Part shown: in pieces, positions 1-64,000 of the stretch | How the letters are laid out: every line of letters begins with the position of its first letter | Numbering within the stretch: position 1 is the stretch's first letter | Source: an uncultured Gammaproteobacteria bacterium | GTDB lineage: Bacteria; Pseudomonadota; Gammaproteobacteria; CAWCPV01 | Length of the DNA: 64,000 nucleotides | Assembly (NCBI GenBank): GCA_963797555.1 | Contig: CAWCPV010000003.1 | Span: 128,001-192,000 of the forward strand | Direction of reading: 5' to 3' | Translations under genes and position numbers: made by a program | The notes under the pieces: generated by a model | Told to the model about the DNA's origin: nothing | Databases searched by the model: none | The model's input: the letters and a program-made list of their open reading frames with translations, nothing else

Positions 1-377
1 GAGTCGTATATGAGATCCTGCCAATCCATCAGATCCTGGACACCGAAACGATGGCCCAACGCCTTATGGACCCACCGGAACGGCCCGACCTCACGCCGGT
101 ACGTGCGGCGCATCAACTCCAGTTTGCGGATAGGCGTGTACTTCGGATTCTTGGTCTGGACGAAGAAATGACACGCCTCGGCGCACTGCCCGCAGTGGAC
201 GCAGGATTCCAGCCAGAGCGCGGTGTCGCTCCAGGAGTCGCGCACGAAGGCACGGACGGCGCGGCCAATCCGCTCGGCGTCAGACAAGTCGCCCTGCATG
301 TCGATGCGCTGCTCTGCCTTGACCGCGGTGGCCCGAGTCTCCGAGGCCGCCGACGAGTGCAGTTCTGTCTCGGTCAT
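1..377 (-). CDS. (Fe-S)-binding oxidoreductase subunit (HdrD/GlpC/HmcF-like), N-terminal part; runs off the window start
   Basis: Manual translation from ATG at 377 gives MTETELH...LESCVHCGQCAEACHFF...WQDLIYDS, with a CxxCxxCxxxC 4Fe-4S motif and no stop before position 1. It is absent from the ORF track. Confidence 0.8.
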   Translation of the reverse strand, partial: MTETELHSSAASETRATAVKAEQRIDMQGDLSDAERIGRAVRAFVRDSWSDTALWLESCVHCGQCAEACHFFVQTKNPKYTPIRKLELMRRTYRREVGPFRWVHKALGHRFGVQDLMDWQDLIYD

Positions 378-931
378 GCGTGCTCTCCCCTGCGTTCACG
401 CGAGACAGGCTGCGTGTCTCGCAAACAATGACCGCTTTTCGCCAAAGGCGATCGGTGAGACGTGTGGTAACTGAGGCTGCAAAGTCAGCTTCTACTCTTT
501 TTGTGCGCTGTACGTCAAGAGGGTATCCTGGCTCGGCGTCGCTGCCCCGCTCGGGCTGCGCTCACGGGGGATCGTGGCCCAGGCGGTCGAGCCTGCCGCC
601 GGCCAGTCTTGGGTCGCCGCAATGCGGGTCGTCGTCGGCTTCGCTGGGCAGCCCGTTGGCGACCACTGTCGCCTCTTGGCCCAACGGATGCTGGAGAACT
701 GTGAGGCGGTCGGAGCCGCGCGACCGGCGGCTCGCGGTGACAACCCCGCCGAGCCTTGCCGGCCAAGATCGCCACCGAGACGACCCGGCGCAGTCTGGCT
801 GCGGTGTTCCCAGTAGCTTGGCATCCGGCTAAACTCTTGGCCTGCCCGCAGAGCGTTTTACGGACACGCGGGATCGCGGCCTCCAAGAGCGGTGATCCAC
901 CCCGACATTAGAGCCACAATGTGAGGGCCCC

Positions 932-2206
932 ATGGCAGAAATCACTCGACAACAACTGATACTCGCCCTGACCGACACCGGAGTGCGACCGCGCTTGGCG
1001 GGCGTCGATCTCAGCGGATTGGACCTGCGGTCACTCAACCTCAGCATGGCCGATCTCAGCGGCGCCAACCTGGCCGAAACAAACCTCAGCGGGGCCAACC
1101 TGAGCGGGGCTGAGCTGAGGAGAGCCAACCTGACCGAGACGGACCTGACCGGTGCGAGCCTGACCAAGGCCAGCCTCAGCAGAGTCGCCTCCGCAAAGGT
1201 CCGATTGAGCATGGCCGACCTCACCGAGGCCGACCTGACCGAGGTCCAGATGGAGGCAGCCAACCTGAGCGGGGCGGTCCTCAAGACAGCGGGTATGGCC
1301 GGAGCTCGTCTGGCGAGGGCCGTCATCACAGGCGCCGATCTGTGCGGGGCAAAGTTGAGCGGAGCGGACCTGCACGAGGCCAATCTGAGCGGGGCCAAGC
1401 TTTGCGGGACCGACCTCAAGAAGGCCACACTGAGCGGGGCCGACCTCAGTGGGGCCAATTTGTGCGGGGCTGATCTCGCCGGGGCCTACATGCTGGGGGC
1501 CAAGCTGAGCGGGGCCAATTTGTGCGGGGCCAACATCAGCGGGACCAACCTGACAGGCGCCAACTTGACCGACGCCAAAGTGTGCGGCAGCAACCTCAGT
1601 GGCGTCTTCCTGAGGGGCGGGGCTGTCCTGACCCGCTCGGACCTGAACCACGCCAACCTCTGCGGGGCAGATCTCAGCGGCGCCAATCTCGGCGCGGCGA
1701 TACTGGCAGCGACCAATCTGAGCGGGGCCAACTTGAGCGGGGCCAACCTGGAGAGAGCCGACCTGGCTTACGCCAATCTGGAAGATGTCAACTTGAGCCG
1801 CGCCAACCTGAACGGGGCCATCATGACCAAGCTCAATCTGAGCAGAACCAGCCTGGTCGGAGCCGACCTGACCCATGCATTGATGTTCGAGGCGTATATG
1901 CCCAACGCCAATCTGAGCGACGCCAACCTCAGTCATGTCAATCTACACGACGCGAATCTGAACGGGGCGGACCTGAGCCGAGCCACGCTGATCCACGCCG
2001 ATCTGACCTCTGCCGATCTCCGTGGGGCCAACCTGAAAGGCGCCCGATTGGCCCATGCCGACATGAACAGAGCCAATCTGAGCGGGGCCGACCTGACCGG
2101 TGCCGACCTGAGCGGGGCCAACCTTCGAGTCCGCTACGACGACGCCACTCGTTGGCCCGAAGGCTTCGCCCCCGGGCCTGAGGCCATTCATGTCAGCCGG
2201 TACTGA
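932..2206 (+). CDS. Pentapeptide repeat protein
   Basis: The 424-aa ORF consists almost entirely of A(D/N)L(S/T/C)G repeats and ends in a YDDATRWPEGF tail. Confidence 0.95.
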   Translation: MAEITRQQLILALTDTGVRPRLAGVDLSGLDLRSLNLSMADLSGANLAETNLSGANLSGAELRRANLTETDLTGASLTKASLSRVASAKVRLSMADLTEADLTEVQMEAANLSGAVLKTAGMAGARLARAVITGADLCGAKLSGADLHEANLSGAKLCGTDLKKATLSGADLSGANLCGADLAGAYMLGAKLSGANLCGANISGTNLTGANLTDAKVCGSNLSGVFLRGGAVLTRSDLNHANLCGADLSGANLGAAILAATNLSGANLSGANLERADLAYANLEDVNLSRANLNGAIMTKLNLSRTSLVGADLTHALMFEAYMPNANLSDANLSHVNLHDANLNGADLSRATLIHADLTSADLRGANLKGARLAHADMNRANLSGADLTGADLSGANLRVRYDDATRWPEGFAPGPEAIHVSRY

Positions 2207-2354
2207 CCCGAGTCCTGTCGGAAGGGGTTCGCGGTGGATCGCGGATCCGGCGGCGCGCACTCCGGCGGCTGCCCGGCGAGTGACTCGAAGGGCATTTTCG
2301 TGCGAGCCCCCGTTAGAATGACGACCGGTCGCCGACGCGACCGGTACCAGTACC

Positions 2355-5198
2355 ATGGCACGTATAGCCGGCAAGAAGAGGCAGCCCCAGAGCCGTAGGG
2401 TCCAGCGCCCGCCGCAGGCGCGCCCTCGGTTCCAGGGCTGGGCGACCAGCGACCAGGACGAGATCGAGCGCCGCCGCCTGCGCGGCATCGAGGAAGACAT
2501 CGTCGTCGAGCCCCTGGAGCCGGAACACGGGCCCTTCGGCACCTTCCTGGCCCGTTCCGGCAGCGGCGAGACCTACCATGTGGAGATCCGCTCGCTGGTC
2601 GACCCGGCCAACTCCTGCGAGTGCCCTGACCATCAGGTCAACCGCCTGGGGACCTGCAAGCACATCGAGGCCACGCTGCACCGCCTGCGCAAGGAGGATA
2701 AGGGCGAGCTAGCGGACTGGACGGCCAGAGGCCCGCGGCGTGTCGAGGTGTACCTGGACCGGCGCGACGGACGGCTCAGGATCGCCTGGCCGAAGGGCAG
2801 CCGCGGCCGCTCGCAGGCGCGCGAGATGCTCTCGCCGTTCTTCTCCGCCGACGACACCCTGCTGGCCGACCCCCTGACCGCGGTGTCCGCCCTGCGCCGC
2901 GAGGTCGACAGGACCGCTCCCGGCCTGCGGGCCAAGATCCGCCTCTCCCGCCACTTGGAGCCCTGGCTGGAAGACCTGCGCCACGTGGCCGAACGGGAGC
3001 GCGCCCGCGCGGCCTTCCTGGCGGACGTAGCGAGCGGCAAGCGCAGCCTCGACGTCGTCAGCGTCCCGCTCTATCCCTATCAGCGGGAGGGCATGCTCCA
3101 CCTCGCCTTCACCGGGCGGGCACTGCTGGCGGACGAGATGGGTCTCGGCAAGACCGTCCAGGCCGTCGCCGCTTGCGAGCTGCTGCGCCGGCTGCACGGC
3201 GTCGAGCGGGTGCTGGTGATTGCACCGGCCTCCCTCAAGGCCGAGTGGGAGGAGCAGATCGCCAAGTTCACCGCCCTGCCCTCGCTCATCGTCCAGGGGC
3301 CGCGCGCTGCGAGGCTGCGACAGTATCGCGAGCGGGCCTTCTTCTATCTCATGAACTACGAGCAGGTGCGGCCGGACCGCCGGGATATCGACGAGGTCCT
3401 CGCCCCCGACGTGGTCATCCTGGACGAGGCCCAGCGCATCAAGAACTGGCAGACCAAAACGGCCGAGGCCGTGAAGCGCCTCTCGAGCCGCTACGCCTTC
3501 GTGCTCACCGGCACCCCCATCGAAAATCGCATCGACGAGCTGTACTCCATCGTCCAGTTCCTGGACCCGCACCTGTTCGGCCCCCTGTTCCGCTTCAACC
3601 GCGACTTCTACCAGCTCGACGAGCAGGGGCGGCCCGCCGGCTACAAGAACCTGGACGAGTTGCACCGGCGCTTGCGGCCGGTCATGCTGCGCCGGCGCAA
3701 GGAGGAGGTGGAGGGGCAGCTCACGGGCCGGACGGTGAACACCTTCTTCGTGTCCATGGCAGAGGAGCAGGCCGTGCGCTACGAGGAATACCAGGAAAGG
3801 GTCGCCCGCCTGGCCGCCCAGGCGCGGCGCCGGCCGCTCACCAAGGAGGAGCTGGAGAAGCTCCAGAAGTGGCTCGCCTGCATGCGCATGCTCTGCGACA
3901 CCCCGTACATCCTCGATCCGAAGTGCCGCCTCTCTCCCAAGCTCGACGAGCTGGAGAACATCCTGGCCGACCTGAGCGATGACGGCGACCACAAGATCAT
4001 CGTCTTCTCCGAGTGGGAGCGGATGCTGGAGCTGGTGCGGGAGCTTGCCGGGCGCCTCAAGCTCGACTTCGCCTGGCACACCGGAAGCACCGAGCAGGGC
4101 CGGCGCCGCAAGGAGATCCGCCGCTTCAAGGACGACCCGCAGTGCCGGCTGTTCCTGTCCACCGACTCGGGGAGCGTGGGGCTCAACCTGCAGGTCGCCG
4201 ACGTGGTGATCAACCTCGATCTGCCCTGGAATCCGGCCCGGCTGGAGCAGCGCATCGCCCGCGCCTGGCGCAAGCACCAGACCCGTGCGGTGCAGGTCAT
4301 CAACCTGGTGTGCGAGCACTCCATCGAGCACCGCATGCTGCACCTGCTGGAGCAGAAACGCACGCTGGCCCAAGGCGTGGTCGACGGTGCCGGTGAGGTC
4401 ACCGAGATGGCTCTGCCCTCCGGTCGGGCGGCCTTCCTGGAGAAGGTCGGCAGCCTTCTCGGGCAGCCGATGCCCGGAGCACGAGCCGCCGAGCACGAGC
4501 CGACCGAAGACCCCACGGAGCGGCTGCGTCAGGACATCCTGGCGCGCTGGAGCGAGCGCCTCGATCTGCTGGAGATCCACGCTGCCGGGAACGGCTCGCC
4601 CACGGTGCTCGCGGTCGTGGACCGCGCGGACGAGGCGGCTCGCACGCAGATGACACGGTCCGCGGAGGAGCATCTCGCCGGACAGTCCCCCCGCGTGGAG
4701 GTCCTGGACCGGGACACTTACGACGCAATCCAGCGGCTCATTGAAGCAGGGGTGCTGAGCCTCAACGCCCAAGGAGCGAAGACGCTGCACCACAGCCCCG
4801 CCGTTGCGACCCGGCGCGCCGGGGAGCGGGAGAAGCGTTTAGTCGAGGCACGCAAGCGGTTCGAGGACGCCCGGCGCAAGCAGCGCATGGCGCGGGTGCT
4901 CGCCGAAGGCGGCTTTCCCAGGGAAGCCCTGGCGCCCTTGCGCGAAGCCGTGGAGACGGCGCTGCAGTCGCTCGCCTGCCTGGTAGGCGAGGAGTCCGCG
5001 ACCGCCGTTCCGGCCGACTTGGTGCAGTCCAGGCTGGTCGCGGAAGGCCTGGTGTCTCCGGAGACTCCCTCGCTCGTCGCAAGATTGCGGGACGGCGCAG
5101 AGGCGGGGAGCGAAGAGCAGGCGAGGGAGCTGCTCGACATTGGGCACGGCCTCCTGGATCACGCTGCAGGCGAATTGGAGAAGCCAGCGTTCCCGTAG
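2355..5198 (+). CDS. SWIM zinc-finger / SNF2-family helicase with C-terminal extension
   Basis: SWIM motif CECPD...CKHI; helicase motifs LADEMGLGKT, ILDEAQRIKN, LTGTPIEN, GLNLQ, WNPARLEQRIAR. Confidence 0.92.
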   Translation: MARIAGKKRQPQSRRVQRPPQARPRFQGWATSDQDEIERRRLRGIEEDIVVEPLEPEHGPFGTFLARSGSGETYHVEIRSLVDPANSCECPDHQVNRLGTCKHIEATLHRLRKEDKGELADWTARGPRRVEVYLDRRDGRLRIAWPKGSRGRSQAREMLSPFFSADDTLLADPLTAVSALRREVDRTAPGLRAKIRLSRHLEPWLEDLRHVAERERARAAFLADVASGKRSLDVVSVPLYPYQREGMLHLAFTGRALLADEMGLGKTVQAVAACELLRRLHGVERVLVIAPASLKAEWEEQIAKFTALPSLIVQGPRAARLRQYRERAFFYLMNYEQVRPDRRDIDEVLAPDVVILDEAQRIKNWQTKTAEAVKRLSSRYAFVLTGTPIENRIDELYSIVQFLDPHLFGPLFRFNRDFYQLDEQGRPAGYKNLDELHRRLRPVMLRRRKEEVEGQLTGRTVNTFFVSMAEEQAVRYEEYQERVARLAAQARRRPLTKEELEKLQKWLACMRMLCDTPYILDPKCRLSPKLDELENILADLSDDGDHKIIVFSEWERMLELVRELAGRLKLDFAWHTGSTEQGRRRKEIRRFKDDPQCRLFLSTDSGSVGLNLQVADVVINLDLPWNPARLEQRIARAWRKHQTRAVQVINLVCEHSIEHRMLHLLEQKRTLAQGVVDGAGEVTEMALPSGRAAFLEKVGSLLGQPMPGARAAEHEPTEDPTERLRQDILARWSERLDLLEIHAAGNGSPTVLAVVDRADEAARTQMTRSAEEHLAGQSPRVEVLDRDTYDAIQRLIEAGVLSLNAQGAKTLHHSPAVATRRAGEREKRLVEARKRFEDARRKQRMARVLAEGGFPREALAPLREAVETALQSLACLVGEESATAVPADLVQSRLVAEGLVSPETPSLVARLRDGAEAGSEEQARELLDIGHGLLDHAAGELEKPAFP

Positions 5199-5316
5199 CC
5201 AGAATGGCCGCGGGCGAAATTACGCTCAAAGCCTGGCCCAAAGCCCTTTATCCTCAACGCGATAATTGAACGGAGATGCGGTCGCTGCGGTGTAGCCCAT
5301 GGGCTACACTATCTTA

Positions 5317-5607
5317 GTGCTCGAAGTCCGGCAGACGGATGACTATGCACGGTGGTTCAGCGGCTTACGTGACCGACAGGCGCGGGCGCGCATCGATGCG
5401 CGTATTCGCCGTTTGTCGCTGGGCAATCCCGGCGACGTTAGACCGGTGGGCGAAGGCGTGTCGGAGCTGCGCATCGACTACGGCCCGGGCTATCGGGTCT
5501 ATTTCGTGCAGCGCGGCCGCGAGCTGGTAATCCTGCTCGCAGGGGGCGACAAGGGTACCCAGGACCGAGATATCCAGACCGCGCTGGAGCTGGCGCGCCG
5601 ACTCTAG
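5317..5607 (+). CDS. Addiction-module killer protein (RelE/HigB-like toxin)
   Basis: GNPGDVRPVGEGVSELRIDYGPGYRVYF...LLAGGDK signature; lies upstream of an HTH antidote gene. Confidence 0.9.
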   Translation: MLEVRQTDDYARWFSGLRDRQARARIDARIRRLSLGNPGDVRPVGEGVSELRIDYGPGYRVYFVQRGRELVILLAGGDKGTQDRDIQTALELARRL

Positions 5608-5616
5608 GAGACTGAG

Positions 5617-5955
5617 ATGGAACAGTACAAACTGGAAACCAGGCCGTGGGATGTGGCGGAGCACCTGGAAACCGAGGCGGACATGGCCGCCTACCTCGAG
5701 GCCGTGCTGGAGGAGGGCAACCCGGCGCTGGTCACGGCCGCGCTCGGCGACATCGCGCGCGCCAAGGGCATGACCCAGATCGCCCGCGAAACGGGCCTGA
5801 CGCGTGAGAGCCTTTACAAGGCGCTGTCCCCCGAGGGCAACCCTGAATTCGCCACGGTGCTGAAGGTAGTCCGGGCACTGGGGCTGCGGCTGCACGCCAC
5901 GGCCGCTGCCGGTGTGTCCGCGCCGCCAGCGAAGGGCACCGGGCCATCGGTCTGA
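5617..5955 (+). CDS. Addiction-module antidote protein (HTH antitoxin)
   Basis: ALGDIARAKGMTQIARETGLTRESLYKALSPEGNPEFATV signature; starts 9 nt after the toxin. Confidence 0.9.
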   Translation: MEQYKLETRPWDVAEHLETEADMAAYLEAVLEEGNPALVTAALGDIARAKGMTQIARETGLTRESLYKALSPEGNPEFATVLKVVRALGLRLHATAAAGVSAPPAKGTGPSV

Positions 5956-6104
5956 AAACCGGGCCAACTCGGCGTCCCCCAAGCGCGATTCATCCCCGAG
6001 CCCACGTCGGGTGTCAGTTCGCATATGACGGCTGATGCCTGAAGGGCGATCCGCGGCACGAACTATTGGTCGGCAGGCTGCGTAGAACCGCCCGGGATCC
6101 CGGC

Positions 6105-6370
6105 AGCACCGAGCAGGGCCGGCGCCGCAAGAAGATCCGCCGCTTCAAGGACGACCCGCAGTGCTCGAAGGAGTGCTCGCACACCGATCGAGATTGATCA
6201 CCACGTCGGCTGAACCTCCAGGTCGCCCCACGCTGCCCGAGTCGGTGGACAGGAACAGCCGCGACGGCGCACAGGCGGACAGCGAAGAGCAGGCGAGGGA
6301 GTTGCTCGATGCGGGGTACACCGTCCTGGACCATGTCGGCGGTGAACTGGAGAGGGCAGCCCGGGCCTAG
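6105..6370. pseudogene. Scrambled remnant of a second copy of the SNF2 helicase gene
   Basis: 6105-6164 matches 4086-4145. 6165-6261 matches 4307-4327 and 4146-4221 in reverse complement. 6262-6370 resembles 5090-5198. Confidence 0.85.
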
Positions 6371-6596
6371 CAGATCCGGCCGTGTCAGCGGGCTCGCGCC
6401 AATCCATGTCTGTCAGGCCCGTGGCAAGCCACCTTTCCGGAGGGGACATCTTGGCTTCCAAGCCATGTCGCCCGTGCCTGGCTAGGGGGAAAGGAGCCCT
6501 AGCGGGTACCTGTCCCACGGAATGGAACCACGGTGCACATATCCAGGTCCTGAGCTGATGTGGCGCTCCCCCGCAAGCGGTGTTCCGTTGCCTGGT

Positions 6597-6992
6597 CTAG
6601 ACCCAAGTCTCCAGGGTCAATCCTGGCACGTTCTCGAAATGCCGCGCGTTGTTGCTTACCAACGTCGCACCAAGGCCGAGCGCGTGTGCGGCGATCAGCA
6701 TGTCCATGCAGCCGATGGGCGTGCCGCTCCGTTCCAGCGCGGTGCGCAGGCGGCCGTATCGGTCGGCGGCAGCCTCATCCCAGGGGATTACGCGGACCCG
6801 GCTGGCAAAATCGTCCACCTCAGCGCGGATCTCGGCACCTCTCGGGTGCCGCGCCGCACCGTAATAAAGCGCCGCGAGGACCACCGACGAGATCGCCAGA
6901 TTCTCCGTACCCACCCGGTCGAACTGAACCTTGACGGACGGGGGGCGCTTGCGCAGCACGTAGCTGCAGACGTCCGTATCGAGCATCCACAT
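6597..6992 (-). CDS. vapC: VapC PIN-domain toxin
   Basis: MLDTDVCSY...IGCMDMLIAAHAL...LVSNNARHF PIN motifs; overlaps the antitoxin stop. Confidence 0.92.
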   Translation of the reverse strand: MWMLDTDVCSYVLRKRPPSVKVQFDRVGTENLAISSVVLAALYYGAARHPRGAEIRAEVDDFASRVRVIPWDEAAADRYGRLRTALERSGTPIGCMDMLIAAHALGLGATLVSNNARHFENVPGLTLETWV

Positions 6993-7222
6993 CAGAACAG
7001 CCCCCGCGCCTTGGGCGGCGGGTCGCGGCGGTCAGTGAGGAAATCGTCGGGCACACTCGACGGCCGTGAAAAGAAGTCTTCCCAGCCCTGCGGCTTGGAC
7101 CGCAAGATGACCTTGTCACCGTCCCGCTCGATGTAGACTTCGTCGCCGTCGAAGCGGAACTCGGCCGGCAGCCGCACCGCCTGGCTGCGGCCGTTCATGA
7201 ACAGCTTCGCTGTGCGCGGCAT
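6992..7222 (-). CDS. vapB: VapB (AbrB/VagC-type) antitoxin
   Basis: [20 protein letters not shown] signature; ATG at 7222. Confidence 0.92.
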
Positions 7223-7429
7223 CGAATGCGTCCTCCCAGATTGATATAGACCGTAGTATATATTAGCCAAGGCGAATCTTTACGCCGGCTGGCCCGCGGG
7301 GATGGCTGCGGAAACTCATCACGGTGAAGTATCGGGCCCCCACGCCGCCAGGCGGTTGCAAGGTTCTCTCCGGGGCCGAATTAGCCAGAAAATGGTTCAA
7401 GACCTTTGGTTATAGGCGACCCGTGACTC

Positions 7430-9502
7430 TCACATCTTCAGGTCATCCAGAAACTCGGATGCCGGCTCCACGCCGGTGACGAGCAGGTCATCGCGGGCTC
7501 GGGTGCAGGCGACGTACAGCAGATGTCGCTCGGTGTCGTAGACCTCTTCCAGATCGGCATCATCGGCCACGGTCTCGATACGCGCCTGTAGCGGAATGAC
7601 CTCGTCGTCACAGGCCATCACCGCCACCGCTTTGAACTCCAGTCCTTTGACCAGATGCATGGTGCTGACCGAAAGCTGACCACTGACCGTTTCCACGTGC
7701 TCGTCCAGCACCTTGGACGGCAATCCGGCCTGGGCCGCCGCCGCGCGGGCGCGGTCCAGCTCCGCGTCCGATCGAACGAATACTCCGATCTCATGAGGTG
7801 CCATCCCCTCGTGACCGCGCTCTGCCAGCCAGGCGCCGACCGCGCTGATCTCCTCCTCTTGGCTGTCGAAGGTGCGGATTTGAGGGGCCGGCCCGTTGAA
7901 CAGCGACACCGTGCCGCGCCGTTCCTCGGCATTGCCGTCCACATCGGATAGCTCCGGCCCCAGCAGGCGGTCGGCCTGCATCCGGATCTGATGCGAGGTG
8001 CGGTAGTTGACGTGCAGGGTGCGCGAGCGCCCGCGTATATCCACGCCGAGCGACTTCCACGAAAAGGGTTGCTGGAAGATGCGCTGGCCGAGATCGCCCG
8101 CGAAGAACAGGCCGTTCGTTCGATCCGCCCCGAGCGCGGCGAGGAAACGCAACTCCGCGACGCCGACATCCTGCGCTTCATCTACCACGACGTGCTCGAA
8201 GGGCGGATGTTCGCGGTCGGCCAACCGGGCGGCCAGGCGGGTGAACAGGCCCGAGTGAGTGATGATGCCTTCAGCCTTCAGGCGTGCACGCACGGCATCG
8301 AAGACGGACCAGACTGCTGCCCGCTGCGGCTCCGGCAGGCGCGTTTTCCTGCCCAAGCGCTTGACGTTGCGATAGGCCTCCCAGCTCTCCACCTGCCACG
8401 CATCCACCAGTTCCTCCCACTCGGCCACTAAGAAATTGAGGTTGAACCTCTGACCGCCGACCTCTGCCGCGGCCTCCGCCAGTCGCTGCCGAATCATGTC
8501 GCGGGAGGCGATGCGCGGGCGGCCGAAGTGGCGCTCGTAGAGCCGCTCACCGATGGCGTTCGTGGCATGCACCTCCAGGCGCTCGGCCAGGCGCGGCTCG
8601 TTGCTGATCAAGCGCCTGAGTTTGGTGCGCAGCGCATTCGCCAGAGCGTCGGAGAAGGTGGTCAGCAGCACGCGGGCTTCGGGATGGCTGCGAGCGAGAA
8701 ACACCGCCCGGTGCAGAGCGACGATGGTCTTGCCCGTACCCGCCGAGCCGGAGACGCGCGCCGGGCCGCTGTAGTCGCGCTCCACCCACTGGCGCTGCGC
8801 GGGGTGGAGAAAGACCATCCACTTCTCCCACGGAAACGCCAGCGCGCGCTCCAGCTCCTCGATGTCGCTCATTACCCGGAAGCGGCGCTGAGCGTCCGGG
8901 TGACTGTAGGGGTCGGCGCCCGCGGCAACGGGTTGGCTGACCTGCGGCCTGCCGCCCGTGGCCAACTCCAGCAGAGCCTCGGCCGCCTCGGCGGGCAAAT
9001 GGTCGGCGATTGCCAGCAGGCTGTCTTCGTCGGCCTGGCGTACGTCGCCCAGCCACTCTGCCGGCACACCGTAGCTCAGCAGCTCATCGTCGGTGCGATG
9101 CGCGAACAGAAGCGGCTCGGCAGGGGCAGGTCGCGGAACCTCGATGTACTTCGGTACGGCGACCTCCTCCACCCGCTCGCGGATCTCCACCCACTGTGCC
9201 GCCCCGGTCTTGAAGTGGGTTTCCAGCTTGCGGCGGTTCGCCCACTCGTACGCCTCGTCGTGGTGATCGACGTAGCACAGCAGCAGGCTGTGCTCGGTCC
9301 TGTGCACGATGAGCCGAATATCACTGCTCACCCGCACCGACCAGAAGTTCTTGTCCCTGGCCTTGTCCAGCTTGTGGAAGCTCAGGCCCGGACCCGCGGG
9401 GTTCAGTTGCAGGTCGAAGGCCGTGGTCTTGACCGCCTTCTGCTCCTCGCCGGTGAGCTTGGCGAGGCTGTCGGTAAAGGTGTCGGAGATGCGGAAATTC
9501 AT
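7430..9502 (-). CDS. UvrD-like SF1 helicase with N-terminal RelE-like domain
   Basis: GSAGTGKT, VVDEAQD, GDLGQRIF, NYRT, KGLEF and YVACTRAR motifs. The N-terminal ~90 aa (LSFHKL...WSVRVSSDIRLI) resemble RelE/ParE. Confidence 0.88.
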   Translation of the reverse strand: MNFRISDTFTDSLAKLTGEEQKAVKTTAFDLQLNPAGPGLSFHKLDKARDKNFWSVRVSSDIRLIVHRTEHSLLLCYVDHHDEAYEWANRRKLETHFKTGAAQWVEIRERVEEVAVPKYIEVPRPAPAEPLLFAHRTDDELLSYGVPAEWLGDVRQADEDSLLAIADHLPAEAAEALLELATGGRPQVSQPVAAGADPYSHPDAQRRFRVMSDIEELERALAFPWEKWMVFLHPAQRQWVERDYSGPARVSGSAGTGKTIVALHRAVFLARSHPEARVLLTTFSDALANALRTKLRRLISNEPRLAERLEVHATNAIGERLYERHFGRPRIASRDMIRQRLAEAAAEVGGQRFNLNFLVAEWEELVDAWQVESWEAYRNVKRLGRKTRLPEPQRAAVWSVFDAVRARLKAEGIITHSGLFTRLAARLADREHPPFEHVVVDEAQDVGVAELRFLAALGADRTNGLFFAGDLGQRIFQQPFSWKSLGVDIRGRSRTLHVNYRTSHQIRMQADRLLGPELSDVDGNAEERRGTVSLFNGPAPQIRTFDSQEEEISAVGAWLAERGHEGMAPHEIGVFVRSDAELDRARAAAAQAGLPSKVLDEHVETVSGQLSVSTMHLVKGLEFKAVAVMACDDEVIPLQARIETVADDADLEEVYDTERHLLYVACTRARDDLLVTGVEPASEFLDDLKM

Positions 9503-9506
9503 CGGG

Positions 9507-9923
9507 CTACCGGCGCATGTACGAAAAGCGCGGAGCCATTCTCTGTGCCTGATCCATCCAGAAGTGCTTCAGCTCACTGTCCGGAAGATCGCGCGAGTCG
9601 TGCCAGCCTATGATGTTGGCGTCCTGAGGGTACGGTTTGCCGTCCGCGTCAAACCCCAGACCGATTGCAAACACCGCTTCGGCAGGGCCGACGCCGCGGC
9701 CAATTGCCGGCCTTGGTGCGTGTTTGTCAAAGTACGTCGAGCAGATTTCCCAAACCTGTGCCTCGGTCAGGTGCTGCGACCGGCAAACCGATGTCTCCAG
9801 TCTTCCGTTAGGCATCTTGTCTCGGCGCCGGGGCATCAGGCGTGAATAGTGAATCGAGTTGGTTCTCTTGACCACGTGTTCGGGCCGAAACACAAAGGTG
9901 CTTAACGATTCATCAGGCTGCAC
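9507..9923 (-). CDS. Hypothetical protein, third gene of the TIGR04255 cassette (start uncertain; in-frame GTG at 9923)
   Basis: Open frame overlapping the stop of the upstream gene; contains LETSVCR...DANIIGW. Confidence 0.6.
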   Translation of the reverse strand: MQPDESLSTFVFRPEHVVKRTNSIHYSRLMPRRRDKMPNGRLETSVCRSQHLTEAQVWEICSTYFDKHAPRPAIGRGVGPAEAVFAIGLGFDADGKPYPQDANIIGWHDSRDLPDSELKHFWMDQAQRMAPRFSYMRR

Positions 9924-10461
9924 GTCTGACGGCAGCAAGCGCGTAGAGCCGGCCAACGTATCGGACCACATCGTCAAGAGACTCTTCAAGAGCGCTGCGA
10001 CTCGTCGCATCAATTGACTGCCAGGCATGAATCCCTCCCTCGCTCCCAAACTGACCGGCAAAATTGATCTTTCCGTGTTCGCCAACGCTCACAGAAAACA
10101 TCCGAGTGGTGTCGACCGACCAACTTATGCAGATCTCCCCGTCGAATTCGGGTATCAGATCCGGCGCTGGTGTGCCTTTCGGGAGCAAAGCGAACAAAGT
10201 CGCGGCGATTCTTGCCGCAAGATTTATCGTGTGGTCCGTGACAGGAACCGCTCCACCACTGTCCCAGTCGGCATTGCGGCACTCATTGCCTATGCCACCC
10301 AACGCTGCCTCAATAGTCGGGAGCCAATCCGATGCGCTTCTACTCAGGTAGTTTCGTTCCTTTTCCCATGAGCGCTGAATCGCGCGGCTACCGTCGCTGA
10401 CGGGCTCATAGTCGTCGTTATCGATTAGATGCAAACCCTGCATCGCGATCGCAGTGCTCAT
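9913..10461 (-). CDS. Hypothetical protein
   Basis: 182-aa ORF with an ATGA overlap with the upstream gene; contains ADWDSGGAVP...PDLIPEFDGEICISW. Confidence 0.7.
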   Translation of the reverse strand: MSTAIAMQGLHLIDNDDYEPVSDGSRAIQRSWEKERNYLSRSASDWLPTIEAALGGIGNECRNADWDSGGAVPVTDHTINLAARIAATLFALLPKGTPAPDLIPEFDGEICISWSVDTTRMFSVSVGEHGKINFAGQFGSEGGIHAWQSIDATSRSALEESLDDVVRYVGRLYALAAVRRAA

Positions 10462-11207
10462 TCGTACAACTCGGCTGACGCCTCAGTGATGCTGCTGAAG
10501 AAGGTACGATTTTTCAGTTCCCGCAGGCGTTCAAGAATTTTCCACAGCCGTCCGTCCGTTGAAACCAAATCAGTCACCATGAATGCATCAACATCCAGAA
10601 TTACCGGCGCCGGCCCCGTCGGTGGAGTCGTCTCGAGCGCCAACGTTAAATTCACACGGGCGGTGCTTTCGACTTCGACCAACTGGAATCGCTGAAAAAA
10701 CGATGCCACAGCCTGTGGAGCTTCGTCTGGAACATCCACCAGCTTGCGAAGATAAGTCTGGTACGAGCCCCCCTGCCGCAAGGGGAGTTGAAGATTGTTG
10801 ATGAAACGCGTGGCGACCCGAGTCACACGCACCGGCCCGAGTCGCTCCGCGTAGACCGCCCAGACGCGCCTTGTCTCTTCGACCAATCTGCTCCACTCCT
10901 CGTACGGCGGCAGTCGACTCAGCGTGAACCCCGAAAGCCGGCACTGGGCGACGTACTTTTCATCCAACGAATGTAACCGCAACCCCACCTGCGCGGACTC
11001 GGCGGTGCTCTCCGGCTGCTGCCCGTCGGATGTCAGCTTAAAACCGAAAAAGCCCTGCGAAATCGGATTCTTCAGGTAGTAGCCGAAATCCGGCGTGCCA
11101 AATGCTTCCTTCAGTCCAGCAAAGGTGAGGTCGTGGCGTGGGACCACGTGAATATCGATCAGCGCTTCCGTGATCGGTGCATTCGGCAGATGTCGCTGCC
11201 TAGCCAT
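10458..11207 (-). CDS. TIGR04255-family protein
   Basis: Family pattern LPNAPITEALIDI...LPPYEEW...RVATRFIN...ILDVD...LRELKNRTFF. Confidence 0.8.
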   Translation of the reverse strand: MARQRHLPNAPITEALIDIHVVPRHDLTFAGLKEAFGTPDFGYYLKNPISQGFFGFKLTSDGQQPESTAESAQVGLRLHSLDEKYVAQCRLSGFTLSRLPPYEEWSRLVEETRRVWAVYAERLGPVRVTRVATRFINNLQLPLRQGGSYQTYLRKLVDVPDEAPQAVASFFQRFQLVEVESTARVNLTLALETTPPTGPAPVILDVDAFMVTDLVSTDGRLWKILERLRELKNRTFFSSITEASAELYE

Positions 11208-11308
11208 GACTTGACCGGCTGGGCCGGCTCCAGCGTCTGAGATTGCGACACCAATTTACCGCAGTCCGCCTCGGTGTCCGGTGAGGAACTGGGGAGAGAT
11301 CCACTACG

Positions 11309-14300
11309 TTAAACACGAAACACCTTCATCACCTCATCCCCCAGGTGATTGATGACCTTCACCGCGATCCGCCCCGACTTCGGCTTGTCGAAGGGCCGGG
11401 AAGTGTCGCTGTTGAGCGTGGCCCAGGCGTCTTCGTTGATCTCGGCTTTGAGGGTGGTCTTGAGCGCCTTGTAGGGGTCGTTGGCGCCGAGGAAGTAGGC
11501 GTGGCGGACGAAGAAGGCTTCCATGTTGTAGTCGGTGTCGATGAACCAGCAGGCGATGCCTTCGGCACCGTCGCTGCGGACTTCGCCGGTGTTGGGGTGG
11601 AAGACGTCCACGCCGTGGACGGTGACCTGTGACTTGTGGTCTGTGGTCAGTGAAAGCGGGAAATCTGCGGCGCTCAGGCTCTGGAGCGCAGCGAGCGTTT
11701 GAGTCCGTTGAGCATTCGACCAACGTCCGCCGCCTGAGCCTGTAACAGGGCAATTTTTTCCTGTGTGACCATCCCGAGTCTTTCCGCCAGTATCAAAAAC
11801 GTCTCTGTCTCCGCCAGAGAGCCGCTGGCGATCCCCAGGAACTGGAGAAACTCCCCTGTTCCCGACCGTTCCGCTCCCTCCGCGATATTCGCTGCTATCG
11901 ATACTGCCGCCCGCCTGATCTGGCTGGTCAGACCGTATTTCTCTTCCGGCGGGAACTGAGCAGAGACGCGATAGACCCTCTCGGCCAGCTCGATTGATTT
12001 CTTCCAAACTTCCAAGTCCTGATAGCTCTTTAACGTACTCATAATTCGCAACCATCCCGCCGTTTCTAGCCACTAACCACTGCCCACTGGTCACCGTAAT
12101 GTCCGGCTCGCCGAAGATGACGAAGAGGTTGCCCTTGCCGGTGTTCTTGAGGTCGTCGGCCATGTGCAGGTCGGCGTTCATGCGCGCCTTGAGCACGGGG
12201 ATGCGGCCGAGGTTCTTGAAGTCCGAGGAATGCGCGTCGTAGTTGAAGGCGCAGGCGATGAGCACGTCGAAGCCGGCATCGCCGGCCTCGCGGGCAGCGG
12301 CGACCAGATCGGGGCGCGAGACGGTGCCGAACTCGGGGCCGATGAAGATTCCAGCACGGTATCCCGAGCGGGAATCGGTGGCCTGTGACCCGTGGTCGGT
12401 GCTGGAATCAGTGGCTAGTGACTTGTGGTCGGTGGCTTGTCTTTCTCCGCTAACCACTGGCCACTGGTCACTGACCACTGTCCCAGCGGTGGTCTGTGGC
12501 CCGTGGTCAGTGGCTTGTATTGGTTTTTCCCTAATCACCGACCACTGGTCACTGGCCACTGTCCCAACGGCGCAGACCAGCTCGCCCGGCCAGGGGGTGA
12601 GCGAGGTGAAGCTGATCTTGTCGTCCTTGTGCGCTTGCTGTACGCCCGCGGTCTTGAGATTCTCCAGGATGATCTGCACAAAGTCGCGCTCCTGGCCGTA
12701 ACCCTCCGTGGGCTCGGCCGCGGTGTCGATCAGCTCGTCGTTCTCGTCCACCGCCAGCACGCGGTGCGGCGACAGGCTCTCGACGGTGAACGGCCCGGCG
12801 ACGCGGACGATTCTCTTGTCCTCATACGGCTTGTCGTAGAGGTACTCGAACCCGGCCTTGGCGGCGATGGAGGCGTCGATCTCTTTCTGTCGCGCAATCC
12901 TCGCGCTCCAGAAAGCAGTGATCAGTGACTGAGTGGCTTGTGGCCAGTTAGTGGGACGTTCGCGCGGGATTTCCCATTCTTCCAGGGTTCTTTTCTGACC
13001 ACCGGCCACGGACAACTGATCACGGAGCGATGCGAGCGTTAGCTCGTAACGCTCCCAGATGACGTTGATCTCGGCGTTGTTGGCAATGGATTTTAGGGTG
13101 ATGTGCGGCACGCGCTCGTAGACGAAGCCCTGTCTCAGTGACTCGTGGCCAGTGACTTGCGGTTTGCTTTTCAGGTCACTAGCCACTGACCACCGACCAC
13201 TGATTTCCGCTTCCTTGATCTGCCCCTCGCGGCTGTCGGCGAGCAGGTAGTAGGGGTAGCGCGCGCCCATGATGCGCGCACGGGCCAGGGCGAGGGCGAC
13301 GCGGGAGGTGTCGATGGTGATCCAGCGGCGGCCCCATTGCTCGGCGACGTAGGCGGTGGTGCCGGAGCCGCACGTGGGGTCGAGGACGAGGTCGCCGGGG
13401 TCGGTGGCCATAAGCAGGCACCGTTGGACGACCTTTTCGGATGTTTCCACAACGTATCGCTTCTCCGAGGCGAAGCCCGCAATCCCGGTGTCGCTCCATA
13501 CGTTGTCCTCAGGGAATGCCGCGAAATCATCGAAGTAGCGAACGTAGTAGAGCCCCTTGCCGGTAGAGCTCAGCCGCCCGGCTAGCCGTAGGCGGGACAT
13601 TCCAAGCTCATTTGTCTTCCAGCGCACCTTCTCAGACGGTCGTAGCGTTTGGCCCTCAAACTGTACTGGGAACCAAGATGCAGCACCCTCGCCCTTATCG
13701 CGCCCGACGCTCTGGCTCGTAAGATTATCGATTCGAAACACACGAGCCCCGCTGGGAAGTAGTGACGTCCCCGCCAGTTCCTCTGGCGAAATGCTTCGTT
13801 CAGACAAGTCTGACAGACGAACGCGCTTGTACGCGCTGCCTCCGATGCCCCCAATCTGCTTCAGCATGAGCGGCTGGTGATATTTCAGCCGGTCCCGCTG
13901 CCTTGCATAGAACAGAAGGAACGTCATAGGTGCCGGCAAGGTACTCCGATGTAGCACTAGCCGTCTTCGCAAAAATTATTTGAGACACAAAACTTTCAGA
14001 ACCAAACACTTCGTCCAGCAAACTGCGCAGCACGTGTGAGTTCTCTTCGCCAATCTGCACGAATATCGATCCGGAATCCGCCAACAAATCCCTTGCCACT
14101 GTCAGCCGATCCCGCAGATAGGTCAGGTACGAGTGAATCCCATCCCGCCAGGTATCCCGAAACGCCTTGACCTGCTCCGGCTCGCGCGTGATGTGGTCGG
14201 GGTTGCCGTCCTTCACGTCGCGGCTGGTGGTGGACCACTGGAAGTTGGAGTTGAATTTGATGCCGTAGGGCGGATCGATATAGATGCACTGCACCTTGCC

Positions 14301-14813
14301 GCGCAGCCCTTCGCGCTCGGCCAAACTGGCCATCACTTGCAGGCTGTCGCCGAGGATCATGCGGTTGGACCAGTTCTGGTCGTGGCGGTAGAACTCGGTC
14401 CTGTCCACGCCCTCGGGGATGCCGTTGAAGTCCGCGAACAAGTCGAGCTGGCGCTCGACAGTGGCTAGTGGCTCGTGGTCAGTGGCCTGTTTTCCACTAG
14501 CCACTGCCCACTGCCCACTGGCCACTGATTGACGACGCAAGTCGTCAATCAAGACCTTCGGTTGGATCTTCTCCTGGATGTAGAGCGGCGGGGCCTGAAC
14601 GACGAGGTCGGACCAGTCCTGCTCGTCCTTGCCGCGCCAGACCAGTTGCGGGTCCAGGTCCCGGTTGCGGCGCTCGTAGGCGACGCGGATGGGGTCTTGC
14701 TCCTCCTTCCGCATCACCGACTGGTATTCGGCGGTGGGGATGTTCTTGCGCGTGGCTTCGTCGTGCTTGAGGGTCGCGACGGTCTTGCTGGTCGATGTCT
14801 GCCGCTTCGCCAT
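11309..14813 (-). CDS. mod: Type III restriction-modification DNA methyltransferase (Mod), with a +1 frameshift near 13923 and five repeat-derived segments
   Basis: ORF 13800-14813 has YIDPPYG (motif IV). ORF 11309-13972 has VLDPTCGSGTT (motif I) and ends GRIAVKVINHLGDEVMKVF. Removing one base at TATGAC(G)TTCCTT joins the two frames. Confidence 0.88.
11619..12097. mobile_element. IVS-like element: heptamer-repeat inverted arms enclosing the four-helix-bundle gene
   Basis: Perfect terminal inverted repeat ACGGTGACC (11619-11627) / GGTCACCGT (12089-12097), extended inward to ~32 bp by 7-nt-periodic imperfect pairing. Confidence 0.7.
11674..12042 (-). CDS. Four-helix-bundle protein (23S rRNA intervening-sequence protein / Avd-like) nested inside mod in another frame
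   Basis: SYQDLEVWKKSIELAERVY...FPPEEKYGLTSQIRRAAVSIAANIAEG...FLGIASGSLAETET is the characteristic family signature; ATG at 12042. Confidence 0.93.
   Translation of the reverse strand: MSTLKSYQDLEVWKKSIELAERVYRVSAQFPPEEKYGLTSQIRRAAVSIAANIAEGAERSGTGEFLQFLGIASGSLAETETFLILAERLGMVTQEKIALLQAQAADVGRMLNGLKRSLRSRA
12376..12566. repeat. Two tandem heptamer-repeat hairpins plus one unpaired arm, in frame within mod
   Basis: Hairpins at 12408-12480 and 12484-12561; direct repeat CCACTGGTCACTG(A/G)CCACTGTCCCA at 12461 and 12542. Confidence 0.9.
12918..13023. repeat. Heptamer-repeat inverted arms bracketing the EWEIPRE codons of mod
   Basis: GTGATCAGT (12918-12926) / ACTGATCAC (13015-13023) with GTGG/CCAC units inside. 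Confidence 0.8.
13135..13203. repeat. Heptamer-repeat hairpin within mod
   Basis: TCAGTGACTCGTGGCCAGTGAC...GTCACTAGCCACTGACCACCGACCACTGA. Confidence 0.88.
14459..14527. repeat. Heptamer-repeat hairpin within mod
   Basis: CAGTGGCTAGTGGCTCGTGGTCAGTGG-loop-CCACTAGCCACTGCCCACTGCCCACTGGCCACTG. Confidence 0.9.
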
Positions 14814-14833
14814 GTCGCTCCGGGTTCTCCCGA

Positions 14834-14869
14834 TGTCGGGTTACGGCCTGACGGCCTAGCCCGACCTAC
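14834..14869 (-). repeat. GTAG-type REP-like palindrome
   Basis: Minus strand reads GTAGGTCGGGCTAGGCCGTCAGGCCGTAACCCGACA, a GTAG tetramer followed by a hairpin, between genes. Confidence 0.65.
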
Positions 14870-15129
14870 TTCTTCTCCCGATAGACTTCACCGCGGCGGC
14901 CTACCTTGACGGTCCCCACCAGCAGTTCAGCATCCGAGACGCTGTAAAGAACGCGGTAGTTGCCCTGCCGCACACGGTAACGCTCCTGCGCGGAGAGCTG
15001 TTCGCTTCCGAGCGGACGCGGATCGTCGCGCAAGCTTTCGATACACGCGAGGATGCGCCGCGCATCCGCGCGGGGAATGCCGCGCAGGTCCTTGGCCACC
15101 GATGGCTTGACCCGCAGATCATAGCGTAC
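14866..15129 (-). pseudogene. RelE/ParE toxin lacking its start codon and antitoxin
   Basis: YDLRVKPSVAKDLRGIP...DDPRP...YRVRQGNYRVLYSV...VKVGRRGEVYR; joined directly to the res remnant. Confidence 0.8.
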
Positions 15130-15241
15130 GGCGTTCGATGATCCGCTGGGTCGGCTGGCCCTGCTCGTCGAGCTCCCAGTAACGAGCCGGATACTCGTAA
15201 GGAGAGTTGAGGATGGGCTGTTCGAAGAACTTGTTGTCCAT
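15119..15241 (-). pseudogene. res: N-terminal ~38 codons of a Type III restriction endonuclease (Res)
   Basis: MDNKFFEQPILNSPYEYPARYWELDEQGQPTQRIIERR is the typical N-terminus of the Res partners of this Mod family. It stops abruptly. Confidence 0.75.
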
Positions 15242-15458
15242 GTGTGGTATTTCTCTGATGGGCCGTACTGTCCCCAGCCCAAAGAGAAGGAGGTCACCCT
15301 TAGCCTTCCGTTCTTCTGTTCCGCGAGCGTACGAGATGGATCTCGGCAAGACCGTCTTAGGCCGCGTCGCCGGCTGCACAGCATCGAGTATGCTGGTAAT
15401 TACGCTCCCGCAAATCGGGCTTCGGCCCTTCTACCACCTCGCGCTTCACCCTTCCCCG

Positions 15459-15880
15459 TCACTCTTTGAACGGGTTCTCGATGATCAGTCCGTCGATCCG
15501 CTGGCCATGCTGCAGGTCTTCGCTGTAGAGCCGGGTACATCCGGCGTCGAGGGCGGCGGCGATGATCAGGGCGTCGTAGAAACCGTAGCGGTAGCGCGCC
15601 TGGATATCGAGGGCGCGGTGATAAAGCCCCTGGCTGGGCCATGATGCGCCACAACGGCACGAGCACTTGGTCCATGAAACGCCGCGCGTCTTCCGGGGTT
15701 GCCGGCGTTTCGAGCTTGCGGGTGATGACATGAGGGTTTCCTGAATCACCTGGAAGCTGATACCGGCTGTACCGGTTTCCAGCGCCGAGTAGATCAGTTG
15801 TTCTGAGGTCTGGCGTTGCGGGGGTCGGTCTCGTCGAACAGGTAGAGGAAGACGTTGGAGTCGATGAACTCACCGCTCAT
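15459..15880 (-). pseudogene. PIN-domain toxin, frameshifted
   Basis: Three frames together give EFIDSNVFLYLFD...VIQETL...FYDALIIAAALDAGCTRLYSEDLQHGQ...NPF. Confidence 0.8.
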
Positions 15881-16094
15881 TCATCTCGTCCCGAGTAAAC
15901 TTGCGCCCACCCGTGCGTACATAGTCCCGCAGGCGCTCCACCACGGCCATCGCCTCATCGGCCCGCTGCTTGCGCTGGCCGTAATCGGCGAGCCAGCGCC
16001 GGAACTGCTCGTTGAGCGTGGTATGCTCGGCGCGCGCGCGCTTGCGGGCCGCCTCGATGAGCTTCTCGTCGGCGCTCAGCGTGATGTTTTTCAT
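15870..16094 (-). CDS. Antitoxin (RHH-like) partner of the PIN toxin
   Basis: MKNITLSADEKLIEAAR...TTLNEQFRRWL...GRKFTRDEMNER; overlaps the toxin start. Confidence 0.8.
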   Translation of the reverse strand: MKNITLSADEKLIEAARKRARAEHTTLNEQFRRWLADYGQRKQRADEAMAVVERLRDYVRTGGRKFTRDEMNER

Positions 16095-16474
16095 GGCTCG
16101 GACCTCTCGGTGAATTCGAACACGAGCGCAGTGTACACGATTGCCGCGTGCACTCAGCGCGGGGTGCCTCGTTCTCGACCCAGGCGGCGATCATGGGGGT
16201 GCGACTCAGCCTCGATCCGATAGGCTTCGGCGATCTCAGCGCAAGCCCAGCCGCCGTGATAGCGCAGGTTGCTCACGCCCGGCACCCAGTAGGTCTCCAT
16301 AGTGGCCTGCTTCTGTCGCTTCTCCTCGTATCCAGAGAAATCGAGCCATGAATTGCGGGTGACGGCTGCTTTGGGAACGCGGGGCAGGCGGCATCACGCC
16401 ACATCATGCGGCCGCGCGGGATCGGGCGGCACCCCCAGAGGGCGACGACCGCTGAGCGCAGGCCCCCTTCGTCT

Positions 16475-16960
16475 CTACGACTGGACCACCAGGGAGGTGA
16501 GACTTGCCCGGCAGGGCCTGCCACCCTTATCAGGCTTGATCCACAGGCGCAGATGGGTCACCGGCTCCGCGCTGACGGACCATTCTTCTCGCTCGAAAGC
16601 CGTATCGGGCGGGCTGAAGTTGTATTCCTGGCGGACCAGCTCGCGATAAGTTTGTCCGCCATCGTGGGAGATGGACAGTTGGAGCTCCTGCGTGCGGCTG
16701 GTTTCCCGCTCTTCGATTTCCAAGCCGACGTGATGAATTGTCTGCGGGGTATCGAACGCCAGGACCAGTGTCTGCTCCCCGGGCTCCGCTGCGGACCAGC
16801 GAGTTCCTCCCCGCCCCCGCCGCAGGTCGAACGCGTTTTCGATAGGATGATCTGCGTCCTCCGAGGTGACTAATGCCGTAGCGACCGCAGCGATGTCCAG
16901 TTCGCCTGGCCGCGGAACCGTTTCGCCGGGACTTTCCTTTCCGAGGATCTTCTTGCGCAT
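16475..16960 (-). CDS. Galactose-binding-domain-like (putative carbohydrate-binding) protein
   Basis: TSEDADHPIENAFD...RWSAAEPGEQTL...RQEYNFSP discoidin-like pattern; preceded by a GGAGG RBS. Confidence 0.65.
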   Translation of the reverse strand: MRKKILGKESPGETVPRPGELDIAAVATALVTSEDADHPIENAFDLRRGRGGTRWSAAEPGEQTLVLAFDTPQTIHHVGLEIEERETSRTQELQLSISHDGGQTYRELVRQEYNFSPPDTAFEREEWSVSAEPVTHLRLWIKPDKGGRPCRASLTSLVVQS

Positions 16961-17062
16961 GGTGCCTCCGGATTGCGTGAGTGCGGGTTACGGCTCATTG
17001 TAGGCGCATTCAAGCGCTAGCGGGGAAGGCCCAAAACGCCGCCCCACGCTCATGCGCATCTT

Positions 17063-17152
17063 GTCATTCCGGACTGGGTGTTGGAATCCAGGGGCAAGGA
17101 CGCGATCCATGCCTCCGTGGCCTCTGGATTCCAGCTTCCCCCCCGGAATGAC
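17063..17152. repeat. Palindromic intergenic repeat / MITE
   Basis: GTCATTCCGG...GGAATCCAG...CTGGATTCC...CCGGAATGAC nested inverted repeats. Confidence 0.75.
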
Positions 17153-17252
17153 GATCGGAACCAGCGATTATGCAATGGCATGGCGTTCCGCCCGCTCGGC
17201 GGTCCGGCGACGCCCATCGGTCCGGACACCATGCGGGGCCATGCTCTCCCCG

Positions 17253-17870
17253 TCATGTGCGGCTGATATGCGGGTTGCCGGTGAGGTAAAAGCGCAGGGG
17301 CTTCGCGGCCCATTCCTTGGCGTACGCGATACCGATGCGGCGGGTCGTGGTAATGCGATCGGCGGGCACGGCGGGGGAGCGATCGATGAACAAGCGCTCG
17401 GACGTGACCATGTCCTCGCCATCGAGGTCACTGCTGATTGCCATCGCCTCGGTCAACTTAGCCGGCCCGGAGCACAGGTCGCGCGGCTTCAATCGGTCGG
17501 CGGGAATCTTGCCGGCCCGGTGGCGCCGCATCGCGTCGATGCCTTCCAGAGGTTCGAGCGCGCGCAGCAACACGGCGGTCGGCTGGCCGACCGTCTCCGC
17601 TACGACGTTCAGGCAGTGGTGCATGCCATAGGTGAAGTAGACGTACCCGGTACCCCCGTCGCCGTACATCGACTCGTTGCGCTTCGTGCGCCGCCCGCCC
17701 GCGGTGTGAGCCCCCAGGTCCGGCACGCCCAGGTACGCCTCGACCTCCACGATGCGCCCGCTCAGCCGCGTCCCGTCATCCAGCACGCGTACCAGCACCT
17801 GCCCGAGCAGCGCCCGGGCGAGCGTGACCGGGTCGCGACGAAAAAAGCGGCGGGTCAGCCGAGCGTGCAT
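17253..17870 (-). CDS. 3-methyladenine DNA glycosylase (MPG/AAG family)
   Basis: GRIVEVEAYLG, YVYFTYGMHHCLNVV, AVLLRALEP, LCSGPAKL and RIGI motifs. Confidence 0.93.
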   Translation of the reverse strand: MHARLTRRFFRRDPVTLARALLGQVLVRVLDDGTRLSGRIVEVEAYLGVPDLGAHTAGGRRTKRNESMYGDGGTGYVYFTYGMHHCLNVVAETVGQPTAVLLRALEPLEGIDAMRRHRAGKIPADRLKPRDLCSGPAKLTEAMAISSDLDGEDMVTSERLFIDRSPAVPADRITTTRRIGIAYAKEWAAKPLRFYLTGNPHISRT

Positions 17871-18082
17871 GGTCGATCAACTGCCAAGCCCATCCACCCG
17901 GTCCTCAGCACGGGCCGGTAACGCCGCAGCCGGAGCGGCAGCCACGCCGTGTGCCGGCCATTGGCAGGTGATTTCCGTAACCGGCCGTCTCTCGCTGTTG
18001 CGCCCCGCGCCTCGCGCTGGCAGGCGCGCGTAGAGCGGTGCTTTCGCCGACCATCGCGGCTGAGCGGGGTCGGTCTCCGCGG

Positions 18083-18652
18083 CTACTTCGGCTCGAAGCT
18101 GAATTTCTGTCCCCCGACACTCGCCTCGGCCATCAGCCCTGCCTTGGCAAGGGTAAAGACGGCCACGCCTTGGCTGTAATCCGCATTCCGCGACGCACCC
18201 TTCTTGACCGCCACTGCCGAGGCCTGAGCCCCAAGCTCGTAGTTTCCCTTCTTGAAGTCCTCCAGCGCCGGCTTGTCCTTGAAAAAGATGATCTCGCTAT
18301 AGGTTTGGGCGCCCATCTGAAAGCCGATGCTCACCTGGGTCATGCTGGTGAAGCCGATGACACGGGGCGCCATGGCTCGGATAAACCCACGCTGGAACAC
18401 GACACCCTTTCCGTAGGCCCCGCCCATACCCATGCCGGCCTTGCTGACCGTCGGGAACACCGCGTAGCCGTGGGCTGAGTCTAAGAAGGTCTTGAGGTCC
18501 GGGTCGGCCTCCCGGAGGCGGTCGATGGTCGCGAGCGCGTCCTGTTCCCTCTCCTTCTGTTCTTCGGGGTCCCAGCCCGCGAGGGCCGGCGTGACCAGGA
18601 GCAGGGTGAGCTGCACGGCGATAAGGGTGGGATACAAGACGCGTGGCATCAT
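18083..18652 (-). CDS. Exported SYLF/Ysc84 lipid-binding domain protein
   Basis: Signal peptide; GYAVFPTVSKAGMGMGGAYGKG...SIGFQMGAQ...GLMAEASVGGQKFSF. Confidence 0.85.
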   Translation of the reverse strand: MMPRVLYPTLIAVQLTLLLVTPALAGWDPEEQKEREQDALATIDRLREADPDLKTFLDSAHGYAVFPTVSKAGMGMGGAYGKGVVFQRGFIRAMAPRVIGFTSMTQVSIGFQMGAQTYSEIIFFKDKPALEDFKKGNYELGAQASAVAVKKGASRNADYSQGVAVFTLAKAGLMAEASVGGQKFSFEPK

Positions 18653-18850
18653 TCGGACCTCCGGGAATCCTTGTCGTAGAGATTAGGGACTGGTACCTGC
18701 GGGCTTGGACAGGCGATGCGGCCGGTGGCATCCCAGCGACACTTCACACGCAGAAGACCGCCGCTGCGTCCGAGACGCGCGGGCATTTTCCCCCACTGCG
18801 CGGGGCCGCGGCAATCCATGTCCCGCTGCTCCGAAGACCGCTGTCGTGGC

Positions 18851-19483
18851 TCACCCTTGGTACCGCATCGCCGCATTCGCGCGCACCGCGCTGGTGCGGA
18901 AGGGCTTCAACCAACAAATGCTTACGGGCGGCCCCATCCAACTCTCGGTACGACACCGCTCACAACCCGTGCTGCGCGTCCTCCTGTAACAGCGGAAGTC
19001 GCCTCTCGGTTTGCTGGGGCGGGGAGGTTCTTCCGCGGAGGCCGCACCTTGCATCTGCTCCTCGGCCCACGCAAGAAGGCGTTGCAAGTCATTGACCGAT
19101 CGAGATATCTCTAGACTTTGCCGCCCAAAGGATGTGATACGATTCGACGGGGCCTGCAGCAACTCCCCGGTGGCGGTCTTCACGGCGCTCTCCGGCGCAG
19201 CCCGCTCCTGAACCTGGACGAGTGCCTTGAGCTGCGAAACCAGCTTCTCGCGCTCCGCCGGGTTCTCCAGAGTCTTGATGAGGGCTTGGACGCGGTCCGG
19301 CGAGACCTCGGCGCCCGCGGGTGCCGAAGCCGCGGGCTGCAGAGGTGCGGCGGGGGCGAGAGATGTCAGAGCCAAGCCGAATGCTAGGATCAACGCACCG
19401 CGCAACCCGGTCCCGGAAACCGCGATAGGAGAGCCGTGAATCATGACTGTCGCTCGTTCTTCGGCGCCTTGGGCAATAGCCAC
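18851..19483 (-). pseudogene. Possible N-terminal fragment of a large MscS-family channel
   Basis: Signal peptide followed by VQALIKTLENPAEREKLVSQLKAL; similarity is lost after ~140 aa and no membrane domain follows. Confidence 0.4.
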
Positions 19484-19584
19484 CCGAGTCTACCAGGCCG
19501 GCTTCCCGCCATGCACCTCGGCTGCGCCGCGGACGATGGGGCACGACCTCTTCCTACGCTTCTGATATTTGACAGGATCTCCTC

Positions 19585-20490
19585 ATGGAGAAACAGCTCC
19601 TGGAACGCGTTTACCAACTGCTGGACAGGGTGGACAGCCTCTTCTCTCGGCTGGAGGGTGCGGTGCCCATGACCGCTAAAGAGCCCGACTGGACCGCCCT
19701 CGCCTATCGCTGGCGCACGGCCGGTGATGGCGGGTCGCTGCAGCCAATAGCGCGTCCAGATACGCTCCCTCTGGGAGATCTGCTCTGCATGGATGCCCAG
19801 AAAGCGGCGCTGGTTCGAAACACCCGCCAGTTTCTGGCAGAGGCGCCCGCCAACAACGCCTTGCTCTGGGGCTCACGGGGCACGGGCAAGTCGTCGCTGG
19901 TGAAGGCGCTGCTGACGGAATACGGCCGCAGCGGGCTGCGTCTGATCGAGGTGGACAAGAGCGATCTCCTGCACCTTCCGGAGATTGTCGAACGGCTGTT
20001 CGACCGCCCCGAGCAGTTCATCCTGTTTGCGGACGACCTGTCCTTCGAGTCGAACGACCCCAGCTACAAGGCTCTCAAAGCGATCCTGGAGGGTTCGCTC
20101 TACTCCTCGCCCCAGAATGTGTTGTTCTACGCCACATCCAATCGCCGCCACCTGATGCCGGAATATCTCGACGAAAACCTGGACGCGAGAGTTCATGGCC
20201 ACGAGGTCCACCCGAGCGAGGCTGTCGAGGAGAAAATTTCTCTCTCGGAGCGCTTCGGACTGTGGTTGTCGTTCTACCCCTTCCGTCAAGAAGAATACCT
20301 GTCCATCGTGGATCACTGGCTGAATCGCCTCGGCCTCGACCCCAGCAGCAGCCCGGTCATTCATCGGGAGGCCCTGAGGTTCGCATTGCAAAGGGGATCC
20401 CGTAGCGGACGGGTCGCCCAGCAGTTCGCCCGCGACTGGGTCGGCAGGACCAGGCTCGGCGACCCGGAAACCCGCGGGCAGCCAGGCTGA
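19585..20490 (+). CDS. DUF815-family AAA+ ATPase
   Basis: NNALLWGSRGTGKSS, FADDLSFE, YATSNRRHL, EEKISLSERFGLW and RSGRVA motifs. Confidence 0.92.
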   Translation: MEKQLLERVYQLLDRVDSLFSRLEGAVPMTAKEPDWTALAYRWRTAGDGGSLQPIARPDTLPLGDLLCMDAQKAALVRNTRQFLAEAPANNALLWGSRGTGKSSLVKALLTEYGRSGLRLIEVDKSDLLHLPEIVERLFDRPEQFILFADDLSFESNDPSYKALKAILEGSLYSSPQNVLFYATSNRRHLMPEYLDENLDARVHGHEVHPSEAVEEKISLSERFGLWLSFYPFRQEEYLSIVDHWLNRLGLDPSSSPVIHREALRFALQRGSRSGRVAQQFARDWVGRTRLGDPETRGQPG

Positions 20491-21282
20491 TCGCGTGGGA
20501 TCCGACCGTCGCGGCAAAGGCCGCGCCCATCTCCACTATTGGGCTCGCGGGCCTACATTCGCTCCACCACGAGCGGCATTCCGTGGCGACGGCGGCGCCT
20601 GAGCGCCGGCCAGCGACTCCGATAGCAAGCAGCCGGAGGTTTTGCTCCGCCAGCGACGCCTCCGGTCTGTTTCCCCGCTTGATCGCGCACAGCGCCCCGA
20701 ACCCCTGGCCGCAGGACAGTCAGGCAACGGGCCGAAGGTGCCGTGCCCTTCTCGGCCATACCCGCGAGGGATGCGTGTGCCGGGTGGATGGACCCGCCCA
20801 TCGGCGCCGTAACGCGCCAACGAGCACCGCCCGCCGATGCAGCGGGCAGTGCGCCAAGTTTGCCTCGCCCCCACCCTGCCGGTTGAGGTACCGCCCGGCT
20901 CAAGGTGTCGGGAGGTGCAATGGGAGCCTGGCGCCCTTGGCCCGGGCGAGCGTAAGATGCCGCCGATACCTCGTCCGAGGCGATTTTCTGGTGCTCACCG
21001 GCCTGATGCGCGCGGTCGACAGCGTGGCTTGGGCGCAGCCGCGCAGCAGCGGGCGCAACCAGTCTGCGATGCTGGCGAGTTGACCGACTTCAGCACCCAC
21101 CAGAGGTGGAGGAAAAGGATCTGCTGGCGGCCGCGCCCACCGTGCGTCCCAGCGGAATCACGATGGGAAGGTGTTCGCGGCGGCCTATGCCGGTGGGACC
21201 TTCGCGGCGAGCGTCGGGTCACTGTGCGGCACGCTCGACCGCGCGAATCGGGTAAGGCCATCTTGGAGAGCGGAAAGCAAGG

Positions 21283-25475
<4,193 letters not shown>

Positions 25476-25479
<4 letters not shown>

Positions 25480-25910
25480 AGGAAATTCAACGGCCTATTT
25501 TGGAGGCCGGTGTAACGGTGGAGCGGTCGAGGGTCAAGGCGCCGCGGGAGATGTGAAGGTCGCAAGGGCGGTGTAGAGTGCCCTTGGCCGCCCGAGCCAG
25601 CCCAAGGGGTGGCGGGGGTTGCGGTCGGGGTGCTTTCGCGGATACCCACGCGAGCCCCGCCGCGCGAAGTCTACCAGGAGACTCTCTGGTCGAATTCGAC
25701 CTGCAGCGGCGACCAGAGTGGCACCCGCCTGGAAGCCCCGGGTCTGGAGCGCGGTGGTGTAGCCCGCCCCCGCGAGCCGCCAGGCGGTGCACTCCGCCTG
25801 CCCCGGGTCCGAGCGGATGTGGGCCACGCCGCGCAGCCTGTGCGAATGCTGCAGGCCCGCACGGCATAGCGAGCCCACCGCCTGAGCATGTCCCCAGGGA
25901 GGATCGACAC
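25476..25910 (-). mobile_element. IS91/ISCR-family 3' remnant with oriIS-like end
   Basis: Degenerate ORF ending EFDQRVSW*, as recalled for IS91-type transposase C-termini, followed by GCCGTTGAATTTCCTATGC at 25494-25476. Confidence 0.6.
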
Positions 25911-25916
25911 CTCTCG

Positions 25917-26456
25917 TCACACCGCCCACGCTCCCGCCAACAGACGAGGCAGCAGCGGCTGCAAGATGCGGTACGTGACTCCCCAGAGCCGGAACGAGCC
26001 GACTTGGTAGAACCCGATCCGCTGCGGTTCCGAGCCTCCAGGAAAGCATGCCACCTCTTCCCCATGCGCCTCTGGACGCCCCAGATCCCGAACCTTGACC
26101 TCGATGACTTCGGCAATCTCCCCTTCTCGTGGACACCATACGGGCGGCGGCACCATCCGAGCCAAGAACGGGAAAATCAGGAATCCCGTGGTCATGGTCT
26201 CCACAGCCGGCAGAGCCTCCAAGACCTCGATAGCGCCGGTCGCAATTCCAATCTCTTCGTTCGCTTCACGCAGCGCGGTGTCAAGCACGGAGGCATCCGC
26301 CGGCTCACGTTTCCCGCCGGGAAAGGCCAGTTGTCCGGCGTGGATGCCTCCTTCTCCACGCCGAACGAGTACCAGTCTCAGGTCTGCGTCGTTGCGGCGA
26401 CAGAGAGGGACTATGACCGCAGCCTCGCGGACAGCTTTCTGTCGGTTTGACATCAC
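25917..26456 (-). CDS. Nudix hydrolase (CoA pyrophosphatase-like)
   Basis: HAGQLAFPGGKRE...TALREANEEIGI Nudix box; LWGVTYRIL. Confidence 0.9.
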   Translation of the reverse strand: MMSNRQKAVREAAVIVPLCRRNDADLRLVLVRRGEGGIHAGQLAFPGGKREPADASVLDTALREANEEIGIATGAIEVLEALPAVETMTTGFLIFPFLARMVPPPVWCPREGEIAEVIEVKVRDLGRPEAHGEEVACFPGGSEPQRIGFYQVGSFRLWGVTYRILQPLLPRLLAGAWAV

Positions 26457-26558
26457 AATGCCCCAGGCCCGAGACCCAACCGGCTGCAGTCTCGCCGTTC
26501 TCCACGGCCTCCGCCATCGGAGGCATTCGGGGGGTCCCTCTCGGTCCGATTAAGACTA

Positions 26559-27228
26559 TCACGTGTCCCATCGCCCCACCGACTTGGAGCGGTTCGAAAG
26601 CGTCAAGCACTTCTGCTCCTGGCTCGGACTGTGCCCGGCGTCAGCGCTCGCGCGATGTCTTGCTCGCTGGCCCGGATGCGCCGGCTGACGGTGCCGCGCC
26701 AGCACCCGCGCATCGCGCTGGCCGGACACAATGTCGCCGATGATCGCCTGGCCCGTCTGGCCCATCACGTCGCTGATGACCTCGGTGAGCTGGATGTTCA
26801 TCTGCACTAGCGCCTTTTGCATGCGCTGCACCCAACTGGCCTGCTCGGTGAGCCGCGGGTCGCAACGCTGCGCGCAGCAGCCCATGGCTCATGAGCTTTT
26901 GCAGCCACTGGCAGTCCTGCACGTCGCTCTTGCGCCCCGGCACGTACTTCACCTGCCGCGCATCAACCCGCCACACCTTCAAGCCACGGCTCTCCAACAC
27001 CTCGTACACCGGGACCCAGTACCCCCCAGTGGACTCCAGCGCCACCCCATCGACCCCGCAGGCGAGTAGCCAGTCGGCCAGGGCGTTGAGGTCATCGGTC
27101 ATCGTAGCGACTTCGCGCACCGGGGCATCGCTGCTATGCGCAGGCACTGCCACCCAGTGACTCGATGCCCCTACCTCCACCACCGCCGCGTTGGGAAAAA
27201 CCTCCTCTTCTCGCTTGCGCATCGCCAT
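26559..27228 (-). pseudogene. IS110-family recombinase, internally deleted
   Basis: VALESTGGYW, VPGRKSDVQDCQWL, RMQKALVQMNIQL...SDVMGQTG; the C-terminal domain is mostly missing. Confidence 0.85.
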
Positions 27229-27469
27229 GGCCTGCTCCACTCTCGTTGAGGAACGGCAGCGCCATGGGAAGCATCGAAATCGACTCGATCCTCTCAAACG
27301 GGATGCGGCTCGCGCCGCTCACCATTGTCACCGACGATTCCCGGACCACGCTCAGAGACGAGCCTCGCACCAAGGCGTCGGCTAACGCCGCGGGCTCGCA
27401 CCCATGACGTGTCGGTCATCTCGGCGCTGCCGCTCACCTTGTACCTCATCGGCGTTTCTTCCAGAACAC

Positions 27470-28020
27470 CTGGCCCGCGCGCGGGATTGGGTTGCTCAGA
27501 GCGCGCTCAATACGGGCCAGACACAGACTTGGATTCCGGAGTGTACACGAGGGTCTCGGTGGACGAGGCGGGGCCATACTCCGGGAGCGCGTCGTCCCAG
27601 GGACCCAAGCTGGAAGAGATGCCGCCCCTGGAGCTGGTCAATGCTTACTACACCGCAGACACCAACGTCAACGTGCGGGGCGGCCCCGCCACGGAGTATC
27701 CCATCCTGCACACGCTGCGCCGCGGCGAGCGCGTCCCGGTGATCGGGAAGGTCCAGGGGGCCGAGTGGTTCATGATCGCCGAAGGAGGGACCGGGAGCGG
27801 ATTCCTGTATGCACCCATCGTGTCTCCCTCGGACAGCCAGCCCGAGAACGGCAACGCCATCCGGCACGCGATGATGCTGGGAGAGCAGCCCCAGCGCTAC
27901 ACGGCCGACACTCGGGAGTGCCGGCGTATCACTCAGGAGGTCGTTCTGCCGAGCGGTCAGAAGAGCGTGCACCACTTCACCGCCTGCCGGCAGCCGGACG
28001 GCGCCTGGGCGGAGGTCTAG
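27470..28020 (+). pseudogene. SH3b-domain surface protein, 5' truncated or frameshifted
   Basis: NVNVRGGPATEYPILHTL...VIGKV...WF (SH3b) and C-terminal CRRITQEV...TACRQPDGAW; no clear start next to the IS110 end. Confidence 0.6.
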
Positions 28021-28022
28021 GC

Positions 28023-29009
28023 GTGCGGCCAGCAAGGCTGGTCGCATGCGCAGGCACGCTCGCTGTGGCGTTCGCGGGTCCTGCGGCTGCGGACCGCCTC
28101 CTGATGGAGGCTCCCGGGCTCACGGCCAGCCTGGACCAGCCCCTGCAGTGCGACAAACCCGCGAGCGTGACGGTGGAGGCGGCTCAGCCGGATCTGTTCA
28201 ATGCGCAGTCACCGGAGCTGCAGCGGCTGGTCGATGCCCTGCACGCCATGCTGGCCTTCGAATGCCCCGGCCTGCCCGAGATCCAGGTGCGCGGGGTGTT
28301 GAAAGGCTTGCGCGAGCCGGTCTATCGCGGGACCGCCGCGTCTCAGGGGAACTGGGCGCTGCAAGCCGAGCGGACGGTCCAGTCGGAGGTCCCTTCGGCA
28401 CCCGAGACGGCCGGCCGAGCGCCGGAGGCGGAGGGCGCCCCAGGGCCGGAAAGCGCCGCCTACACGGTCGCCGGCCTGTCCCCGGGAATGACCGTCGAGG
28501 AGGCCGGTGCGGCCGTCGCGGACACCTTCGGCGTGCGGCCCGAATATGATGCGCAGAATGGCCTGATGACCATGTACGCCGACGGATGCCCGCAGGGATA
28601 TCCTCGGAACGACCGGCAGCTTGCGCCCCGCGCCGGTTGGAAGTGCCTGCGGGCCTGGTTCACGGACCAGCGCGTGCCGAAGCTCTATCTGCTGGAGCTC
28701 GTTCAGGTTGTGGGCGGCCACGGGACGGATGCGGTCGAACGCGCACTGACGCAGCGCTACGGGGAGCCCGCCCAAGCATCGCACGGAGCGCCGCCGGCAA
28801 GGGAAAACGCCCTTTATCTGTCCTGGGGGGACACCGTGGATGCGGGGATAGCGCTGCCGCCGGGGGCGCCACGTCCGTCTCACGTGCTGGAGGCGGTGGT
28901 CGAGCCGGTCGACGAAGTGGTCGTCACGACCGTCACGCTGTCCGGACCCGGCCTTAAGAGTCCTCGCGGCCGGTCCCAGCCAGCCGGCGGGCTCGACCTG
29001 AAGTTCTGA
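28023..29009 (+). CDS. Hypothetical exported protein
   Basis: GTG start 2 nt after the upstream stop; signal peptide RLVACAGTLAVAFAGPAAA; open for ~328 aa. Confidence 0.65.
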   Translation: MRPARLVACAGTLAVAFAGPAAADRLLMEAPGLTASLDQPLQCDKPASVTVEAAQPDLFNAQSPELQRLVDALHAMLAFECPGLPEIQVRGVLKGLREPVYRGTAASQGNWALQAERTVQSEVPSAPETAGRAPEAEGAPGPESAAYTVAGLSPGMTVEEAGAAVADTFGVRPEYDAQNGLMTMYADGCPQGYPRNDRQLAPRAGWKCLRAWFTDQRVPKLYLLELVQVVGGHGTDAVERALTQRYGEPAQASHGAPPARENALYLSWGDTVDAGIALPPGAPRPSHVLEAVVEPVDEVVVTTVTLSGPGLKSPRGRSQPAGGLDLKF

Positions 29010-29034
29010 GCGCGCAGAGAGTCGCAGGGCGTGC

Positions 29035-29259
29035 TCGCCGGTTGCCTGCCGCTTCCAAGCGAGGCGACAAAGACTGCCCGGGGGCATGGCGGCGTCCGCG
29101 GTGTCTATGTAGCATGGGCCGACATGGCCTACCTTTCGCTTGGGCCAAGATCCACTGCCTGGCTGTCGCGAGGGCACCGTGCACAAAGTAACCTGCTGTA
29201 TACTCGCGGGAGTCCTCTGGCCCTCCGATGCCGCCGCAGGACGGCGGGCACAGGCGACG
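29035..29259 (+). repeat. ~225-bp intergenic element, copy 1
   Basis: Shares colinear blocks with 29974-30195, e.g. CATGGCGGCGTCC, GGCCGACATGG, CTGCTGTATACTCGCGGG, GACGGCGGGCACAGGCGACG. Confidence 0.8.
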
Positions 29260-29337
29260 GCGGGGATTGGCGGACAGTGTCCGTGTTTAGGAACAGGCAC
29301 CATCCGGCTAACCACATAATGTCAGACGCTCGATCCA

Positions 29338-29619
29338 GTGACGCGGCACACGATCAGCTATATTCGCGAGTGCATTCGGTCGCTGAACTACGTCGTTTCC
29401 TTGCATGCCTCGGAAGAGCTTGACGATGACAATCTCACGATCCTCGACCTCGAAAACATCGTCCTCACGGGCGAAATCACCGAGCGCCAGCGCGATCGCC
29501 AAACGCGGCAAGTCAAGTCGCTCGTCCGCGGAACCACGCTCGCCGGCGACGAAGGTGAGGCCCTCGTCAAAGTCGGACCAACCGGAACGCTCGTCATCAT
29601 CACCGTCTATCTCGTCTAA
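29338..29619 (+). CDS. DUF4258-family protein (putative toxin)
   Basis: YVVSLHASEELDDDNL...DLENIVLTGEI...LVIITVY pattern, coupled to a zinc-finger gene. Confidence 0.75.
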   Translation: MTRHTISYIRECIRSLNYVVSLHASEELDDDNLTILDLENIVLTGEITERQRDRQTRQVKSLVRGTTLAGDEGEALVKVGPTGTLVIITVYLV

Positions 29620-29860
29620 GGACGTCTGCGCCTCATGTGGACGGAAGGGAGTTGAACTTCGGCACGTCACGCGCAGTTTCGGGCGCGGTGAAAAGCTGCT
29701 CGTCATCGAGAACATCCCCATGTGGTCGTGTCCTCACTGCGGGCAGTCGTATTTCACGGCGCGTACGATGCACGAAATCGAGCGCATCAAATCGCTGCGG
29801 AAGTCTGTAGCTGTTGATCGTTCGGTTCCAGTGGCGGTGTTTCACGAGCCGCGTGTGTAA
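29609..29860 (+). CDS. YgiT/MqsA-type zinc-finger protein (canonical start codon not evident; ATC at 29609)
   Basis: CASC...LLVIENIPMWSCPHCGQSYF. Confidence 0.75.
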   Translation: MSSKDVCASCGRKGVELRHVTRSFGRGEKLLVIENIPMWSCPHCGQSYFTARTMHEIERIKSLRKSVAVDRSVPVAVFHEPRV

Positions 29861-29973
29861 CATTTCGCTCAACGCGGACGCCCGCGACGCCGGCAAGGGC
29901 AAATGCACGGTCGCAGGTCGTTGCGGACCTGGCACAAGGCCGATGCGGTTCACACCCACGGAACAACGCAGAT

Positions 29974-30195
29974 TCGCCGGTTGTCGCCTGCAAGAGAGGC
30001 GGCGAAAACTTAACCGGCAGCATGGCGGCGTCCCCCGTCTCTGTACGGAGGATAGGCCGACATGGTCCACCTTTCGTCTCGGTGGAGATCCCATGCCTGA
30101 GTGTCGCAAGGGCACCGTGCGCAAACTAATCTGCTGTATACTCGCGGGGCTTCTGGCCCCCCGCTGCAACGGCGAGACGGCGGGCACAGGCGACG
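29974..30195 (+). repeat. ~222-bp intergenic element, copy 2
   Basis: Direct diverged repeat of 29035-29259. Confidence 0.8.
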
Positions 30196-31467
30196 AGCCG
30201 GGGCACCTCAACCCGATGGTGGCGCTCGCCGACGCGATCCGCCGCCGCGGGCATCGCGTCACCTTTTTCCTGTTGGGCGACACGCCTGGGTCGGCGGCAG
30301 CGGCGGGGTTCGAGGTCATCCCGTTGGGCGGCTCCATCTTCCCGCCGGATGAGTACACAGCCGGGATGCACCGGCTCGGCACCCTCGAAGGCCGGGCGGC
30401 GCTCGAGCATACGCTCGCGCTGGGCGCCCGCGCGGCCGAAGCCATCTTGGAAGTCGGCCCGGTCGCCGCTCGTGGGGCCGGGATCACGGCCCTGCTCGTG
30501 GATCAGGCTTCGTTCCCCGGCGGCACGGTGGCGGACCAGCTCGGCCTGCCGTTCGCGACTGTATGCAACGCGCTGCTGTTGAACCCTGACCCGGCCGTCC
30601 CGCCGTTCTTTCACCCACTGGCGACCGCGCGATGTCTGGTGGGCGCGACTGCGCAACCGGATCGCCTGGGCGGGGCTGAACCGGCTGTACGCCCCGATCC
30701 TGATCCGGATCCAGGAGCGGCGACGGCAGCTCGGCTTGCCGGTGCCCGCGCACATCGCGGATGTTTGGTCGAGCCGACTGCAGGTCAGCCAGCAGCCGGA
30801 GGCGCTCGAGTTCCCCCGGCGGGCGCTGCCGAAGCAGGTCCGGTTCGTCGGGCCGCTGCGGGTCCCGGCAGGCTACCCCCCGGTTCCGTTTCCCTGGGAG
30901 CGGCTCGACGGCCGCCGGCTGATTTACGCGTCGCTCGGCACGCTGCAGAACCGCGTCGCCGGGACCTTCCGGATGATCGCGCAAGCCTGTGACGGGCTCG
31001 ACGCGCAGTTGGTCATCTCGACCGGCCACGGGGTCGCTCCGGAGGCTCTCGGCGATCTCCCAGGCCGGCCGGTCGTGGTGCCCTACGCTCCACAACTGGA
31101 GATGCTCCGCCGGGCCGTCGTCGCGGTCACCCATGCCGGCCTGAACACGTCCCTCGACGCGTTGAGCAGCGGCCTCCCGATGGTGGCCATCCCGGTAGCC
31201 AATGAGCAGCCGGGCATCGCCGCCCGGATTGCCTGGATAGGGGCCGGGGAGAGCGTCACGCTCTCACGGGCGACCCCATCGAGGCTGCGCTCGTTGATAA
31301 GCCGGGTGCTGTCAGCCCCGTCCTACACCGCCGCTGCCCAGCGTGTCCGTGACTCCATCCAGGTCGGTGGCGGTGCTCCGCGCGCCGCAGAGATGATCGA
31401 GCAGCGCTTGGGCCCTCGGGACCTGATTTCGCAGTTCGGTGGTGCAAGCGGCGCGCCCGGGAAATGA
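30196..31467 (+). pseudogene. GT1 (MGT/UDP-glycosyltransferase) with frameshift near 30610 and missing N-terminus
   Basis: GHLNPMVALA...GHRVTF; IYASLGTL; YAPQLEML...THAGLNTSLDALSSGLPMVAIP...EQP. Confidence 0.85.
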
Positions 31468-31505
31468 TCGTCGGTCCCCTACTGTTCTCTACTTCATCCC
31501 TGGAC

Positions 31506-31856
31506 TTACCCGGTCTCGTCCTCGCGAATGATCCGAAGCACGTCCTCAGCCCCGATGTCTGACTGCTCGGTCTTCGAGTAGATGGTCACGAGCACCAGCT
31601 CCGTATCCGTTTTCAGGTAGTAAATGACCCGATAGCCACCGCTCTTGCCGCGCTTGGCGTCGGTGTTTCTCGCCCGTACCTTGAAGACCGTGTACCCCAG
31701 ACCCTGGATTTGCTCGCCAGGCGCTTCGCCGGCCTCAAGCTGGTGGACGATCGGCTGGACATCTGATCGGATGTGGCGGTATCGGCGGCTTAAGCGCTTG
31801 AGCTGGCGTTTGAATGCCTCTGAGTAGCTGACCGCTACAGCGCTAGTCCGCGTCAA
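31506..31856 (-). CDS. RelE/HigB-like toxin
   Basis: [12 protein letters not shown]...[24 protein letters not shown]...IYSKTEQSD. Confidence 0.85.
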
Positions 31857-32070
31857 TATCGTCCCACAGGGTTTCGACCGGACGGACGCGGCCGGCCTTC
31901 ACGTCGCACCACCCTTCGCGGAAGGACTCGGCCGCAGTCGGCCAAGGCTCGTCCTCCTCGATGCCCTCTCGGAAGGAATGGACCAACCGCAGCAGCAGCG
32001 GCCGGTAACGCTCCGGCGTGCGCTCGATCTCGGCGTAGAGCTGTTGAGTAACGTCTTTGGTATCCGTCAT
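31843..32070 (-). CDS. Probable antitoxin
   Basis: Small acidic ORF ending [25 protein letters not shown], overlapping the toxin start. Confidence 0.75.
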
Positions 32071-32285
32071 CGTGATCCACGTGGGCGAAGTGTCGGGGGA
32101 TAGGCAATCCACTGGCCCTAGGCTGTGAGGAGTGTAGTGTCGGCGGCGCAGAGCGGTCAAGGCGCGGGAAAGAGTGGTATCGGTCGAGAAGGCGAGGGGT
32201 TGAGTGCGCGAGGCAGCACGCAGGGCGGTGCCCGCGGTGGCGATCCGCTCGCCGCCGCCGGCTGACCAACGCTAGGCCAGCCGGC

Positions 32286-32313
32286 TTGACGGTCTCCGGC
32301 GTGAAGGTATGAT
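32286..32313 (+). promoter_or_regulatory. Sigma70-like promoter
   Basis: TTGACG-16 nt-TATGAT directly before the PemK remnant. Confidence 0.5.
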
Positions 32314-32316
32314 ATT

Positions 32317-32601
32317 GAGCGTGAGCAGACCGGCCTTCGCCCGGTGCTTATCTTGAGTCAGGATGTCTTTAACGAGCGCTCGGGCACGGTCATCGCCATG
32401 GCCATCACCAGCCAGCCGCAACGAGCAGGCTTCCCGCTGACCCACGAACTGAATACGGCGACCTTGCCAAAACGCTCCTGGGTCAAGATAAGCCAAGTTC
32501 GAACCCTGGCAGTTGAGCGTATCGGTAAGCGGGTGGGAGCGGTCGCACCGGAAGAGTTAGCGCAAGTCATCGAGGGCCTTAATGAAATCATTGGAGCTTA
32601 A
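32317..32601 (+). pseudogene. PemK/MazF toxin, 5' truncated, no antitoxin
   Basis: REQTGLRPVLILSQDVFN...AITSQ...KISQVRTLAVERI. Confidence 0.8.
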
Positions 32602-32906
32602 CCAATAAGGATTGAGGCGACCCGAAGGGTCGTTTCAATCCAGCGTTCAAGACGCCTGGTGGGTGCGTTGGGTCTTTTTAACAGCAAGGGGGGATTGCTT
32701 CAGCGGCGGCTTAAGCTCTTACGGCGGCGCAGGGGCCGCGCGTTGTTTCGCCCGCTGGTTGGGGCGGGCCGGTATGCGCCGGATTGGCCACCCCCCTGGG
32801 ACGAGTGGATAGGGCAACGTGCCGATCCAAGTCAAACGATGAAGGTGTGCACAGGCAGAGCCTGCTTACCAGTTGAAGGTGCTTGGGTCTTCGCGGGAGA
32901 GAGGCC

Positions 32907-34681
32907 ATGCTCGACGATCTGATCCGGCGCCAACGGCTTCAAGCCCTTGCCGGCAGCACTGCATTCGAGCGCGGCGAGGCATACTTCCGCGACGGTCGGG
33001 TGGAGGTCGTAGCCGACGAGGATGACGAGCTGGCCGGGTCCGTGGAGGGCGGCGAAGTCTACGGCGTCCGGCTTCGCGCGGAACGCGGGGACCTGCGCTG
33101 GAGCTGCACCTGCCCGGCGGGCGAACGCGGGGAATTCTGCAAACACGCGGTGGCTCTTGCCCTGACACGGTTCGCCAAAGACGGGGGACACCCTGCTGCC
33201 GAGGGGGAGTCGGGCGATGAGCATTCCGAGGAGCCGCCTGCCGTAGAGCCCGCGTCGAAGAAGAAGCGGGGTGGCACAGAGGCGAAGCTGCGCGCCTTCC
33301 TGGAGGCTCAGGACGATGTCCGGCTGGTGGACTGGCTCTTGGAAGCCGCCCGCTCCGACCGGGCCTTGCGGGAGCGGCTGCTCCTCGCCGCGACTGCCGG
33401 CAGCGGTACCGCGGCGATGCGGAAAGTCGTCACCCAAGTCACCCGTACCCACGGCTTCGTGGACTATCACGAGATGCCGAGCTATGCCCAGCGCGTGGAG
33501 GAAATGATCGACGGCCTGGAGAAGCTGCTCGACAGCGGACACGCGGCCGACCTGATAGATCTCTGCGAGTATGCCGTCGACCGCCTGGAAGAGACGCTGC
33601 GGTCCTGCGACGATTCCGACGGCTACATGGGCGAGCTGCTCGGGCGGCTGCGGCGGCTGCATCTGCGGGCCTGCGAGGGGGCCCAGCCCGACCCGGTGGC
33701 ATTGGCCCGTCGCCTGTTCGGCCGGGAGACCACCGAGGAGTGGGACACCTTCATCGACATCGTGGACGATTATGGCCCGGTATTGGGAGAAGCGGGCCTC
33801 GCCGAGTACGAGCGTCTCGCCCGCGCGCAGTGGGACAAGCTGCCGGCATTGAAACCGGGCGACCAGAGTCGGGACCCCTCGGGGGCGCGTTTCGCCATCA
33901 CGGGCATCATGGAGCGGCTGGCCGCACGCTCCGGCGATCCCTTGGCCCTGGTGGAGGTGAAGAAGAAGGATCTTCCAGCCCTTACCATTTTCTGGGCATC
34001 GCCGAGATCTTCCGCGAGGCCGCACGACACGACGACGCCCTGTCCTGGGCCGAGCAGGGGCTTGCCGAGTTTAAGGGCAGTCCCGACTGGCGGCTGGAGG
34101 ATTTCTTGGTCGAGGAGTACGCGCGGCGCGAACGCTGGGAAGACGCCATGAATCTCGCCTGGACGCAGTTCGCGCGGTGGCCGGACGCCGAGGGCTACAA
34201 GAAGCTGGTGGGCCGCGCCCGGCGGGCGGGATCTCTGGAGCGCTGGCGCACGAAGGCCCTGGAGGCGCTGCGCGGGACCATCGCCGAAGCCCATAGTCGT
34301 ATGCAAGCGGCTTACCGAGGCCGCACCACCCTTGCCGACCACACCGCCCTCGTCGAGATCTTCCTTTGGGAAAAGGACCTCGATGCGGCGCTGGCCGAGG
34401 CGCAGACCGGCTCCGTCCAGATCCCCTCTCTCCTGAAGCTCGCCGAATCACTGAGCCCCACCCGCCCTCTGGAGGCCGTGACTCTCTATCAGCGTGCGGT
34501 CGAGCCCATCATCGAACAGAAGAAAAATGATGCGTACCGGCAGGCAACAGCCATCATCCGCACGGTGGGGAACATTCTCAAGGCGCATGACAAGGCGCAG
34601 GAGTTCGGCGCGTGGCTGGGTCGAGTGCGGCTCGCCCACAAGCCGAAGCGCAATTTGATGAAGCTGCTGGACGGGCTCTGA
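32907..34681 (+). CDS. SWIM zinc-finger / helical repeat protein, frameshift near 33975
   Basis: FERGEAYF...WSCTCP...FCKHAVA SWIM; continues in ORF 33740-34681 to HKPKRNLMKLLD. Confidence 0.8.
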
Positions 34682-34817
34682 TCCGCGCAGACCCGCTGCG
34701 CAGCGTTCTTACCGCCGTAACTCAACACCAACCATTTTGACAGCCACCGGGGAGAACGCGTGGAGAACGCGGTGCTGCCCTGTTCCGACCTGACGAGGGC
34801 CTACCGGGAGGTCCTAA

Positions 34818-35953
34818 GGAGCCTGTCGGACTTAAGGTAAAAACGCGGGTGTTGCAACGCCTCAAGGGGGGAATCTTGACCATGTGGCTCGGGTATTGGT
34901 GAGAAGCTATCCTTTTTTGCTTGGTAAGACCCTTCCCGTGCCTTCTTTTTACCCGTTCAGGGGGGTGCTGGGTGATGTGCTGCTCCACGATGAGATGCGT
35001 CTCGACATCCACCCCGGCCTGCACGTTGTAAGCCTGTTCGAACCCTCCACTGGAGGTGGGCATGATGCGTGATTCTTCATCCGTCAGATTGACCGGGTCC
35101 TTGGCCTGCGGGCCGGGTGTCGGAGGAGTCGGCGCCTTGCCCCGAGCCTTCTTGCCGGTGTGTTTCTCATAGACCTCGCGCTTGGCCTGCTTCTGTTCGA
35201 ACTCCGCCTGCTCGCGCTCAAAACGCGCCTGCGCCCGGGTCCGGATCTCCTCTTTCGCCCGGGCAATCGCCGCCAGTCGCTCTTCGCGACGCTTGAGCTC
35301 GGCGGGAATATCCATCTCCTCCGCCAGTGAGCTCCGGTCGGCCTGCTCGGCAAGGCGCATCAGGGCTTGCACTTCCTCCTGAAGCTGCGCCTCGAGCCGG
35401 TTCGCGTACTCCCAACTCAGCGCCTTATGCTTGCTGGCGTTTGCTTTGACCTTGCTCCCATCCAGCGCAATCGTGCCCAGCTTCACCAGCCCCATCTCTG
35501 CCGCCACCAGCAGAATCTCGACAAACAGCCCCTCCAGCTCCTTCAGAAACCGCCTGCGGAATTGCGCGATGGTGTCATGGTCCGGGTGCGTGTTGGCACA
35601 GATATACCGAAACGCGACCGAATCATGGGTCGCCTTCTCCAGCTTGCGACTGGAAAACACCCCCGTGGCATAGCCGTAGAACAGCAACACCACTACCATC
35701 GCCGGGTGGTCGGGCTTCGACCCCTTGCCCCCGTACACCGCCGACAGATGCCTCAGGTCCAACTGCTCCACAACCTCGACCACAAATCGAGCCAAATGCC
35801 CTTCCGGTAGATAGTCCTGCACGCAAGGCGGGAAAATATACGGGGTATCGCGGTCTATCGGGATGAATTCAACAACCATCTTGCTCCCCAGGCGGTGGCC
35901 TTCTACAGTGCGCCTATTCTACCCCCGAGTTGGCTCCAAGTCCGACAGCCTCC
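34818..35953 (-). mobile_element. IS1182-family element with internal deletion of the transposase 3' part
   Basis: Inverted repeats GGAGCCTGTCGGACTT (34818) / AAGTCCGACAGCCTCC (35938-35953). The ORF has YLPEGHLARF, SSRKLE, PDHDTI, ALDGSKVKANAS and NLTDEESRIM, then loses similarity. Confidence 0.85.
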
Positions 35954-36213
35954 TAGCGTGGGCAATGGCGAGCCGGTTGCGATCCATCTGAAGGCCGACG
36001 CCGAGATTCGGAAGAGGTTGGTCCGCTCTTGGAGAGCCAGTTCGAGACGCTCGAAGAGCCAGAGGACGCCATGGCCGTTCCGGCCGGGTGGCGCCCCCAG
36101 ACCAGGTAGTCAAGTTAATGCGCACCTCTTGGCGGGCATGAAAGGCTGGATGCCCAAAACAACCCGCTGCAGCCGACCCGGCTGTGGCCCGAAGGCGGTG
36201 GCGTGTCCGGCCT

Positions 36214-36969
36214 TCAGTCCGCGACGAGCCGGCGCGACTTCTTCAGATACAGAGCGGTTCCCCAGAGAATCGTCGCGGCGGCCACGATGGTGATGAACAT
36301 GCACACGTAGGGACCATCGCCGACCCACGTGCGGTCCTGCGCCCACAGGTTCCAGGTCCCAAGCACGGAGATGCCGGAGATCCAGCCGAACGGGGTGCCG
36401 TACTCCTTCACGATCAATCGCTTCCAGCGCAAGCTCATGCCGCCGATGGGCTTGCGCATGCCGCCGAGCCGAGGCAGCCACCGGGGCACGTCGCGGCAGT
36501 AGGCGGCAAACGCCGTGCCGAACTTGCCGCGCAGATAGTGCTCCTCGGCCGCGATGATCGCGACGTAGATGAACGTGAACAGGGGCACGGCCACTGTCAC
36601 GCAGTCCCACGAGTTCGAGGTGATCGCCACGCCGAGCAGGATCAGCAGGTTCCCGACGTAAAGTGGGTTGCGTGAATGGCGGTACAGGCCGTCGGTGACC
36701 AAGTCCTTGGCGTAGACGCGCCGGTTCCGGCCACCGCGACTCACGTACTTGAACCCAAAGCCAATCGTCGCGCCGCGAACGAGTTGGCCCAGCCCCGCGA
36801 CGGAGAAGCCGAGTAGCGCGGCCGCTAGCGTCGAGGCGAAAAGCCGCGGCCCCGGCAGGAGCGCGAGCGAGAACATAAGGGGGAACAGAAAGTTCCGCCA
36901 GTGGAACCAGAAGTTGCCGACGGCAACAAGCGGTCCGGGGCGGGTCGCCGTCGCGGGGGAGGCATTCAT
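36214..36969 (-). CDS. Isoprenylcysteine carboxyl methyltransferase / PEMT-family membrane protein
   Basis: LVTDGLYRHSRNPLYVGN...EEHYLRGKFG...YCRDVPRWLP. Confidence 0.88.
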   Translation of the reverse strand: MNASPATATRPGPLVAVGNFWFHWRNFLFPLMFSLALLPGPRLFASTLAAALLGFSVAGLGQLVRGATIGFGFKYVSRGGRNRRVYAKDLVTDGLYRHSRNPLYVGNLLILLGVAITSNSWDCVTVAVPLFTFIYVAIIAAEEHYLRGKFGTAFAAYCRDVPRWLPRLGGMRKPIGGMSLRWKRLIVKEYGTPFGWISGISVLGTWNLWAQDRTWVGDGPYVCMFITIVAAATILWGTALYLKKSRRLVAD

Positions 36970-36985
36970 GGAGTTGGGGCTCGCG

Positions 36986-37685
36986 TCACTTGATCGCGAC
37001 GATGCCGCAGAAGTTGTACCACTTGAAGAACGCTGCGATATACCGAAAGCCGGTCCGGAGCAGCAGTTCGCGGTTCTCAAGGAGTTTGTACGGGATCAGC
37101 ACATTCTCGAGTGCCTCGCGCTTCTGGACGATCTCCATCTCCGTATATCCGTTGCGGCGTTTCATGTCATAGTAGTACTTGATGAACAGTCGGTTGAAGT
37201 GCGAGTCCTCGCCGAGCACCTTCTCGACGAGGATCAGCGCGCCGTTGGCGCGCAGCCCGCCGAAGATATCCGCGAGCAGTCACCATGAGTGCTAACGACG
37301 CGTTCTCGATCTTCATGCCCTGGTTGAGGTCGAGGTACTGGATCTCGATCGGGCGCTTGAAGCCAAACCGGTGGAGCTTCTCTCGGCACTTGACCAGCAT
37401 CTCCTCGGAATTGTCGATGCCAACGAACATCGCGTCGCGCGGAACGGCGGGGTCAAGCGCGAGCATCGTGGTTCCCGTCGAGCAGCCCAAGTCGTAGACG
37501 CATCTGCTGGGCGTGACGATGTCGGCTGCCATTTCGCCGATCATCCGCTGAATCTCCGCGTAGAACGGCACCGAGCGGGCGACCATGTCGTCGAAGACGC
37601 CGGCCACCTCGACGGTGAACCGAAAATCGGCTACCACGTCCTTCTCCTCGCGGAACACCTCGTCGCGTGGCGCCTGCTCGATCAT
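36986..37685 (-). pseudogene. cmoA: Carboxy-SAM synthase with internal deletion or frameshift near 37280
   Basis: DFRFTVEVAGVFDDMVARSVPFY, YDLGCSTG; C-terminal KRRNGY..MEIVQKREALENVL...KWYNF lies in another frame. Confidence 0.85.
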
Positions 37686-37799
37686 GCGTGGGTTAGAAAG
37701 CCTATTCGGAAGAAAAGCAAAACAAGCCGCTCTTTTGAGTGCGAAACTGTATCGCAGGGCCACCTAGCGGTCAATCCTGACAAGCCCAAGCTCGTAATG

Positions 37800-37928
37800 T
37801 CACCGATCGGGGTCGTAGGGGGTTGTGGAAACGCGGCGGTTATGGGAATCGGACTGAGATCCCCTGGAAGACCGGTGGAAAAAGCCACCGAACCCCAAGG
37901 CTGTCCGCGCGCCGCATTTCTATTCGAC
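37800..37928 (+). mobile_element. Degenerate group II intron 3' end (partial domain V, domain VI)
   Basis: CCGATCGGGGTCGTAGGGGGTTGTGGAAACG...ATGGGAATCGGACTGAG...AGCCACCGAACCC...CGCGCGCCGCATTTCTATTCGAC resembles recalled bacterial group II intron ends; the outer segments can base-pair. Confidence 0.5.
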
Positions 37929-38190
37929 CGTGCACCCGACCATCGTGGTGGTAGCCCCTCTATCGATGCGGTGCGACCTGCTACAACTATAACCGCGTGT
38001 CTGTGAGCGGCAGTCAAGGCCCAAACGCCAAGGCCTCGGAATCGGTCTCCTGATAGCAGTGAGCACTCTCACAAAATCAGGTCGGACGTGTCCACTTGAT
38101 TTCGGAGCCAAGACAGCCACGATGGGTGCCCAAACGCGTTCAACAGCGCCCGACCCCGGATACGCCCCCTGTACTCCGCCTCCAAGTTTT

Positions 38191-38206
38191 TTTGGATTTC
38201 CTATCC
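38191..38206 (+). mobile_element. IS91 oriIS-like motif
   Basis: TTTGGATTTCCTATCC resembles the motif at 25476-25494. Confidence 0.4.
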
Positions 38207-38266
38207 TCAATGGAGACACCTGCCGCCCCCGTTTCCCGTGCGAGGAAACGGGGGCGAGGACCTCCG

Positions 38267-38878
38267 TCAAGACGATTTGGGTGCTGGAGGCCGAACGTCG
38301 ATCGCGACCGCTTCGGTATAAGTGATCACCACCTGATCGTTCACTTTAAGCCGATCGAAATGCTCGACCTGGGGGCCGGCCTTGATCCACTTGGTGGAAC
38401 CGTCCGGCCACTTCAGGAGGACCTTCCGCTGCTTCGCCTTGATCTTCAGGATCTGCGCCGAGACCTGGATCGAGTGGGCGACGATGCCGCCTGGCATCTG
38501 TCCTTTCGGTGCAACGGCCACCAGGCCGCCTCCTTCCGCGCTGGGTGTTTCTCCCGGTCCGACGACGGAAATTGCCACCGAATCCAGATAATCCACTTGA
38601 ACGATATCCCCGACCTTCACCTGGGGCAAATTGACGGCCGACTTATCGACGGTCAGGGTCACCTTGTTGCCGTTTGGTTTTTCCAGCGTGACTTTGCGGG
38701 TGGCGAGATCAACGGCCAGCACCTTGGCCTGAAGGGTAACCAGGTCCGTCACCACACCGCCAGGGATAACCACGGCGGGACTGGCTGGTGCCGTCGGGGC
38801 GGTGCCCGCAGGCTCCTCCGCGCAGGCCGGCAAAGCCGCTGCCATCAAACCAACTGCCATCCAAACTCCTACTTTCAT
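38267..38878 (-). CDS. Hypothetical exported protein with two internal beta-rich repeats
   Basis: Signal peptide; repeat pair AKVLAVDLATRKVTL...VKVGDIVQVDYLDSVAI and AQILKIKAKQRKVLL...LKVNDQVVITYTEAVAI. Confidence 0.75.
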   Translation of the reverse strand: MKVGVWMAVGLMAAALPACAEEPAGTAPTAPASPAVVIPGGVVTDLVTLQAKVLAVDLATRKVTLEKPNGNKVTLTVDKSAVNLPQVKVGDIVQVDYLDSVAISVVGPGETPSAEGGGLVAVAPKGQMPGGIVAHSIQVSAQILKIKAKQRKVLLKWPDGSTKWIKAGPQVEHFDRLKVNDQVVITYTEAVAIDVRPPAPKSS

Positions 38879-39159
38879 GTGCCGCTTCTCCTTTGGTTCG
38901 TTGACTGGCCGTTGACTACACCTTCATTTCTGAAAGCCTGGTTCACTTAACCCAGTAGCATTAGATTAGATCCAGTAGCATTCTGACCTCCTGACACTAA
39001 AAGACCTCATGCGTGCGGAGCCGTTAGTGGGCTGCTCGCGAACGAGGGTGTCGCGGGGCCGCCCCTCGCCCAAGCCACATCGGGGCCCCGTCGCGCTTGT
39101 CTCGCGCCGAGTTCACCCCTGTACTCAAGCCGAGGCGGGCACACGCCCGCCGTACCGCC

Positions 39160-39582
39160 ATGAATGCCTCTACCGCCGCCCCACACTCTACCGAGGGTAT
39201 GGCTTGGCCGGGGTTCGGAACCCTCCCGCGCGCCTGCCCGTACTGCGGGGAAAGCCGCATCATCGCCTCACGGCTAGCCCTCACGGCTAGCGGAGCCACG
39301 CGTGTTGGGGCGCAGCTTGGCTCGAATTGGAGGCGCAGTCAAGTCTGGTGTACGGGCGTTGGCTGAATGGCTGAATCAGCCGGCGATCCGGTTGGGTTCC
39401 TTGCTCGCCGCAGGCACGCCGTTTATGAGATGCACCGTGTTTGTGCCTGCAGCAACCGCCCAAGACATAGGCAACCGTGGTGAACGGCACCCCAGACCTT
39501 AGATACCATGCCCTCTGTACTCCACGTGTCATGCCCCCTATACTCTGCCACACGCTGTTCCTCGGGCAGTTGAATTCCTCCT
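39160..39582 (+). mobile_element. Possible second IS91-family 3' remnant
   Basis: LPRACPYCGESRII resembles the C-terminal CPxCG..RII motif; degenerate ori-like GCAGTTGAATTCCT at 39566. Confidence 0.35.
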
Positions 39583-39677
39583 CAATCCCCTACCCTCTCG
39601 CCGGCAGCTCTATGCGCCATGTAAGGGACGGCATGCGCAGCGGTCACGACGAGGCCCGCGACCGTCGCGGGGCCTCC

Positions 39678-40367
39678 ATGGAGCTCGTGTTGAGGGGCGA
39701 CCGACTGCCGAAGTTCGGCCTGCTCCTCGCACTGATGGTCGCCGACCTGACGCTGGCCCCTTTCATCGCCATGCTGCCGCGAGGGGCTGCTCTGGTCCAG
39801 GTGCTTACGTTGCTCGTCCTTTTGGCGGCGCTGGGCGTCGCAGGTTTGCGGCGCATCGCCGTCGTCCTGTTCGCCGTGGCACTGCTCTCGCACGTCGCGT
39901 CGAACGTGCTGGGGGGCTCGTCCCTCGCCGTCGCGTCGCCGGCGTTCCGCCTCGTGTTCCTGGCCTACGTGTTGGGGCTCGTCGTTGGACGGGTGCTGGC
40001 CGATCGTATCGTGAGTTTGGATACCATCGCGGGCGCGGCGTCCGCGTACGTGCTGCTCGGAGCCGTTTGGGGCAATCTGCTGCTGGTGGTCGAGCAACTG
40101 CAGCCGGGGTCCTTCCACGTGCCGATCGCGTGGACGCAAGGTCCCGGTCACACGCTGACAGCGGCGCTGATGTACTTCAGCTTCGCCACTCTCACCACCG
40201 TGGGATACGGGGACATCCACCCGAACAACGCCGCAGCGGGGAGCCTGTGCGCCGCCGAGGCGCTGGTCGGTCAGCTCTACCTGGCGATCATGATCGCTCG
40301 GATGGTCGGCCTGCACACGTCGGGCCACGCGACCGACGAGCGGGGCACGCCGGGGGAGGGGCCGTGA
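39678..40367 (+). CDS. Potassium channel family membrane protein
   Basis: Multiple TM segments; YFSFATLTTVGYGDIHP pore signature. Confidence 0.9.
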   Translation: MELVLRGDRLPKFGLLLALMVADLTLAPFIAMLPRGAALVQVLTLLVLLAALGVAGLRRIAVVLFAVALLSHVASNVLGGSSLAVASPAFRLVFLAYVLGLVVGRVLADRIVSLDTIAGAASAYVLLGAVWGNLLLVVEQLQPGSFHVPIAWTQGPGHTLTAALMYFSFATLTTVGYGDIHPNNAAAGSLCAAEALVGQLYLAIMIARMVGLHTSGHATDERGTPGEGP

Positions 40368-40553
40368 CCGCAGGCCTTGGGGAACCCGGCCCTCGGGGAA
40401 CCAGCGAAGCAGTCCGTCGTCGCGGCAGGAGATGACTCCGGAGCGTTCCGCGCAGTTGCATCCAGACTCGGCCATCCATGCCTTACTCGCCACGACCAAC
40501 GCTGCGCCTCCCTGATACCCACTGAGAATCCTTGCATCGAACGGCTCCGTCGC

Positions 40554-41147
40554 TCAGCGGCGCGTGCCTGCTGAGGCGCGGATCGCGGCGGCGATGTCGG
40601 CGCTCACCTTCGCCAGCGCGCGGCTGTGCGCGGCGGCGAGCGCGTCGAAGCCTTCGCCCTGCACGGCCTCGCGGGCGATCGTGCGGCCCGAGCGCGTGTT
40701 CCCGCCCGCCGTCTTGCGCACCGCCCACACCGCATCGACGAGCACCGACCTCGCCCTGGACCGACTCGAAGCGCTGGACGTTGATCGTGACCCGGTAGGC
40801 CGGATTGAAGTTCGCGAGCGGCGCTGCCGCCACGTCCGGCGTTCCGAGCAGCACCGCGAGGTCGCCGGCGACGGCGCGCGCGATGCCGTCGTTCAGCGGC
40901 GCGGCCCAGCGGTTGAACTCGTCGATGTCGACGCGGTTCGGCGCGACCTGGACCACGAACTCCGGCCGGTCGACCGATGCGGGGACGGACACCGGCCCGA
41001 CGAGGACGGCGTAGCGCGCCGCCGGCGCGTCGCCCGCCGTCGCCGTGGAATCGAGGGTGTAGAACCGCGACGGCGCCGTGGCGCAACCGGCTGCTGCCAG
41101 CCGCGACGAACGCGATCGAGAATCAGATGCGTGAGACGGCTCGCCAT
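40554..41147 (-). CDS. pqiC: PqiC lipoprotein (frameshifted)
   Basis: AGCATAPSRFYTL...VGPVSVPASVDRPE...RWAAPL...VQRFES. Confidence 0.8.
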
Positions 41148-42769
41148 CACTTCGCCTCCCCGGTCTTGCCGCGAATGAGCGCCTCGGGATGGCGCTCGAG
41201 ATAGTCCGCGAGCACGCGCAGACCCGCGGGCCGCGCGGCTCACCTCCTGGAGCGTGTTGCCCAGCTCCGCGCCCAGCACGGAGTTCGGCTCGACGAGCTT
41301 GTCGGCGTTGTTCGACGAGCGTGCGCGCGCTGTCGAGCGTGCCGCTCGCGCTCGGCGAGGGCCTGCGCGCATCGTCGCCGAGCGCCTGACGCACCTGGTC
41401 GAGCTTGAGGAGGCTCTGCATCGTCGCCGATCGCCTTGTACGGCACCTCGTCGAGCTTCTTGATGATACTGGCGACGCTCGCCTCGATCGCCTGGAGCTC
41501 GCCCGGAATGGTCGGCAACTGCACCGGCTTCTGCGACCAATCCACCGTCACCGGGGGCGCGTCGGGAAAGAAGTCGAACGCCACGAACAGTGCCCCGGTC
41601 AGCAGGTTCCCCGATCCGCAGCTGCGCCCGCACTCCGTGCGCCACCAAGGTGTCGATCAACTTCCTGCGGATGGCCGCGAATCCTGCGCCGGGCTCCAGG
41701 TCGACGATCTTGACCCCGAGCCGCGTCGCGTCCAAGCCGGATGGTCACCGGCGCCGAGAACTCGAAGGTCTTCGCGTCGACTTGTGCGCTGACATCGACG
41801 ACCTCGCCGACTGGAATGCCGCGGAACTCGACCGGCGCGCCGGGCGCCAGCCCGCGCACCGAATTGCTTGAAGACCAGCACGATAGGTCTGCGGATCGCG
41901 GGCGGGCAGCTTGAAGGCCTCGGCCCGGTCGCTGAACAGGGTGAAGACCGTGTCCGCCTCGGCCGCCGGCAGGACCGGGCCGGTCGCGGGCGTCTCGAAG
42001 GCGATGCCGCCGACCAGGATGGACAGCAGCGACTGGGTCTGCACCGTGAGGCCGCTCGCGGAGAGCGACACGTCGATCCCGCTCGCGTGCCAGAAGCGCG
42101 TGTTCGGCGTGACGTACTGGTCGTAGGGCGCCTTCACGAACACCTTGACGGTCGAGGCCTGGCCGTCCTTGTCGAGCTCGTACGACGCGACCTTCCCGAC
42201 CTGCAGCCGCCGGAAGTAGATCGGCGTGCCGCTGTCGAGCGAACCCAGGTTCGGGGCCTTCAGCAGGAAGAAGCGGCCGGGAGTATCGCCGGTGACCACC
42301 GGCGGCGTGTTCGAGCGCCACGAAGTCGCGCTTCTTCTCCTTCGAGTGGCCGATCTCCATGCCGATGTAGGCGCCGGAGATGAGGGTGCCCAAGCCCGTC
42401 ACGTTGGCGCCCGAGATGCGCGGGCGCACCACCCAGAACTTCGTATCGTCGACGAGGAAGCCTTCCGTCTTGGGGGCCATCTGCGCGGTGGTGATCACGA
42501 CGCTGGTGATCATCCGAGAGCCGGATCGTCGTGAGGGTGCCGACGTCGACGCCGTTGTAGTGGATCTTGGTCTTGCCGGCCTCGAGTCCCTCGGCCGACT
42601 GGAAGACGATGGTGATCTCGGGCCCCTCGCCGAGGATGCTCGTCACGGCGACCCAGGCGCCGACGATCGCCGCGACGATCGGGATGATCCAGACGAGGGA
42701 GAGCCGCGTGCGCTTCTTGGGGATGGCTCTCGACTCGGGGACTCGGGCGGGTCTGTCGCTCTCAGGCAT
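41147..42769 (-). CDS. pqiB: PqiB MCE-domain protein (several frameshifts)
   Basis: SLVWIIP...AEGLEAGKTKI...FWVVRPRI...GLGTLISGAYI...GTPIYFRRLQVG...SVRGLAPGAPVEFRGI spread over several frames. Confidence 0.85.
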
Positions 42770-43404
42770 GTCGAACCTCTTTCGAGCTGGCGGAATCCCA
42801 GATCAGCCGCGGGTCGAAGGACTCGACCGCGAGCATCGTCAGCACCACCACCGCCGCGAAGAAGAACAAGCCGGGCCCCGGCTCCACCGACATGAGCGGC
42901 TGGAGCTGCACCAGGGCGGCGGTGAAGGTGTCGACGAACACGTCGACCATCGACCAGCGTCCGATGAACTCGACCATCCGGTAGAGCCGGCCGCGCTGCT
43001 CGTTGCTCTCGACCGAGCCCCGCTGCACGCTGATGAGCAGGTAAGCCAGCGCCAGGATCTTCGCGCTCGGGATCATGATGCTGGCGACGAGCACGATGAG
43101 CGAGAGCGGCCATCCGGTCGGCGACCAGAGGAGCACGACGCCTTGCAGGATGGTGTCGGACTCGGCGCCCGCGGGCGTGGTCGTCGTCAGCACCGGGAGG
43201 ACGTTGGCCGGGACGTAGCAGATCGCCGCGGCGATCAAGAAGGCCCAGGTGCGCTGGAGGCTGTCCGTGCTTGCGGAAGACGAGCGCCTCGTCGCAGCGC
43301 GGGCAGCGCCCTTCGTCCTCGCCGGCTGCGGGACGCGAGAGCAGGCCGCAGGCCTCGCAGCTCTGCAGGCCCTGCTGCATCGCGGTCACGGCGGCCGCGC
43401 TCAC
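42762..43404 (-). CDS. pqiA: PqiA, C-terminal-type half (frameshifted)
   Basis: CEACG...CPRC; YVPANVLP...GRWSMVDVFV...ESFDPRLIWD. Confidence 0.85.
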
Positions 43405-44078
43405 GACGTCGCCCCGGCCATCCGGTCCCCGGCGGTCGCGCTGTCGCGCACCCGCCTCCGCCCACTCGATCCGCTCCCACACCTCCCGCGGATCGAAGCT
43501 CGCCTGCATCGCGGCGAGCACGAAGACCAGCCCCCCGAGCGCGAACAGCGCCACCCCCGGGATCACCGTCGCGTAGCTCCGCGATCTTGATGAGGGCGAC
43601 CAGCACGCCGAGCATCATGACCTCGATCATGCTCCAGGTGCGGGTGGTCGGGTGATGGCGCAGCAGCGTCCCGACCCATCGCGGCGCGCGTTCGCGTGCG
43701 CGCCCCGAGCACGATCGCCAGCATGAAGCCGATCTGCAGCGCCGGCGCGATGACGACGGTGAAGAGCACCAGCGCGGCGACGATCTCCTGCCCGTCCTCC
43801 CAGAGCTGCTCGGCGCCTCCGAGCACCGTCGTGAAGGCCTCGCGCCCGACGGCCGTGAGCCCGAGCATGGGAACCGAGTTCGCGAGCACGTAGAGCAGCG
43901 CGGCCGCGAGCGTCAGCGCCAGCGTCCGGTTGAGCGAGTCCTCACGCCGGCGCCAGAGCTCCTCGTCGCAGCGCGGGCAGCGTGCCGACGCGCCCGGCGC
44001 GAGATCCGGCAGGCGCTGCAGCAGGTCGCAGTGCGGGCAGGCGATCAGCGAGGGATCAGGTAGGGGCTGATTATACAA
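43401..44078 (-). CDS. pqiA: PqiA, N-terminal-type half (frameshifted)
   Basis: ACPHCDLLQ...ARCPRC...WSMIEVMMLGVLVALIKIA...FDPREVWERI. Confidence 0.85.
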
Positions 44079-44513
44079 GCGCTGAGGGAACGCGCCGGGC
44101 GATCCAATCGCTCGACGCAGTTAGAGAAGCGCAAGACGCGCCGTACGGACGCTATGGTAGTCTGGGGGGAGGGCGTTAGCAAGCACGCCCCTTGGGCCAA
44201 CGCTCGGGCTCGGGGAAGGCCGAGAGTCCGTTGACGAGCCAATGGCGTCAAACCAATGCGCTTGGGCGCCTCACCGCTGCCGGTGCCGGCACTGACCAGG
44301 CCGTCCAGCAGGGCAGGTGCAAAGCTTCGTCGGCGTGACAGCGGCATAGCGGATCTGGCGAGAATCGCCATCACCTGTTAACATACGGCGGCGCACGCCG
44401 CTCCGCGGCGATCGCGACGGACCGGGCGCGATGCAGCCCGAACTGAGGTGAACACAGTCGGCGGGGCGCGGTCGGATGGCGTGACTTCCGCGCATCCCCG
44501 AAGGAGCGAAACA

Positions 44514-45152
44514 ATGAAGAAGTCATTGCGGTCATCGTTGATCCTTGCGCTTTCCTTGGCATCGACCTCTATCTACGCCCAGGGTATGTACAGTCAGGGA
44601 CCTGGTCTCGGAAACGGGCAAACCGGTTTCAAGGTCGATTACTTCAGCTTTACCAACAATGCCTTTCAGAATAACAACTTGGGCGACGGCGTGTACATCG
44701 GATACGAAGCATACGGTGCCGTGATGCCGAACTTCTATCTGGGAGGGGAAGTGGGTTGGACAGGCCCATCGAAGGACGAGACCTTCGTGTTTCCCAGGGA
44801 AACCATCGACATCCATACCGATCTGACCTACGTTCCGATCGAGGTGAATTTCAAGTATGCGGCCGAAGTATCCCCCCAATTGGTTTGGGACCTGGGCGCC
44901 GGTTTTTCATATAACTACTTTAACGCCAATGTCCATTCGGGCGGCCTGTCTGCAAATCAGAGTGACTGGGTGTGGGGCGGACAGCTCTTCGGGGATCTGA
45001 CGTATAAGCTGGGCAACCAATGGTATGTGGGCCTCAATGCCAAGTACCAGGTCGCCCAGGATATTACGCTTCACGTCAGCGGCACGGACGTGGTGACAAA
45101 TACGGCCGCTACCAATTGGAGAATAGGGGGTCAAATTGGCATGAACTTCTAA
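44514..45152 (+). CDS. Outer-membrane beta-barrel protein
   Basis: Signal peptide, amphipathic aromatic-rich strands and a C-terminal Phe (GGQIGMNF). Confidence 0.8.
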   Translation: MKKSLRSSLILALSLASTSIYAQGMYSQGPGLGNGQTGFKVDYFSFTNNAFQNNNLGDGVYIGYEAYGAVMPNFYLGGEVGWTGPSKDETFVFPRETIDIHTDLTYVPIEVNFKYAAEVSPQLVWDLGAGFSYNYFNANVHSGGLSANQSDWVWGGQLFGDLTYKLGNQWYVGLNAKYQVAQDITLHVSGTDVVTNTAATNWRIGGQIGMNF

Positions 45153-45171
45153 TTCCAGAGGTGCACCCAAA

Positions 45172-48100
45172 TCAATCCTGTTCATCCTCCCCGGCCGACT
45201 GGCCAGGCGAGTGACAACTGCGCGGTCGGCGGCGAGCGCCCGTGCGCGAGCCGCCGCCCAGGTGCCGGCCAGCGTAAGGACCGGCCTCTCCGGTCCGTTG
45301 CTCGAACTCCGTTGCATTCATGGGTCGGAAGAAACACCTTCGGGTCCGGCGCGCGTTGGGCATCCGCGGCGGCGCGGTTTTCCACAGAAGAGCGATGTCT
45401 TCGTCGGTGAGTCCGTATGCCTGGTTGATGAGGTCCGACAGGCGGTGCTCCAGGCTCTGGATCTCCGCGGCGCGCTGGCGTTCGGGGACGGCATAGCCCT
45501 GGTGGGTCTTCATGAGCTCGGCGATGGCCGCCGGGGTCAGGTGCGAGGCGCCATTGGGGCGCCGTTCGCGGACCTCGGCGACGAAGTCGTCTGCGGTTAG
45601 CTCGGCGAAAGCTTCCAGCTTCTGGCCCGGTTTCTCGACGCCGAGATCGAAGCGCAGCCAATCGAGCAGCTCGCGGCTATGTTCCTGGGCCTCGCGGGTC
45701 AGCTGGATCAACGCGGGTGACGCGCTCCTCGACCTCGCGGCGGATCGCCGGTATCGGTTCTGCGATCGGTAAAGACTCGGTGAAGGAGTTGAATAGGCGC
45801 AGTGCCTCGTCTTTTCCGTGCTGGGCATTGCGCCACATGAATGCCCACAGGAGCGGCGAGTTCATGGCCGCGAGCGCAAAAAGGTCCTGCGTCATCCACA
45901 GGTAGCACGTGTTTACGAAATAGAGCGGCTCCCGGCACAGCGCAAACTGTGGGCGCCAAGCGATGTCCGTGTGCACAATCTTCGGCCGCTCGAAGGCGTC
46001 GTAGTAATCGCACGAGCGCAGCTCCCACCAAAACCGGCCCTGGTCCTGCCGCTCGATGAGACGGGCCTCGAACTGTTTCAGGTGCCGGTGCAGGCTCGGG
46101 AAGGTCCGACCGAATACCGCTTCCGCATCCTGTCCCGAGGCGCTCCAAGGCCAGTCGTAGTCGCCGCTCGACTTCAGCACGATCATCCAGAGTCGCTGCC
46201 ACGCCGGCACCCAGCGCTTGATGTCCTGCCCCCGCAGATACGGCTTGATGATCCCGGCACAGCCCGGGTCGTCGCGGATCAGGTCGAGGCGGGTCGCGTC
46301 GTCGATCAGGAATGCCTCGTTGAGGCCGGTCTTGATGCCATACATCGGCTTGGCGCCGACGAACTGCGTGAGAGGAACGCCGCGATCGCGGAGCTTCGCC
46401 ATCAGCGTATCCACCGCGGGTGGTTCCAGGCTCCAGGGTCTCGCGTCGTAACGGTTCCAGGGGACGGGATAGCCGTGCTCCTCGACGTACTGGTCCAGCG
46501 AGAGCGCGGTGGGCCGATCGCGCGGGACCCGACAGACGCGGACCTGCGCCCCGTCCGACTCGTCCGCCGCGGCGGGTGGCCGCGGTGGGCGACGATGATG
46601 CAGGGGAAGGTGTCGGCGTCCTGGAAGATCGGCGCGTGACCGAAGTCGGTGATCTCCTCGAATTCCGCGCGCTCGCTGAACAGCCTGCGCAGCGGCTCCC
46701 CGTAGCCGGCCCGCAGCCACTTGTTGCTGACGATGTAGCTGAGCTTCCCGTCGGGCGCGAGCAGCTCGAGACCGCGCTCGTAGAAGTAGACGTAAAGGTC
46801 GGCGACGCCGTGGTAGCTCGCGTAGCGCTGCGCGAAGTAGGGCTTGAAGGGCCCAAGGCTCTCTTGCCGCACATAGGGCGGGTTGCCAACGACCACATCG
46901 AAGCCGCCGCGGCCGAACACCTCGGGAAACGCCTCCCGCCAGTCGAAGGGGCGCGTGTCGGGCGGCAGCGCGGCGAAAGCCACGGCCAGCTCCGGCCGGG
47001 CCTCGGCCCGCGGCGGCTCGATCAACGAGTTGCCGCAGCGGATGTTGTGATCCAGGTTGCTGAGCGGCTTGTCGCGGCGGGCAGTCTTCAGCCACAGACT
47101 GAGCTTGGTGATCTCGACGGACTCGCGGTTCAGGTCCACGCCGTAGAGATTCTCTTGCAGGATCTGGCGGTCGAGGTCGAACAGACCCATCTGCCCCGGC
47201 TGACCGGTGAGCTCGGCGATGTTGCGGTTGACGCGCCCATACTCCCCGAGCAGGTAGTCGAAGACGGCGACCAGGAAGGCACCGGAGCCGCAGGCAAGGT
47301 CTAGCACCTTGATGCCGCGCAGCACCTCCAGGTAGTCCAGCCACACCTTGAGGCGCGTCTCTTTCGCCATCGGCCCCGGTTTGCCCGTGCGGCGTCTGGC
47401 TTCGAGATCGGTGAAGCGCTCCTCGAGCCAGCCGCCGAGGGTGCGGGCGACCATGAAGCGGGTGATGAACTCGGGCGTGTAGAAGATTCCTTCCCGCCTG
47501 CGCCGCGAGCGCTGCTGGTCGGCGACCCCGCCGCGGATCTCGGCGCGAATGCCCTCCAAGTCGCTGATGGACTGCTCGAAGATGTGGCCGAGAATGTTGA
47601 CGTTCAGGTCTGTCTCGAAGTCGTACCCGGCCAGCGCCAGGACGCCTTCCAGGCTTTCGTCACTGACCAACAACGCGTCGAGCGCCTCGTCCTTGGCGAA
47701 CAGGCCGCCGTCGTAGCCGTGGATCTGCATGGGCGGATATCCGCGGTCCACGGCGTCGAACAGTCCGCGGAGCTGCTGCCAGCGCGTGACCTCCACGAAC
47801 CCCTCGGTCTTCGCCGTCAACGCCCGGCTCAGAACCCGCGCCGGGAGGAGTCCCGTGTCCTCGCAGAAACAGATGAACAGCACCCGATCGAGAATCTTCT
47901 GGGCGTGCTCCAGCAGCCGCCCCTCGTGAAGCTCGGTAGCCTCGCCCCCGCGCGGCGGGTTGTCGCGACGAAGCTGATAGAACAGGTCGAGGCGCAGGTC
48001 GCGGTAGAAGACATAGAACGCCTTGGTGATCCGCTCCTCTTCCACATGGGTGTGGCCGGCGAGCCGATCGACCGGGCTTTCGGCATCCGGCGTCGGGCCG

Positions 48101-48702
48101 AGGAGGGTCTCGCGGCCCAGCAGGAAGACGAACTCCTGGAGCCTGTTGTCGTTCGCGAGGTCCGCAAGGCCGAAGCTCTGGCAATACCCCTGTCCCCGGT
48201 CGGTGCGGTAGATGCGCAGGCTCGTGAAGTTGCTGAGGATCACCCAGCGGCAGCCGTCCACCTTGGCGGCATAGCCGAATGCCTGCTCGACCGGCGTCAG
48301 ATTGCCGTAGCTCGCGCCCTGCTTGGCATCCAGGTCGGCGCCGGGCGCCTTGAGTTCCAGCACGGCCCGGGTGCGGTCGAGCTTTTCCGAGAACCAGCCC
48401 AGACGCGCATCGGGCGGCCGGTAGCCCTTCACCTGCGTGGAGCTGGTCTCCGGCTCCATGAAGTGTGTGCCATCGGAGCCGACAAGCTGCCGGTAGCCGA
48501 GGAGGCGATCGAAGATCTCGCTCAGGAACTGGCCCTGAAGGGGCTTCTCCTTCTGTCCAAGCAGCGCGCCGGCGGCGGCACTGGCGGCCCAGCCCGCAGC
48601 GAGCTTATTCTGCTCCTCGTCGATCTCCGGCGGCATAGCGCGCAGCGCCTCTGCGAGTAGCCGCTGGTTGAACAGGGGCTTGAGGTGATCGGTAGCGCTC
48701 AC
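45172..48702 (-). CDS. Type IIG (Eco57I-like) restriction-modification enzyme, frameshifts near 46575 and 45700
   Basis: N-terminal PD...ELK nuclease motif; GHIFEQ, GIFYTP, LDLACGSGAFL, VGNPPYV; C-terminal GIKTGLNEAF...LRGQDIKRW...WWELR...PKIV specificity region. Confidence 0.88.
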
Positions 48703-48881
48703 ATGGTTCCCGTCGCCGCGCGTATCGCAAGTCGCTGGCGGCGCGGCACCGCCTCGGAGGCTATCCTAGCCCGAGGGCGAGTCCGGGGACAGCCGTTGTT
48801 CGGGTGAGATCTGATAGGAAAAGCATGCTATAAGCTGTCGTCCGTCCCCGGGTTACCGTGCGATCCAACCATACAGGCCGA

Positions 48882-51401
48882 ATGACCTTGAAGAAACTCG
48901 ACAGATTGCGACGCACTGCGCAGGGCGCGCTGGCCATCGCCCTGGCTGTCGCCTCGTTCCTGGCGGCACCCCCCGGCGAAGCGACAGGTCCATCGACGCC
49001 GGAACCCGTGCAGTCCCCGGCGCCTCCGCCCGCAACGGCCATCCCGCAGGCGGAGGTCGCAAGCCGAGCCGTGGAGGTATCGGATCTGCTCCGCACCTTG
49101 ACCACGAATTCGGCGCCCAGCCCCGAGATCGAGACGATCCAAAAGTCGCTTGCGGAGGTCAGCGGCCAGATCGACCGGGAATTCGCGCGGACCAGGAACG
49201 CCCTCCGGGGGCAGCCGACTTTCGAGACGCTCCAGGCACAGCAGCAGGCGTGGCACCGGAGGCAGTTGCAGGCGACCGGCTGGCTGAACCAGATTACGAA
49301 GCGTGCCACCGACCTGCGGGAGGCGCTGAGCCACTTGGCGAGCCTGCAGACCACGTGGACCCGTACCCGTGACGCCGCGCAGGCGGCGCAGGCGCCGGGG
49401 CCGATCCTCCAGCAGATCGAAACGGTGCTGGCCGCGATTGGGGCGGCGCAGGCGCCTCTGCGAGCACAGCAGGATGCGGCGCTCGGCCTCGAGAGCAGCG
49501 TCGCCAGCGAAGTGGCCCGGTGCGGTGACGCGTTATCGCAGATCGCCCAGGCCCAGCGCAGGGCCGTAGGCGGGCTGCTGACGCGCGAAAGCCGGCCGAT
49601 CTGGAGCGTCGAGCTGTGGGTGAGGTCACGCACCGAGGGACCTGCCCGGCTCCGCCAAAGCGCCGCCGACCAGTGGGCGGACATCGAGCAGTACGTACGC
49701 GATCCGTCTCAGGGAATGCCGCTGTACGTCGGGCTTTTCGTGGCGCTGGCGATGCTGTTGGGCGCGGCGCGACGACGGGTCCGGCGGTGGGCAGCGGCCG
49801 GCGAGGGCCTCTCCTTCACCACCGCAGTGTTCGATCACCCCTACGCGGCGGCGTTCACTGCCACCCTGCTCGTCGTGTCCACTCCCAGCTTGCCCATGCC
49901 TCCGGTGGTGCGTCACCTTTTTGTCGTGCTGGGACTCGTGCCGATGATCCGGCTCACCCGGCCGGTGGTCGCCCCCCTTCTGATTCCCGGACTCTACGCC
50001 CTGGGGGTCCTGTACGTCCTCGATGCGGTCCGGCAGGCCTTAGGCGGCATACCGCTGCTGGAACAGGCGCTCCTGCTGGTGGAAACGCTCGCCGGGATGG
50101 CGGTGCTGGGGTGGTCGCTGGCCTTCGGAAGCCTGCGGCGCTCCTCTGCTTCAGTAACAGGGTCGGCGCGGTCAGGGGTGCTCCGGGTGGGCGCCGCCGT
50201 CATTCTCGTGGCCCTGGCCGCCGGGCTGGTGGCTGGAGTCCTGGGATACTTGCGCCTGGCGCGACTCCTGGTATCCACCGTTCTCGGCGGCGGTGTCCTG
50301 GCGCTGGTACTGTCCGTCTCCGTCCAGGTGCTGGGCGCCGTGCTGGCGTTCGCCCTCCGCGTGCATCCGTTACGGCGCCTGCAGTTGGTCCAGCACCATC
50401 GTGACCTGCTGGAACGCCGCGCTTATCGCGTGCTGATCTGGCTGGCCATCGGCGGCTGGTTGGCCCGCTGGCTGGACTACCTCGGATTGTTCCACCCGGC
50501 GCTGTCCTTCCTGGCAGCGATACTGGCGGCCAGGTTCGAGCGGGGCTCGGTCAGCCTCTCCCTGGGCGACGTCGTCGCCTTCGTGCTCACCGTGTGGGTG
50601 GCGTACCTGCTGTCCGCCTTCATCCGCTTTGTGCTGCAAGAGGACGTGTACCCCAAGAAAGGGATCCCGCGCGGCGCGTCCTATGCCTTCTCCAGCCTAC
50701 TTCATTACAGCATTCTCGCCCTCGGGTTCGTGGTGGGGCTGGGGGTGCTGGGCGTGGACTTCACCAAGGTGAGCGTCCTGGTCGGTGCGTTCGGCGTGGG
50801 CCTCGGCTTCGGGCTGCAGAGCGTGGTGAACAACTTTGTCTCCGGACTGATCCTGCTGTTCGAGCGGCCGGTCCACGTGGGCGACATCATCGAGGTGGGC
50901 GACCTGCAGGGCGAAGTGCGCCGCATCGGTATCCGCGCCAGCACGGTGCGCACGTGGCACGGGGCCGACATCATCGTGCCCAATGCGCAGTTCATCACGG
51001 CCAATGTGACCAACTGGACGCTCAGCGATCGGTTGCGGCGTATCGATCTGCCGGTGGGGGTCAGCTACGGAGCCGCGCCGAGGCAGGTGATTGAATTGCT
51101 GGAGACAGTGGCGCGCGCCAACCCGCGAGTGTTGCGGGATCCGCCGCCCCGGGGTCTTTTCATAGGCTACGGGGACAGCTCGATCGACTTCGAGTTGCGG
51201 GCGTGGACGGACCAGTTCGCCAACTGGCAGCAAATCCGGAGCGAGCTGGCCTCAGCCGTGTATGATGCGGTGTACGCGTCGGGGCTGTCGTTCCCCTTTC
51301 CCCAGCGCGAGGTGCGCCTGCTGCGCGACTCCAAGGCCGGGGCCTCACGATCCATCCACCCGGAGAATGACACGGCACCGCCGGGCGGCAATGAGGGGTA
51401 G
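48882..51401 (+). CDS. Large MscS-family mechanosensitive channel
   Basis: GAFGVGLGFGLQSVVNNFVSGLILLFERPVHVGD...IVPNAQFI...NWT...SFPFPQR. Confidence 0.92.
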   Translation: MTLKKLDRLRRTAQGALAIALAVASFLAAPPGEATGPSTPEPVQSPAPPPATAIPQAEVASRAVEVSDLLRTLTTNSAPSPEIETIQKSLAEVSGQIDREFARTRNALRGQPTFETLQAQQQAWHRRQLQATGWLNQITKRATDLREALSHLASLQTTWTRTRDAAQAAQAPGPILQQIETVLAAIGAAQAPLRAQQDAALGLESSVASEVARCGDALSQIAQAQRRAVGGLLTRESRPIWSVELWVRSRTEGPARLRQSAADQWADIEQYVRDPSQGMPLYVGLFVALAMLLGAARRRVRRWAAAGEGLSFTTAVFDHPYAAAFTATLLVVSTPSLPMPPVVRHLFVVLGLVPMIRLTRPVVAPLLIPGLYALGVLYVLDAVRQALGGIPLLEQALLLVETLAGMAVLGWSLAFGSLRRSSASVTGSARSGVLRVGAAVILVALAAGLVAGVLGYLRLARLLVSTVLGGGVLALVLSVSVQVLGAVLAFALRVHPLRRLQLVQHHRDLLERRAYRVLIWLAIGGWLARWLDYLGLFHPALSFLAAILAARFERGSVSLSLGDVVAFVLTVWVAYLLSAFIRFVLQEDVYPKKGIPRGASYAFSSLLHYSILALGFVVGLGVLGVDFTKVSVLVGAFGVGLGFGLQSVVNNFVSGLILLFERPVHVGDIIEVGDLQGEVRRIGIRASTVRTWHGADIIVPNAQFITANVTNWTLSDRLRRIDLPVGVSYGAAPRQVIELLETVARANPRVLRDPPPRGLFIGYGDSSIDFELRAWTDQFANWQQIRSELASAVYDAVYASGLSFPFPQREVRLLRDSKAGASRSIHPENDTAPPGGNEG

Positions 51402-51467
51402 GCGGGAGGGCCGGAGGTTTCCCAGGAGGCACGCAAACCAGGAAAAGGAAGTGACGCTTAACCGGGG

Positions 51468-51675
51468 GGCTCTTCGTGAATCGTGCGGGTAGCAGGGGTT
51501 CTGTGGGTTGCTCGCCTGAGGCTGCGACCGCAAGATCATGTGTTTGCGGACAAGCACCACAGAGGAGTTTCGAATGTCGATGGACCATGCCTGTTCACCG
51601 CCGCCATGGGGCTGTCCGCCCCTTGGGAAGTGGTGGACGTCCGGTTTGATCTCCAGACGAACCCGATCGATTGGG
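51468..51675 (+). mobile_element. 5' remnant of another ISL3 element
   Basis: Inverted-repeat-like GGCTCTTCGTGAATCGTGCGGG followed by LFTAAMGLSAPWEVVDVRFD, similar to the transposase start at 22325. Confidence 0.75.
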
Positions 51676-51943
51676 AGGCATGGCGGCAAGCACGCTCGCA
51701 AGCAGCAGAGCGAGCAGCCGCCCCACTGCCCTTGTATTCACACGTCTTCTCCATGACGGAAACGAATAAACGGCCAGTCCCGAGCGGGACTCGCCATGGG
51801 TAGCCATGGTCTTCGTTACTCGCTCACGGGGTTGTTCCGCTGGCCTTCCTGTCCTGCGTAACGAGCCTCTCCTCTCCGGTTGGCGACGAGGTTATCGTGG
51901 CCTATGTTCGCTGTACTCCATCCTCGAGGATGTGGAAATTCGT

Positions 51944-52360
51944 TCCCCCTCCCTGCGGGAGGGGGACAGGGGAGGGCGATCAATACGATGGCGCGCAGCA
52001 CGATTTCCAAGCACCTGCGAAAGAACATGACCGACGCCGAGCGTATGCTCTGGGAACGGCTGAGGCGCAAGCAGATGAAAGGCTACAAGTTCCGACGTCA
52101 GTGCGCCATCGGCCGTTACGTCGTTGACTTTGTCTGCCTGGAAAAAGGGTTGGTGATCGAGGTCGATGGTGGCCAACACGCCGTGCAGCGCGAGGGGATG
52201 GGGCACGCAGCGCGTGGCTGGCCACGCACGGCTACCAGGTTCTTCGCTTTTGGAATCACGAAGTGCTGCGTGAAACTGAAGCGGTGTTGGAAACCATACA
52301 GGGTCACCTTCTGTAGCCTTTTAGATCGCCCTCCCCCCACCCCTCCCGTCGGGAGGGGAG
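51944..52360. repeat. Pair of C/G-rich hairpin repeats flanking the DUF559 gene
   Basis: TCCCCCTCCCTGCGGGAGGGGGACAGGGGAGGGC (51944-51977) and inverted GCCCTCCCCCCACCCCTCCCGTCGGGAGGGGAG (52328-52360). Confidence 0.7.
51988..52316 (+). pseudogene. DUF559 endonuclease-domain protein, frameshifted near 52200
   Basis: LRKNMTDAERMLW...KFRRQ..IGRYVVDF...IEVDGGQH; GYQVLRFWNHEV lies in another frame. Confidence 0.85.
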
Positions 52361-52486
52361 CGGTTCCAGTGCCATGCTCTGAATGGTGGGACGAAGTTGT
52401 GAATCGCCCTTGCCATAGACTGGGAGAAGCCCATGCGGGCGGGCTTCGCCGTAGTCTTCATCAGCCGTTGACCGCAGTGCATTCAA

Positions 52487-52515
52487 GGCATATGCTTTGA
52501 CATATGCTATGCACC
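52487..52515 (+). promoter_or_regulatory. vapBC promoter/operator
   Basis: Two CATATGC palindromic cores around TTGACA, just upstream of vapB. Confidence 0.6.
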
Positions 52516-52528
52516 TGAGGATATGAGG

Positions 52529-52771
52529 ATGGGTGAGATCGAACGTCATGTCCGTTTGTTCCGCAACGGCCGCAACCAGGCCCTGCGCATTCCACGCGAG
52601 CTCGACCTCGAGGGAGATGAGGCGATTCTACGTAAAGAAGGCGACCGCCTGATAGTGGAGCCCGTCCGCCGGGGGCGGCTACTTGCGCTGCTCAGCACTC
52701 TCGAACCCCTGGACGAGCCCTTTCCGGACGTGAACGAGGATTTCGCGCCGCTGGACGATGTGGACCTCTGA
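52529..52771 (+). CDS. vapB: VapB antitoxin
   Basis: VRLFRNGRNQALRIPRE AbrB-type motif. Confidence 0.9.
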   Translation: MGEIERHVRLFRNGRNQALRIPRELDLEGDEAILRKEGDRLIVEPVRRGRLLALLSTLEPLDEPFPDVNEDFAPLDDVDL

Positions 52772-52773
52772 AC

Positions 52774-53181
52774 GTGCCACTGCGTTACCTGCTGGACACC
52801 GACATCCTCTCGGATCTCATCCGACATCCACAGGGAATGGTGGCCAGCCGGCTTGCCTCAGCAGGCGAGGACACAGTCTGCACCAGCATCGTCGTGGCGG
52901 CGGAGCTTCGCTTCGGAGCCCAGAAGTCAGGCTCTCGGAAACTCGCGGACCGGATTGACCTGATTCTCTCGGCGTTGGACGTCCTGCCGCTCGAACCGCC
53001 CGCCGACCGTCACTACGCAGAGATCCGCCAAGCGTTGGCGCGTGAGGGCATACCCATCGGTCCCAATGACCTCTTGATCGCAGCGCACGCTCTCGCGCTG
53101 GGTCTGACGGTGGTGACGGCGAATATGCGGGAGTTCTCCCGAGTACCCGGCCTCCAGGTGGAAGGCTGGCTCGGCAAGTGA
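52774..53181 (+). CDS. vapC: VapC PIN toxin
   Basis: YLLDTDILS...AELRFG...PIGPNDLLIAAHA...VTANMREFSRV. Confidence 0.92.
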   Translation: MPLRYLLDTDILSDLIRHPQGMVASRLASAGEDTVCTSIVVAAELRFGAQKSGSRKLADRIDLILSALDVLPLEPPADRHYAEIRQALAREGIPIGPNDLLIAAHALALGLTVVTANMREFSRVPGLQVEGWLGK

Positions 53182-53393
53182 GCCTGGGGTCCAGTCACCC
53201 GACGACCACATCTCAAAACGTCGCTCCCAATCTCACGCCAGCCCCTCGGGGCCGGGTCTTTCCTTCGTCGTCCCCTGACATCCGCCTCAACGCACGGCAA
53301 GACCGCTCCGCCTGGAACTCGGCGGTGCACTCGCCTAGCATACTTCGGCCTTCACGACTCCCGCTTCACAAGACTGCGACTAAGGAGCCAACA

Positions 53394-54485
53394 ATGAAAC
53401 TCGCAACATCCGCAGGCCGCCTGCTGGCCGTGCTGACCGTTGCCTGCCTTGCGTCCGCCGGCTGCGCGGCGCTCGGGCCCACTGCCATCAGGAGCGGGCG
53501 CGCGGCGTACAACGACGCCATTATCGCCACCAACAACCAGCAGGTGCTGGCGATGATCGTTCGGATGCGCTATGGGGAGCCCACCGACTTGCTGGCGGTC
53601 TCCAGCGTGACCGCCAACCTGCACGTTCAGACGAGCGCTCTCGCGCAGTTCGGCATCGGGCCGGAGAGCAACTTCGAGGGCAACCTGACTCCGCTCAGCG
53701 CTGGCATCACCTACGAAGAGAATCCCACAATCTCGTACACGCCGGTGCAGGGCGAGAAATACCTCCGCCAACTGCTGTCCCCGCTGCCCATCGATCTGAC
53801 GGTGCTCCTGCTCGGTGCCGTGGGAAATTCGCCCCAGGCCGTGACGCTCCTCTTCAGGAGCATCAACGGGATCCAGAACCCCGATTTCCTGGCGGACGCG
53901 TCGGTTCAACCCGACCCTCGATTCGCGCGCATCGCCGAGCTGCTCGCCGATCTGAGCCGCCGCGGTCAGGCCATCTGGGCGCAAGAACCGAGTGAACCCC
54001 AGTCGTATGTCCTGGCTCTGAGGGGCGAAGGGGATGCATACGCGCAGCAGGTGCGTGAGCTGTACGGATTGCTGGGTTTCGCTGCCCCGCGCCATCTCGC
54101 TGGAGTCATCACGCTGCCCATTCGGCTCGGGTTCGGCAAACCTGCAAAGGCAGCGATCCAGGTGAGGACCCGATCACTCTACGATCTCTTCGGCATCGCA
54201 GCGGCTTCCGTGGAAGTGCCCGAGGAGCAGATCCAGTCGGGGGTGGCCCCGCGGCTGCCCCCGACGGGAGCGGCCGGACAGAGCATGCGCATTCGAAGCT
54301 CGAAAGAGCGCCCCGAGCAGGCGATGATCGCAGTCAAGCGTCACGGATGGTGGTACTTCATCGACGCCACGGATACGGGAAGCAAGATGACGTTTCGCCT
54401 CCTCGATGCCCTGATATCGGTGCGGATAGCCGAAGCCGCGGAGCGGAAGGCCACACCGGTCCTGACCGTCCCGGTGTCGCGGTAG
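53394..54485 (+). CDS. Hypothetical lipoprotein
   Basis: AAGGAG RBS; lipobox-like LASAGC; ~363 aa. Confidence 0.7.
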   Translation: MKLATSAGRLLAVLTVACLASAGCAALGPTAIRSGRAAYNDAIIATNNQQVLAMIVRMRYGEPTDLLAVSSVTANLHVQTSALAQFGIGPESNFEGNLTPLSAGITYEENPTISYTPVQGEKYLRQLLSPLPIDLTVLLLGAVGNSPQAVTLLFRSINGIQNPDFLADASVQPDPRFARIAELLADLSRRGQAIWAQEPSEPQSYVLALRGEGDAYAQQVRELYGLLGFAAPRHLAGVITLPIRLGFGKPAKAAIQVRTRSLYDLFGIAAASVEVPEEQIQSGVAPRLPPTGAAGQSMRIRSSKERPEQAMIAVKRHGWWYFIDATDTGSKMTFRLLDALISVRIAEAAERKATPVLTVPVSR

Positions 54486-54724
54486 TGCGATCCACCCCTG
54501 CCGCAGGCGCGCGGGAGAGGTCGGCCGCACGGTCCACTTTTTGCCGCTGTCGGCCTTCGAGTTGACCGTGATGGCCGGAACACCGTCGACGTAGGTCTCG
54601 CCCTCGCTGGCTGCGGTACGAACCGCCAATGGGGTCTCTGGTGTACACGAGCCAATCGGGTGGCGCCCTGCGGCGTCGAGTATTAACATACGCACCACTT
54701 CGCAACACACCGAAGGAAATACTC

Positions 54725-57559
54725 ATGCATACGAAGATGCCGAGGCTCGCGGCGATAGCCATCACCGTGGTCATTTCGATGGGAGCCAGGCCAGGCATGG
54801 CTCAGGAGAAGCCCGCCATCGGCGAGATCAGGGCGATCGCCGAGGAGGCATATCTCTATGGCTTCCCGATGATTGTCGGGTACGACGTCCTGTACAAGTA
54901 TTTCATCGACCGCGACTCGGGGCAGTTCAAGGCGCCGATCAATCAGATCCACAACGAGGCGCGCGTATTCACGCCCAAGGACACGGGGATCAGCACACCC
55001 AACAGCGACACGCCCTATTCGATGGCGCTGCTGGACCTGCGCCCCGAGCCCATGGTGCTGTGCATGCCCGAGATCGAGAAGGCGCGCTACTACGACGTGC
55101 AGCTCGTCGATCTCTATACCAACAACTACGGGTACATGGGCAGCCGCACCACCGGCAACGGTGCCGGCTGCTACCTGGTCTCCGGTCCCGACTGGCAAGG
55201 GGAAGCGCCGAAGGGCATCTCCAAGTCCTTCCGCAGCGAGACCCAGTTCAGCCTGGTGATCTACCGTACCCAGCTCTTCGACCCGGCCGACATGGACAAC
55301 GTCAGGAAGGTCCAGGCCGGCTACAAGATCGAGCCCCTGTCGGCCTTCCTGGGCCAGCCCGCGCTCCCCGCCGCGCCGGCCATCGATTGGCCGAAGTTCG
55401 AGCAGTCGGCCTTCACCACCCGCTTCCCCGAGTATCTGGACTTTCTGCTGCAGTTCTGTCCGCCCGTCGGCACCGCCAAGGTGGAGAAGCCGCTGCGGGA
55501 GCGATTCGCCAAGATCGGCATCGGCCCGGGCGAGAAGGCCCCGCACAAGGCGCTGCCGCCCGAGGTGAAGGCGGCGCTCGGGGCGGGGGTGAAGGCGGCG
55601 TTCGCGAGGATCGGGAAGACGGCCGAGAGCGTCGGCACCAACGTCAACGGCTGGCACATCGGCGCCGCCGCGGGGAGCCGCGATTTCTACAAGGGCGACT
55701 GGGCGCTGCGTGCCGCCGCCGCGAAGCTCGGGATCTACGGCAACAGCGAGGCCGAGGCCGTCTATCCCTTCACCCGTCATGATGCGAACGGCATCGTGCT
55801 CGACGGAGCCAAGCACACCTACCAGATGACCTTCCCAGCCGGACAGCTCCCCCCGGTGAACGCCTTCTGGTCGATCACCATGTACGACGGACGCACCCAG
55901 CTTCTCGTCGAGAACCCGATCCACCGCTATCTCATCAACTCGCCCATGCGGCCGGAGCTGAAAAAGAACGCCGACGGCTCGCTCACCGTTTACATCCAGA
56001 AAGACTCGCCCGGCAAGGACAAGGAATCCAACTGGCTGCCGGCGCCGGACGGCCCGATGTTCATCGTCATGCGCCTCTACTGGCCGAAGACGGAGCCGCC
56101 CTCGGTCTACCCGCTCGGCAAGGGGACCTGGAAACCGCCCGCCCTGGTGCCGGTGCGCAACCTCAATGCCCTGGACGTGAAGCGCTTCGGTGACAAGTCG
56201 CTCGAGAACTTCATCCGCACCGATACGCGCTATGGCCACGACGGCCTGTTCCAGGGCCCGCGCGGCTGGGGCTACTGGAACTATCTCGAGTATCCGAGGC
56301 CGATCCAGAACCCCAACCTCTGGCCGGACATGCAGTCGACCTACTTCATCGGCGCCCTAGCGCTGCCGGCCGGGAGCACTCTGACGTTCAACTATACCTA
56401 TCCGCGCGCCCGCTACCTCCAGTTCGCGCTCTACAAAGCCGAGCATGGCACCTTCGTTTCCGTCGGCGAGGCGTTGGAGGGGCCGGACTTCGAGCCGGAC
56501 CCGGGCTCGACCAACCCCTTCCGGGTCGGCGCCGACCGGCTCACCGACAAGCGCAACTTCACGCTCCGCATCGTGGCCCAGAACGCGCCGGCGGACCCGA
56601 AACGCCGCGAGCCAAACACGCTCTACGCGGGGAGCGACGGCGGCGAGCTGATGTTCGTCAACCGCGAGTACCTCTCCGACCAGGGCAGCGACGGCGCCGG
56701 CTGGGGCCCGGCGTCCTCGCCGTCCGAGGGGCCGGGACTGCCGACCTACACGGGCACGCTCGCCGACGGGACGAAGCTCTCGGCGGAGGAAGTGGTCACG
56801 CGGTTCGGCCGGCCCATGCCGGCGCCCAAACCGCCCGTCACCGCCGAGCAGTGGGAAATGATCGTGCACGCGAAGGACAACGATCCCACGCTCGACCCTG
56901 CCACGACGCCCGCGCGCAAGGATCCCAAGTGGGAGAAGTATTGGAACATCAAGTATTCCATCCTCGGCGCGTTCAAGACGCCGGAGGAACGCGCGAAGAT
57001 TCCGTACGCTACAGCCATGGATGGCGGCGGCGATCCGGAGACGCAGTACATGCGCCTCTTTCTCTCGCGCAAGTTCGGCCCCGTGTACGTCATGCACGGC
57101 AAGATGCCGACCTTCCCCAACACCTACGCCGGCACGGGCGGCAAGGGCCTGGAGATCATGCCCGCGGCCCAGACTCAGTACTGGTCATTGGTGAGCTGCG
57201 AGGCCATGCCCTCCGGGCAGATCGTCGATGCGCTCAACGACATGCAGGTGCCGCTCGACAAGGACGGCAACTACACGATCGTGTACACCCGCAAGGAGGA
57301 CCGGCCGAAGAACGCGACCGACGAGAACGGCATCGCCTGGATCGAGTGGTCGCCGCGCGGCGAAGGCATTGACGGTCCTAAGAACCGACCCGACTTCGGC
57401 ATGCTCATCCTCCGCATCATGGCCAACAACCCAACGTGGAAGGAACGCCCCGACAACGTGATCAAGCCCGGCATGGAGGAGGCCGTCATGGGTCCCTATT
57501 ACCCGCGCGGCTACTACACCACCAAGGCGGAATTCGAGGCGGAAGGGCCACAAATGTAG
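54725..57559 (+). CDS. Exported DUF1254/DUF1214 protein with long C-terminal extension
   Basis: AEEAYLYGFP, TPNSDTPYS, LDLRPEP, PPVNAFWSITMY, SNWLPAP and MRLYWP motifs, followed by ~460 further aa. Confidence 0.85.
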   Translation: MHTKMPRLAAIAITVVISMGARPGMAQEKPAIGEIRAIAEEAYLYGFPMIVGYDVLYKYFIDRDSGQFKAPINQIHNEARVFTPKDTGISTPNSDTPYSMALLDLRPEPMVLCMPEIEKARYYDVQLVDLYTNNYGYMGSRTTGNGAGCYLVSGPDWQGEAPKGISKSFRSETQFSLVIYRTQLFDPADMDNVRKVQAGYKIEPLSAFLGQPALPAAPAIDWPKFEQSAFTTRFPEYLDFLLQFCPPVGTAKVEKPLRERFAKIGIGPGEKAPHKALPPEVKAALGAGVKAAFARIGKTAESVGTNVNGWHIGAAAGSRDFYKGDWALRAAAAKLGIYGNSEAEAVYPFTRHDANGIVLDGAKHTYQMTFPAGQLPPVNAFWSITMYDGRTQLLVENPIHRYLINSPMRPELKKNADGSLTVYIQKDSPGKDKESNWLPAPDGPMFIVMRLYWPKTEPPSVYPLGKGTWKPPALVPVRNLNALDVKRFGDKSLENFIRTDTRYGHDGLFQGPRGWGYWNYLEYPRPIQNPNLWPDMQSTYFIGALALPAGSTLTFNYTYPRARYLQFALYKAEHGTFVSVGEALEGPDFEPDPGSTNPFRVGADRLTDKRNFTLRIVAQNAPADPKRREPNTLYAGSDGGELMFVNREYLSDQGSDGAGWGPASSPSEGPGLPTYTGTLADGTKLSAEEVVTRFGRPMPAPKPPVTAEQWEMIVHAKDNDPTLDPATTPARKDPKWEKYWNIKYSILGAFKTPEERAKIPYATAMDGGGDPETQYMRLFLSRKFGPVYVMHGKMPTFPNTYAGTGGKGLEIMPAAQTQYWSLVSCEAMPSGQIVDALNDMQVPLDKDGNYTIVYTRKEDRPKNATDENGIAWIEWSPRGEGIDGPKNRPDFGMLILRIMANNPTWKERPDNVIKPGMEEAVMGPYYPRGYYTTKAEFEAEGPQM

Positions 57560-57561
57560 CT

Positions 57562-57630
57562 GTAGGATGCGGTGAGGAACGAACCGCATCGGTCGCGAAA
57601 GATGCGGTTCGCTGCGCTCACCACCTCCTA
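57562..57630. repeat. Inverted pair of GTAG-type REP-like sequences
   Basis: GTAGGATGCGGTGAGGAACGAACCGCATC...GATGCGGTTCGCTGCGCTCACCACCTCCTAC. Confidence 0.75.
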
Positions 57631-57737
57631 CCGCTCTACACAACAAAGGCGGAGCCCGGGGCGATCGGCCGGATCCCGAGGGCGCACCAGCCGTTCAACG
57701 CCAACAACTTTCTTGCGAGCACGAGAGGAGTAAGGAC

Positions 57738-59363
57738 ATGAAAAAATCCACAGTCATTACGGCGGTGGCGGGGGCGGTGGTCTTCATCGCACTGATCGTT
57801 GCGTATCGCCTGCTCGGGCCGCTCATCGGGGCCAAGGTCGAGGAGCAGGTTGCCAAGATCGGCCTGACGCCGAACCAGGTTGCCGCACACGGCCCGCTAC
57901 CGGGTGATGTGAGCCTCTACGCGAAGGAGCTGGCCTGCCAGCGGAAGATCCCGACGCCAGGCTACTACTCCTCGATCAACGGCGCCGAGCTCGCTGACGG
58001 GGAACGCAGTGGCGTCTATCCGTGTGCAACCTTCACGGGCTCGTTCGACGGCCCCAATCAAGTCTATGCCTGGCGCAGCCAGGACGACTTTCATGGGACA
58101 TCGTTCATCAACAACCGCGCGCCTGGGGAGCTTTACCTAACGGGGGGCGATCTGCCCCCGATCAGCGGCCCCGTCCCGCCCGGGCCCTACGTCGCCAAGG
58201 CCGACGCGACAAGCGGCAAGGAGATCTGGCGCACGTATCTCGACAATGCCAACGCTTCCGGCCATTGGATCGCCGTGCTGAACCTCAACATCCTTCCCAA
58301 CGGCAACGTCGTCGTCGCCTGGGCCAACCGGGTCGCGCTGCTGAACGGCGATACAGGAGTGATCCTGGCGGCCAATACCCTGCCGACGGGTGATGCGCCC
58401 ATCGCGAACACGAGCTTCAAGCACGTGACCGTTGCGCCAGACGGCACGATCTTCCTGAAAGATCAGACGCGGCCCATCGGTGAGACCGGACAGGGAAGCT
58501 TCGCGATGATCAGGGGTCTGCAAAATGGATTGAAGCAACCCAGCTCGATCATCGTTGCTGTCGACCCCAATACGCTTCAAGTACTCGACAGTATCGAGAT
58601 GCCGGAGCCGTCGAGCGTGCCGCACAGCATCACGATGTTCGAGGGCAAGATCGCAATCTATCCGGTCGCCCACGTCCACGCATTCCGCTACTTCTGGGAT
58701 CCGACGACCAAGAAGCTGTCACAGGACAAGTCATGGGTCGTCTCCTACCTGCGTCCCGGCCAAAGCGACGGCACCGCGCCGAGCATCATGGGTGACTGGA
58801 TCGTGATCCAGAACAACGGCGCAGGCAGCAAGGTCACGGCATCCAGTGTCGTCGCGATCAACCAGAAGGATCCCACAAGGATCACGACAGTCCTGCCATT
58901 CGGCCCCCTCAAGAAAGGTGAATGGAGCTTCGCGCCGCCCAAGAATGGCAGCGACGCGGAGAATAATATGGTCTATTCGCAAGACATGGGGACCGGCAAG
59001 GTCGCCGGCATCAAGCTGGATCCGGTGACCGGCCAGATGAAGACCGTGTTTGTCGTGAACGACAAGACCACCTGCCTCGTTGCGCTCATCGGACCGAAGG
59101 ACAAGCGCGTGATGCTGACCTCGAACATGCACCATGATCTTCCCCTCGAACCAGACATGCTGGCGCTGGGGACAGGCTCGTATAAGGAGCAGGTCCGGTG
59201 GCGCGATGCCGCGACCGGACGACTCATCGCCGAGTCGGACCTGTTCGAGCCAATGGCAGTCAACTCCCTTGTCACGCCCGGCTTCGGCGGCCGGGTCTAC
59301 TTTCCGACCGTGAAGGGCTTCTACGTGCTGCAGGCGCTGCCGAAGCCCGCAGCAGGCAAGTAG
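57738..59363 (+). CDS. Membrane-anchored hypothetical protein, paralog 1 (probably beta-propeller-like)
   Basis: N-terminal TM helix; repeats such as DATSGKEIW, DTGVIL, DAATGRLIA. Confidence 0.8.
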   Translation: MKKSTVITAVAGAVVFIALIVAYRLLGPLIGAKVEEQVAKIGLTPNQVAAHGPLPGDVSLYAKELACQRKIPTPGYYSSINGAELADGERSGVYPCATFTGSFDGPNQVYAWRSQDDFHGTSFINNRAPGELYLTGGDLPPISGPVPPGPYVAKADATSGKEIWRTYLDNANASGHWIAVLNLNILPNGNVVVAWANRVALLNGDTGVILAANTLPTGDAPIANTSFKHVTVAPDGTIFLKDQTRPIGETGQGSFAMIRGLQNGLKQPSSIIVAVDPNTLQVLDSIEMPEPSSVPHSITMFEGKIAIYPVAHVHAFRYFWDPTTKKLSQDKSWVVSYLRPGQSDGTAPSIMGDWIVIQNNGAGSKVTASSVVAINQKDPTRITTVLPFGPLKKGEWSFAPPKNGSDAENNMVYSQDMGTGKVAGIKLDPVTGQMKTVFVVNDKTTCLVALIGPKDKRVMLTSNMHHDLPLEPDMLALGTGSYKEQVRWRDAATGRLIAESDLFEPMAVNSLVTPGFGGRVYFPTVKGFYVLQALPKPAAGK

Positions 59364-59396
59364 CCGCGCGATCAAGGCAACGCATGGAGGAATGAC

Positions 59397-61031
59397 ATGA
59401 AGAAATCGTCGGTCTTCGCGTGGATAGGGCTTGCTCTCGTCGTCGTGCTGGCGGTCATCGTCTACCGCCTCGGCGGCACCTTGATCGGTGGAAAGGTCGA
59501 GCAGCACGTCGCGAAGATCGGCCTGACGCCGAACCAGGTCGCCGCCCACGGCCCGCTGCCCGGCGAGGTGAGCCTCTACGCGACGGAGCTCGCCTGCCAG
59601 CACAAGATCCCGACGCCGGGCTACTACTCGTCGCTGAACGGCGCGGAAATCTCCGACAGCGAGCGGAGCGGCGTGTTCCCCTGTGCCACGTTCCTCGGCT
59701 CGATGGACGGCCCCAACCAGGTGTACGCCTGGCGGAGCCGCGACGACTACCAGGGCATCTCGTACATCAACAACCGCAAGCCGGGCGAGCTCTACATCGT
59801 CGGCGGCGAGTACCCGACCCTGGACGATCCCGTTCCCGCGGGGCCGTATATCGCCAAGGCGGACGCGACCACCGGCAGGCAGATCTGGCGCACCTACCTC
59901 GACAACGCGAACGCATCGGGCTGGCTGATTGGTAACACCAACCTCAACATCCTCGACAACGGCAACCTCGCGCTCGCCTGGTCGAACCAGATCGTGCTCA
60001 TAGACGGCGACACGGGCCTCATCCTGAAGCACAACACGCTGCCCGGCGGCGAGGCGCCCACCTACACGGTGAACTTCAAGCACCTCACGATCGCGCCCGA
60101 CCGGACCTTGATCCTCAAGGACCAGACGCGTCCGGTCGGCTGCACGGAGCAGGGCACGATCGGCATCATCAAGTGCATCGAAAAGGGCTTGCAGCAGCCG
60201 AACTCGGTACTGGTGGCGGTCAACCCCGATACGCTCGAGGTGCTGGATATGTTCCAACTGCCCGAGCCGGCATCGTCGCCGCACGTCGTTGCGATGTACC
60301 AGGGGCGGATCGCGATCTACGTCGGCATGAACGAGAGCGCCCGACGCTACTTCTGGGATCCGGCGACGAAGAAGCTGTCGGCCGACGAGTCGTGGGTGAT
60401 CTACCCGATGCAGAAGGGCCAGACCACCGCCACCGCGCCGACGATGATGGGCGACTGGGTCGCGTTCCAGCTCAACGGCGCCGGCAGCAGCGTCAAGGCG
60501 TCGAGCATCCTCGTCGCCGACACGCGCGACGCCAAGCGCATGAAGGTGGTGTTCCCCTTCGGCGAGCTCAAGCCCGGCGAGTGGAGCTTCGCGCCGCCGA
60601 AGTGCGGCGGCGATCCGGAGAACCACATGATCTACTCGGCCGACATGGGCGTCGGCAAGGTGGCCGGCATCAGGCTCGACCCGGACAGCGGCGAGCTGAA
60701 GACGATGTTCGTGGTCGACGACGCGACCACCACCTTCCAGCCGCTGATCGGCCCGAAGGACAAGCGCGTGCTGCTGCTGACGAACATGAAGCAGAACGTC
60801 GAGAAGGAACCGAGCAGGCTGGCGCTGTTCACCGGGAACTACAAGGAACAGCTCACCTGGCGCGACGCCGCCACCGGCAAGATCATCGCCGAATCCGACT
60901 TCTTCGAGGCGCTCACCATCAATTCGCTCACCCCGCCGGGCTTCGGCGGCCGGATCTACTTCCCGTCCGCGACAGGCAAGGGCTTCTACGTATTGCAGGT
61001 TCTCCCGAAGCCTGCTGCGGCCGGCAAGTAG
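59397..61031 (+). CDS. Membrane-anchored hypothetical protein, paralog 2
   Basis: Colinear with paralog 1 from MKKS to PKPAAAGK. Confidence 0.8.
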   Translation: MKKSSVFAWIGLALVVVLAVIVYRLGGTLIGGKVEQHVAKIGLTPNQVAAHGPLPGEVSLYATELACQHKIPTPGYYSSLNGAEISDSERSGVFPCATFLGSMDGPNQVYAWRSRDDYQGISYINNRKPGELYIVGGEYPTLDDPVPAGPYIAKADATTGRQIWRTYLDNANASGWLIGNTNLNILDNGNLALAWSNQIVLIDGDTGLILKHNTLPGGEAPTYTVNFKHLTIAPDRTLILKDQTRPVGCTEQGTIGIIKCIEKGLQQPNSVLVAVNPDTLEVLDMFQLPEPASSPHVVAMYQGRIAIYVGMNESARRYFWDPATKKLSADESWVIYPMQKGQTTATAPTMMGDWVAFQLNGAGSSVKASSILVADTRDAKRMKVVFPFGELKPGEWSFAPPKCGGDPENHMIYSADMGVGKVAGIRLDPDSGELKTMFVVDDATTTFQPLIGPKDKRVLLLTNMKQNVEKEPSRLALFTGNYKEQLTWRDAATGKIIAESDFFEALTINSLTPPGFGGRIYFPSATGKGFYVLQVLPKPAAAGK

Positions 61032-61064
61032 TCGCGCGATCCACTGAACCGAACAGGGAGTGAC

Positions 61065-62704
61065 ATGAAGAAATCCTCGATTCTCAAATGGGTAGGGTTG
61101 GCAATCGTCGTCGTGATCGCGATCGTCGTCTACCGCCTGCTGGGCGGGGTCATCGGCGCGAAGGTCGAGCAGCAGGTCGCCAAGGTCGGCCTGACCCCGA
61201 ACCAGGTCGCCGCCCACGGCCCGCTGCCCGGCGAGGTCGGTCTCTACGCGAAGGAGCTCGCCTGCCAGCAGAAGATCCCCACGCCGGGCTACTACTCCTC
61301 GCTCAACGGCGCGGAGATCTCCGACAGCCGAGCGCAGCGGGCTCTTCCCCTGCGCAACCTTCACCGGATCGATGGACGGCCCCAACAAGGTGCTACGCCT
61401 GGCGTAGCGCCGACGACTATCCGGGCATCTCCTACATGAACAACCGCAAGCCGGGCGAGCTCTACATCGTCGGCGGCGAGTATCCGACGCTCGAGGACCC
61501 GAACATGGTCGGGCCGTTCGTCGCCAAGGCCGACGCGACCACCGGCAAGCAGATCTGGCGCACTTACATCGACAACCTGAACGCCTCGGGCCACTGGATC
61601 GGCAACGCCAACCTCAACATCCTCGACAATGGCAACATCGCCTTCGCCTGGTCGAACCAGATCGTGCTCATCGACGGCGACACGGGCCTGATCCTGAAGC
61701 ACAACACCTTGCCTACCGGCGAAGCGCCCGCCGCCGACGTGAACTTCAAGCACCTCACGATCGCGCCGGACCGCACGCTCATCCTCAAGGACCAGACGCG
61801 GCCGACCGGCTGCAACCTGCAGGGCACGATGGCGATCGTCGTGTGCGCCGAAAAGGGCATGCCGCAGCCGAACTCGGTGCTGGTCGCGGTGAATCCCGAC
61901 ACGCTGGAGATCCTCGACCAGCTTGCGTTGCCCGAACCGTCGACCGTCCCGCACGCCATCACCATGTTCGAGGGCAAGATTGCCATCTACATCGGCATGA
62001 ACGAGAGCGCGCGGCGCGCTTTCTGGGACCCGGCGACGAAGAAGCTGTCGATGGACGAAACCTGGGTCCTTCACCCGATGCAGAAAGGCCAGACCAGCGC
62101 CACCGCGCCGAGCATCATCGGCGACTGGGTCGGCTTCCAGCTCAACGGCATCGGCAGCGAGACGATCTCGTCCAGCATCGTGGTCGCGAGCCAGAAGGAC
62201 GCGACGAAGATGAAGATCGTCTTCCCGTTCGGCGAGATCAAGAAGGGCGAATGGAGCTTCGCGCCGCCGAAGGCCGGTGCCGACCCCGAGAACAGCATGA
62301 TCTACTCGGCCGACGCGGGCCTGGGCAAAGTGGCCGGCATCAAGATCGACCAGGCCACCGGGGATCTCAAGGTGATGTTCGTGCTCGACGACGCCAGCAC
62401 CACCTTCCAGCCGCTGATCGGGCCGCCGGACAAGCGCGTGCTGCTGTTGACCAACATGAAGCAGAACGTCGAGAAGGAGCCGGCCAAGGCGGCGCTGTTC
62501 ACCGCCAACTACAAGGAGCAGCTCACCTGGCGCGACGCCGCTACAGGCAAGATCATCGCCCAGTCGGACTTCTTCGAGCCGCTGTCGATCAACGGCCTGA
62601 CGCCGCCGGGCTTCGGCGGCCGGATCTACTTCCCGACCGCGGTCGGCAAGGGCTTCTACGTGCTGCAGGTCCTGCCGAAGCCTTCGGCGGCGCCGGGCAA
62701 GTAG
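61065..62704 (+). CDS. Membrane-anchored hypothetical protein, paralog 3 (two single-base insertions near 61329 and 61393)
   Basis: ORFs 61065-61439 and 61088-62704 together are colinear with paralog 2. Confidence 0.78.
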
Positions 62705-62745
62705 CCGGGCGAACGATTCGCAGGAACATGGAAAGGCGCACCACC

Positions 62746-62883
62746 GAGTCCGACTTCTTCGATCCGATGACCTTCGGCTCGCTGCTCACACCGGGTTACG
62801 GCAACCGTGTGCACTTCTCGACCGGCAAGGGGTTCATCGTGCTGCAGATCAGGCCGAACCCTTCGTCGTTGTCAAGCAAGTAG
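62746..62883 (+). pseudogene. C-terminal remnant of a fourth paralog
   Basis: ESDFFDPMTFGSLLTPGYGNRVHFSTGKGFIVLQ matches the paralog C-termini. Confidence 0.75.
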
Positions 62884-63080
62884 CGGAACGGCCCCGACTC
62901 AAGGCGAACTCACCACGTGTCACCCATGAGGATCGATCGTGCTCGACTCGCCGGAGGGGCGAGCGACTCGTCAAGAGGCCAACGCGCGCCGGTACACGGG
63001 CGCCTGGCGCCGTGATGCGTCGAGCGCAAAACCGCGCCAAACGTCGGCGAAGTCGGAATGTATGCATACGCGAGCGAGAA

Positions 63081-64000
63081 ATGCTGATCGTGGGTGGGGG
63101 CACTAGATCGGCCTTGGCCTGCGCCCGCCGACTGCTCATCGGATTGGCCTTGGTGCTCGGCTCAGCGAGCGCTGCCGCGCAGGATCTCGAGCCAAGGCAA
63201 TACTCGAACACACCGATCGGCCTCAACTTCCTGCTCGGGGGTTACACCTACACGGAAGGCGGCGTGGCCGTCGATCCGACGGTGCCCCTGACGAACGCTC
63301 ACGTCGAGGTGAACGGCGCGACGCTCGCCTACGCGCGCTCGCTGGACATATTGGGCAAGTCCGCCAAATTCAACGTCGTGCTGCCCTATGCCTGGCTCTC
63401 GGGCAGCGCGGAGTTTGCCGGTCAACCTCACCAACGCGAGATTTCGGGGCTGGCTGACCCGAGATTTCACTTTTCCGTCAATTTCTATGGCGCCCCGGCA
63501 CTTTCGCTGAAAGACTACGCGGAATATCGACAGGACCTCATCCTCGGCGCGAGCGTGTACGTGTGGGCTCCGTGGGGCCAATATGACCCCAGCAAGCTCG
63601 TCAACCTCGGCACCAACCGCTGGGCGTTCAAGTCAGATCTCGGGCTGTCCAAGGCATTAGGCGCATGGAGGCTGGAGCTTGTCCCGGCCGCCACCTTTTT
63701 CTCCGACAACACGAATTTCCTCGATGGCCACACCCGCACGCAGGATCCGATCTACTCGGTGCAGGGCCACGTCATTTACGGCTTCCGATCCGGCGTGTGG
63801 GTCGCGCTCGACGGCACCTATTTTATGGGCGGACGCACGAGCGTCGATGGCGTACTCGATGACGACCGGGAGTCGAATTCGCGGGGTGGCCTGACTGTCG
63901 CCCTGCCGGTAGACCGCAGCAACTCGATCAAGCTTTACGCCAGCACTGGCGTATCGACGCGTACCGGCAGCAACTTCAATACCTTCGGCATCGCCTGGCA
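63081..64000 (+). CDS. Outer-membrane transporter (MetA-pathway/phenol-degradation family); runs off the window end
   Basis: Manual translation: signal peptide, AQDLEPRQYSNTPIGLNFL...GLADP...GQYDPSKLVNLGTNRW; start codon uncertain. Confidence 0.8.
   Translation, partial: MLIVGGGTRSALACARRLLIGLALVLGSASAAAQDLEPRQYSNTPIGLNFLLGGYTYTEGGVAVDPTVPLTNAHVEVNGATLAYARSLDILGKSAKFNVVLPYAWLSGSAEFAGQPHQREISGLADPRFHFSVNFYGAPALSLKDYAEYRQDLILGASVYVWAPWGQYDPSKLVNLGTNRWAFKSDLGLSKALGAWRLELVPAATFFSDNTNFLDGHTRTQDPIYSVQGHVIYGFRSGVWVALDGTYFMGGRTSVDGVLDDDRESNSRGGLTVALPVDRSNSIKLYASTGVSTRTGSNFNTFGIAW

Follow-up and report, generated by a model that had tools for sequence, protein, structure and literature searches.

A putative intervening-sequence-type cassette with a four-helix-bundle gene inside a Type III methyltransferase gene

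Introduction

Rickettsia palindromic elements and the small inverted-repeat elements of cyanobacteria are short hairpin repeats that sit in frame where a protein tolerates them and are translated, while STRR are tandem heptamer repeats of cyanobacteria. Simple repeats also switch phase-variable Type III mod genes on and off. A closer system is the intervening sequence (IVS) of 23S rRNA genes, which in Leptospira, Coxiella and Brucella can carry an ORF for a small protein (S23p / PF05635). According to the available part of PMC4990558, the 23S IVS of Coxiella has three tandem heptamers ahead of its S23p ORF, and RNase III cuts its 28-bp terminal stem. Avd, a protein of diversity-generating retroelements (DGRs), has a related four-helix-bundle fold that forms pentamers in the relatives with solved structures, as described in passages of PMC10053308, and the TAACTGA heptamer repeats of Beggiatoaceae and cyanobacteria are direct and intergenic, as described in passages of PMC4679880. 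Here we describe a four-helix-bundle (4HB) gene of the S23p / PF05635 family enclosed by heptamer arrays within a mod gene.

Results

Host genes

The locus lies in a 64-kb window, the whole stretch of DNA analysed (Table 1). The earlier note on this DNA had described a single mod gene; such a gene is present, but a frameshift splits it into two ORFs. The N-terminal ORF aligns with homologs as far as ...LAGTYDV, and the C-terminal ORF takes in sites 2-4 of the hairpins, the entire cassette and the conserved C-terminal domain. The best solved relatives were Type III Mod subunits (6k0w_B and 4zcf_A, with homolog L032 as query). The frameshift could be a true mutation or an assembly error, because no metagenome contig covers that spot. 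In homologs, mod is preceded by an intact res gene that encodes about 1010-1070 aa. In the window, res was found as two remnants separated by ParE-like and PIN genes, the first with 82-87% identity to the Res of L012 and L016 (tblastn). With res reduced to remnants and mod frameshifted, the host restriction system of this genome is already decaying, and nothing here need function in this organism.

Table 1. Features of the mod locus, in window coordinates.
Feature	Position	Strand	Description
mod N-terminal ORF	13800-14813	-	337 aa; N6_N4_Mtase profile positions 1-87; out-of-frame end past frameshift
mod C-terminal ORF	11309-13972	-	887 aa; N6_N4_Mtase positions 141-217; PADLOC MTase_III PDLC03632, E 2.3e-289
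mod one-base frameshift	13925-13935 (near)	-	homologs GTYDV-LLWYAK; window GTYDV, then other frame, ..LLFYAR
res remnant 1 (cognate Type III)	15128-15241	-	residues 1-38 only; tblastn with Res of L012, L016
res remnant 2	16205-16345	-	residues about 947-995; tblastn with Res of L012, L016
Solo heptamer hairpin 1	14459-14527	-	69 nt; in-frame reading SVASGQWAVASGKQATDHEPLATV; fold -44.6 kcal/mol, z -6.40
Solo heptamer hairpin 2	13135-13203	-	69 nt, in frame (..GRWSVASDLKSKPQVTGHE..); fold -35.2, z -4.72
Hairpin 3	12918-13023	-	heptamer-like arms DQLSVAGGQ / WPQATQSLIT; fold -41.1, z -3.34
Compound solo hairpin 4	12376-12566	-	nested and adjacent arms; fold -99.3, z -6.24
Whole 4HB cassette	11615-12097	-	483 nt = 161 mod-frame codons; delimited against empty alleles
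5' arm	12066-12097	-	four to five GTGGYNN-type units; mod frame TVTSGQWLVAR
Spacer with Shine-Dalgarno-like GGCGGGAUGG	12043-12065	-	by eye, printed alignment of 23 nested cassettes
4HB gene	11674-12042	-	ATG 12042, stop 11674; 122 aa; frame +1, one base ahead of mod
3' arm	11615-11655	-	complementary RCCACNN-type units; mod frame LTTDHKSQVTVH

Cassette anatomy

The largest element proposed earlier exists and encloses an intact gene, but its bounds, given as 11619-12097, had to be corrected at one end. The cassette is ordered as a 5' heptamer arm, a Shine-Dalgarno sequence, the 4HB ORF and a complementary 3' heptamer arm. By eye, among the 23 nested cassettes, the Shine-Dalgarno sequence is GGGAGGAUGG in most group A relatives and AAGGAGA in several of group B. 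The 4HB protein matched PF05635 (E 4.1e-40), TIGR02436 (E 3.9e-38) and NF008911, and its solved relative is XCC0516 (2gsc_A, E 1.7e-25), in agreement with the claim that the enclosed gene is of the 23S-rRNA-IVS type. The Pfam matches of the cassette ORF were PF05635 plus a sub-threshold bAvd-like one only, and the function of the protein is one that we infer. As had been claimed, the heptamer arms pair with each other: they form the closing stem in the computed fold of the stretch 11610-12105 (-194.1, z -3.50). Their duplex energy is -54.3 kcal/mol (z -4.41), and arm pairing is significant (z below -2) in 17 of the 23 nested cassettes.

Insertion site and distribution among Mod alleles

Empty alleles read PDI-DILDAEDGxIQVKIN-GVDVF and filled alleles PDI-TVTSGQW...TTDHKSQVTVH-GVDVF, the cassette standing in place of the 15 codons between the hyphens. 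In a low-confidence structure model of the empty Mod L032 (overall pLDDT only 56.6), strands 824-834 and 838-849 lie around the insertion turn, and the cassette is predicted to replace the tip and strands of this beta-hairpin, just before the highly conserved Mod C-terminal domain. The cassette is dispensable, since 45 of the 65 aligned Mod homologs are without it. Its presence and absence implied no fewer than 11 changes on the tree of full-length Mod and 15 on that of the C-terminal third, and a single clade of filled alleles was rejected (p-AU 6e-5). In-frame cassette remnants were found in L022, L034 and L035. In the alignments, many related Mod alleles either have or lack the cassette at precisely one position, and its distribution over the Mod tree is patchy; the alleles themselves are mosaic and found across phyla.

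Solo period-7 segments occur in 14 of 20 filled or remnant alleles versus 5 of 45 empty ones (Fisher p 4e-6), which bears out the proposal that ORF-less hairpins of the same heptamer accompany the ORF-carrying element. When alleles were paired phylogenetically, about five pairs went the same way, none or one the opposite way and three to four showed no difference (median p 0.06), which makes the association of solo hairpins with the cassette no more than suggestive. Mod homologs with repeats and no 4HB gene, a case raised in the earlier note, do exist (L016, L056 and L059 by regex; L024, L055, L056, L059 and L060 by period-7 score), but they are a minority.

Heptamer hairpins

The three-unit GTGRYNN pattern GTGRYNNGTGRYNNGTGRY had 16 matches in the window, all inside 11622-14486, against a chance expectation of 0.01 on average; none of 100 shuffles reached 16. 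With a regex for at least three units, the genome of 5,345,739 bases contained 11 arrays, nine of them within mod (C3:139622-142488, equal to window 11622-14488). This confirms the statement that the heptamer is absent from the rest of the window, and the same is nearly true of the whole genome. All five sites listed previously were recovered in place on the mod (minus) strand and in open mod frames, as had been claimed, and the RNA of the coding strand is predicted to fold into a strong hairpin at each (z -3.3 to -6.4). The segments are backed by independent assemblies: contigs of run X3 match the window without a difference in 11631-11925 and in 12170-12497, and site 1 is spanned by X1 and X2 contigs that show 5-6 differences.

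Hairpins 1 and 2 are indels relative to most homologs and to homologs, respectively, in the alignment, and contigs of relatives skip 14451-14541 and 13131-13235 at these places; at the large cassette, such contigs join 11616 to 12099. Hairpin 4 adds about 55 in-frame codons to a variable Mod loop and includes the inverted pairs I2, I3 and I7. An insertion was rejected for hairpin 3, whose arms flank the conserved native Mod segment EEWEIPRE at a length equal to that of arm-less homologs. These arms, also present in L012 and in the 4HB-less L016, 'overwrite' native sequence, and simple insertion is thus no explanation there. No target-site duplication was seen at the mod elements.

Two overlapping frames

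The mod frame was without stops in all 27 distinct mod-nested 4HB coding sequences, which come from several phyla but share ancestry and do not represent 27 independent trials. The corresponding frame was open in only 7 of 62 free-standing 4HB genes (mean 4.15 stops), and the other four alternative frames of the nested sequences were never open (mean 3.8-7.4 stops). At a 4HB identity of 50-82% among nested copies, stops would be expected to have arisen despite the common ancestry. The contrast between nested and free-standing copies shows apparent selection for mod-frame translation across the cassette, suggesting that Mod is translated through it and not spliced, against the earlier proposal of removal at the RNA level. 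Ribosomes are predicted to pass through the stop-free cassette and still make the C-terminal domain. The mod ORF is unbroken in most filled loci, and the 161-residue read-through segment has matches in at least 274 protein clusters; among the 120 best clusters listed, nearly all had 100% coverage and most were 1065-1170 aa long.

Nucleotide differences by 4HB codon position were 0.28, 0.23 and 0.49, and amino-acid identity was higher in the 4HB frame (62%) than in the mod frame (41%) or the third frame (39%). Together with the Shine-Dalgarno sequence, conserved by eye in both 4HB groups, these sequence comparisons show the 4HB frame as the one evidently under protein-level selection, with its own putative ribosome-binding site. 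For the outer frame, it is openness that seems to be conserved, not sequence. Both overlapping frames appear to be used.

4HB cassettes in other loci

Around free-standing 4HB genes, the period-7 signal exceeded the 95th percentile of random windows in at least one flank of 56/60 and in both flanks of 38/60. The consensus heptamers of the two arms were reverse complementary within one mismatch at 36 of 44 loci, compared with 252 of 2000 random pairings, and comprised 27 distinct heptamers; the median arm held about 4.2 units. Matching arms were present in 14 of 15 loci at the single nuoC-nuoD site, with seven different heptamers. Across these loci, heptamer-array arms are a general property of 4HB genes, and the two arms switch heptamer together. 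Both neighbours are on the same strand in 37 of 56 free-standing cassettes (median gaps 65 and 74 nt), and NuoC- and NuoD-like genes flank 22 of 62 free-standing copies.

A second 4HB family in the genome of the window has GTCGTCR arms, and all 11 of its arrays are in a 14-kb BREX locus, which includes in-frame hairpins of this family within pglX and a perfect 9-unit heptamer array. Eighteen PF05635 genes inside cas loci are recorded in the available part of PMC3936711. The idea that the element family targets one host gene did not hold, as like cassettes lie between nuoC and nuoD, in the BREX operon and in those cas operons. The 4HB proteins had no match among the PADLOC models.

Whether the heptamer is common genome-wide regardless of 4HB genes differed between genomes. 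This was not so in the genome of the window, where, as in genome G001, arrays are limited to mod. It was so in genome G004, with 180 matches to the four-unit pattern of the mod heptamer and a mod-nested copy as its only PF05635 gene. Most of the G004 arrays are direct, not inverted, and stand at gene ends, which indicates that arrays have a life apart from hairpins. Array density was 9 in 3 kb in mod versus 86 in 380 kb in a sampled array-rich region of G004.

Discussion

We consider it probable, though well short of certain, that what lies within the coding region of this Type III mod gene is a cassette of the intervening-sequence type. It looks like one case of a common, undescribed way in which small 4HB genes ride in genes and operons. 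What is new with respect to the 23S rRNA intervening sequence is the protein-coding host, with a reading frame kept through the element. The cassette may be a promoter-less hitchhiker that lives in host transcripts (23S rRNA, operons and ORFs) and could have spread between alleles by recombination, and the four other mod hairpins may derive from the same family but lack an ORF, and would be tolerated only where they lie in frame in surface loops. The 4HB protein, whose solved relative is a pentamer, might bind RNA or single-stranded DNA of its own heptamer arrays. Such binding, which is pure inference, would serve to control either production of the protein itself or how the arrays are maintained and spread locally. 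The earlier interpretation thus stands for the IVS-type gene, the pairing arms and the ORF-less relatives, but not for RNA removal, a single target or DGR rewriting.

An RNA-level intervening sequence, with RNase III cutting the arm stems so that the insert is removed or mod mRNA is throttled, would fit the strong stems at all five sites, the arms that pair in most nested cassettes and an architecture like that of the ORF-bearing 23S IVS, with its RNase III-cut terminal stem (PMC4990558, in its available part). It is nonetheless unlikely: cutting without religation would sever the conserved C-terminal domain of Mod, removal would end the need for a frame that is open in 27/27 nested against 7/62 free-standing copies, and gene callers read the 274 or more clusters straight through. 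Partial cleavage may still act as a regulatory side path beside read-through. Passive in-frame palindromic insertions of MITE or Rickettsia-palindromic type, unlinked to the 4HB gene and co-occurring with it by way of a repeat-rich donor genome, we rate as improbable to the same degree. G004 with its genome-wide arrays, the restriction of arrays to mod in the genome of the window and in G001, which fits a horizontally acquired gene, and the mosaic, phylum-crossing Mod alleles all agree with this reading. However, the sole PF05635 gene of G004 is mod-nested, each 4HB family has a separate heptamer with arrays clustered around it, array density in mod exceeds that of the G004 region, and arms co-vary at one orthologous site, nuoC-nuoD.

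Both 4HB families of this genome are in defence loci, with hairpins in methyltransferase genes, and PF05635 genes also lie within cas loci (PMC3936711, in its available part). This could point to a host-beneficial accessory by which 4HB protein and hairpins regulate or assist methyltransferase immunity (Type III R-M, BREX, CRISPR). We think this rather improbable, since the cassette is dispensable, many free-standing cassettes are in the nuo operon and the classical ones in 23S rRNA, PADLOC models find no match, and defence islands tolerate insertions and are often transferred. We give slightly less credence still to phase variation, in which gain or loss of 7-nt units would shift the frame and toggle the methyltransferase. 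Seven is not a multiple of three, two methyltransferase genes here (mod and pglX) carry arrays, the 9-unit array of the BREX locus is perfect, and the heptamer count upstream of the S23p ORF differs between Coxiella strains (PMC4990558, in its available part). Against this, the imperfect, differing units of the mod arrays would slip poorly, inverted layout and compensating arms are unneeded for slippage, the mod frameshift is outside the arrays, the same design surrounds 4HB genes in nuo operons, and the contigs compared, whose cover of the arrays is thin, showed no variants differing by 7 nt in length. DGR-like rewriting by an Avd-like protein, as suggested earlier, is very hard to credit and effectively refuted: the weak Avd similarity scores 33.4 bits (bAvd) and 31.3 bits (DivGenRetAVD), under cut-offs of 40 and 80, and neither a reverse transcriptase, among the ORFs scanned around mod, nor a template/variable repeat pair was found.

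Among known systems, the ORF-bearing 23S rRNA IVS of Leptospira, Coxiella and Brucella encodes the same protein family as the mod cassette. In both, complementary terminal arms enclose an ORF embedded in a host transcript with no evident promoter of its own. The likeness proposed in the earlier note extends to the arms, as heptamer-repeat stem arms around the ORF match those of the Coxiella 23S IVS, whose 28-bp stem amounts to about four heptamer units (PMC4990558, in its available part). Unlike the 23S IVS, the mod cassette has a protein-coding host whose frame is preserved, is apparently translated rather than cut out, and shares its host gene with ORF-less hairpins built of the same heptamer.

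The mod hairpins resemble Rickettsia palindromic and cyanobacterial inverted-repeat elements as in-frame hairpin repeats read as extra peptide, but their arms are arrays of 7-nt units confined to one gene, not dispersed, and one element carries a conserved gene in another frame. Cyanobacterial and Beggiatoaceae heptamers are likewise of period 7, mostly near gene ends and spread across distant phyla, and the direct arrays of G004 are similar. The mod arrays differ from the TAACTGA repeats in forming inverted arms around a gene and in-frame hairpins, and the terms 'four helix', 'S23' and 'intervening sequence' have 0 occurrences each in the available part of PMC4679880. With Avd, the 4HB protein shares a related fold (2gsc match), but it falls below the Avd cut-offs, with no reverse transcriptase among the ORFs scanned around mod and no template repeat. 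Inteins and homing introns share with the cassette one exact site in a conserved host gene, scattered presence and degenerate remnants, whereas the cassette is without a splicing domain or homing endonuclease and its insert is probably kept in the mature protein. As in overprinted genes, the cassette DNA is open in two frames of one strand, but the inner 4HB gene is an imported member of a widespread family, not one born de novo in its host.

A four-helix-bundle gene nested in mod

The ORF nested in mod, the Type III methyltransferase gene, matched PF05635 over its full length (1-106; 136.7 bits, cut-off 33.8), TIGR02436 (130 bits, cut-off 24) and NF008911 (146.8 bits, cut-off 137), and found a solved relative in 2gsc_A (E 1.7e-25). 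Its predicted product is a four-helix-bundle protein (4HB) of the S23p/IVS family, PF05635 / TIGR02436, above the curated cut-offs, which bears out the enclosed IVS-type gene proposed in an earlier note on this DNA. An excerpt of PMC3936711 gives the conserved motif of the family as GxxRxxxSxxxNxxE; the RxxxSxxxNxxE portion is present in the window protein (..RRAAVSIAANIAEG..), with the leading G off the published spacing. A PADLOC scan of both 4HB proteins of this genome, the mod-nested one and that of the BREX-locus family, gave no match.

The gene lies in a cassette bounded by complementary heptamer arms (see the table). In the minimum free energy fold of the cassette both arms pair as a closing stem (z -3.50), and the arm duplex reached -54.3 kcal/mol (z -4.41). 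At this site, Mod homologs without the cassette (empty alleles) read PDI-DILDAEDGxIQVKIN-GVDVF, and those with it (filled alleles) PDI-TVTSGQW...TTDHKSQVTVH-GVDVF. This comparison, together with a low-confidence structure prediction of the empty homolog L032 (39-row alignment; mean pLDDT 56.6, pTM 0.38), consulted solely for its secondary structure around the cassette position, suggests that the arms take the place of both strands of a predicted Mod beta-hairpin.

Features of the mod region and of related 4HB loci (window positions unless a contig or locus is named; C3, contig CAWCPV010000003.1)
Feature	Coordinates	Strand	Remarks
mod N-terminal ORF	13800-14813	minus	First part of N6_N4_Mtase (PF01555) profile
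mod C-terminal ORF	11309-13972	minus	Overlaps N-terminal ORF; last part of N6_N4_Mtase (PF01555) profile
Site 1	14459-14527		ORF-less heptamer hairpin in mod
Site 2	13135-13203		ORF-less heptamer hairpin in mod
Site 3	12918-13023		ORF-less heptamer hairpin in mod
Site 4	12376-12566		ORF-less heptamer hairpin in mod
Whole cassette	12097 down to 11615	minus	483 nt = 161 codons; largest element
Cassette 5' arm	12097-12066	minus	
Cassette spacer	between 5' arm and 4HB gene		Shine-Dalgarno-like motif
4HB gene, 122 aa	12042-11674	minus	PF05635; one base ahead of mod frame (frame +1)
Cassette 3' arm	about 11655-11615	minus	
res remnant, residues 1-38	15128-15241		Vestige of Res
Second res remnant, residues about 947-995	16205-16345		Vestige of Res
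ParE-like ORF	14866-15384		Frame partly common with res N-terminal remnant
PIN-domain ORF	15459-15749		
Small ORF	15870-16094		
TIGR04255-family gene	10458-11207		Downstream of mod
Two ORFs without family	9913-10461 and 9507-10085		Downstream of mod
UvrD-like helicase	7430-9502		Downstream of mod; matches PADLOC GajB and NERD+UvrD models
Second 4HB gene	C3:514855-515172		GTCGTCR/YGACGAC arms; cassette between pglZ and brxL
Broken third 4HB gene	C3:528801-528911		GTCGTCR/YGACGAC arms; upstream of brxC
nuoC-nuoD cassettes	L102-L155 (22 loci), about 3000-3400 in each		NADH dehydrogenase operon, heptamer arms

Two reading frames in one segment

Of the 80 best Mod homolog loci, which come from many phyla, 23 had a 4HB match, at the same site, strand and relative frame; two of these and one weaker match were short in-frame remnants. 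The mod ORF was uninterrupted in most filled loci. Pooling the Mod-homolog loci with those found through 4HB gave 90 distinct 4HB coding sequences, of which 27 were mod-nested and 62 free-standing, the context of the remaining one being partial. No stop interrupted the mod frame in any of the 27 nested copies or in the partial-context copy, whereas the equivalent frame was stop-free in only 7 of the 62 free-standing copies, so that removal of the element at the RNA level, as entertained in the earlier note, fits these data poorly. The other four alternative frames of the nested copies were never open.

The inner (4HB) frame is the one under protein-level selection, with nucleotide differences of 0.28, 0.23 and 0.49 at its three codon positions. 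Its amino-acid identity was 62%, compared with 41% for the mod frame and 39% for the third. A Shine-Dalgarno motif was found 8-12 nt before the ATG in both deep groups of nested 4HB genes (alignment read by eye). Compared with a large protein collection, the 161-residue read-through segment matched 274 clusters; in the best 120 of them coverage was 100% in nearly all, the length was mostly 1065-1170 aa, and the named ones were methyltransferases. Given the open mod frame, the selection on the inner frame, the Shine-Dalgarno motif and the 274 clusters, we conclude that ribosomes making Mod in all likelihood read across the cassette, and that 4HB would be made as a separate protein from one common RNA.

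Heptamer arrays and hairpins in mod

A three-unit heptamer pattern matched 16 times in the window, all within 11622-14486, against 0.01 matches expected by chance, and 9 of the 11 heptamer arrays of the 5.35-Mb genome lay inside mod. Arms on the coding strand consist of (C)AGTGGN-type units on the 5' side and NCCACTG-type units on the 3' side, and RNA folding gave a strong hairpin at every site (z -3.3 to -6.4). The arrays, their concentration in mod and their hairpins, all described in the earlier note from the sequence alone, are thus upheld. Its view of the solo sites as inserted segments stood in part: in the alignment with Mod homologs, sites 1, 2 and 4 were delimited as in-frame indels at variable mod loops, but the arms of site 3 stand in place of native residues flanking a conserved EEWEIPRE, with length unchanged and hence no insertion.

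Metagenome contigs of relatives skip the heptamer segments. A few contigs match the window exactly or almost exactly over the cassette and over sites 4 and 1. Since these independent assemblies carry the segments, an assembly artefact was ruled out as their source. A search of sequencing runs listed no RNA run, and the best-matching DNA run shared 0.22 of the words. An Rfam scan of 11000-15000 (E up to 1) detected neither rRNA nor any RNA family over the hairpins, and a scan of nine free-standing 4HB loci (gathering threshold) detected no described RNA family on them; both returned chance microRNA-like matches and tRNAs only.

Solo period-7 segments outside the cassette were found in 14 of 20 Mod alleles that are filled or keep a vestige of the cassette, compared with 5 of 45 empty alleles (Fisher p 4e-6). 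When solo hairpins and cassette were compared in phylogenetically independent pairs, 5-6 pairs spoke for the association and 0-1 against it (median p 0.06).

Distribution and history of the cassette

The filled state was scattered on the Mod trees: the full-length tree required 11 changes, the tree of the C-terminal third 15, and several close allele pairs were of unlike state (L012/L016, L017/L079, L007/L076, L002+L004/L056). Forcing all filled alleles into one clade was 410 log-likelihood units worse, and a single origin followed by vertical descent was rejected (p-AU 6e-5). This scattered presence at one site is the pattern of a homing-like cassette, albeit without an encoded nuclease.

The nested 4HB genes formed two deep groups. 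Monophyly of one of them, group B, was not rejected on the last 340 Mod columns (p-AU 0.51) but was rejected on the first 300 (p 0.009), which fits mosaic mod genes. When the filled alleles alone were considered, the test did not reject a common descent of the cassette and the neighbouring C-terminal third of Mod (p-AU 0.51). Because the empty site holds 15 codons that are absent from the filled site, switches between the two states must, to judge from the alleles compared, reflect exchange with another allele and not simple excision.

State of the Type III system in the window

The two overlapping mod ORFs add up to one large DNA methyltransferase, whose N6/N4 methyltransferase core is of Type III. 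It was identified as Mod by the PADLOC MTase_III model PDLC03632 (E 2.3e-289), and the best solved relatives, searched with homolog L032, were the Type III Mod subunits 6k0w_B and EcoP15I Mod 4zcf_A. A one-base frameshift near 13925-13935 splits the gene, so that its frame is not intact: homologs read ...LAGTYDVLLWYAK..., and the window reads ...LAGTYDV, then ..LLFYAR.. in a different frame. This frameshift may be an assembly error, as the contigs compared leave 13478-13961 uncovered.

Homolog loci carry an intact res upstream of mod (ResIII helicase and RE_endonuc, about 1010-1070 aa). No adjacent Res subunit was found in the window, which has only two res remnants with ParE-like and PIN genes between them. 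Since res is reduced to remnants and mod is frameshifted, the host restriction system of this genome is apparently in decay, provided that the frameshift did not arise in assembly. The position of res is taken by toxin-antitoxin-like genes (14866-16094), which suggests that such modules replaced it.

The target-recognition part of mod (13400-14100) had a G+C content of 0.56, compared with about 0.63, and resembled homologs L018, L032 and L042 and not those whose cassette is closest, as would be expected if mod alleles swap domains. The genes downstream of mod (7430-11207) together look like a defence island; in L032 a UvrD-like helicase is also found downstream of mod.

Free-standing 4HB genes share one design

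At least one flank carried a period-7 signal in 56 of 60 free-standing 4HB genes, and both flanks in 38 of 60, with the threshold set at the 95th percentile of random windows (further arrays within these loci push the 99th too high). In loci with two periodic flanks the arm heptamers were mutually reverse-complementary within one mismatch in 36 of 44, compared with 252 of 2000 random pairings. Altogether 27 different heptamers were in use, with about 4.2 units per arm. Both neighbours were co-oriented with the cassette in 37 of 56 cases, and the median distances to them were 65 and 74 nt.

Of the 62 free-standing cassettes, 22 were located between a NuoC-like and a NuoD-like gene, all of them in Alphaproteobacteria. 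At this one site the arms matched in 14 of 15 loci, yet seven heptamers were in use, so both arms of a cassette co-vary. Outside mod, the nested cassette has its nearest relatives in L096, L099 and L100 (about 2900-3400 in each), where 4HB genes 56-66% identical to that of the window lie outside mod; L100 has GTGGYNN-type arms on both sides.

An excerpt of PMC4990558 describes the Coxiella IVS as having tandem heptamers before the S23p ORF and a 28-bp terminal stem cleaved by RNase III. With these heptamers, stem and ORF, the classical rRNA IVS shares the design of the heptamer-armed cassettes. A literature search outside subscription journals returned no paper linking heptamer arms to PF05635 in general, and none on the nested arrangement.

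A second heptamer in a BREX locus, and other genomes

The genome of the window has a second 4HB family with a different heptamer. All 11 arrays of the GTCGTCR heptamer lie within C3:515248-528986, inside a BREX type 1 locus (L181, C3:513400-531000) with BrxA, BrxC, PglX, PglZ and BrxL by Pfam. Three in-frame repeat blocks, one of which folds at -115 kcal/mol, were located towards the N-terminus of PglX. A perfect 9-unit array was seen between pglX and pglZ, and the PglX ORF appears to enter a wrong frame after about residue 505.

Searched with a four-unit pattern, genome G001 gave 4 matches, all in mod, and the alphaproteobacterial genome G004 gave 180, its sole PF05635 gene being the mod-nested one; the reversed-pattern control of this search is invalid for tandem arrays, since the reversed pattern finds these arrays again, shifted in register, and was disregarded. 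A sampled 380 kb of G004 (C1:870001-1250000; L161-L178, L180) held 86 GTGGYNN-family arrays, 70 of them on one strand, mostly direct and at gene ends, many at the extreme 3' ends of ORFs. They often run from GC-rich to AT-rich units (GTGGCCG, GTGGCCA, GTGGCTA, GTGGTTA).

Discussion

The best-supported account is that of an IVS-type cassette without a promoter of its own, which would ride inside host transcripts and here be accommodated within an ORF whose own frame stays open across it, its ORF-less hairpin derivatives being tolerated at mod loops. The pairing of each 4HB family with a heptamer, the co-variation of the arms, their length and the clustering of arrays lead us to infer that a 4HB protein may bind the arrays of its own heptamer. 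The cassette account does not cover the overwriting of native sequence by the arms, nor the confinement of arrays to the locus of the cognate gene.

A bolder reading, which we regard as rather unlikely, is that 4HB (S23p/IVS) proteins are sequence-specific readers of heptamer arrays, with one heptamer per lineage, and that protein and arrays form a widespread, unnamed element that lives inside host transcripts and writes or maintains cognate arrays in nearby DNA, including by in-frame overwriting of coding sequence. It would explain why both arms change heptamer together, why arrays cluster in the gene or operon of the cognate 4HB gene, why arm sequence has taken the place of native Mod strands with no change in length, and how a genome with a single mod-nested 4HB gene has about 180 arrays.

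Other, less likely explanations give the hairpins a different role, or none. The stems could be sites of regulatory cleavage by RNase III, the enzyme that acts on the Coxiella stem; the preserved host frame argues against removal as the main fate of the cassette. Phase variation by the heptamer arrays would liken them to the repeats of phase-variable mod genes, near-perfect tandem units that vary in number within populations. The units in the window mod differ from one another, and no 7-nt indels were found in the metagenome contigs compared, whose cover of the arrays is thin. The 4HB protein and its hairpins might instead be an accessory of defence, for which the mod and BREX loci speak; the cassettes of the NADH dehydrogenase operon speak against it. 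Lastly, the arrays could be passive repeats from a donor genome; G004 is rich in arrays, and those of the window's genome lie mostly in mod for one heptamer and wholly in the BREX locus for the other.

PF05635 became known in the 1990s through the intervening sequences of 23S rRNA and, in PMC4990558, is still given no function. The present finding makes that question testable: it defines a general anatomy (about four heptamer units per arm, Shine-Dalgarno motif, ORF, co-varying arms), offers a natural specificity control in two 4HB families with two heptamers in one genome, and provides a tractable host gene in mod, with filled, empty and remnant alleles. It also documents, in at least 274 protein clusters, a conserved pair of reading frames within one restriction-modification gene; the nested gene currently escapes both genome annotation and the catalogues of defence systems, the names listed being plain methyltransferase. 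Should 4HB indeed read and propagate its repeats, the two would make up a new class of protein-and-repeat element that shapes defence genes; otherwise the finding still illustrates clearly how a selfish cassette can be housed in an essential-domain protein by means of an open outer frame.

Among known systems, membership in the diversity-generating retroelements, raised by the earlier note through the accessory protein Avd, did not hold: the window 4HB scored 31.3 bits on DivGenRetAVD (cut-off 80) and 33.4 on bAvd (cut-off 40), and no reverse transcriptase was found among the ORFs scanned around mod. Elsewhere on the contig, 80 kb from the window start and unrelated to mod, a weak PF05635 match (C3:47847-48140; E 9.6e-4, below cut-off) may be a true Avd; it is followed by a sequence that we take to resemble the asparagine-rich template region of such a retroelement.

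Miniature inverted-repeat and palindromic elements likewise have terminal inverted repeats and tolerate in-frame insertion, but they occur in many dispersed genome copies, unlike arrays of which 9 of 11 are in mod. When filled and empty alleles were compared as proteins, no target-site duplication was evident, native residues being replaced and not duplicated. Homing elements (inteins, homing introns), like the cassette with its at least 11-15 changes on the Mod trees, occur sporadically at a single position in a conserved gene; they encode an endonuclease or splicing domain, whereas the nested ORF matches only PF05635 and, below threshold, a bAvd-like model in Pfam. The 23S rRNA IVS sits in a helix of 23S rRNA and the window cassette inside the mod ORF, where the Rfam scan of 11000-15000 found no rRNA, but both have complementary termini that form a stem around the ORF.

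What the first reader, a model, noticed from the sequence alone, without database searches (positions are those of the whole stretch)
11619..12097. Dual-coding insert: the host frame stays open for ~160 codons across the nested gene
Seen: the four-helix-bundle ORF (11674-12042) is on the same strand as mod but in a shifted frame, and it looks lower in GC than its surroundings. The mod frame has no stop through it, between GEPDI and HGVDVFHP. From my recollection of homologs this linker is only about 15 aa. The arms themselves encode plausible native residues (DITV...QVTVHG), and removing exactly 479 nt would shift the frame, so simple precise excision does not obviously restore the gene. Inference: either selection keeps read-through so that the conserved Mod C-terminus is still made, or the ~32-bp stem allows bypass or processing at an internal position.
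Basis: partly seen in the sequence, partly recalled or inferred. Interest (0 to 1): 0.8.

Follow-up and report, generated by a model that had tools for sequence, protein, structure and literature searches.

The report
Gene nested inside a readable methylase gene
A small mobile cassette carrying its own four-helix-bundle gene sits inside a DNA-methylase gene, and its sequence is kept free of stop codons in the methylase's reading frame, so about 120 codons of DNA are read in two frames in many bacterial phyla.

Summary
Both genes are on the minus strand. The insert is 480 nt (11618-12097), not 479. This copy of mod has a 1-nt frameshift further upstream, near 13920.

The window alone is weak evidence. 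The mod frame has 0 stops in 160 codons against 4-8 in the other frames, and synonymous permutation gives P=0.06.

The family evidence is decisive:
- The same PF05635 cassette lies at the same site of the same type III-like Mod, with exactly 480 nt, in 58 of 80 related loci from many phyla.
- The Mod frame is stop-free in 58 of 59 copies, where 7 of 59 are expected.
- T at the 4HB third codon position before AA/AG/GA codons occurs 1/1735 times, against 839/5459 elsewhere.
- The Mod C-terminus after the insert evolves under purifying selection.
- All 25 PF05635 genes that are not nested in an ORF, out of an unbiased sample of 28, have 1-12 stops in that frame.

Bypass is not needed.

The cassette looks like a 23S-rRNA intervening sequence that has moved into a protein-coding gene. 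It has a 4HB ORF between inverted heptamer-repeat arms. The same architecture occurs in two other host genes. I found no description of it in print.

The parts
11618..12097 (-). The insert: 480 nt (160 mod-frame codons) between ...GEPDI and HGVDVFHP.... It replaces the 14-aa linker of insert-free orthologs.
   Evidence: alignment with G001/G039 orthologs. (the same 480-nt gap in 58 of 80 related loci). (0 stops in the mod frame).
11674..12042 (-). Nested four-helix-bundle gene (PF05635 / TIGR02436): 122 codons plus TGA, in the frame one base downstream of mod.
   Evidence: The ORF is intact in 57 of 59 copies and begins with ATG in 57 of 59. Variation is concentrated at its third codon positions: column conservation 0.855/0.898/0.677.
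12071..12095 (-). Upstream arm: imperfect tandem heptamers (AGTGGYC type), read in the mod frame as ..VTSGQWLVA..
   Evidence: It pairs with the downstream arm in the single-sequence fold and in the consensus fold (alignment columns 13-37).
11621..11645 (-). Downstream arm: the complementary heptamers, altered so that TGA never falls in the mod frame. It reads ..LTTDHKSQVTV..
   Evidence: alignment columns 463-487. In one search, 94.4% of cells are paired, against 23-59% when the partner is slid by 1-3 columns, and 42 cells change on both sides against 25.1 in shuffles (0 of 500 shuffles as high).
11992..12033 (-). 4HB codons 4-17, where synonymous sites are nearly invariant and the mod-frame peptide (VKELSGLGSLEEINR type) is conserved. 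Both frames appear to be constrained here.
   Evidence: synonymous-codon conservation is 0.87 in codons 1-15 against 0.59-0.71 elsewhere; free-standing relatives L064 and L073 encode the same 4HB residues with other codons (35-37 of 44 nt identical).
11309..11617 (-). Mod C-terminal 102 codons plus stop, downstream of the insert and in frame with it.
   Evidence: mostly 81-97% aa identity to the other insert-bearing loci, with a few divergent ones at 63-70%. (purifying selection, 0 stops in 56 sequences).
12098..13972 (-). Mod ORF upstream of the insert. It holds the PF01555 catalytic motif region, the target-recognition region and the C-terminal extension.
   Evidence: A full-length insert-bearing homolog, P0125, matches PADLOC MTase_III PDLC03632 at E=0.
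13800..14813 (-). Mod N-terminal ORF. It is joined to the ORF above only through a 1-nt frameshift near 13918-13922 (an extra G after ...TATGAC, not in a repeat).
   Evidence: Orthologs read straight through.
12368..12570 (-). Composite of short heptamer hairpins without an ORF, in frame in mod (..VASDQWSV...ATDH.. about 60 extra residues). Absent from the G001 ortholog.
13131..13211 (-). Short heptamer hairpin, in frame in mod (..SGRWSVASDLKSKPQVTGHES..).
14451..14536 (-). Short heptamer hairpin, in frame in the mod N-terminal part (..VASGQWAVASGKQATDHEPLAT..).

Best explanation
The insert is a self-contained cassette of the same build as the intervening sequences of 23S rRNA genes. It has a roughly 120-codon four-helix-bundle (PF05635) gene bounded by inverted arms made of tandem heptamers. 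Here it sits in a protein-coding gene, in a loop of the C-terminal extension of a horizontally spread type III-like Mod methyltransferase.

Shown by comparison:
- The cassette is kept 'translationally transparent'. Its length is fixed at 480 nt.
- Every position where a T at a 4HB third codon position would create TAA, TAG or TGA in the Mod frame avoids T.
- The downstream arm departs from perfect complementarity exactly where a TGA would otherwise fall in frame.
- The Mod C-terminus downstream is under purifying selection.
- Only this relative frame can be cleared of stops by synonymous changes in the 4HB gene. That fits the finding that all nested copies use it.

Inferred: ribosomes read Mod straight through, giving a protein with 160 residues where relatives have a 14-residue linker. 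The ends of this extra segment (arm-encoded strands plus a conserved helical segment) are constrained, and the middle roughly 77 residues are unconstrained.

Inferred: the 4HB protein is made separately from its own ATG in the other frame. How it is initiated is unknown, because the Shine-Dalgarno-like motif is weak and distant.

Inferred: the arms act as a hairpin. Whether that happens at the RNA level (an RNase III site, as in rRNA intervening sequences) or at the DNA level (mobility or recombination) is open.

In this window the host system is probably already decaying. Mod is frameshifted upstream and res is reduced to remnants, so the open frame here is most likely inherited.
For: (1) Same architecture elsewhere. 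A search with the 4HB protein in one genome per species returned 80 loci from many phyla. In 75 of 80 the same relative frame is open across the 4HB gene. Both Mod flanks were found in 68 of 80. The gap is exactly 480 nt in the 58 loci used together with the window.

(2) Stops in the 59 inserts. The Mod frame has 0 stops in 58 and 1 in L075. The third frame has 2-13 and the opposite strand 1-11.

(3) T at third positions. The count is 1/1735 at junctions where T would create a stop, against 839/5459 elsewhere. Synonymous permutation expects 7.0 of 59 to be stop-free, and 58 are.

(4) Selection on the 4HB frame. Column conservation by codon position is 0.855/0.898/0.677, and mean aa identity is 0.713. 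The Mod frame (0.479) is no better conserved than the third frame (0.470).

(5) Selection on Mod after the insert. Codon-position conservation is 0.919/0.952/0.692, 69% of differing codons are synonymous, and there are 0 stops in 56 sequences.

(6) Null samples. Of 28 PF05635 genes drawn from 151 genomes of the same class, only L094 (Mod-nested, in an unpublished genome) and L103 (nested in a DUF1156 methylase) are stop-free in this frame. The other 26 have 1-12 stops. The free-standing close relatives L043, L064, L073 and L089 have 2-5.

(7) Independent hosts show the same signature. L103 has T at third positions 0/24 against 21/93, with P0=0.034. L051, nested in an M28/LysM protein, has 0/31 against 15/94.

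(8) Gene callers already read through. 248 protein clusters of about 1070-1170 aa contain the Mod-frame translation of the insert.

(9) The arms. 94.4% of cells are paired, with modest covariation.
Against: - There is no direct evidence of translation. No proteomics were available. The RNA-library runs found hold only small shares of the stretch, as assembled contigs, and most of those are insert-free relatives. One contig bridges the Mod C-terminus and the 4HB gene, which does not show a single transcript.
- This copy of mod has an upstream frameshift. Its res gene is reduced to remnants.
- About 12 of the 80 loci also have a broken Mod upstream.
- A Shine-Dalgarno-like motif upstream of the 4HB ATG is found in 49 of 59 (GGGAG in only 32), at 12-14 nt or more. 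The window has none. Separate initiation of 4HB is therefore unproven.
- The loci are related, so counts across them are not fully independent. Mean pairwise nt identity in the 4HB part is 0.73.
- The structure model is poor overall (mean pLDDT 47.5).
Confidence: 0.8

Rival explanations
1. RNA-level removal or bypass. The long-range stem lets RNase III or another activity cut the cassette out of the mRNA, or lets ribosomes hop from arm to arm, so Mod is made without translating the insert.
For: The arms keep their complementarity across 59 sequences. The window RNA folds with the arms paired (z -2.46). The architecture matches 23S rRNA intervening sequences, which RNase III excises (PMC4990558, abstract read).
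Against: Bypass or excision would not need an open frame or a length divisible by three, yet both are under strong selection. There is no in-frame stop at a take-off site. Bacteria are not known to re-ligate mRNA after RNase III cleavage (established knowledge). The RNA-library contigs whose joint lies next to the insert boundaries (11620/12099) carry the 40-letter native linker of relatives, not a spliced form.
Confidence: 0.05
2. The stem is a regulatory or processing site that works alongside read-through. When the arms pair, the mRNA is cleaved. Mod expression then falls and a short 4HB mRNA is released. When ribosomes translate through, the stem stays open and Mod is made.
For: Arm complementarity is conserved. 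The Shine-Dalgarno-like motif for 4HB is weak and distant, so another route to initiation is plausible. RNase III excision of the rRNA counterpart is documented (PMC4990558, abstract).
Against: Nothing tested here speaks to cleavage. The covariation is modest, and related sequences can beat shuffles without any structure (caveat). The arms could equally act in DNA.
Confidence: 0.3
3. In this window the open frame is a relic. The restriction-modification system is decaying and nothing selects for read-through here any more.
For: There is a 1-nt frameshift near 13920. Of the BPTD_3080-family res gene, only residues 1-34 (window 15125-15226) and 921-964 (16208-16336) remain, with toxin-antitoxin genes in between. 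Nine of the genome's 11 heptamer arrays of this type lie in this one gene, and its GC is below the genome's, which suggests acquisition from elsewhere.
Against: The frameshift could be an assembly error, since the genome is a 20-contig draft. Apart from it, both Mod ORFs and the 4HB ORF are intact. This reading concerns this copy only and does not conflict with the family-level conclusion.
Confidence: 0.5
4. The heptamer arms are a phase-variation device. Slippage by one 7-nt unit shifts the Mod frame and switches the methylase off and on, as simple repeats do in phase-variable type III mod genes.
For: Seven is not a multiple of three. In L024 and L042 the upstream arm is one heptamer shorter (gap 473 nt instead of 480) and the Mod frame is broken there. 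Further heptamer hairpins lie in mod.
Against: The units are imperfect copies, which slip poorly. Only 2 of 68 loci with both flanks show this. There are no within-population length data. The arms also flank PF05635 genes outside any ORF, so the repeats are a property of the cassette, not of mod.
Confidence: 0.12
5. Chance or base composition. In GC-rich DNA an alternative frame of 160 codons can stay open without selection.
For: For the window alone, P is only 0.061.
Against: 58 of 59 are stop-free against 7.0 expected. T at third positions is 1/1735 against 839/5459. None of the 25 un-nested PF05635 genes is stop-free in this frame, including 13 with GC of 0.50 or more.
Confidence: 0.01

Closest known systems
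Intervening sequences (IVS) of 23S rRNA genes that carry an S23p/PF05635 ORF (Coxiella, Leptospira and others)
   Same: A cassette of roughly 430-480 nt. A PF05635 four-helix-bundle ORF in sense orientation. Terminal inverted repeats that pair into a long-range stem. Insertion inside a host gene, and spread by horizontal transfer (PMC4990558, abstract read: a 428-nt selfish element in helix 45 with an S23p ORF, excised by RNase III).
   Different: The host is a protein-coding gene, not rRNA. The cassette is read through in a second frame that is kept stop-free. Its length is fixed at a multiple of three. RNase III processing was not tested here. That heptamer-array arms are typical of rRNA IVS was not checked.
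Rickettsia palindromic elements and other MITE-like repeats inserted in frame in ORFs
   Same: Palindromic selfish DNA that sits inside ORFs in frame and is translated as an extra segment tolerated by the host protein (PMC10969869, passages read). The short heptamer hairpins elsewhere in this mod gene behave in the same way.
   Different: Those elements are about 150 bp and carry no gene of their own. This cassette carries an intact, conserved gene in a different frame, so the same DNA encodes two proteins over about 122 codons.
Same-strand nested genes in bacteria, such as comS inside srfA of Bacillus subtilis (recalled; no call)
   Same: A small gene in a shifted frame wholly inside a large ORF on the same strand.
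   Different: The nested gene here arrived as a mobile cassette with inverted arms. It is about 2.5 times longer and is conserved with its host site across many phyla.
Phase-variable type III mod genes (phasevarions; PMC11475388 seen only in a search listing)
   Same: Repeat tracts inside a type III mod ORF whose unit length is not a multiple of three. Two loci differ by one unit and are out of frame.
   Different: The repeats are imperfect, arranged as two inverted arms, and belong to the cassette. No population-level switching has been shown.
Avd of diversity-generating retroelements
   Same: The same fold family. PF22296 bAvd scores E 6.7e-8 (33.4 bits, below its 40-bit cut-off) and NF033474 scores E 1.8e-7.
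   Different: The NF033474 score is 31.4 bits against a cut-off of 80. No reverse transcriptase was seen among the neighbouring ORFs scanned.

Membership tests
PF05635 / TIGR02436 four-helix-bundle protein (23S rRNA-intervening sequence protein) | Profile match above the curated cut-off over the full domain | tested here: met
   PF05635: 136.7 bits against 33.8, profile positions 1-106 of 106. TIGR02436: 130.1 bits against 24.
PF05635 / TIGR02436 four-helix-bundle protein | Intact ORF of about 110-130 codons under purifying selection | tested here: met
   122 codons in the window. Intact in 57 of 59 copies. Variation is concentrated at third positions.
23S rRNA intervening sequence element | Located in helix 25 or 45 of a 23S rRNA gene | tested here: not met
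   It lies inside a protein-coding mod ORF. No rRNA match was found in 11300-14900.
23S rRNA intervening sequence element | Terminal inverted repeats that form a stem around a PF05635 ORF | tested here: met
23S rRNA intervening sequence element | Excision from the transcript by RNase III | not testable with these tools
   Only assembled contigs of RNA libraries were available.
Type III restriction-modification Mod subunit | N6/N4 methyltransferase domain and a type III Mod profile | tested here: met
   PF01555 in both window ORFs. The full-length homolog P0125 matches PADLOC MTase_III PDLC03632 at E=0, 1372.6 bits. The insert-free ortholog matches EcoP15I Mod 4zcf_A at E 1.9e-15 in its N-terminal part.
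Type III restriction-modification system | Intact mod ORF with an adjacent res gene | tested here: not met
   Mod is split by a 1-nt frameshift. Only remnants of a BPTD_3080-family res lie beside it.
DGR accessory protein Avd | Equivalog score for NF033474 | tested here: not met
   31.4 bits against a cut-off of 80.
DGR accessory protein Avd | Adjacent reverse transcriptase and template/variable repeats | not tested
   No RT domain was found among the 10 neighbouring ORFs scanned. Repeats were not searched for.
Intein | Same-frame insert with splicing and homing-endonuclease domains | tested here: not met
   The Mod-frame translation of the insert has no significant Pfam match in any of 5 copies: none in 3, and only chance-level hits (E 0.06-0.34, none an intein or endonuclease domain) in 2. 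The recognisable gene is in another frame.
Programmed translational bypass (T4 gene 60 type) | In-frame stop after a take-off codon, with a matching landing codon | tested here: not met
   There is no stop in the Mod frame anywhere in the 160 codons.
In-frame palindromic elements (RPE-like) | Palindromic insert inside an ORF that keeps the host frame | tested here: met
   True of the 4HB cassette and of three further hairpin sites in this mod. Sequence relation to the Rickettsia families was not tested.
Phase-variable mod (phasevarion) | Repeat-number polymorphism that switches the frame | tested here: inconclusive
   2 of 68 loci have an arm one heptamer shorter and are out of frame. There are no within-population data.

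The most novel reading that the evidence does not exclude
PF05635 genes bounded by inverted arrays of tandem heptamers may be a widespread class of mobile cassette. The rRNA 'intervening sequences' would then be only one landing site. When such a cassette lands in an ORF, mainly the DNA methylases of defence systems, it survives by becoming translationally transparent: the one frame that can be cleared of stops by synonymous changes is kept open. That would create a two-frame coding region of about 122 codons, among the longest conserved ones I know of in bacteria. At its 5' end both reading frames appear to be selected for their peptides. The arms and the 4HB protein may together form a switch between making Mod and making 4HB, through cleavage of the hairpin or 7-nt slippage. 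The methylase would then be regulated by its own passenger.
Probability: 0.35. Interest if true: 0.9.

Novelty: new variant of a known kind. Interest (0 to 1): 0.8.

Why it matters
Long overlapping genes on the same strand are rare and often disputed in bacteria. In this case both frames carry clear and different signatures of selection: one is selected for its amino-acid sequence and the other for staying open. The case is replicated in hundreds of divergent copies and in three unrelated host genes.

It also shows how a selfish cassette can live inside an essential part of a host gene without destroying it. It links the long-unexplained '23S rRNA intervening sequence protein' family to restriction-modification genes. 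Any carrier that can be grown offers a direct way to test what these four-helix-bundle proteins and their heptamer hairpins do.

For annotation, public records name the roughly 1,070-1,170-aa proteins simply as DNA methyltransferases. The names shown there give no hint of the nested gene or of the foreign 146 residues.

Tried and rejected
- **Composition or chance** as the cause of the open frame: rejected.
- **The Mod-frame insert as a known protein domain**: no significant Pfam match in 5 copies at E up to 10. A helix-hairpin-helix look of the conserved peptide was only a recollection and found no support, so I dropped it.
- **Known RNA families**: Rfam on 11300-14900 gave only sub-threshold hairpin look-alikes, all far below their gathering scores.
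- **RNA evidence**: the runs found hold at most 0.09 of the sampled words, all as contigs. Laid at 80% likeness they are mostly insert-free relatives. One contig bridges Mod and 4HB. This shows neither transcription nor processing.
- **Structure**: the AlphaFold2 model of the 349-aa Mod segment is poor (mean pLDDT 47.5, 42 close relatives as the alignment). I use only the contrast between confident ends and a disordered middle, and I ran no fold search on it.
- **Co-divergence of 4HB and Mod flanks**: the Mantel test was weak (r=0.11; 221 of 2000 permutations as high). The comparison was gapless and at least one pair (L018/L020) was misaligned, so I draw nothing from it.
- **Single or repeated origin**: the Mod tree needs 9 (FastTree, 227 rows) or 3 (IQ-TREE quick, 63 rows drawn at random from the 227) changes of insert state, of which at least 2 are forced by well-supported branches. 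The insert-free rows were the 120 nearest to one ortholog and no root is known, so gain, loss and allelic recombination cannot be told apart. I did not run an AU test.
- **Plasmids**: only distant (<60% identity) cyanobacterial homologs, none Mod-nested. Phage and viral collections were not searched.
- **Literature**: eight full-text searches found nothing on a PF05635 gene nested in a methyltransferase gene or on its heptamer arms. Subscription journals and supplementary files were not visible, so 'not found' is not 'not in print'.
- **Not used**: complex prediction, because I do not claim that 4HB binds Mod.
Full report
**1. What is in the window**

The mod gene and the nested gene both lie on the minus strand. 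The nested ORF, 11674-12051(-) with its ATG at 12042, is in the frame one base downstream.

- The nested product is a clear member of PF05635 (23S rRNA-intervening sequence protein; E 4e-40, 136.7 bits) and of TIGR02436 'four helix bundle protein'.
- The host ORFs carry PF01555.
- A full-length insert-bearing homolog matches the PADLOC type III methyltransferase profile PDLC03632 at E=0.
- The N-terminal part of an insert-free ortholog resembles EcoP15I Mod.
- The C-terminal roughly 440 residues, where the insert lies, have no solved relative by sequence.

**2. The boundaries of the insert**

Two uninterrupted orthologs read GEPDI-(14 residues)-[N]GVDVFHP: G001, and G039, which is unpublished. 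In a set of database proteins the anchor-to-anchor distance is 15 residues in 119 of 119 insert-free proteins and 161 in 105 of 108 insert-bearing ones.

In the window the stretch between GEPDI and HGVDVF is 11618-12097, which is 480 nt or 160 codons. The insertion is not a clean addition either. About nine linker residues are replaced, and the arm ends (DITV... / ...QVTVHG) stand where the native strands DITLL / VKVNG stand.

GC of the insert is 0.566, against 0.61-0.65 in the flanks and about 0.65 for the genome's contigs.

**3. Is the open frame more than chance?**

Within the window the Mod frame has 0 stops. The other five frames have 4-8. I permuted synonymous codons within the 4HB gene, which keeps its protein and its codon usage. 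This gives 0 stops in the Mod frame in 6.1% of trials. T at the third position is 0/30 at junctions where it would create a stop, against 16/95 elsewhere. Alone this is suggestive, not decisive.

**4. Comparative evidence**

A search with the 4HB protein in one genome per species returned 80 loci at 59-88% aa identity (tblastn). The record titles name many phyla, among them Nitrosomonadales, Methylococcales, Bacillota, Nitrospirota, Chloroflexota, Poribacteria, Verrucomicrobiota, Planctomycetota, Acidobacteriota and Cyanobacteria.

- In 75 of 80 the same relative frame is open across the whole 4HB match. It usually runs to the upstream edge of the locus and about 365-371 nt downstream, the same distance as in the window.
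- Both Mod flanks are present in 68 of 80. The gap is exactly 480 nt in the 58 loci I could use without adjustment.
- In these 58 plus the window, the Mod frame has 0 stops in 58 and one in L075. The third frame has 2-13 stops and the opposite strand 1-11.
- T at 4HB third positions before AA-, AG- or GA-initial codons occurs 1/1735 times, against 839/5459 elsewhere.
- Synonymous permutation predicts 7.0 stop-free sequences of 59, and 58 are observed.

The sequences are related, but mean pairwise nucleotide identity in the 4HB part is 0.73, with most change at 4HB third positions. Many independent substitutions have therefore been filtered.

**5. Which frame is selected for what**

- Column conservation by 4HB codon position is 0.855/0.898/0.677, and mean aa identity in that frame is 0.713.
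- The Mod frame (0.479) is no better conserved than the third, non-coding frame (0.470).
- Over most of the insert, then, the 4HB frame is selected for its protein and the Mod frame only for staying open.
- Downstream of the insert the Mod C-terminus shows 0.919/0.952/0.692, 69% of differing codons are synonymous, and there are no stops in 56 sequences. It must therefore be translated in frame in the insert-bearing lineages.
- The 4HB ORF is intact in 57 of 59 copies and starts with ATG in 57 of 59.

One stretch departs from this picture. In 4HB codons 1-15 synonymous codons are 0.87 conserved, against 0.59-0.71 elsewhere, and the Mod-frame peptide there is conserved. The free-standing relatives L064 and L073 encode the same 4HB residues with other codons. 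The sample is small, but it suggests a second constraint specific to nested copies.

The AlphaFold2 model is poor overall (mean pLDDT 47.5). It gives its only confident parts (81-87) to the arm-encoded strands, which pair as a long ribbon, and to helices at both ends of the insert. The middle roughly 77 residues score about 25.

**6.

I drew an unbiased sample of PF05635 genes from 151 genomes of the same class and could score 28 of them.

- The host-like frame is stop-free in only two. L094 is a Mod-nested copy in an unpublished genome. L103 is a different 4HB gene nested in a DUF1156/D12-type methylase, with its own, different arms.
- The other 26 have 1-12 stops. One of them, L095, is the Mod-nested copy that is also L075.
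- The other shifted frame has at least one stop in all 28.
- Four close free-standing relatives of the window's gene have 2-5 stops.

So the alternative frame is not usually open in this family, and nested copies do not routinely truncate their hosts.

The same avoidance of T at third positions is seen in L103 (0/24 against 21/93; P0=0.034) and in L051, which is nested in a protein of more than 1,783 aa with M28 and LysM domains (0/31 against 15/94).

The fixed relative frame has a simple reason, which is inference from the genetic code. Stops in this frame need a T at a 4HB third position, which synonymous change can remove. Stops in the other shifted frame involve second positions.

**7. The arms**

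Both arms are imperfect tandem heptamers: AGTGGYC on the coding strand upstream, and its complement downstream.

- A perfect complement (GACCACT)n would put a TGA in every frame once per 21 nt. This follows directly from the sequence.
- In the nested copies only the first unit keeps CTGA, out of frame. Later units read CACAGAC, CACCGAC, CACTGGT or CACAAGT. This produces the internal loop in the stem.
- Even so, the two helices (7 and 9 pairs) are paired in 94.4% of cells, against 23-59% when the partner is slid. There are 42 double-change cells against 25.1 in shuffles, with 0 of 500 shuffles as high. The tool warns that related sequences can reach this without any structure.
- Nine of the 11 arrays of this heptamer type in the 5.3-Mb genome lie in this one gene.
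- Three further short hairpins of the same kind, without an ORF, sit in frame elsewhere in mod and are absent from the G001 ortholog.
- Among 58 related loci such extra arrays are present in 29 and not detected in 29, at recurring positions.
- Arms of this build are general to the family. Of 31 other PF05635 genes, 24 are flanked by inverted repeats (z>4) that show 7-nt periodicity in nearly every case, with a different heptamer in each genome. A Nostoc plasmid copy has (GTAGGGA)n ... (TCCCTAC)n.

**8. How it most likely works**

Shown by comparison: the cassette is fixed at one loop of Mod, and both the 4HB protein and the openness of the Mod frame are under selection.

Inferred: Mod is translated straight through, with 160 residues in place of the 14-residue linker, and 4HB is translated separately.

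How 4HB is initiated is unclear. A Shine-Dalgarno-like motif is present in 49 of 59 copies (GGGAG in only 32), at 12-14 nt or more, and the window has none.

What the hairpin does is open. It could be an RNase III site as in rRNA intervening sequences (PMC4990558, abstract), a signal for DNA-level mobility or recombination, or a slippage switch. L024 and L042 lack one heptamer in the upstream arm and are out of frame. In L057, and apparently in L047, part of Mod upstream of the cassette has been deleted; in L057 the breakpoint lies at the cassette's upstream arm.

**9. History**

248 clusters carry the read-through insert, and the names shown for them are plain methyltransferase names such as 'adenine-specific DNA-methyltransferase'.

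On Mod trees built without the insert columns, the insert state is clustered but needs at least 2 changes across well-supported branches. Sampling and rooting do not allow gain, loss and allelic recombination to be told apart.

**10. This copy**

Mod is split by one extra base near 13920, outside any repeat. Of the neighbouring BPTD_3080-family res gene only residues 1-34 and 921-964 remain, with ParE- and PIN-domain genes in between. Either the draft assembly is wrong at that base, or this system is decaying and the open frame is inherited.

**11. Comparison with what is known, and novelty**

The cassette works like a 23S rRNA intervening sequence, but it fails that family's defining location. 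It behaves like the in-frame palindromic elements of Rickettsia (PMC10969869, passages read), but it carries its own gene in another frame. It is not an intein, not an Avd by NCBI's cut-off, and not a bypass site.

Eight literature searches found no description of it.

I rate it a new variant of a known kind, of high interest.

Noticed in passing
window 13900-13940 (-): The mod gene is split by a single extra base (G after ...TATGAC) that is not in a repeat. Orthologs read through at this point. It may be a real lesion or an assembly error.
   Followed up: partly
window 14866-16336 (-): Upstream of mod only two remnants of a BPTD_3080-family restriction endonuclease remain (profile residues 1-34 at 15125-15226 and 921-964 at 16208-16336). 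ParE-domain (14866-15384) and PIN-domain (15459-15749) ORFs lie between them. The restriction half of the system seems to have been lost.
   Followed up: partly
window 12368-12570, 13131-13211, 14451-14536 (-): Three further hairpins of the same heptamer type, without an ORF, sit in frame in mod. They add about 60, 8 and 10 residues at loops where the G001 ortholog has none. In 58 related loci such arrays are detected in 29 and not in 29, at recurring positions.
   Followed up: partly
L024 and L042 (upstream arm, about 2446-2475 in each locus): The upstream arm is one heptamer (7 nt) shorter than in the other loci, and the Mod frame is broken there. This is the kind of change slippage would make.
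   Followed up: partly
L057, L047: Part of Mod upstream of the cassette is missing. In L057 the sequence of an earlier Mod site runs directly into the upstream arm of the cassette, as if the arm had served as a deletion end point. In L047 the upstream arm itself is gone.
   Followed up: no
L091-L121 (31 PF05635 loci): 24 of 31 PF05635 genes from unrelated genomes are flanked by inverted repeats. In 23 of the 24 the arms have clear 7-nt periodicity (lag-7 identity 0.69-1.00, against 0.07-0.42 at other lags); L118 has none. Each uses a different heptamer (GGGAGTA, TCGGGAC, GTCGCAG, AGTGTTC, AATTAGG and others). Heptamer-array arms seem to be a general property of these cassettes.
   Followed up: partly
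L103:483-2696 (+): A different PF05635 gene, with GGAGTGA-type arms, is nested in a DUF1156/D12-type DNA methylase. The host frame is open for 1009 nt upstream and 875 nt downstream, and the avoidance of T at third positions is the same.
   Followed up: partly
L051:4-5352 (+): A close relative of the window's cassette is nested, with the host frame open, in a protein of more than 1,783 aa with M28 peptidase and LysM domains. Its usual ATG is replaced by ACG.
   Followed up: partly
L043:2380-3400 (+): Two identical tandem copies of the cassette lie in an intergenic region, separated and flanked by long heptamer arrays. The host-like frame has 4 stops in each.
   Followed up: no
window 11992-12033 (-): Synonymous sites of 4HB codons 4-17 are almost invariant in nested copies (TCA for Ser in 59 of 59; TTG for Leu in 97%). 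They vary in free-standing relatives. A second constraint acts here, either a Mod-frame peptide or an RNA signal.
   Followed up: partly
window 2355-11207: Downstream of mod lie a TIGR04255-family protein (10458-11207), two ORFs with no match in Pfam or PADLOC, a UvrD-type helicase with PADLOC NERD+UvrD/GajB-like hits (7430-9502), and an SNF2 helicase with ZorD/DpdE-like hits (2355-5198, + strand). The neighbourhood looks like a defence island. In related loci the genes after mod differ from locus to locus.
   Followed up: no
G000:C3:514855-515172 (-) (L117): A second PF05635 gene in the same genome, 49.6% identical. It is free-standing, with arms of a different heptamer (GTCGTCR) and 3 stops in the host-like frame.
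   Followed up: partly
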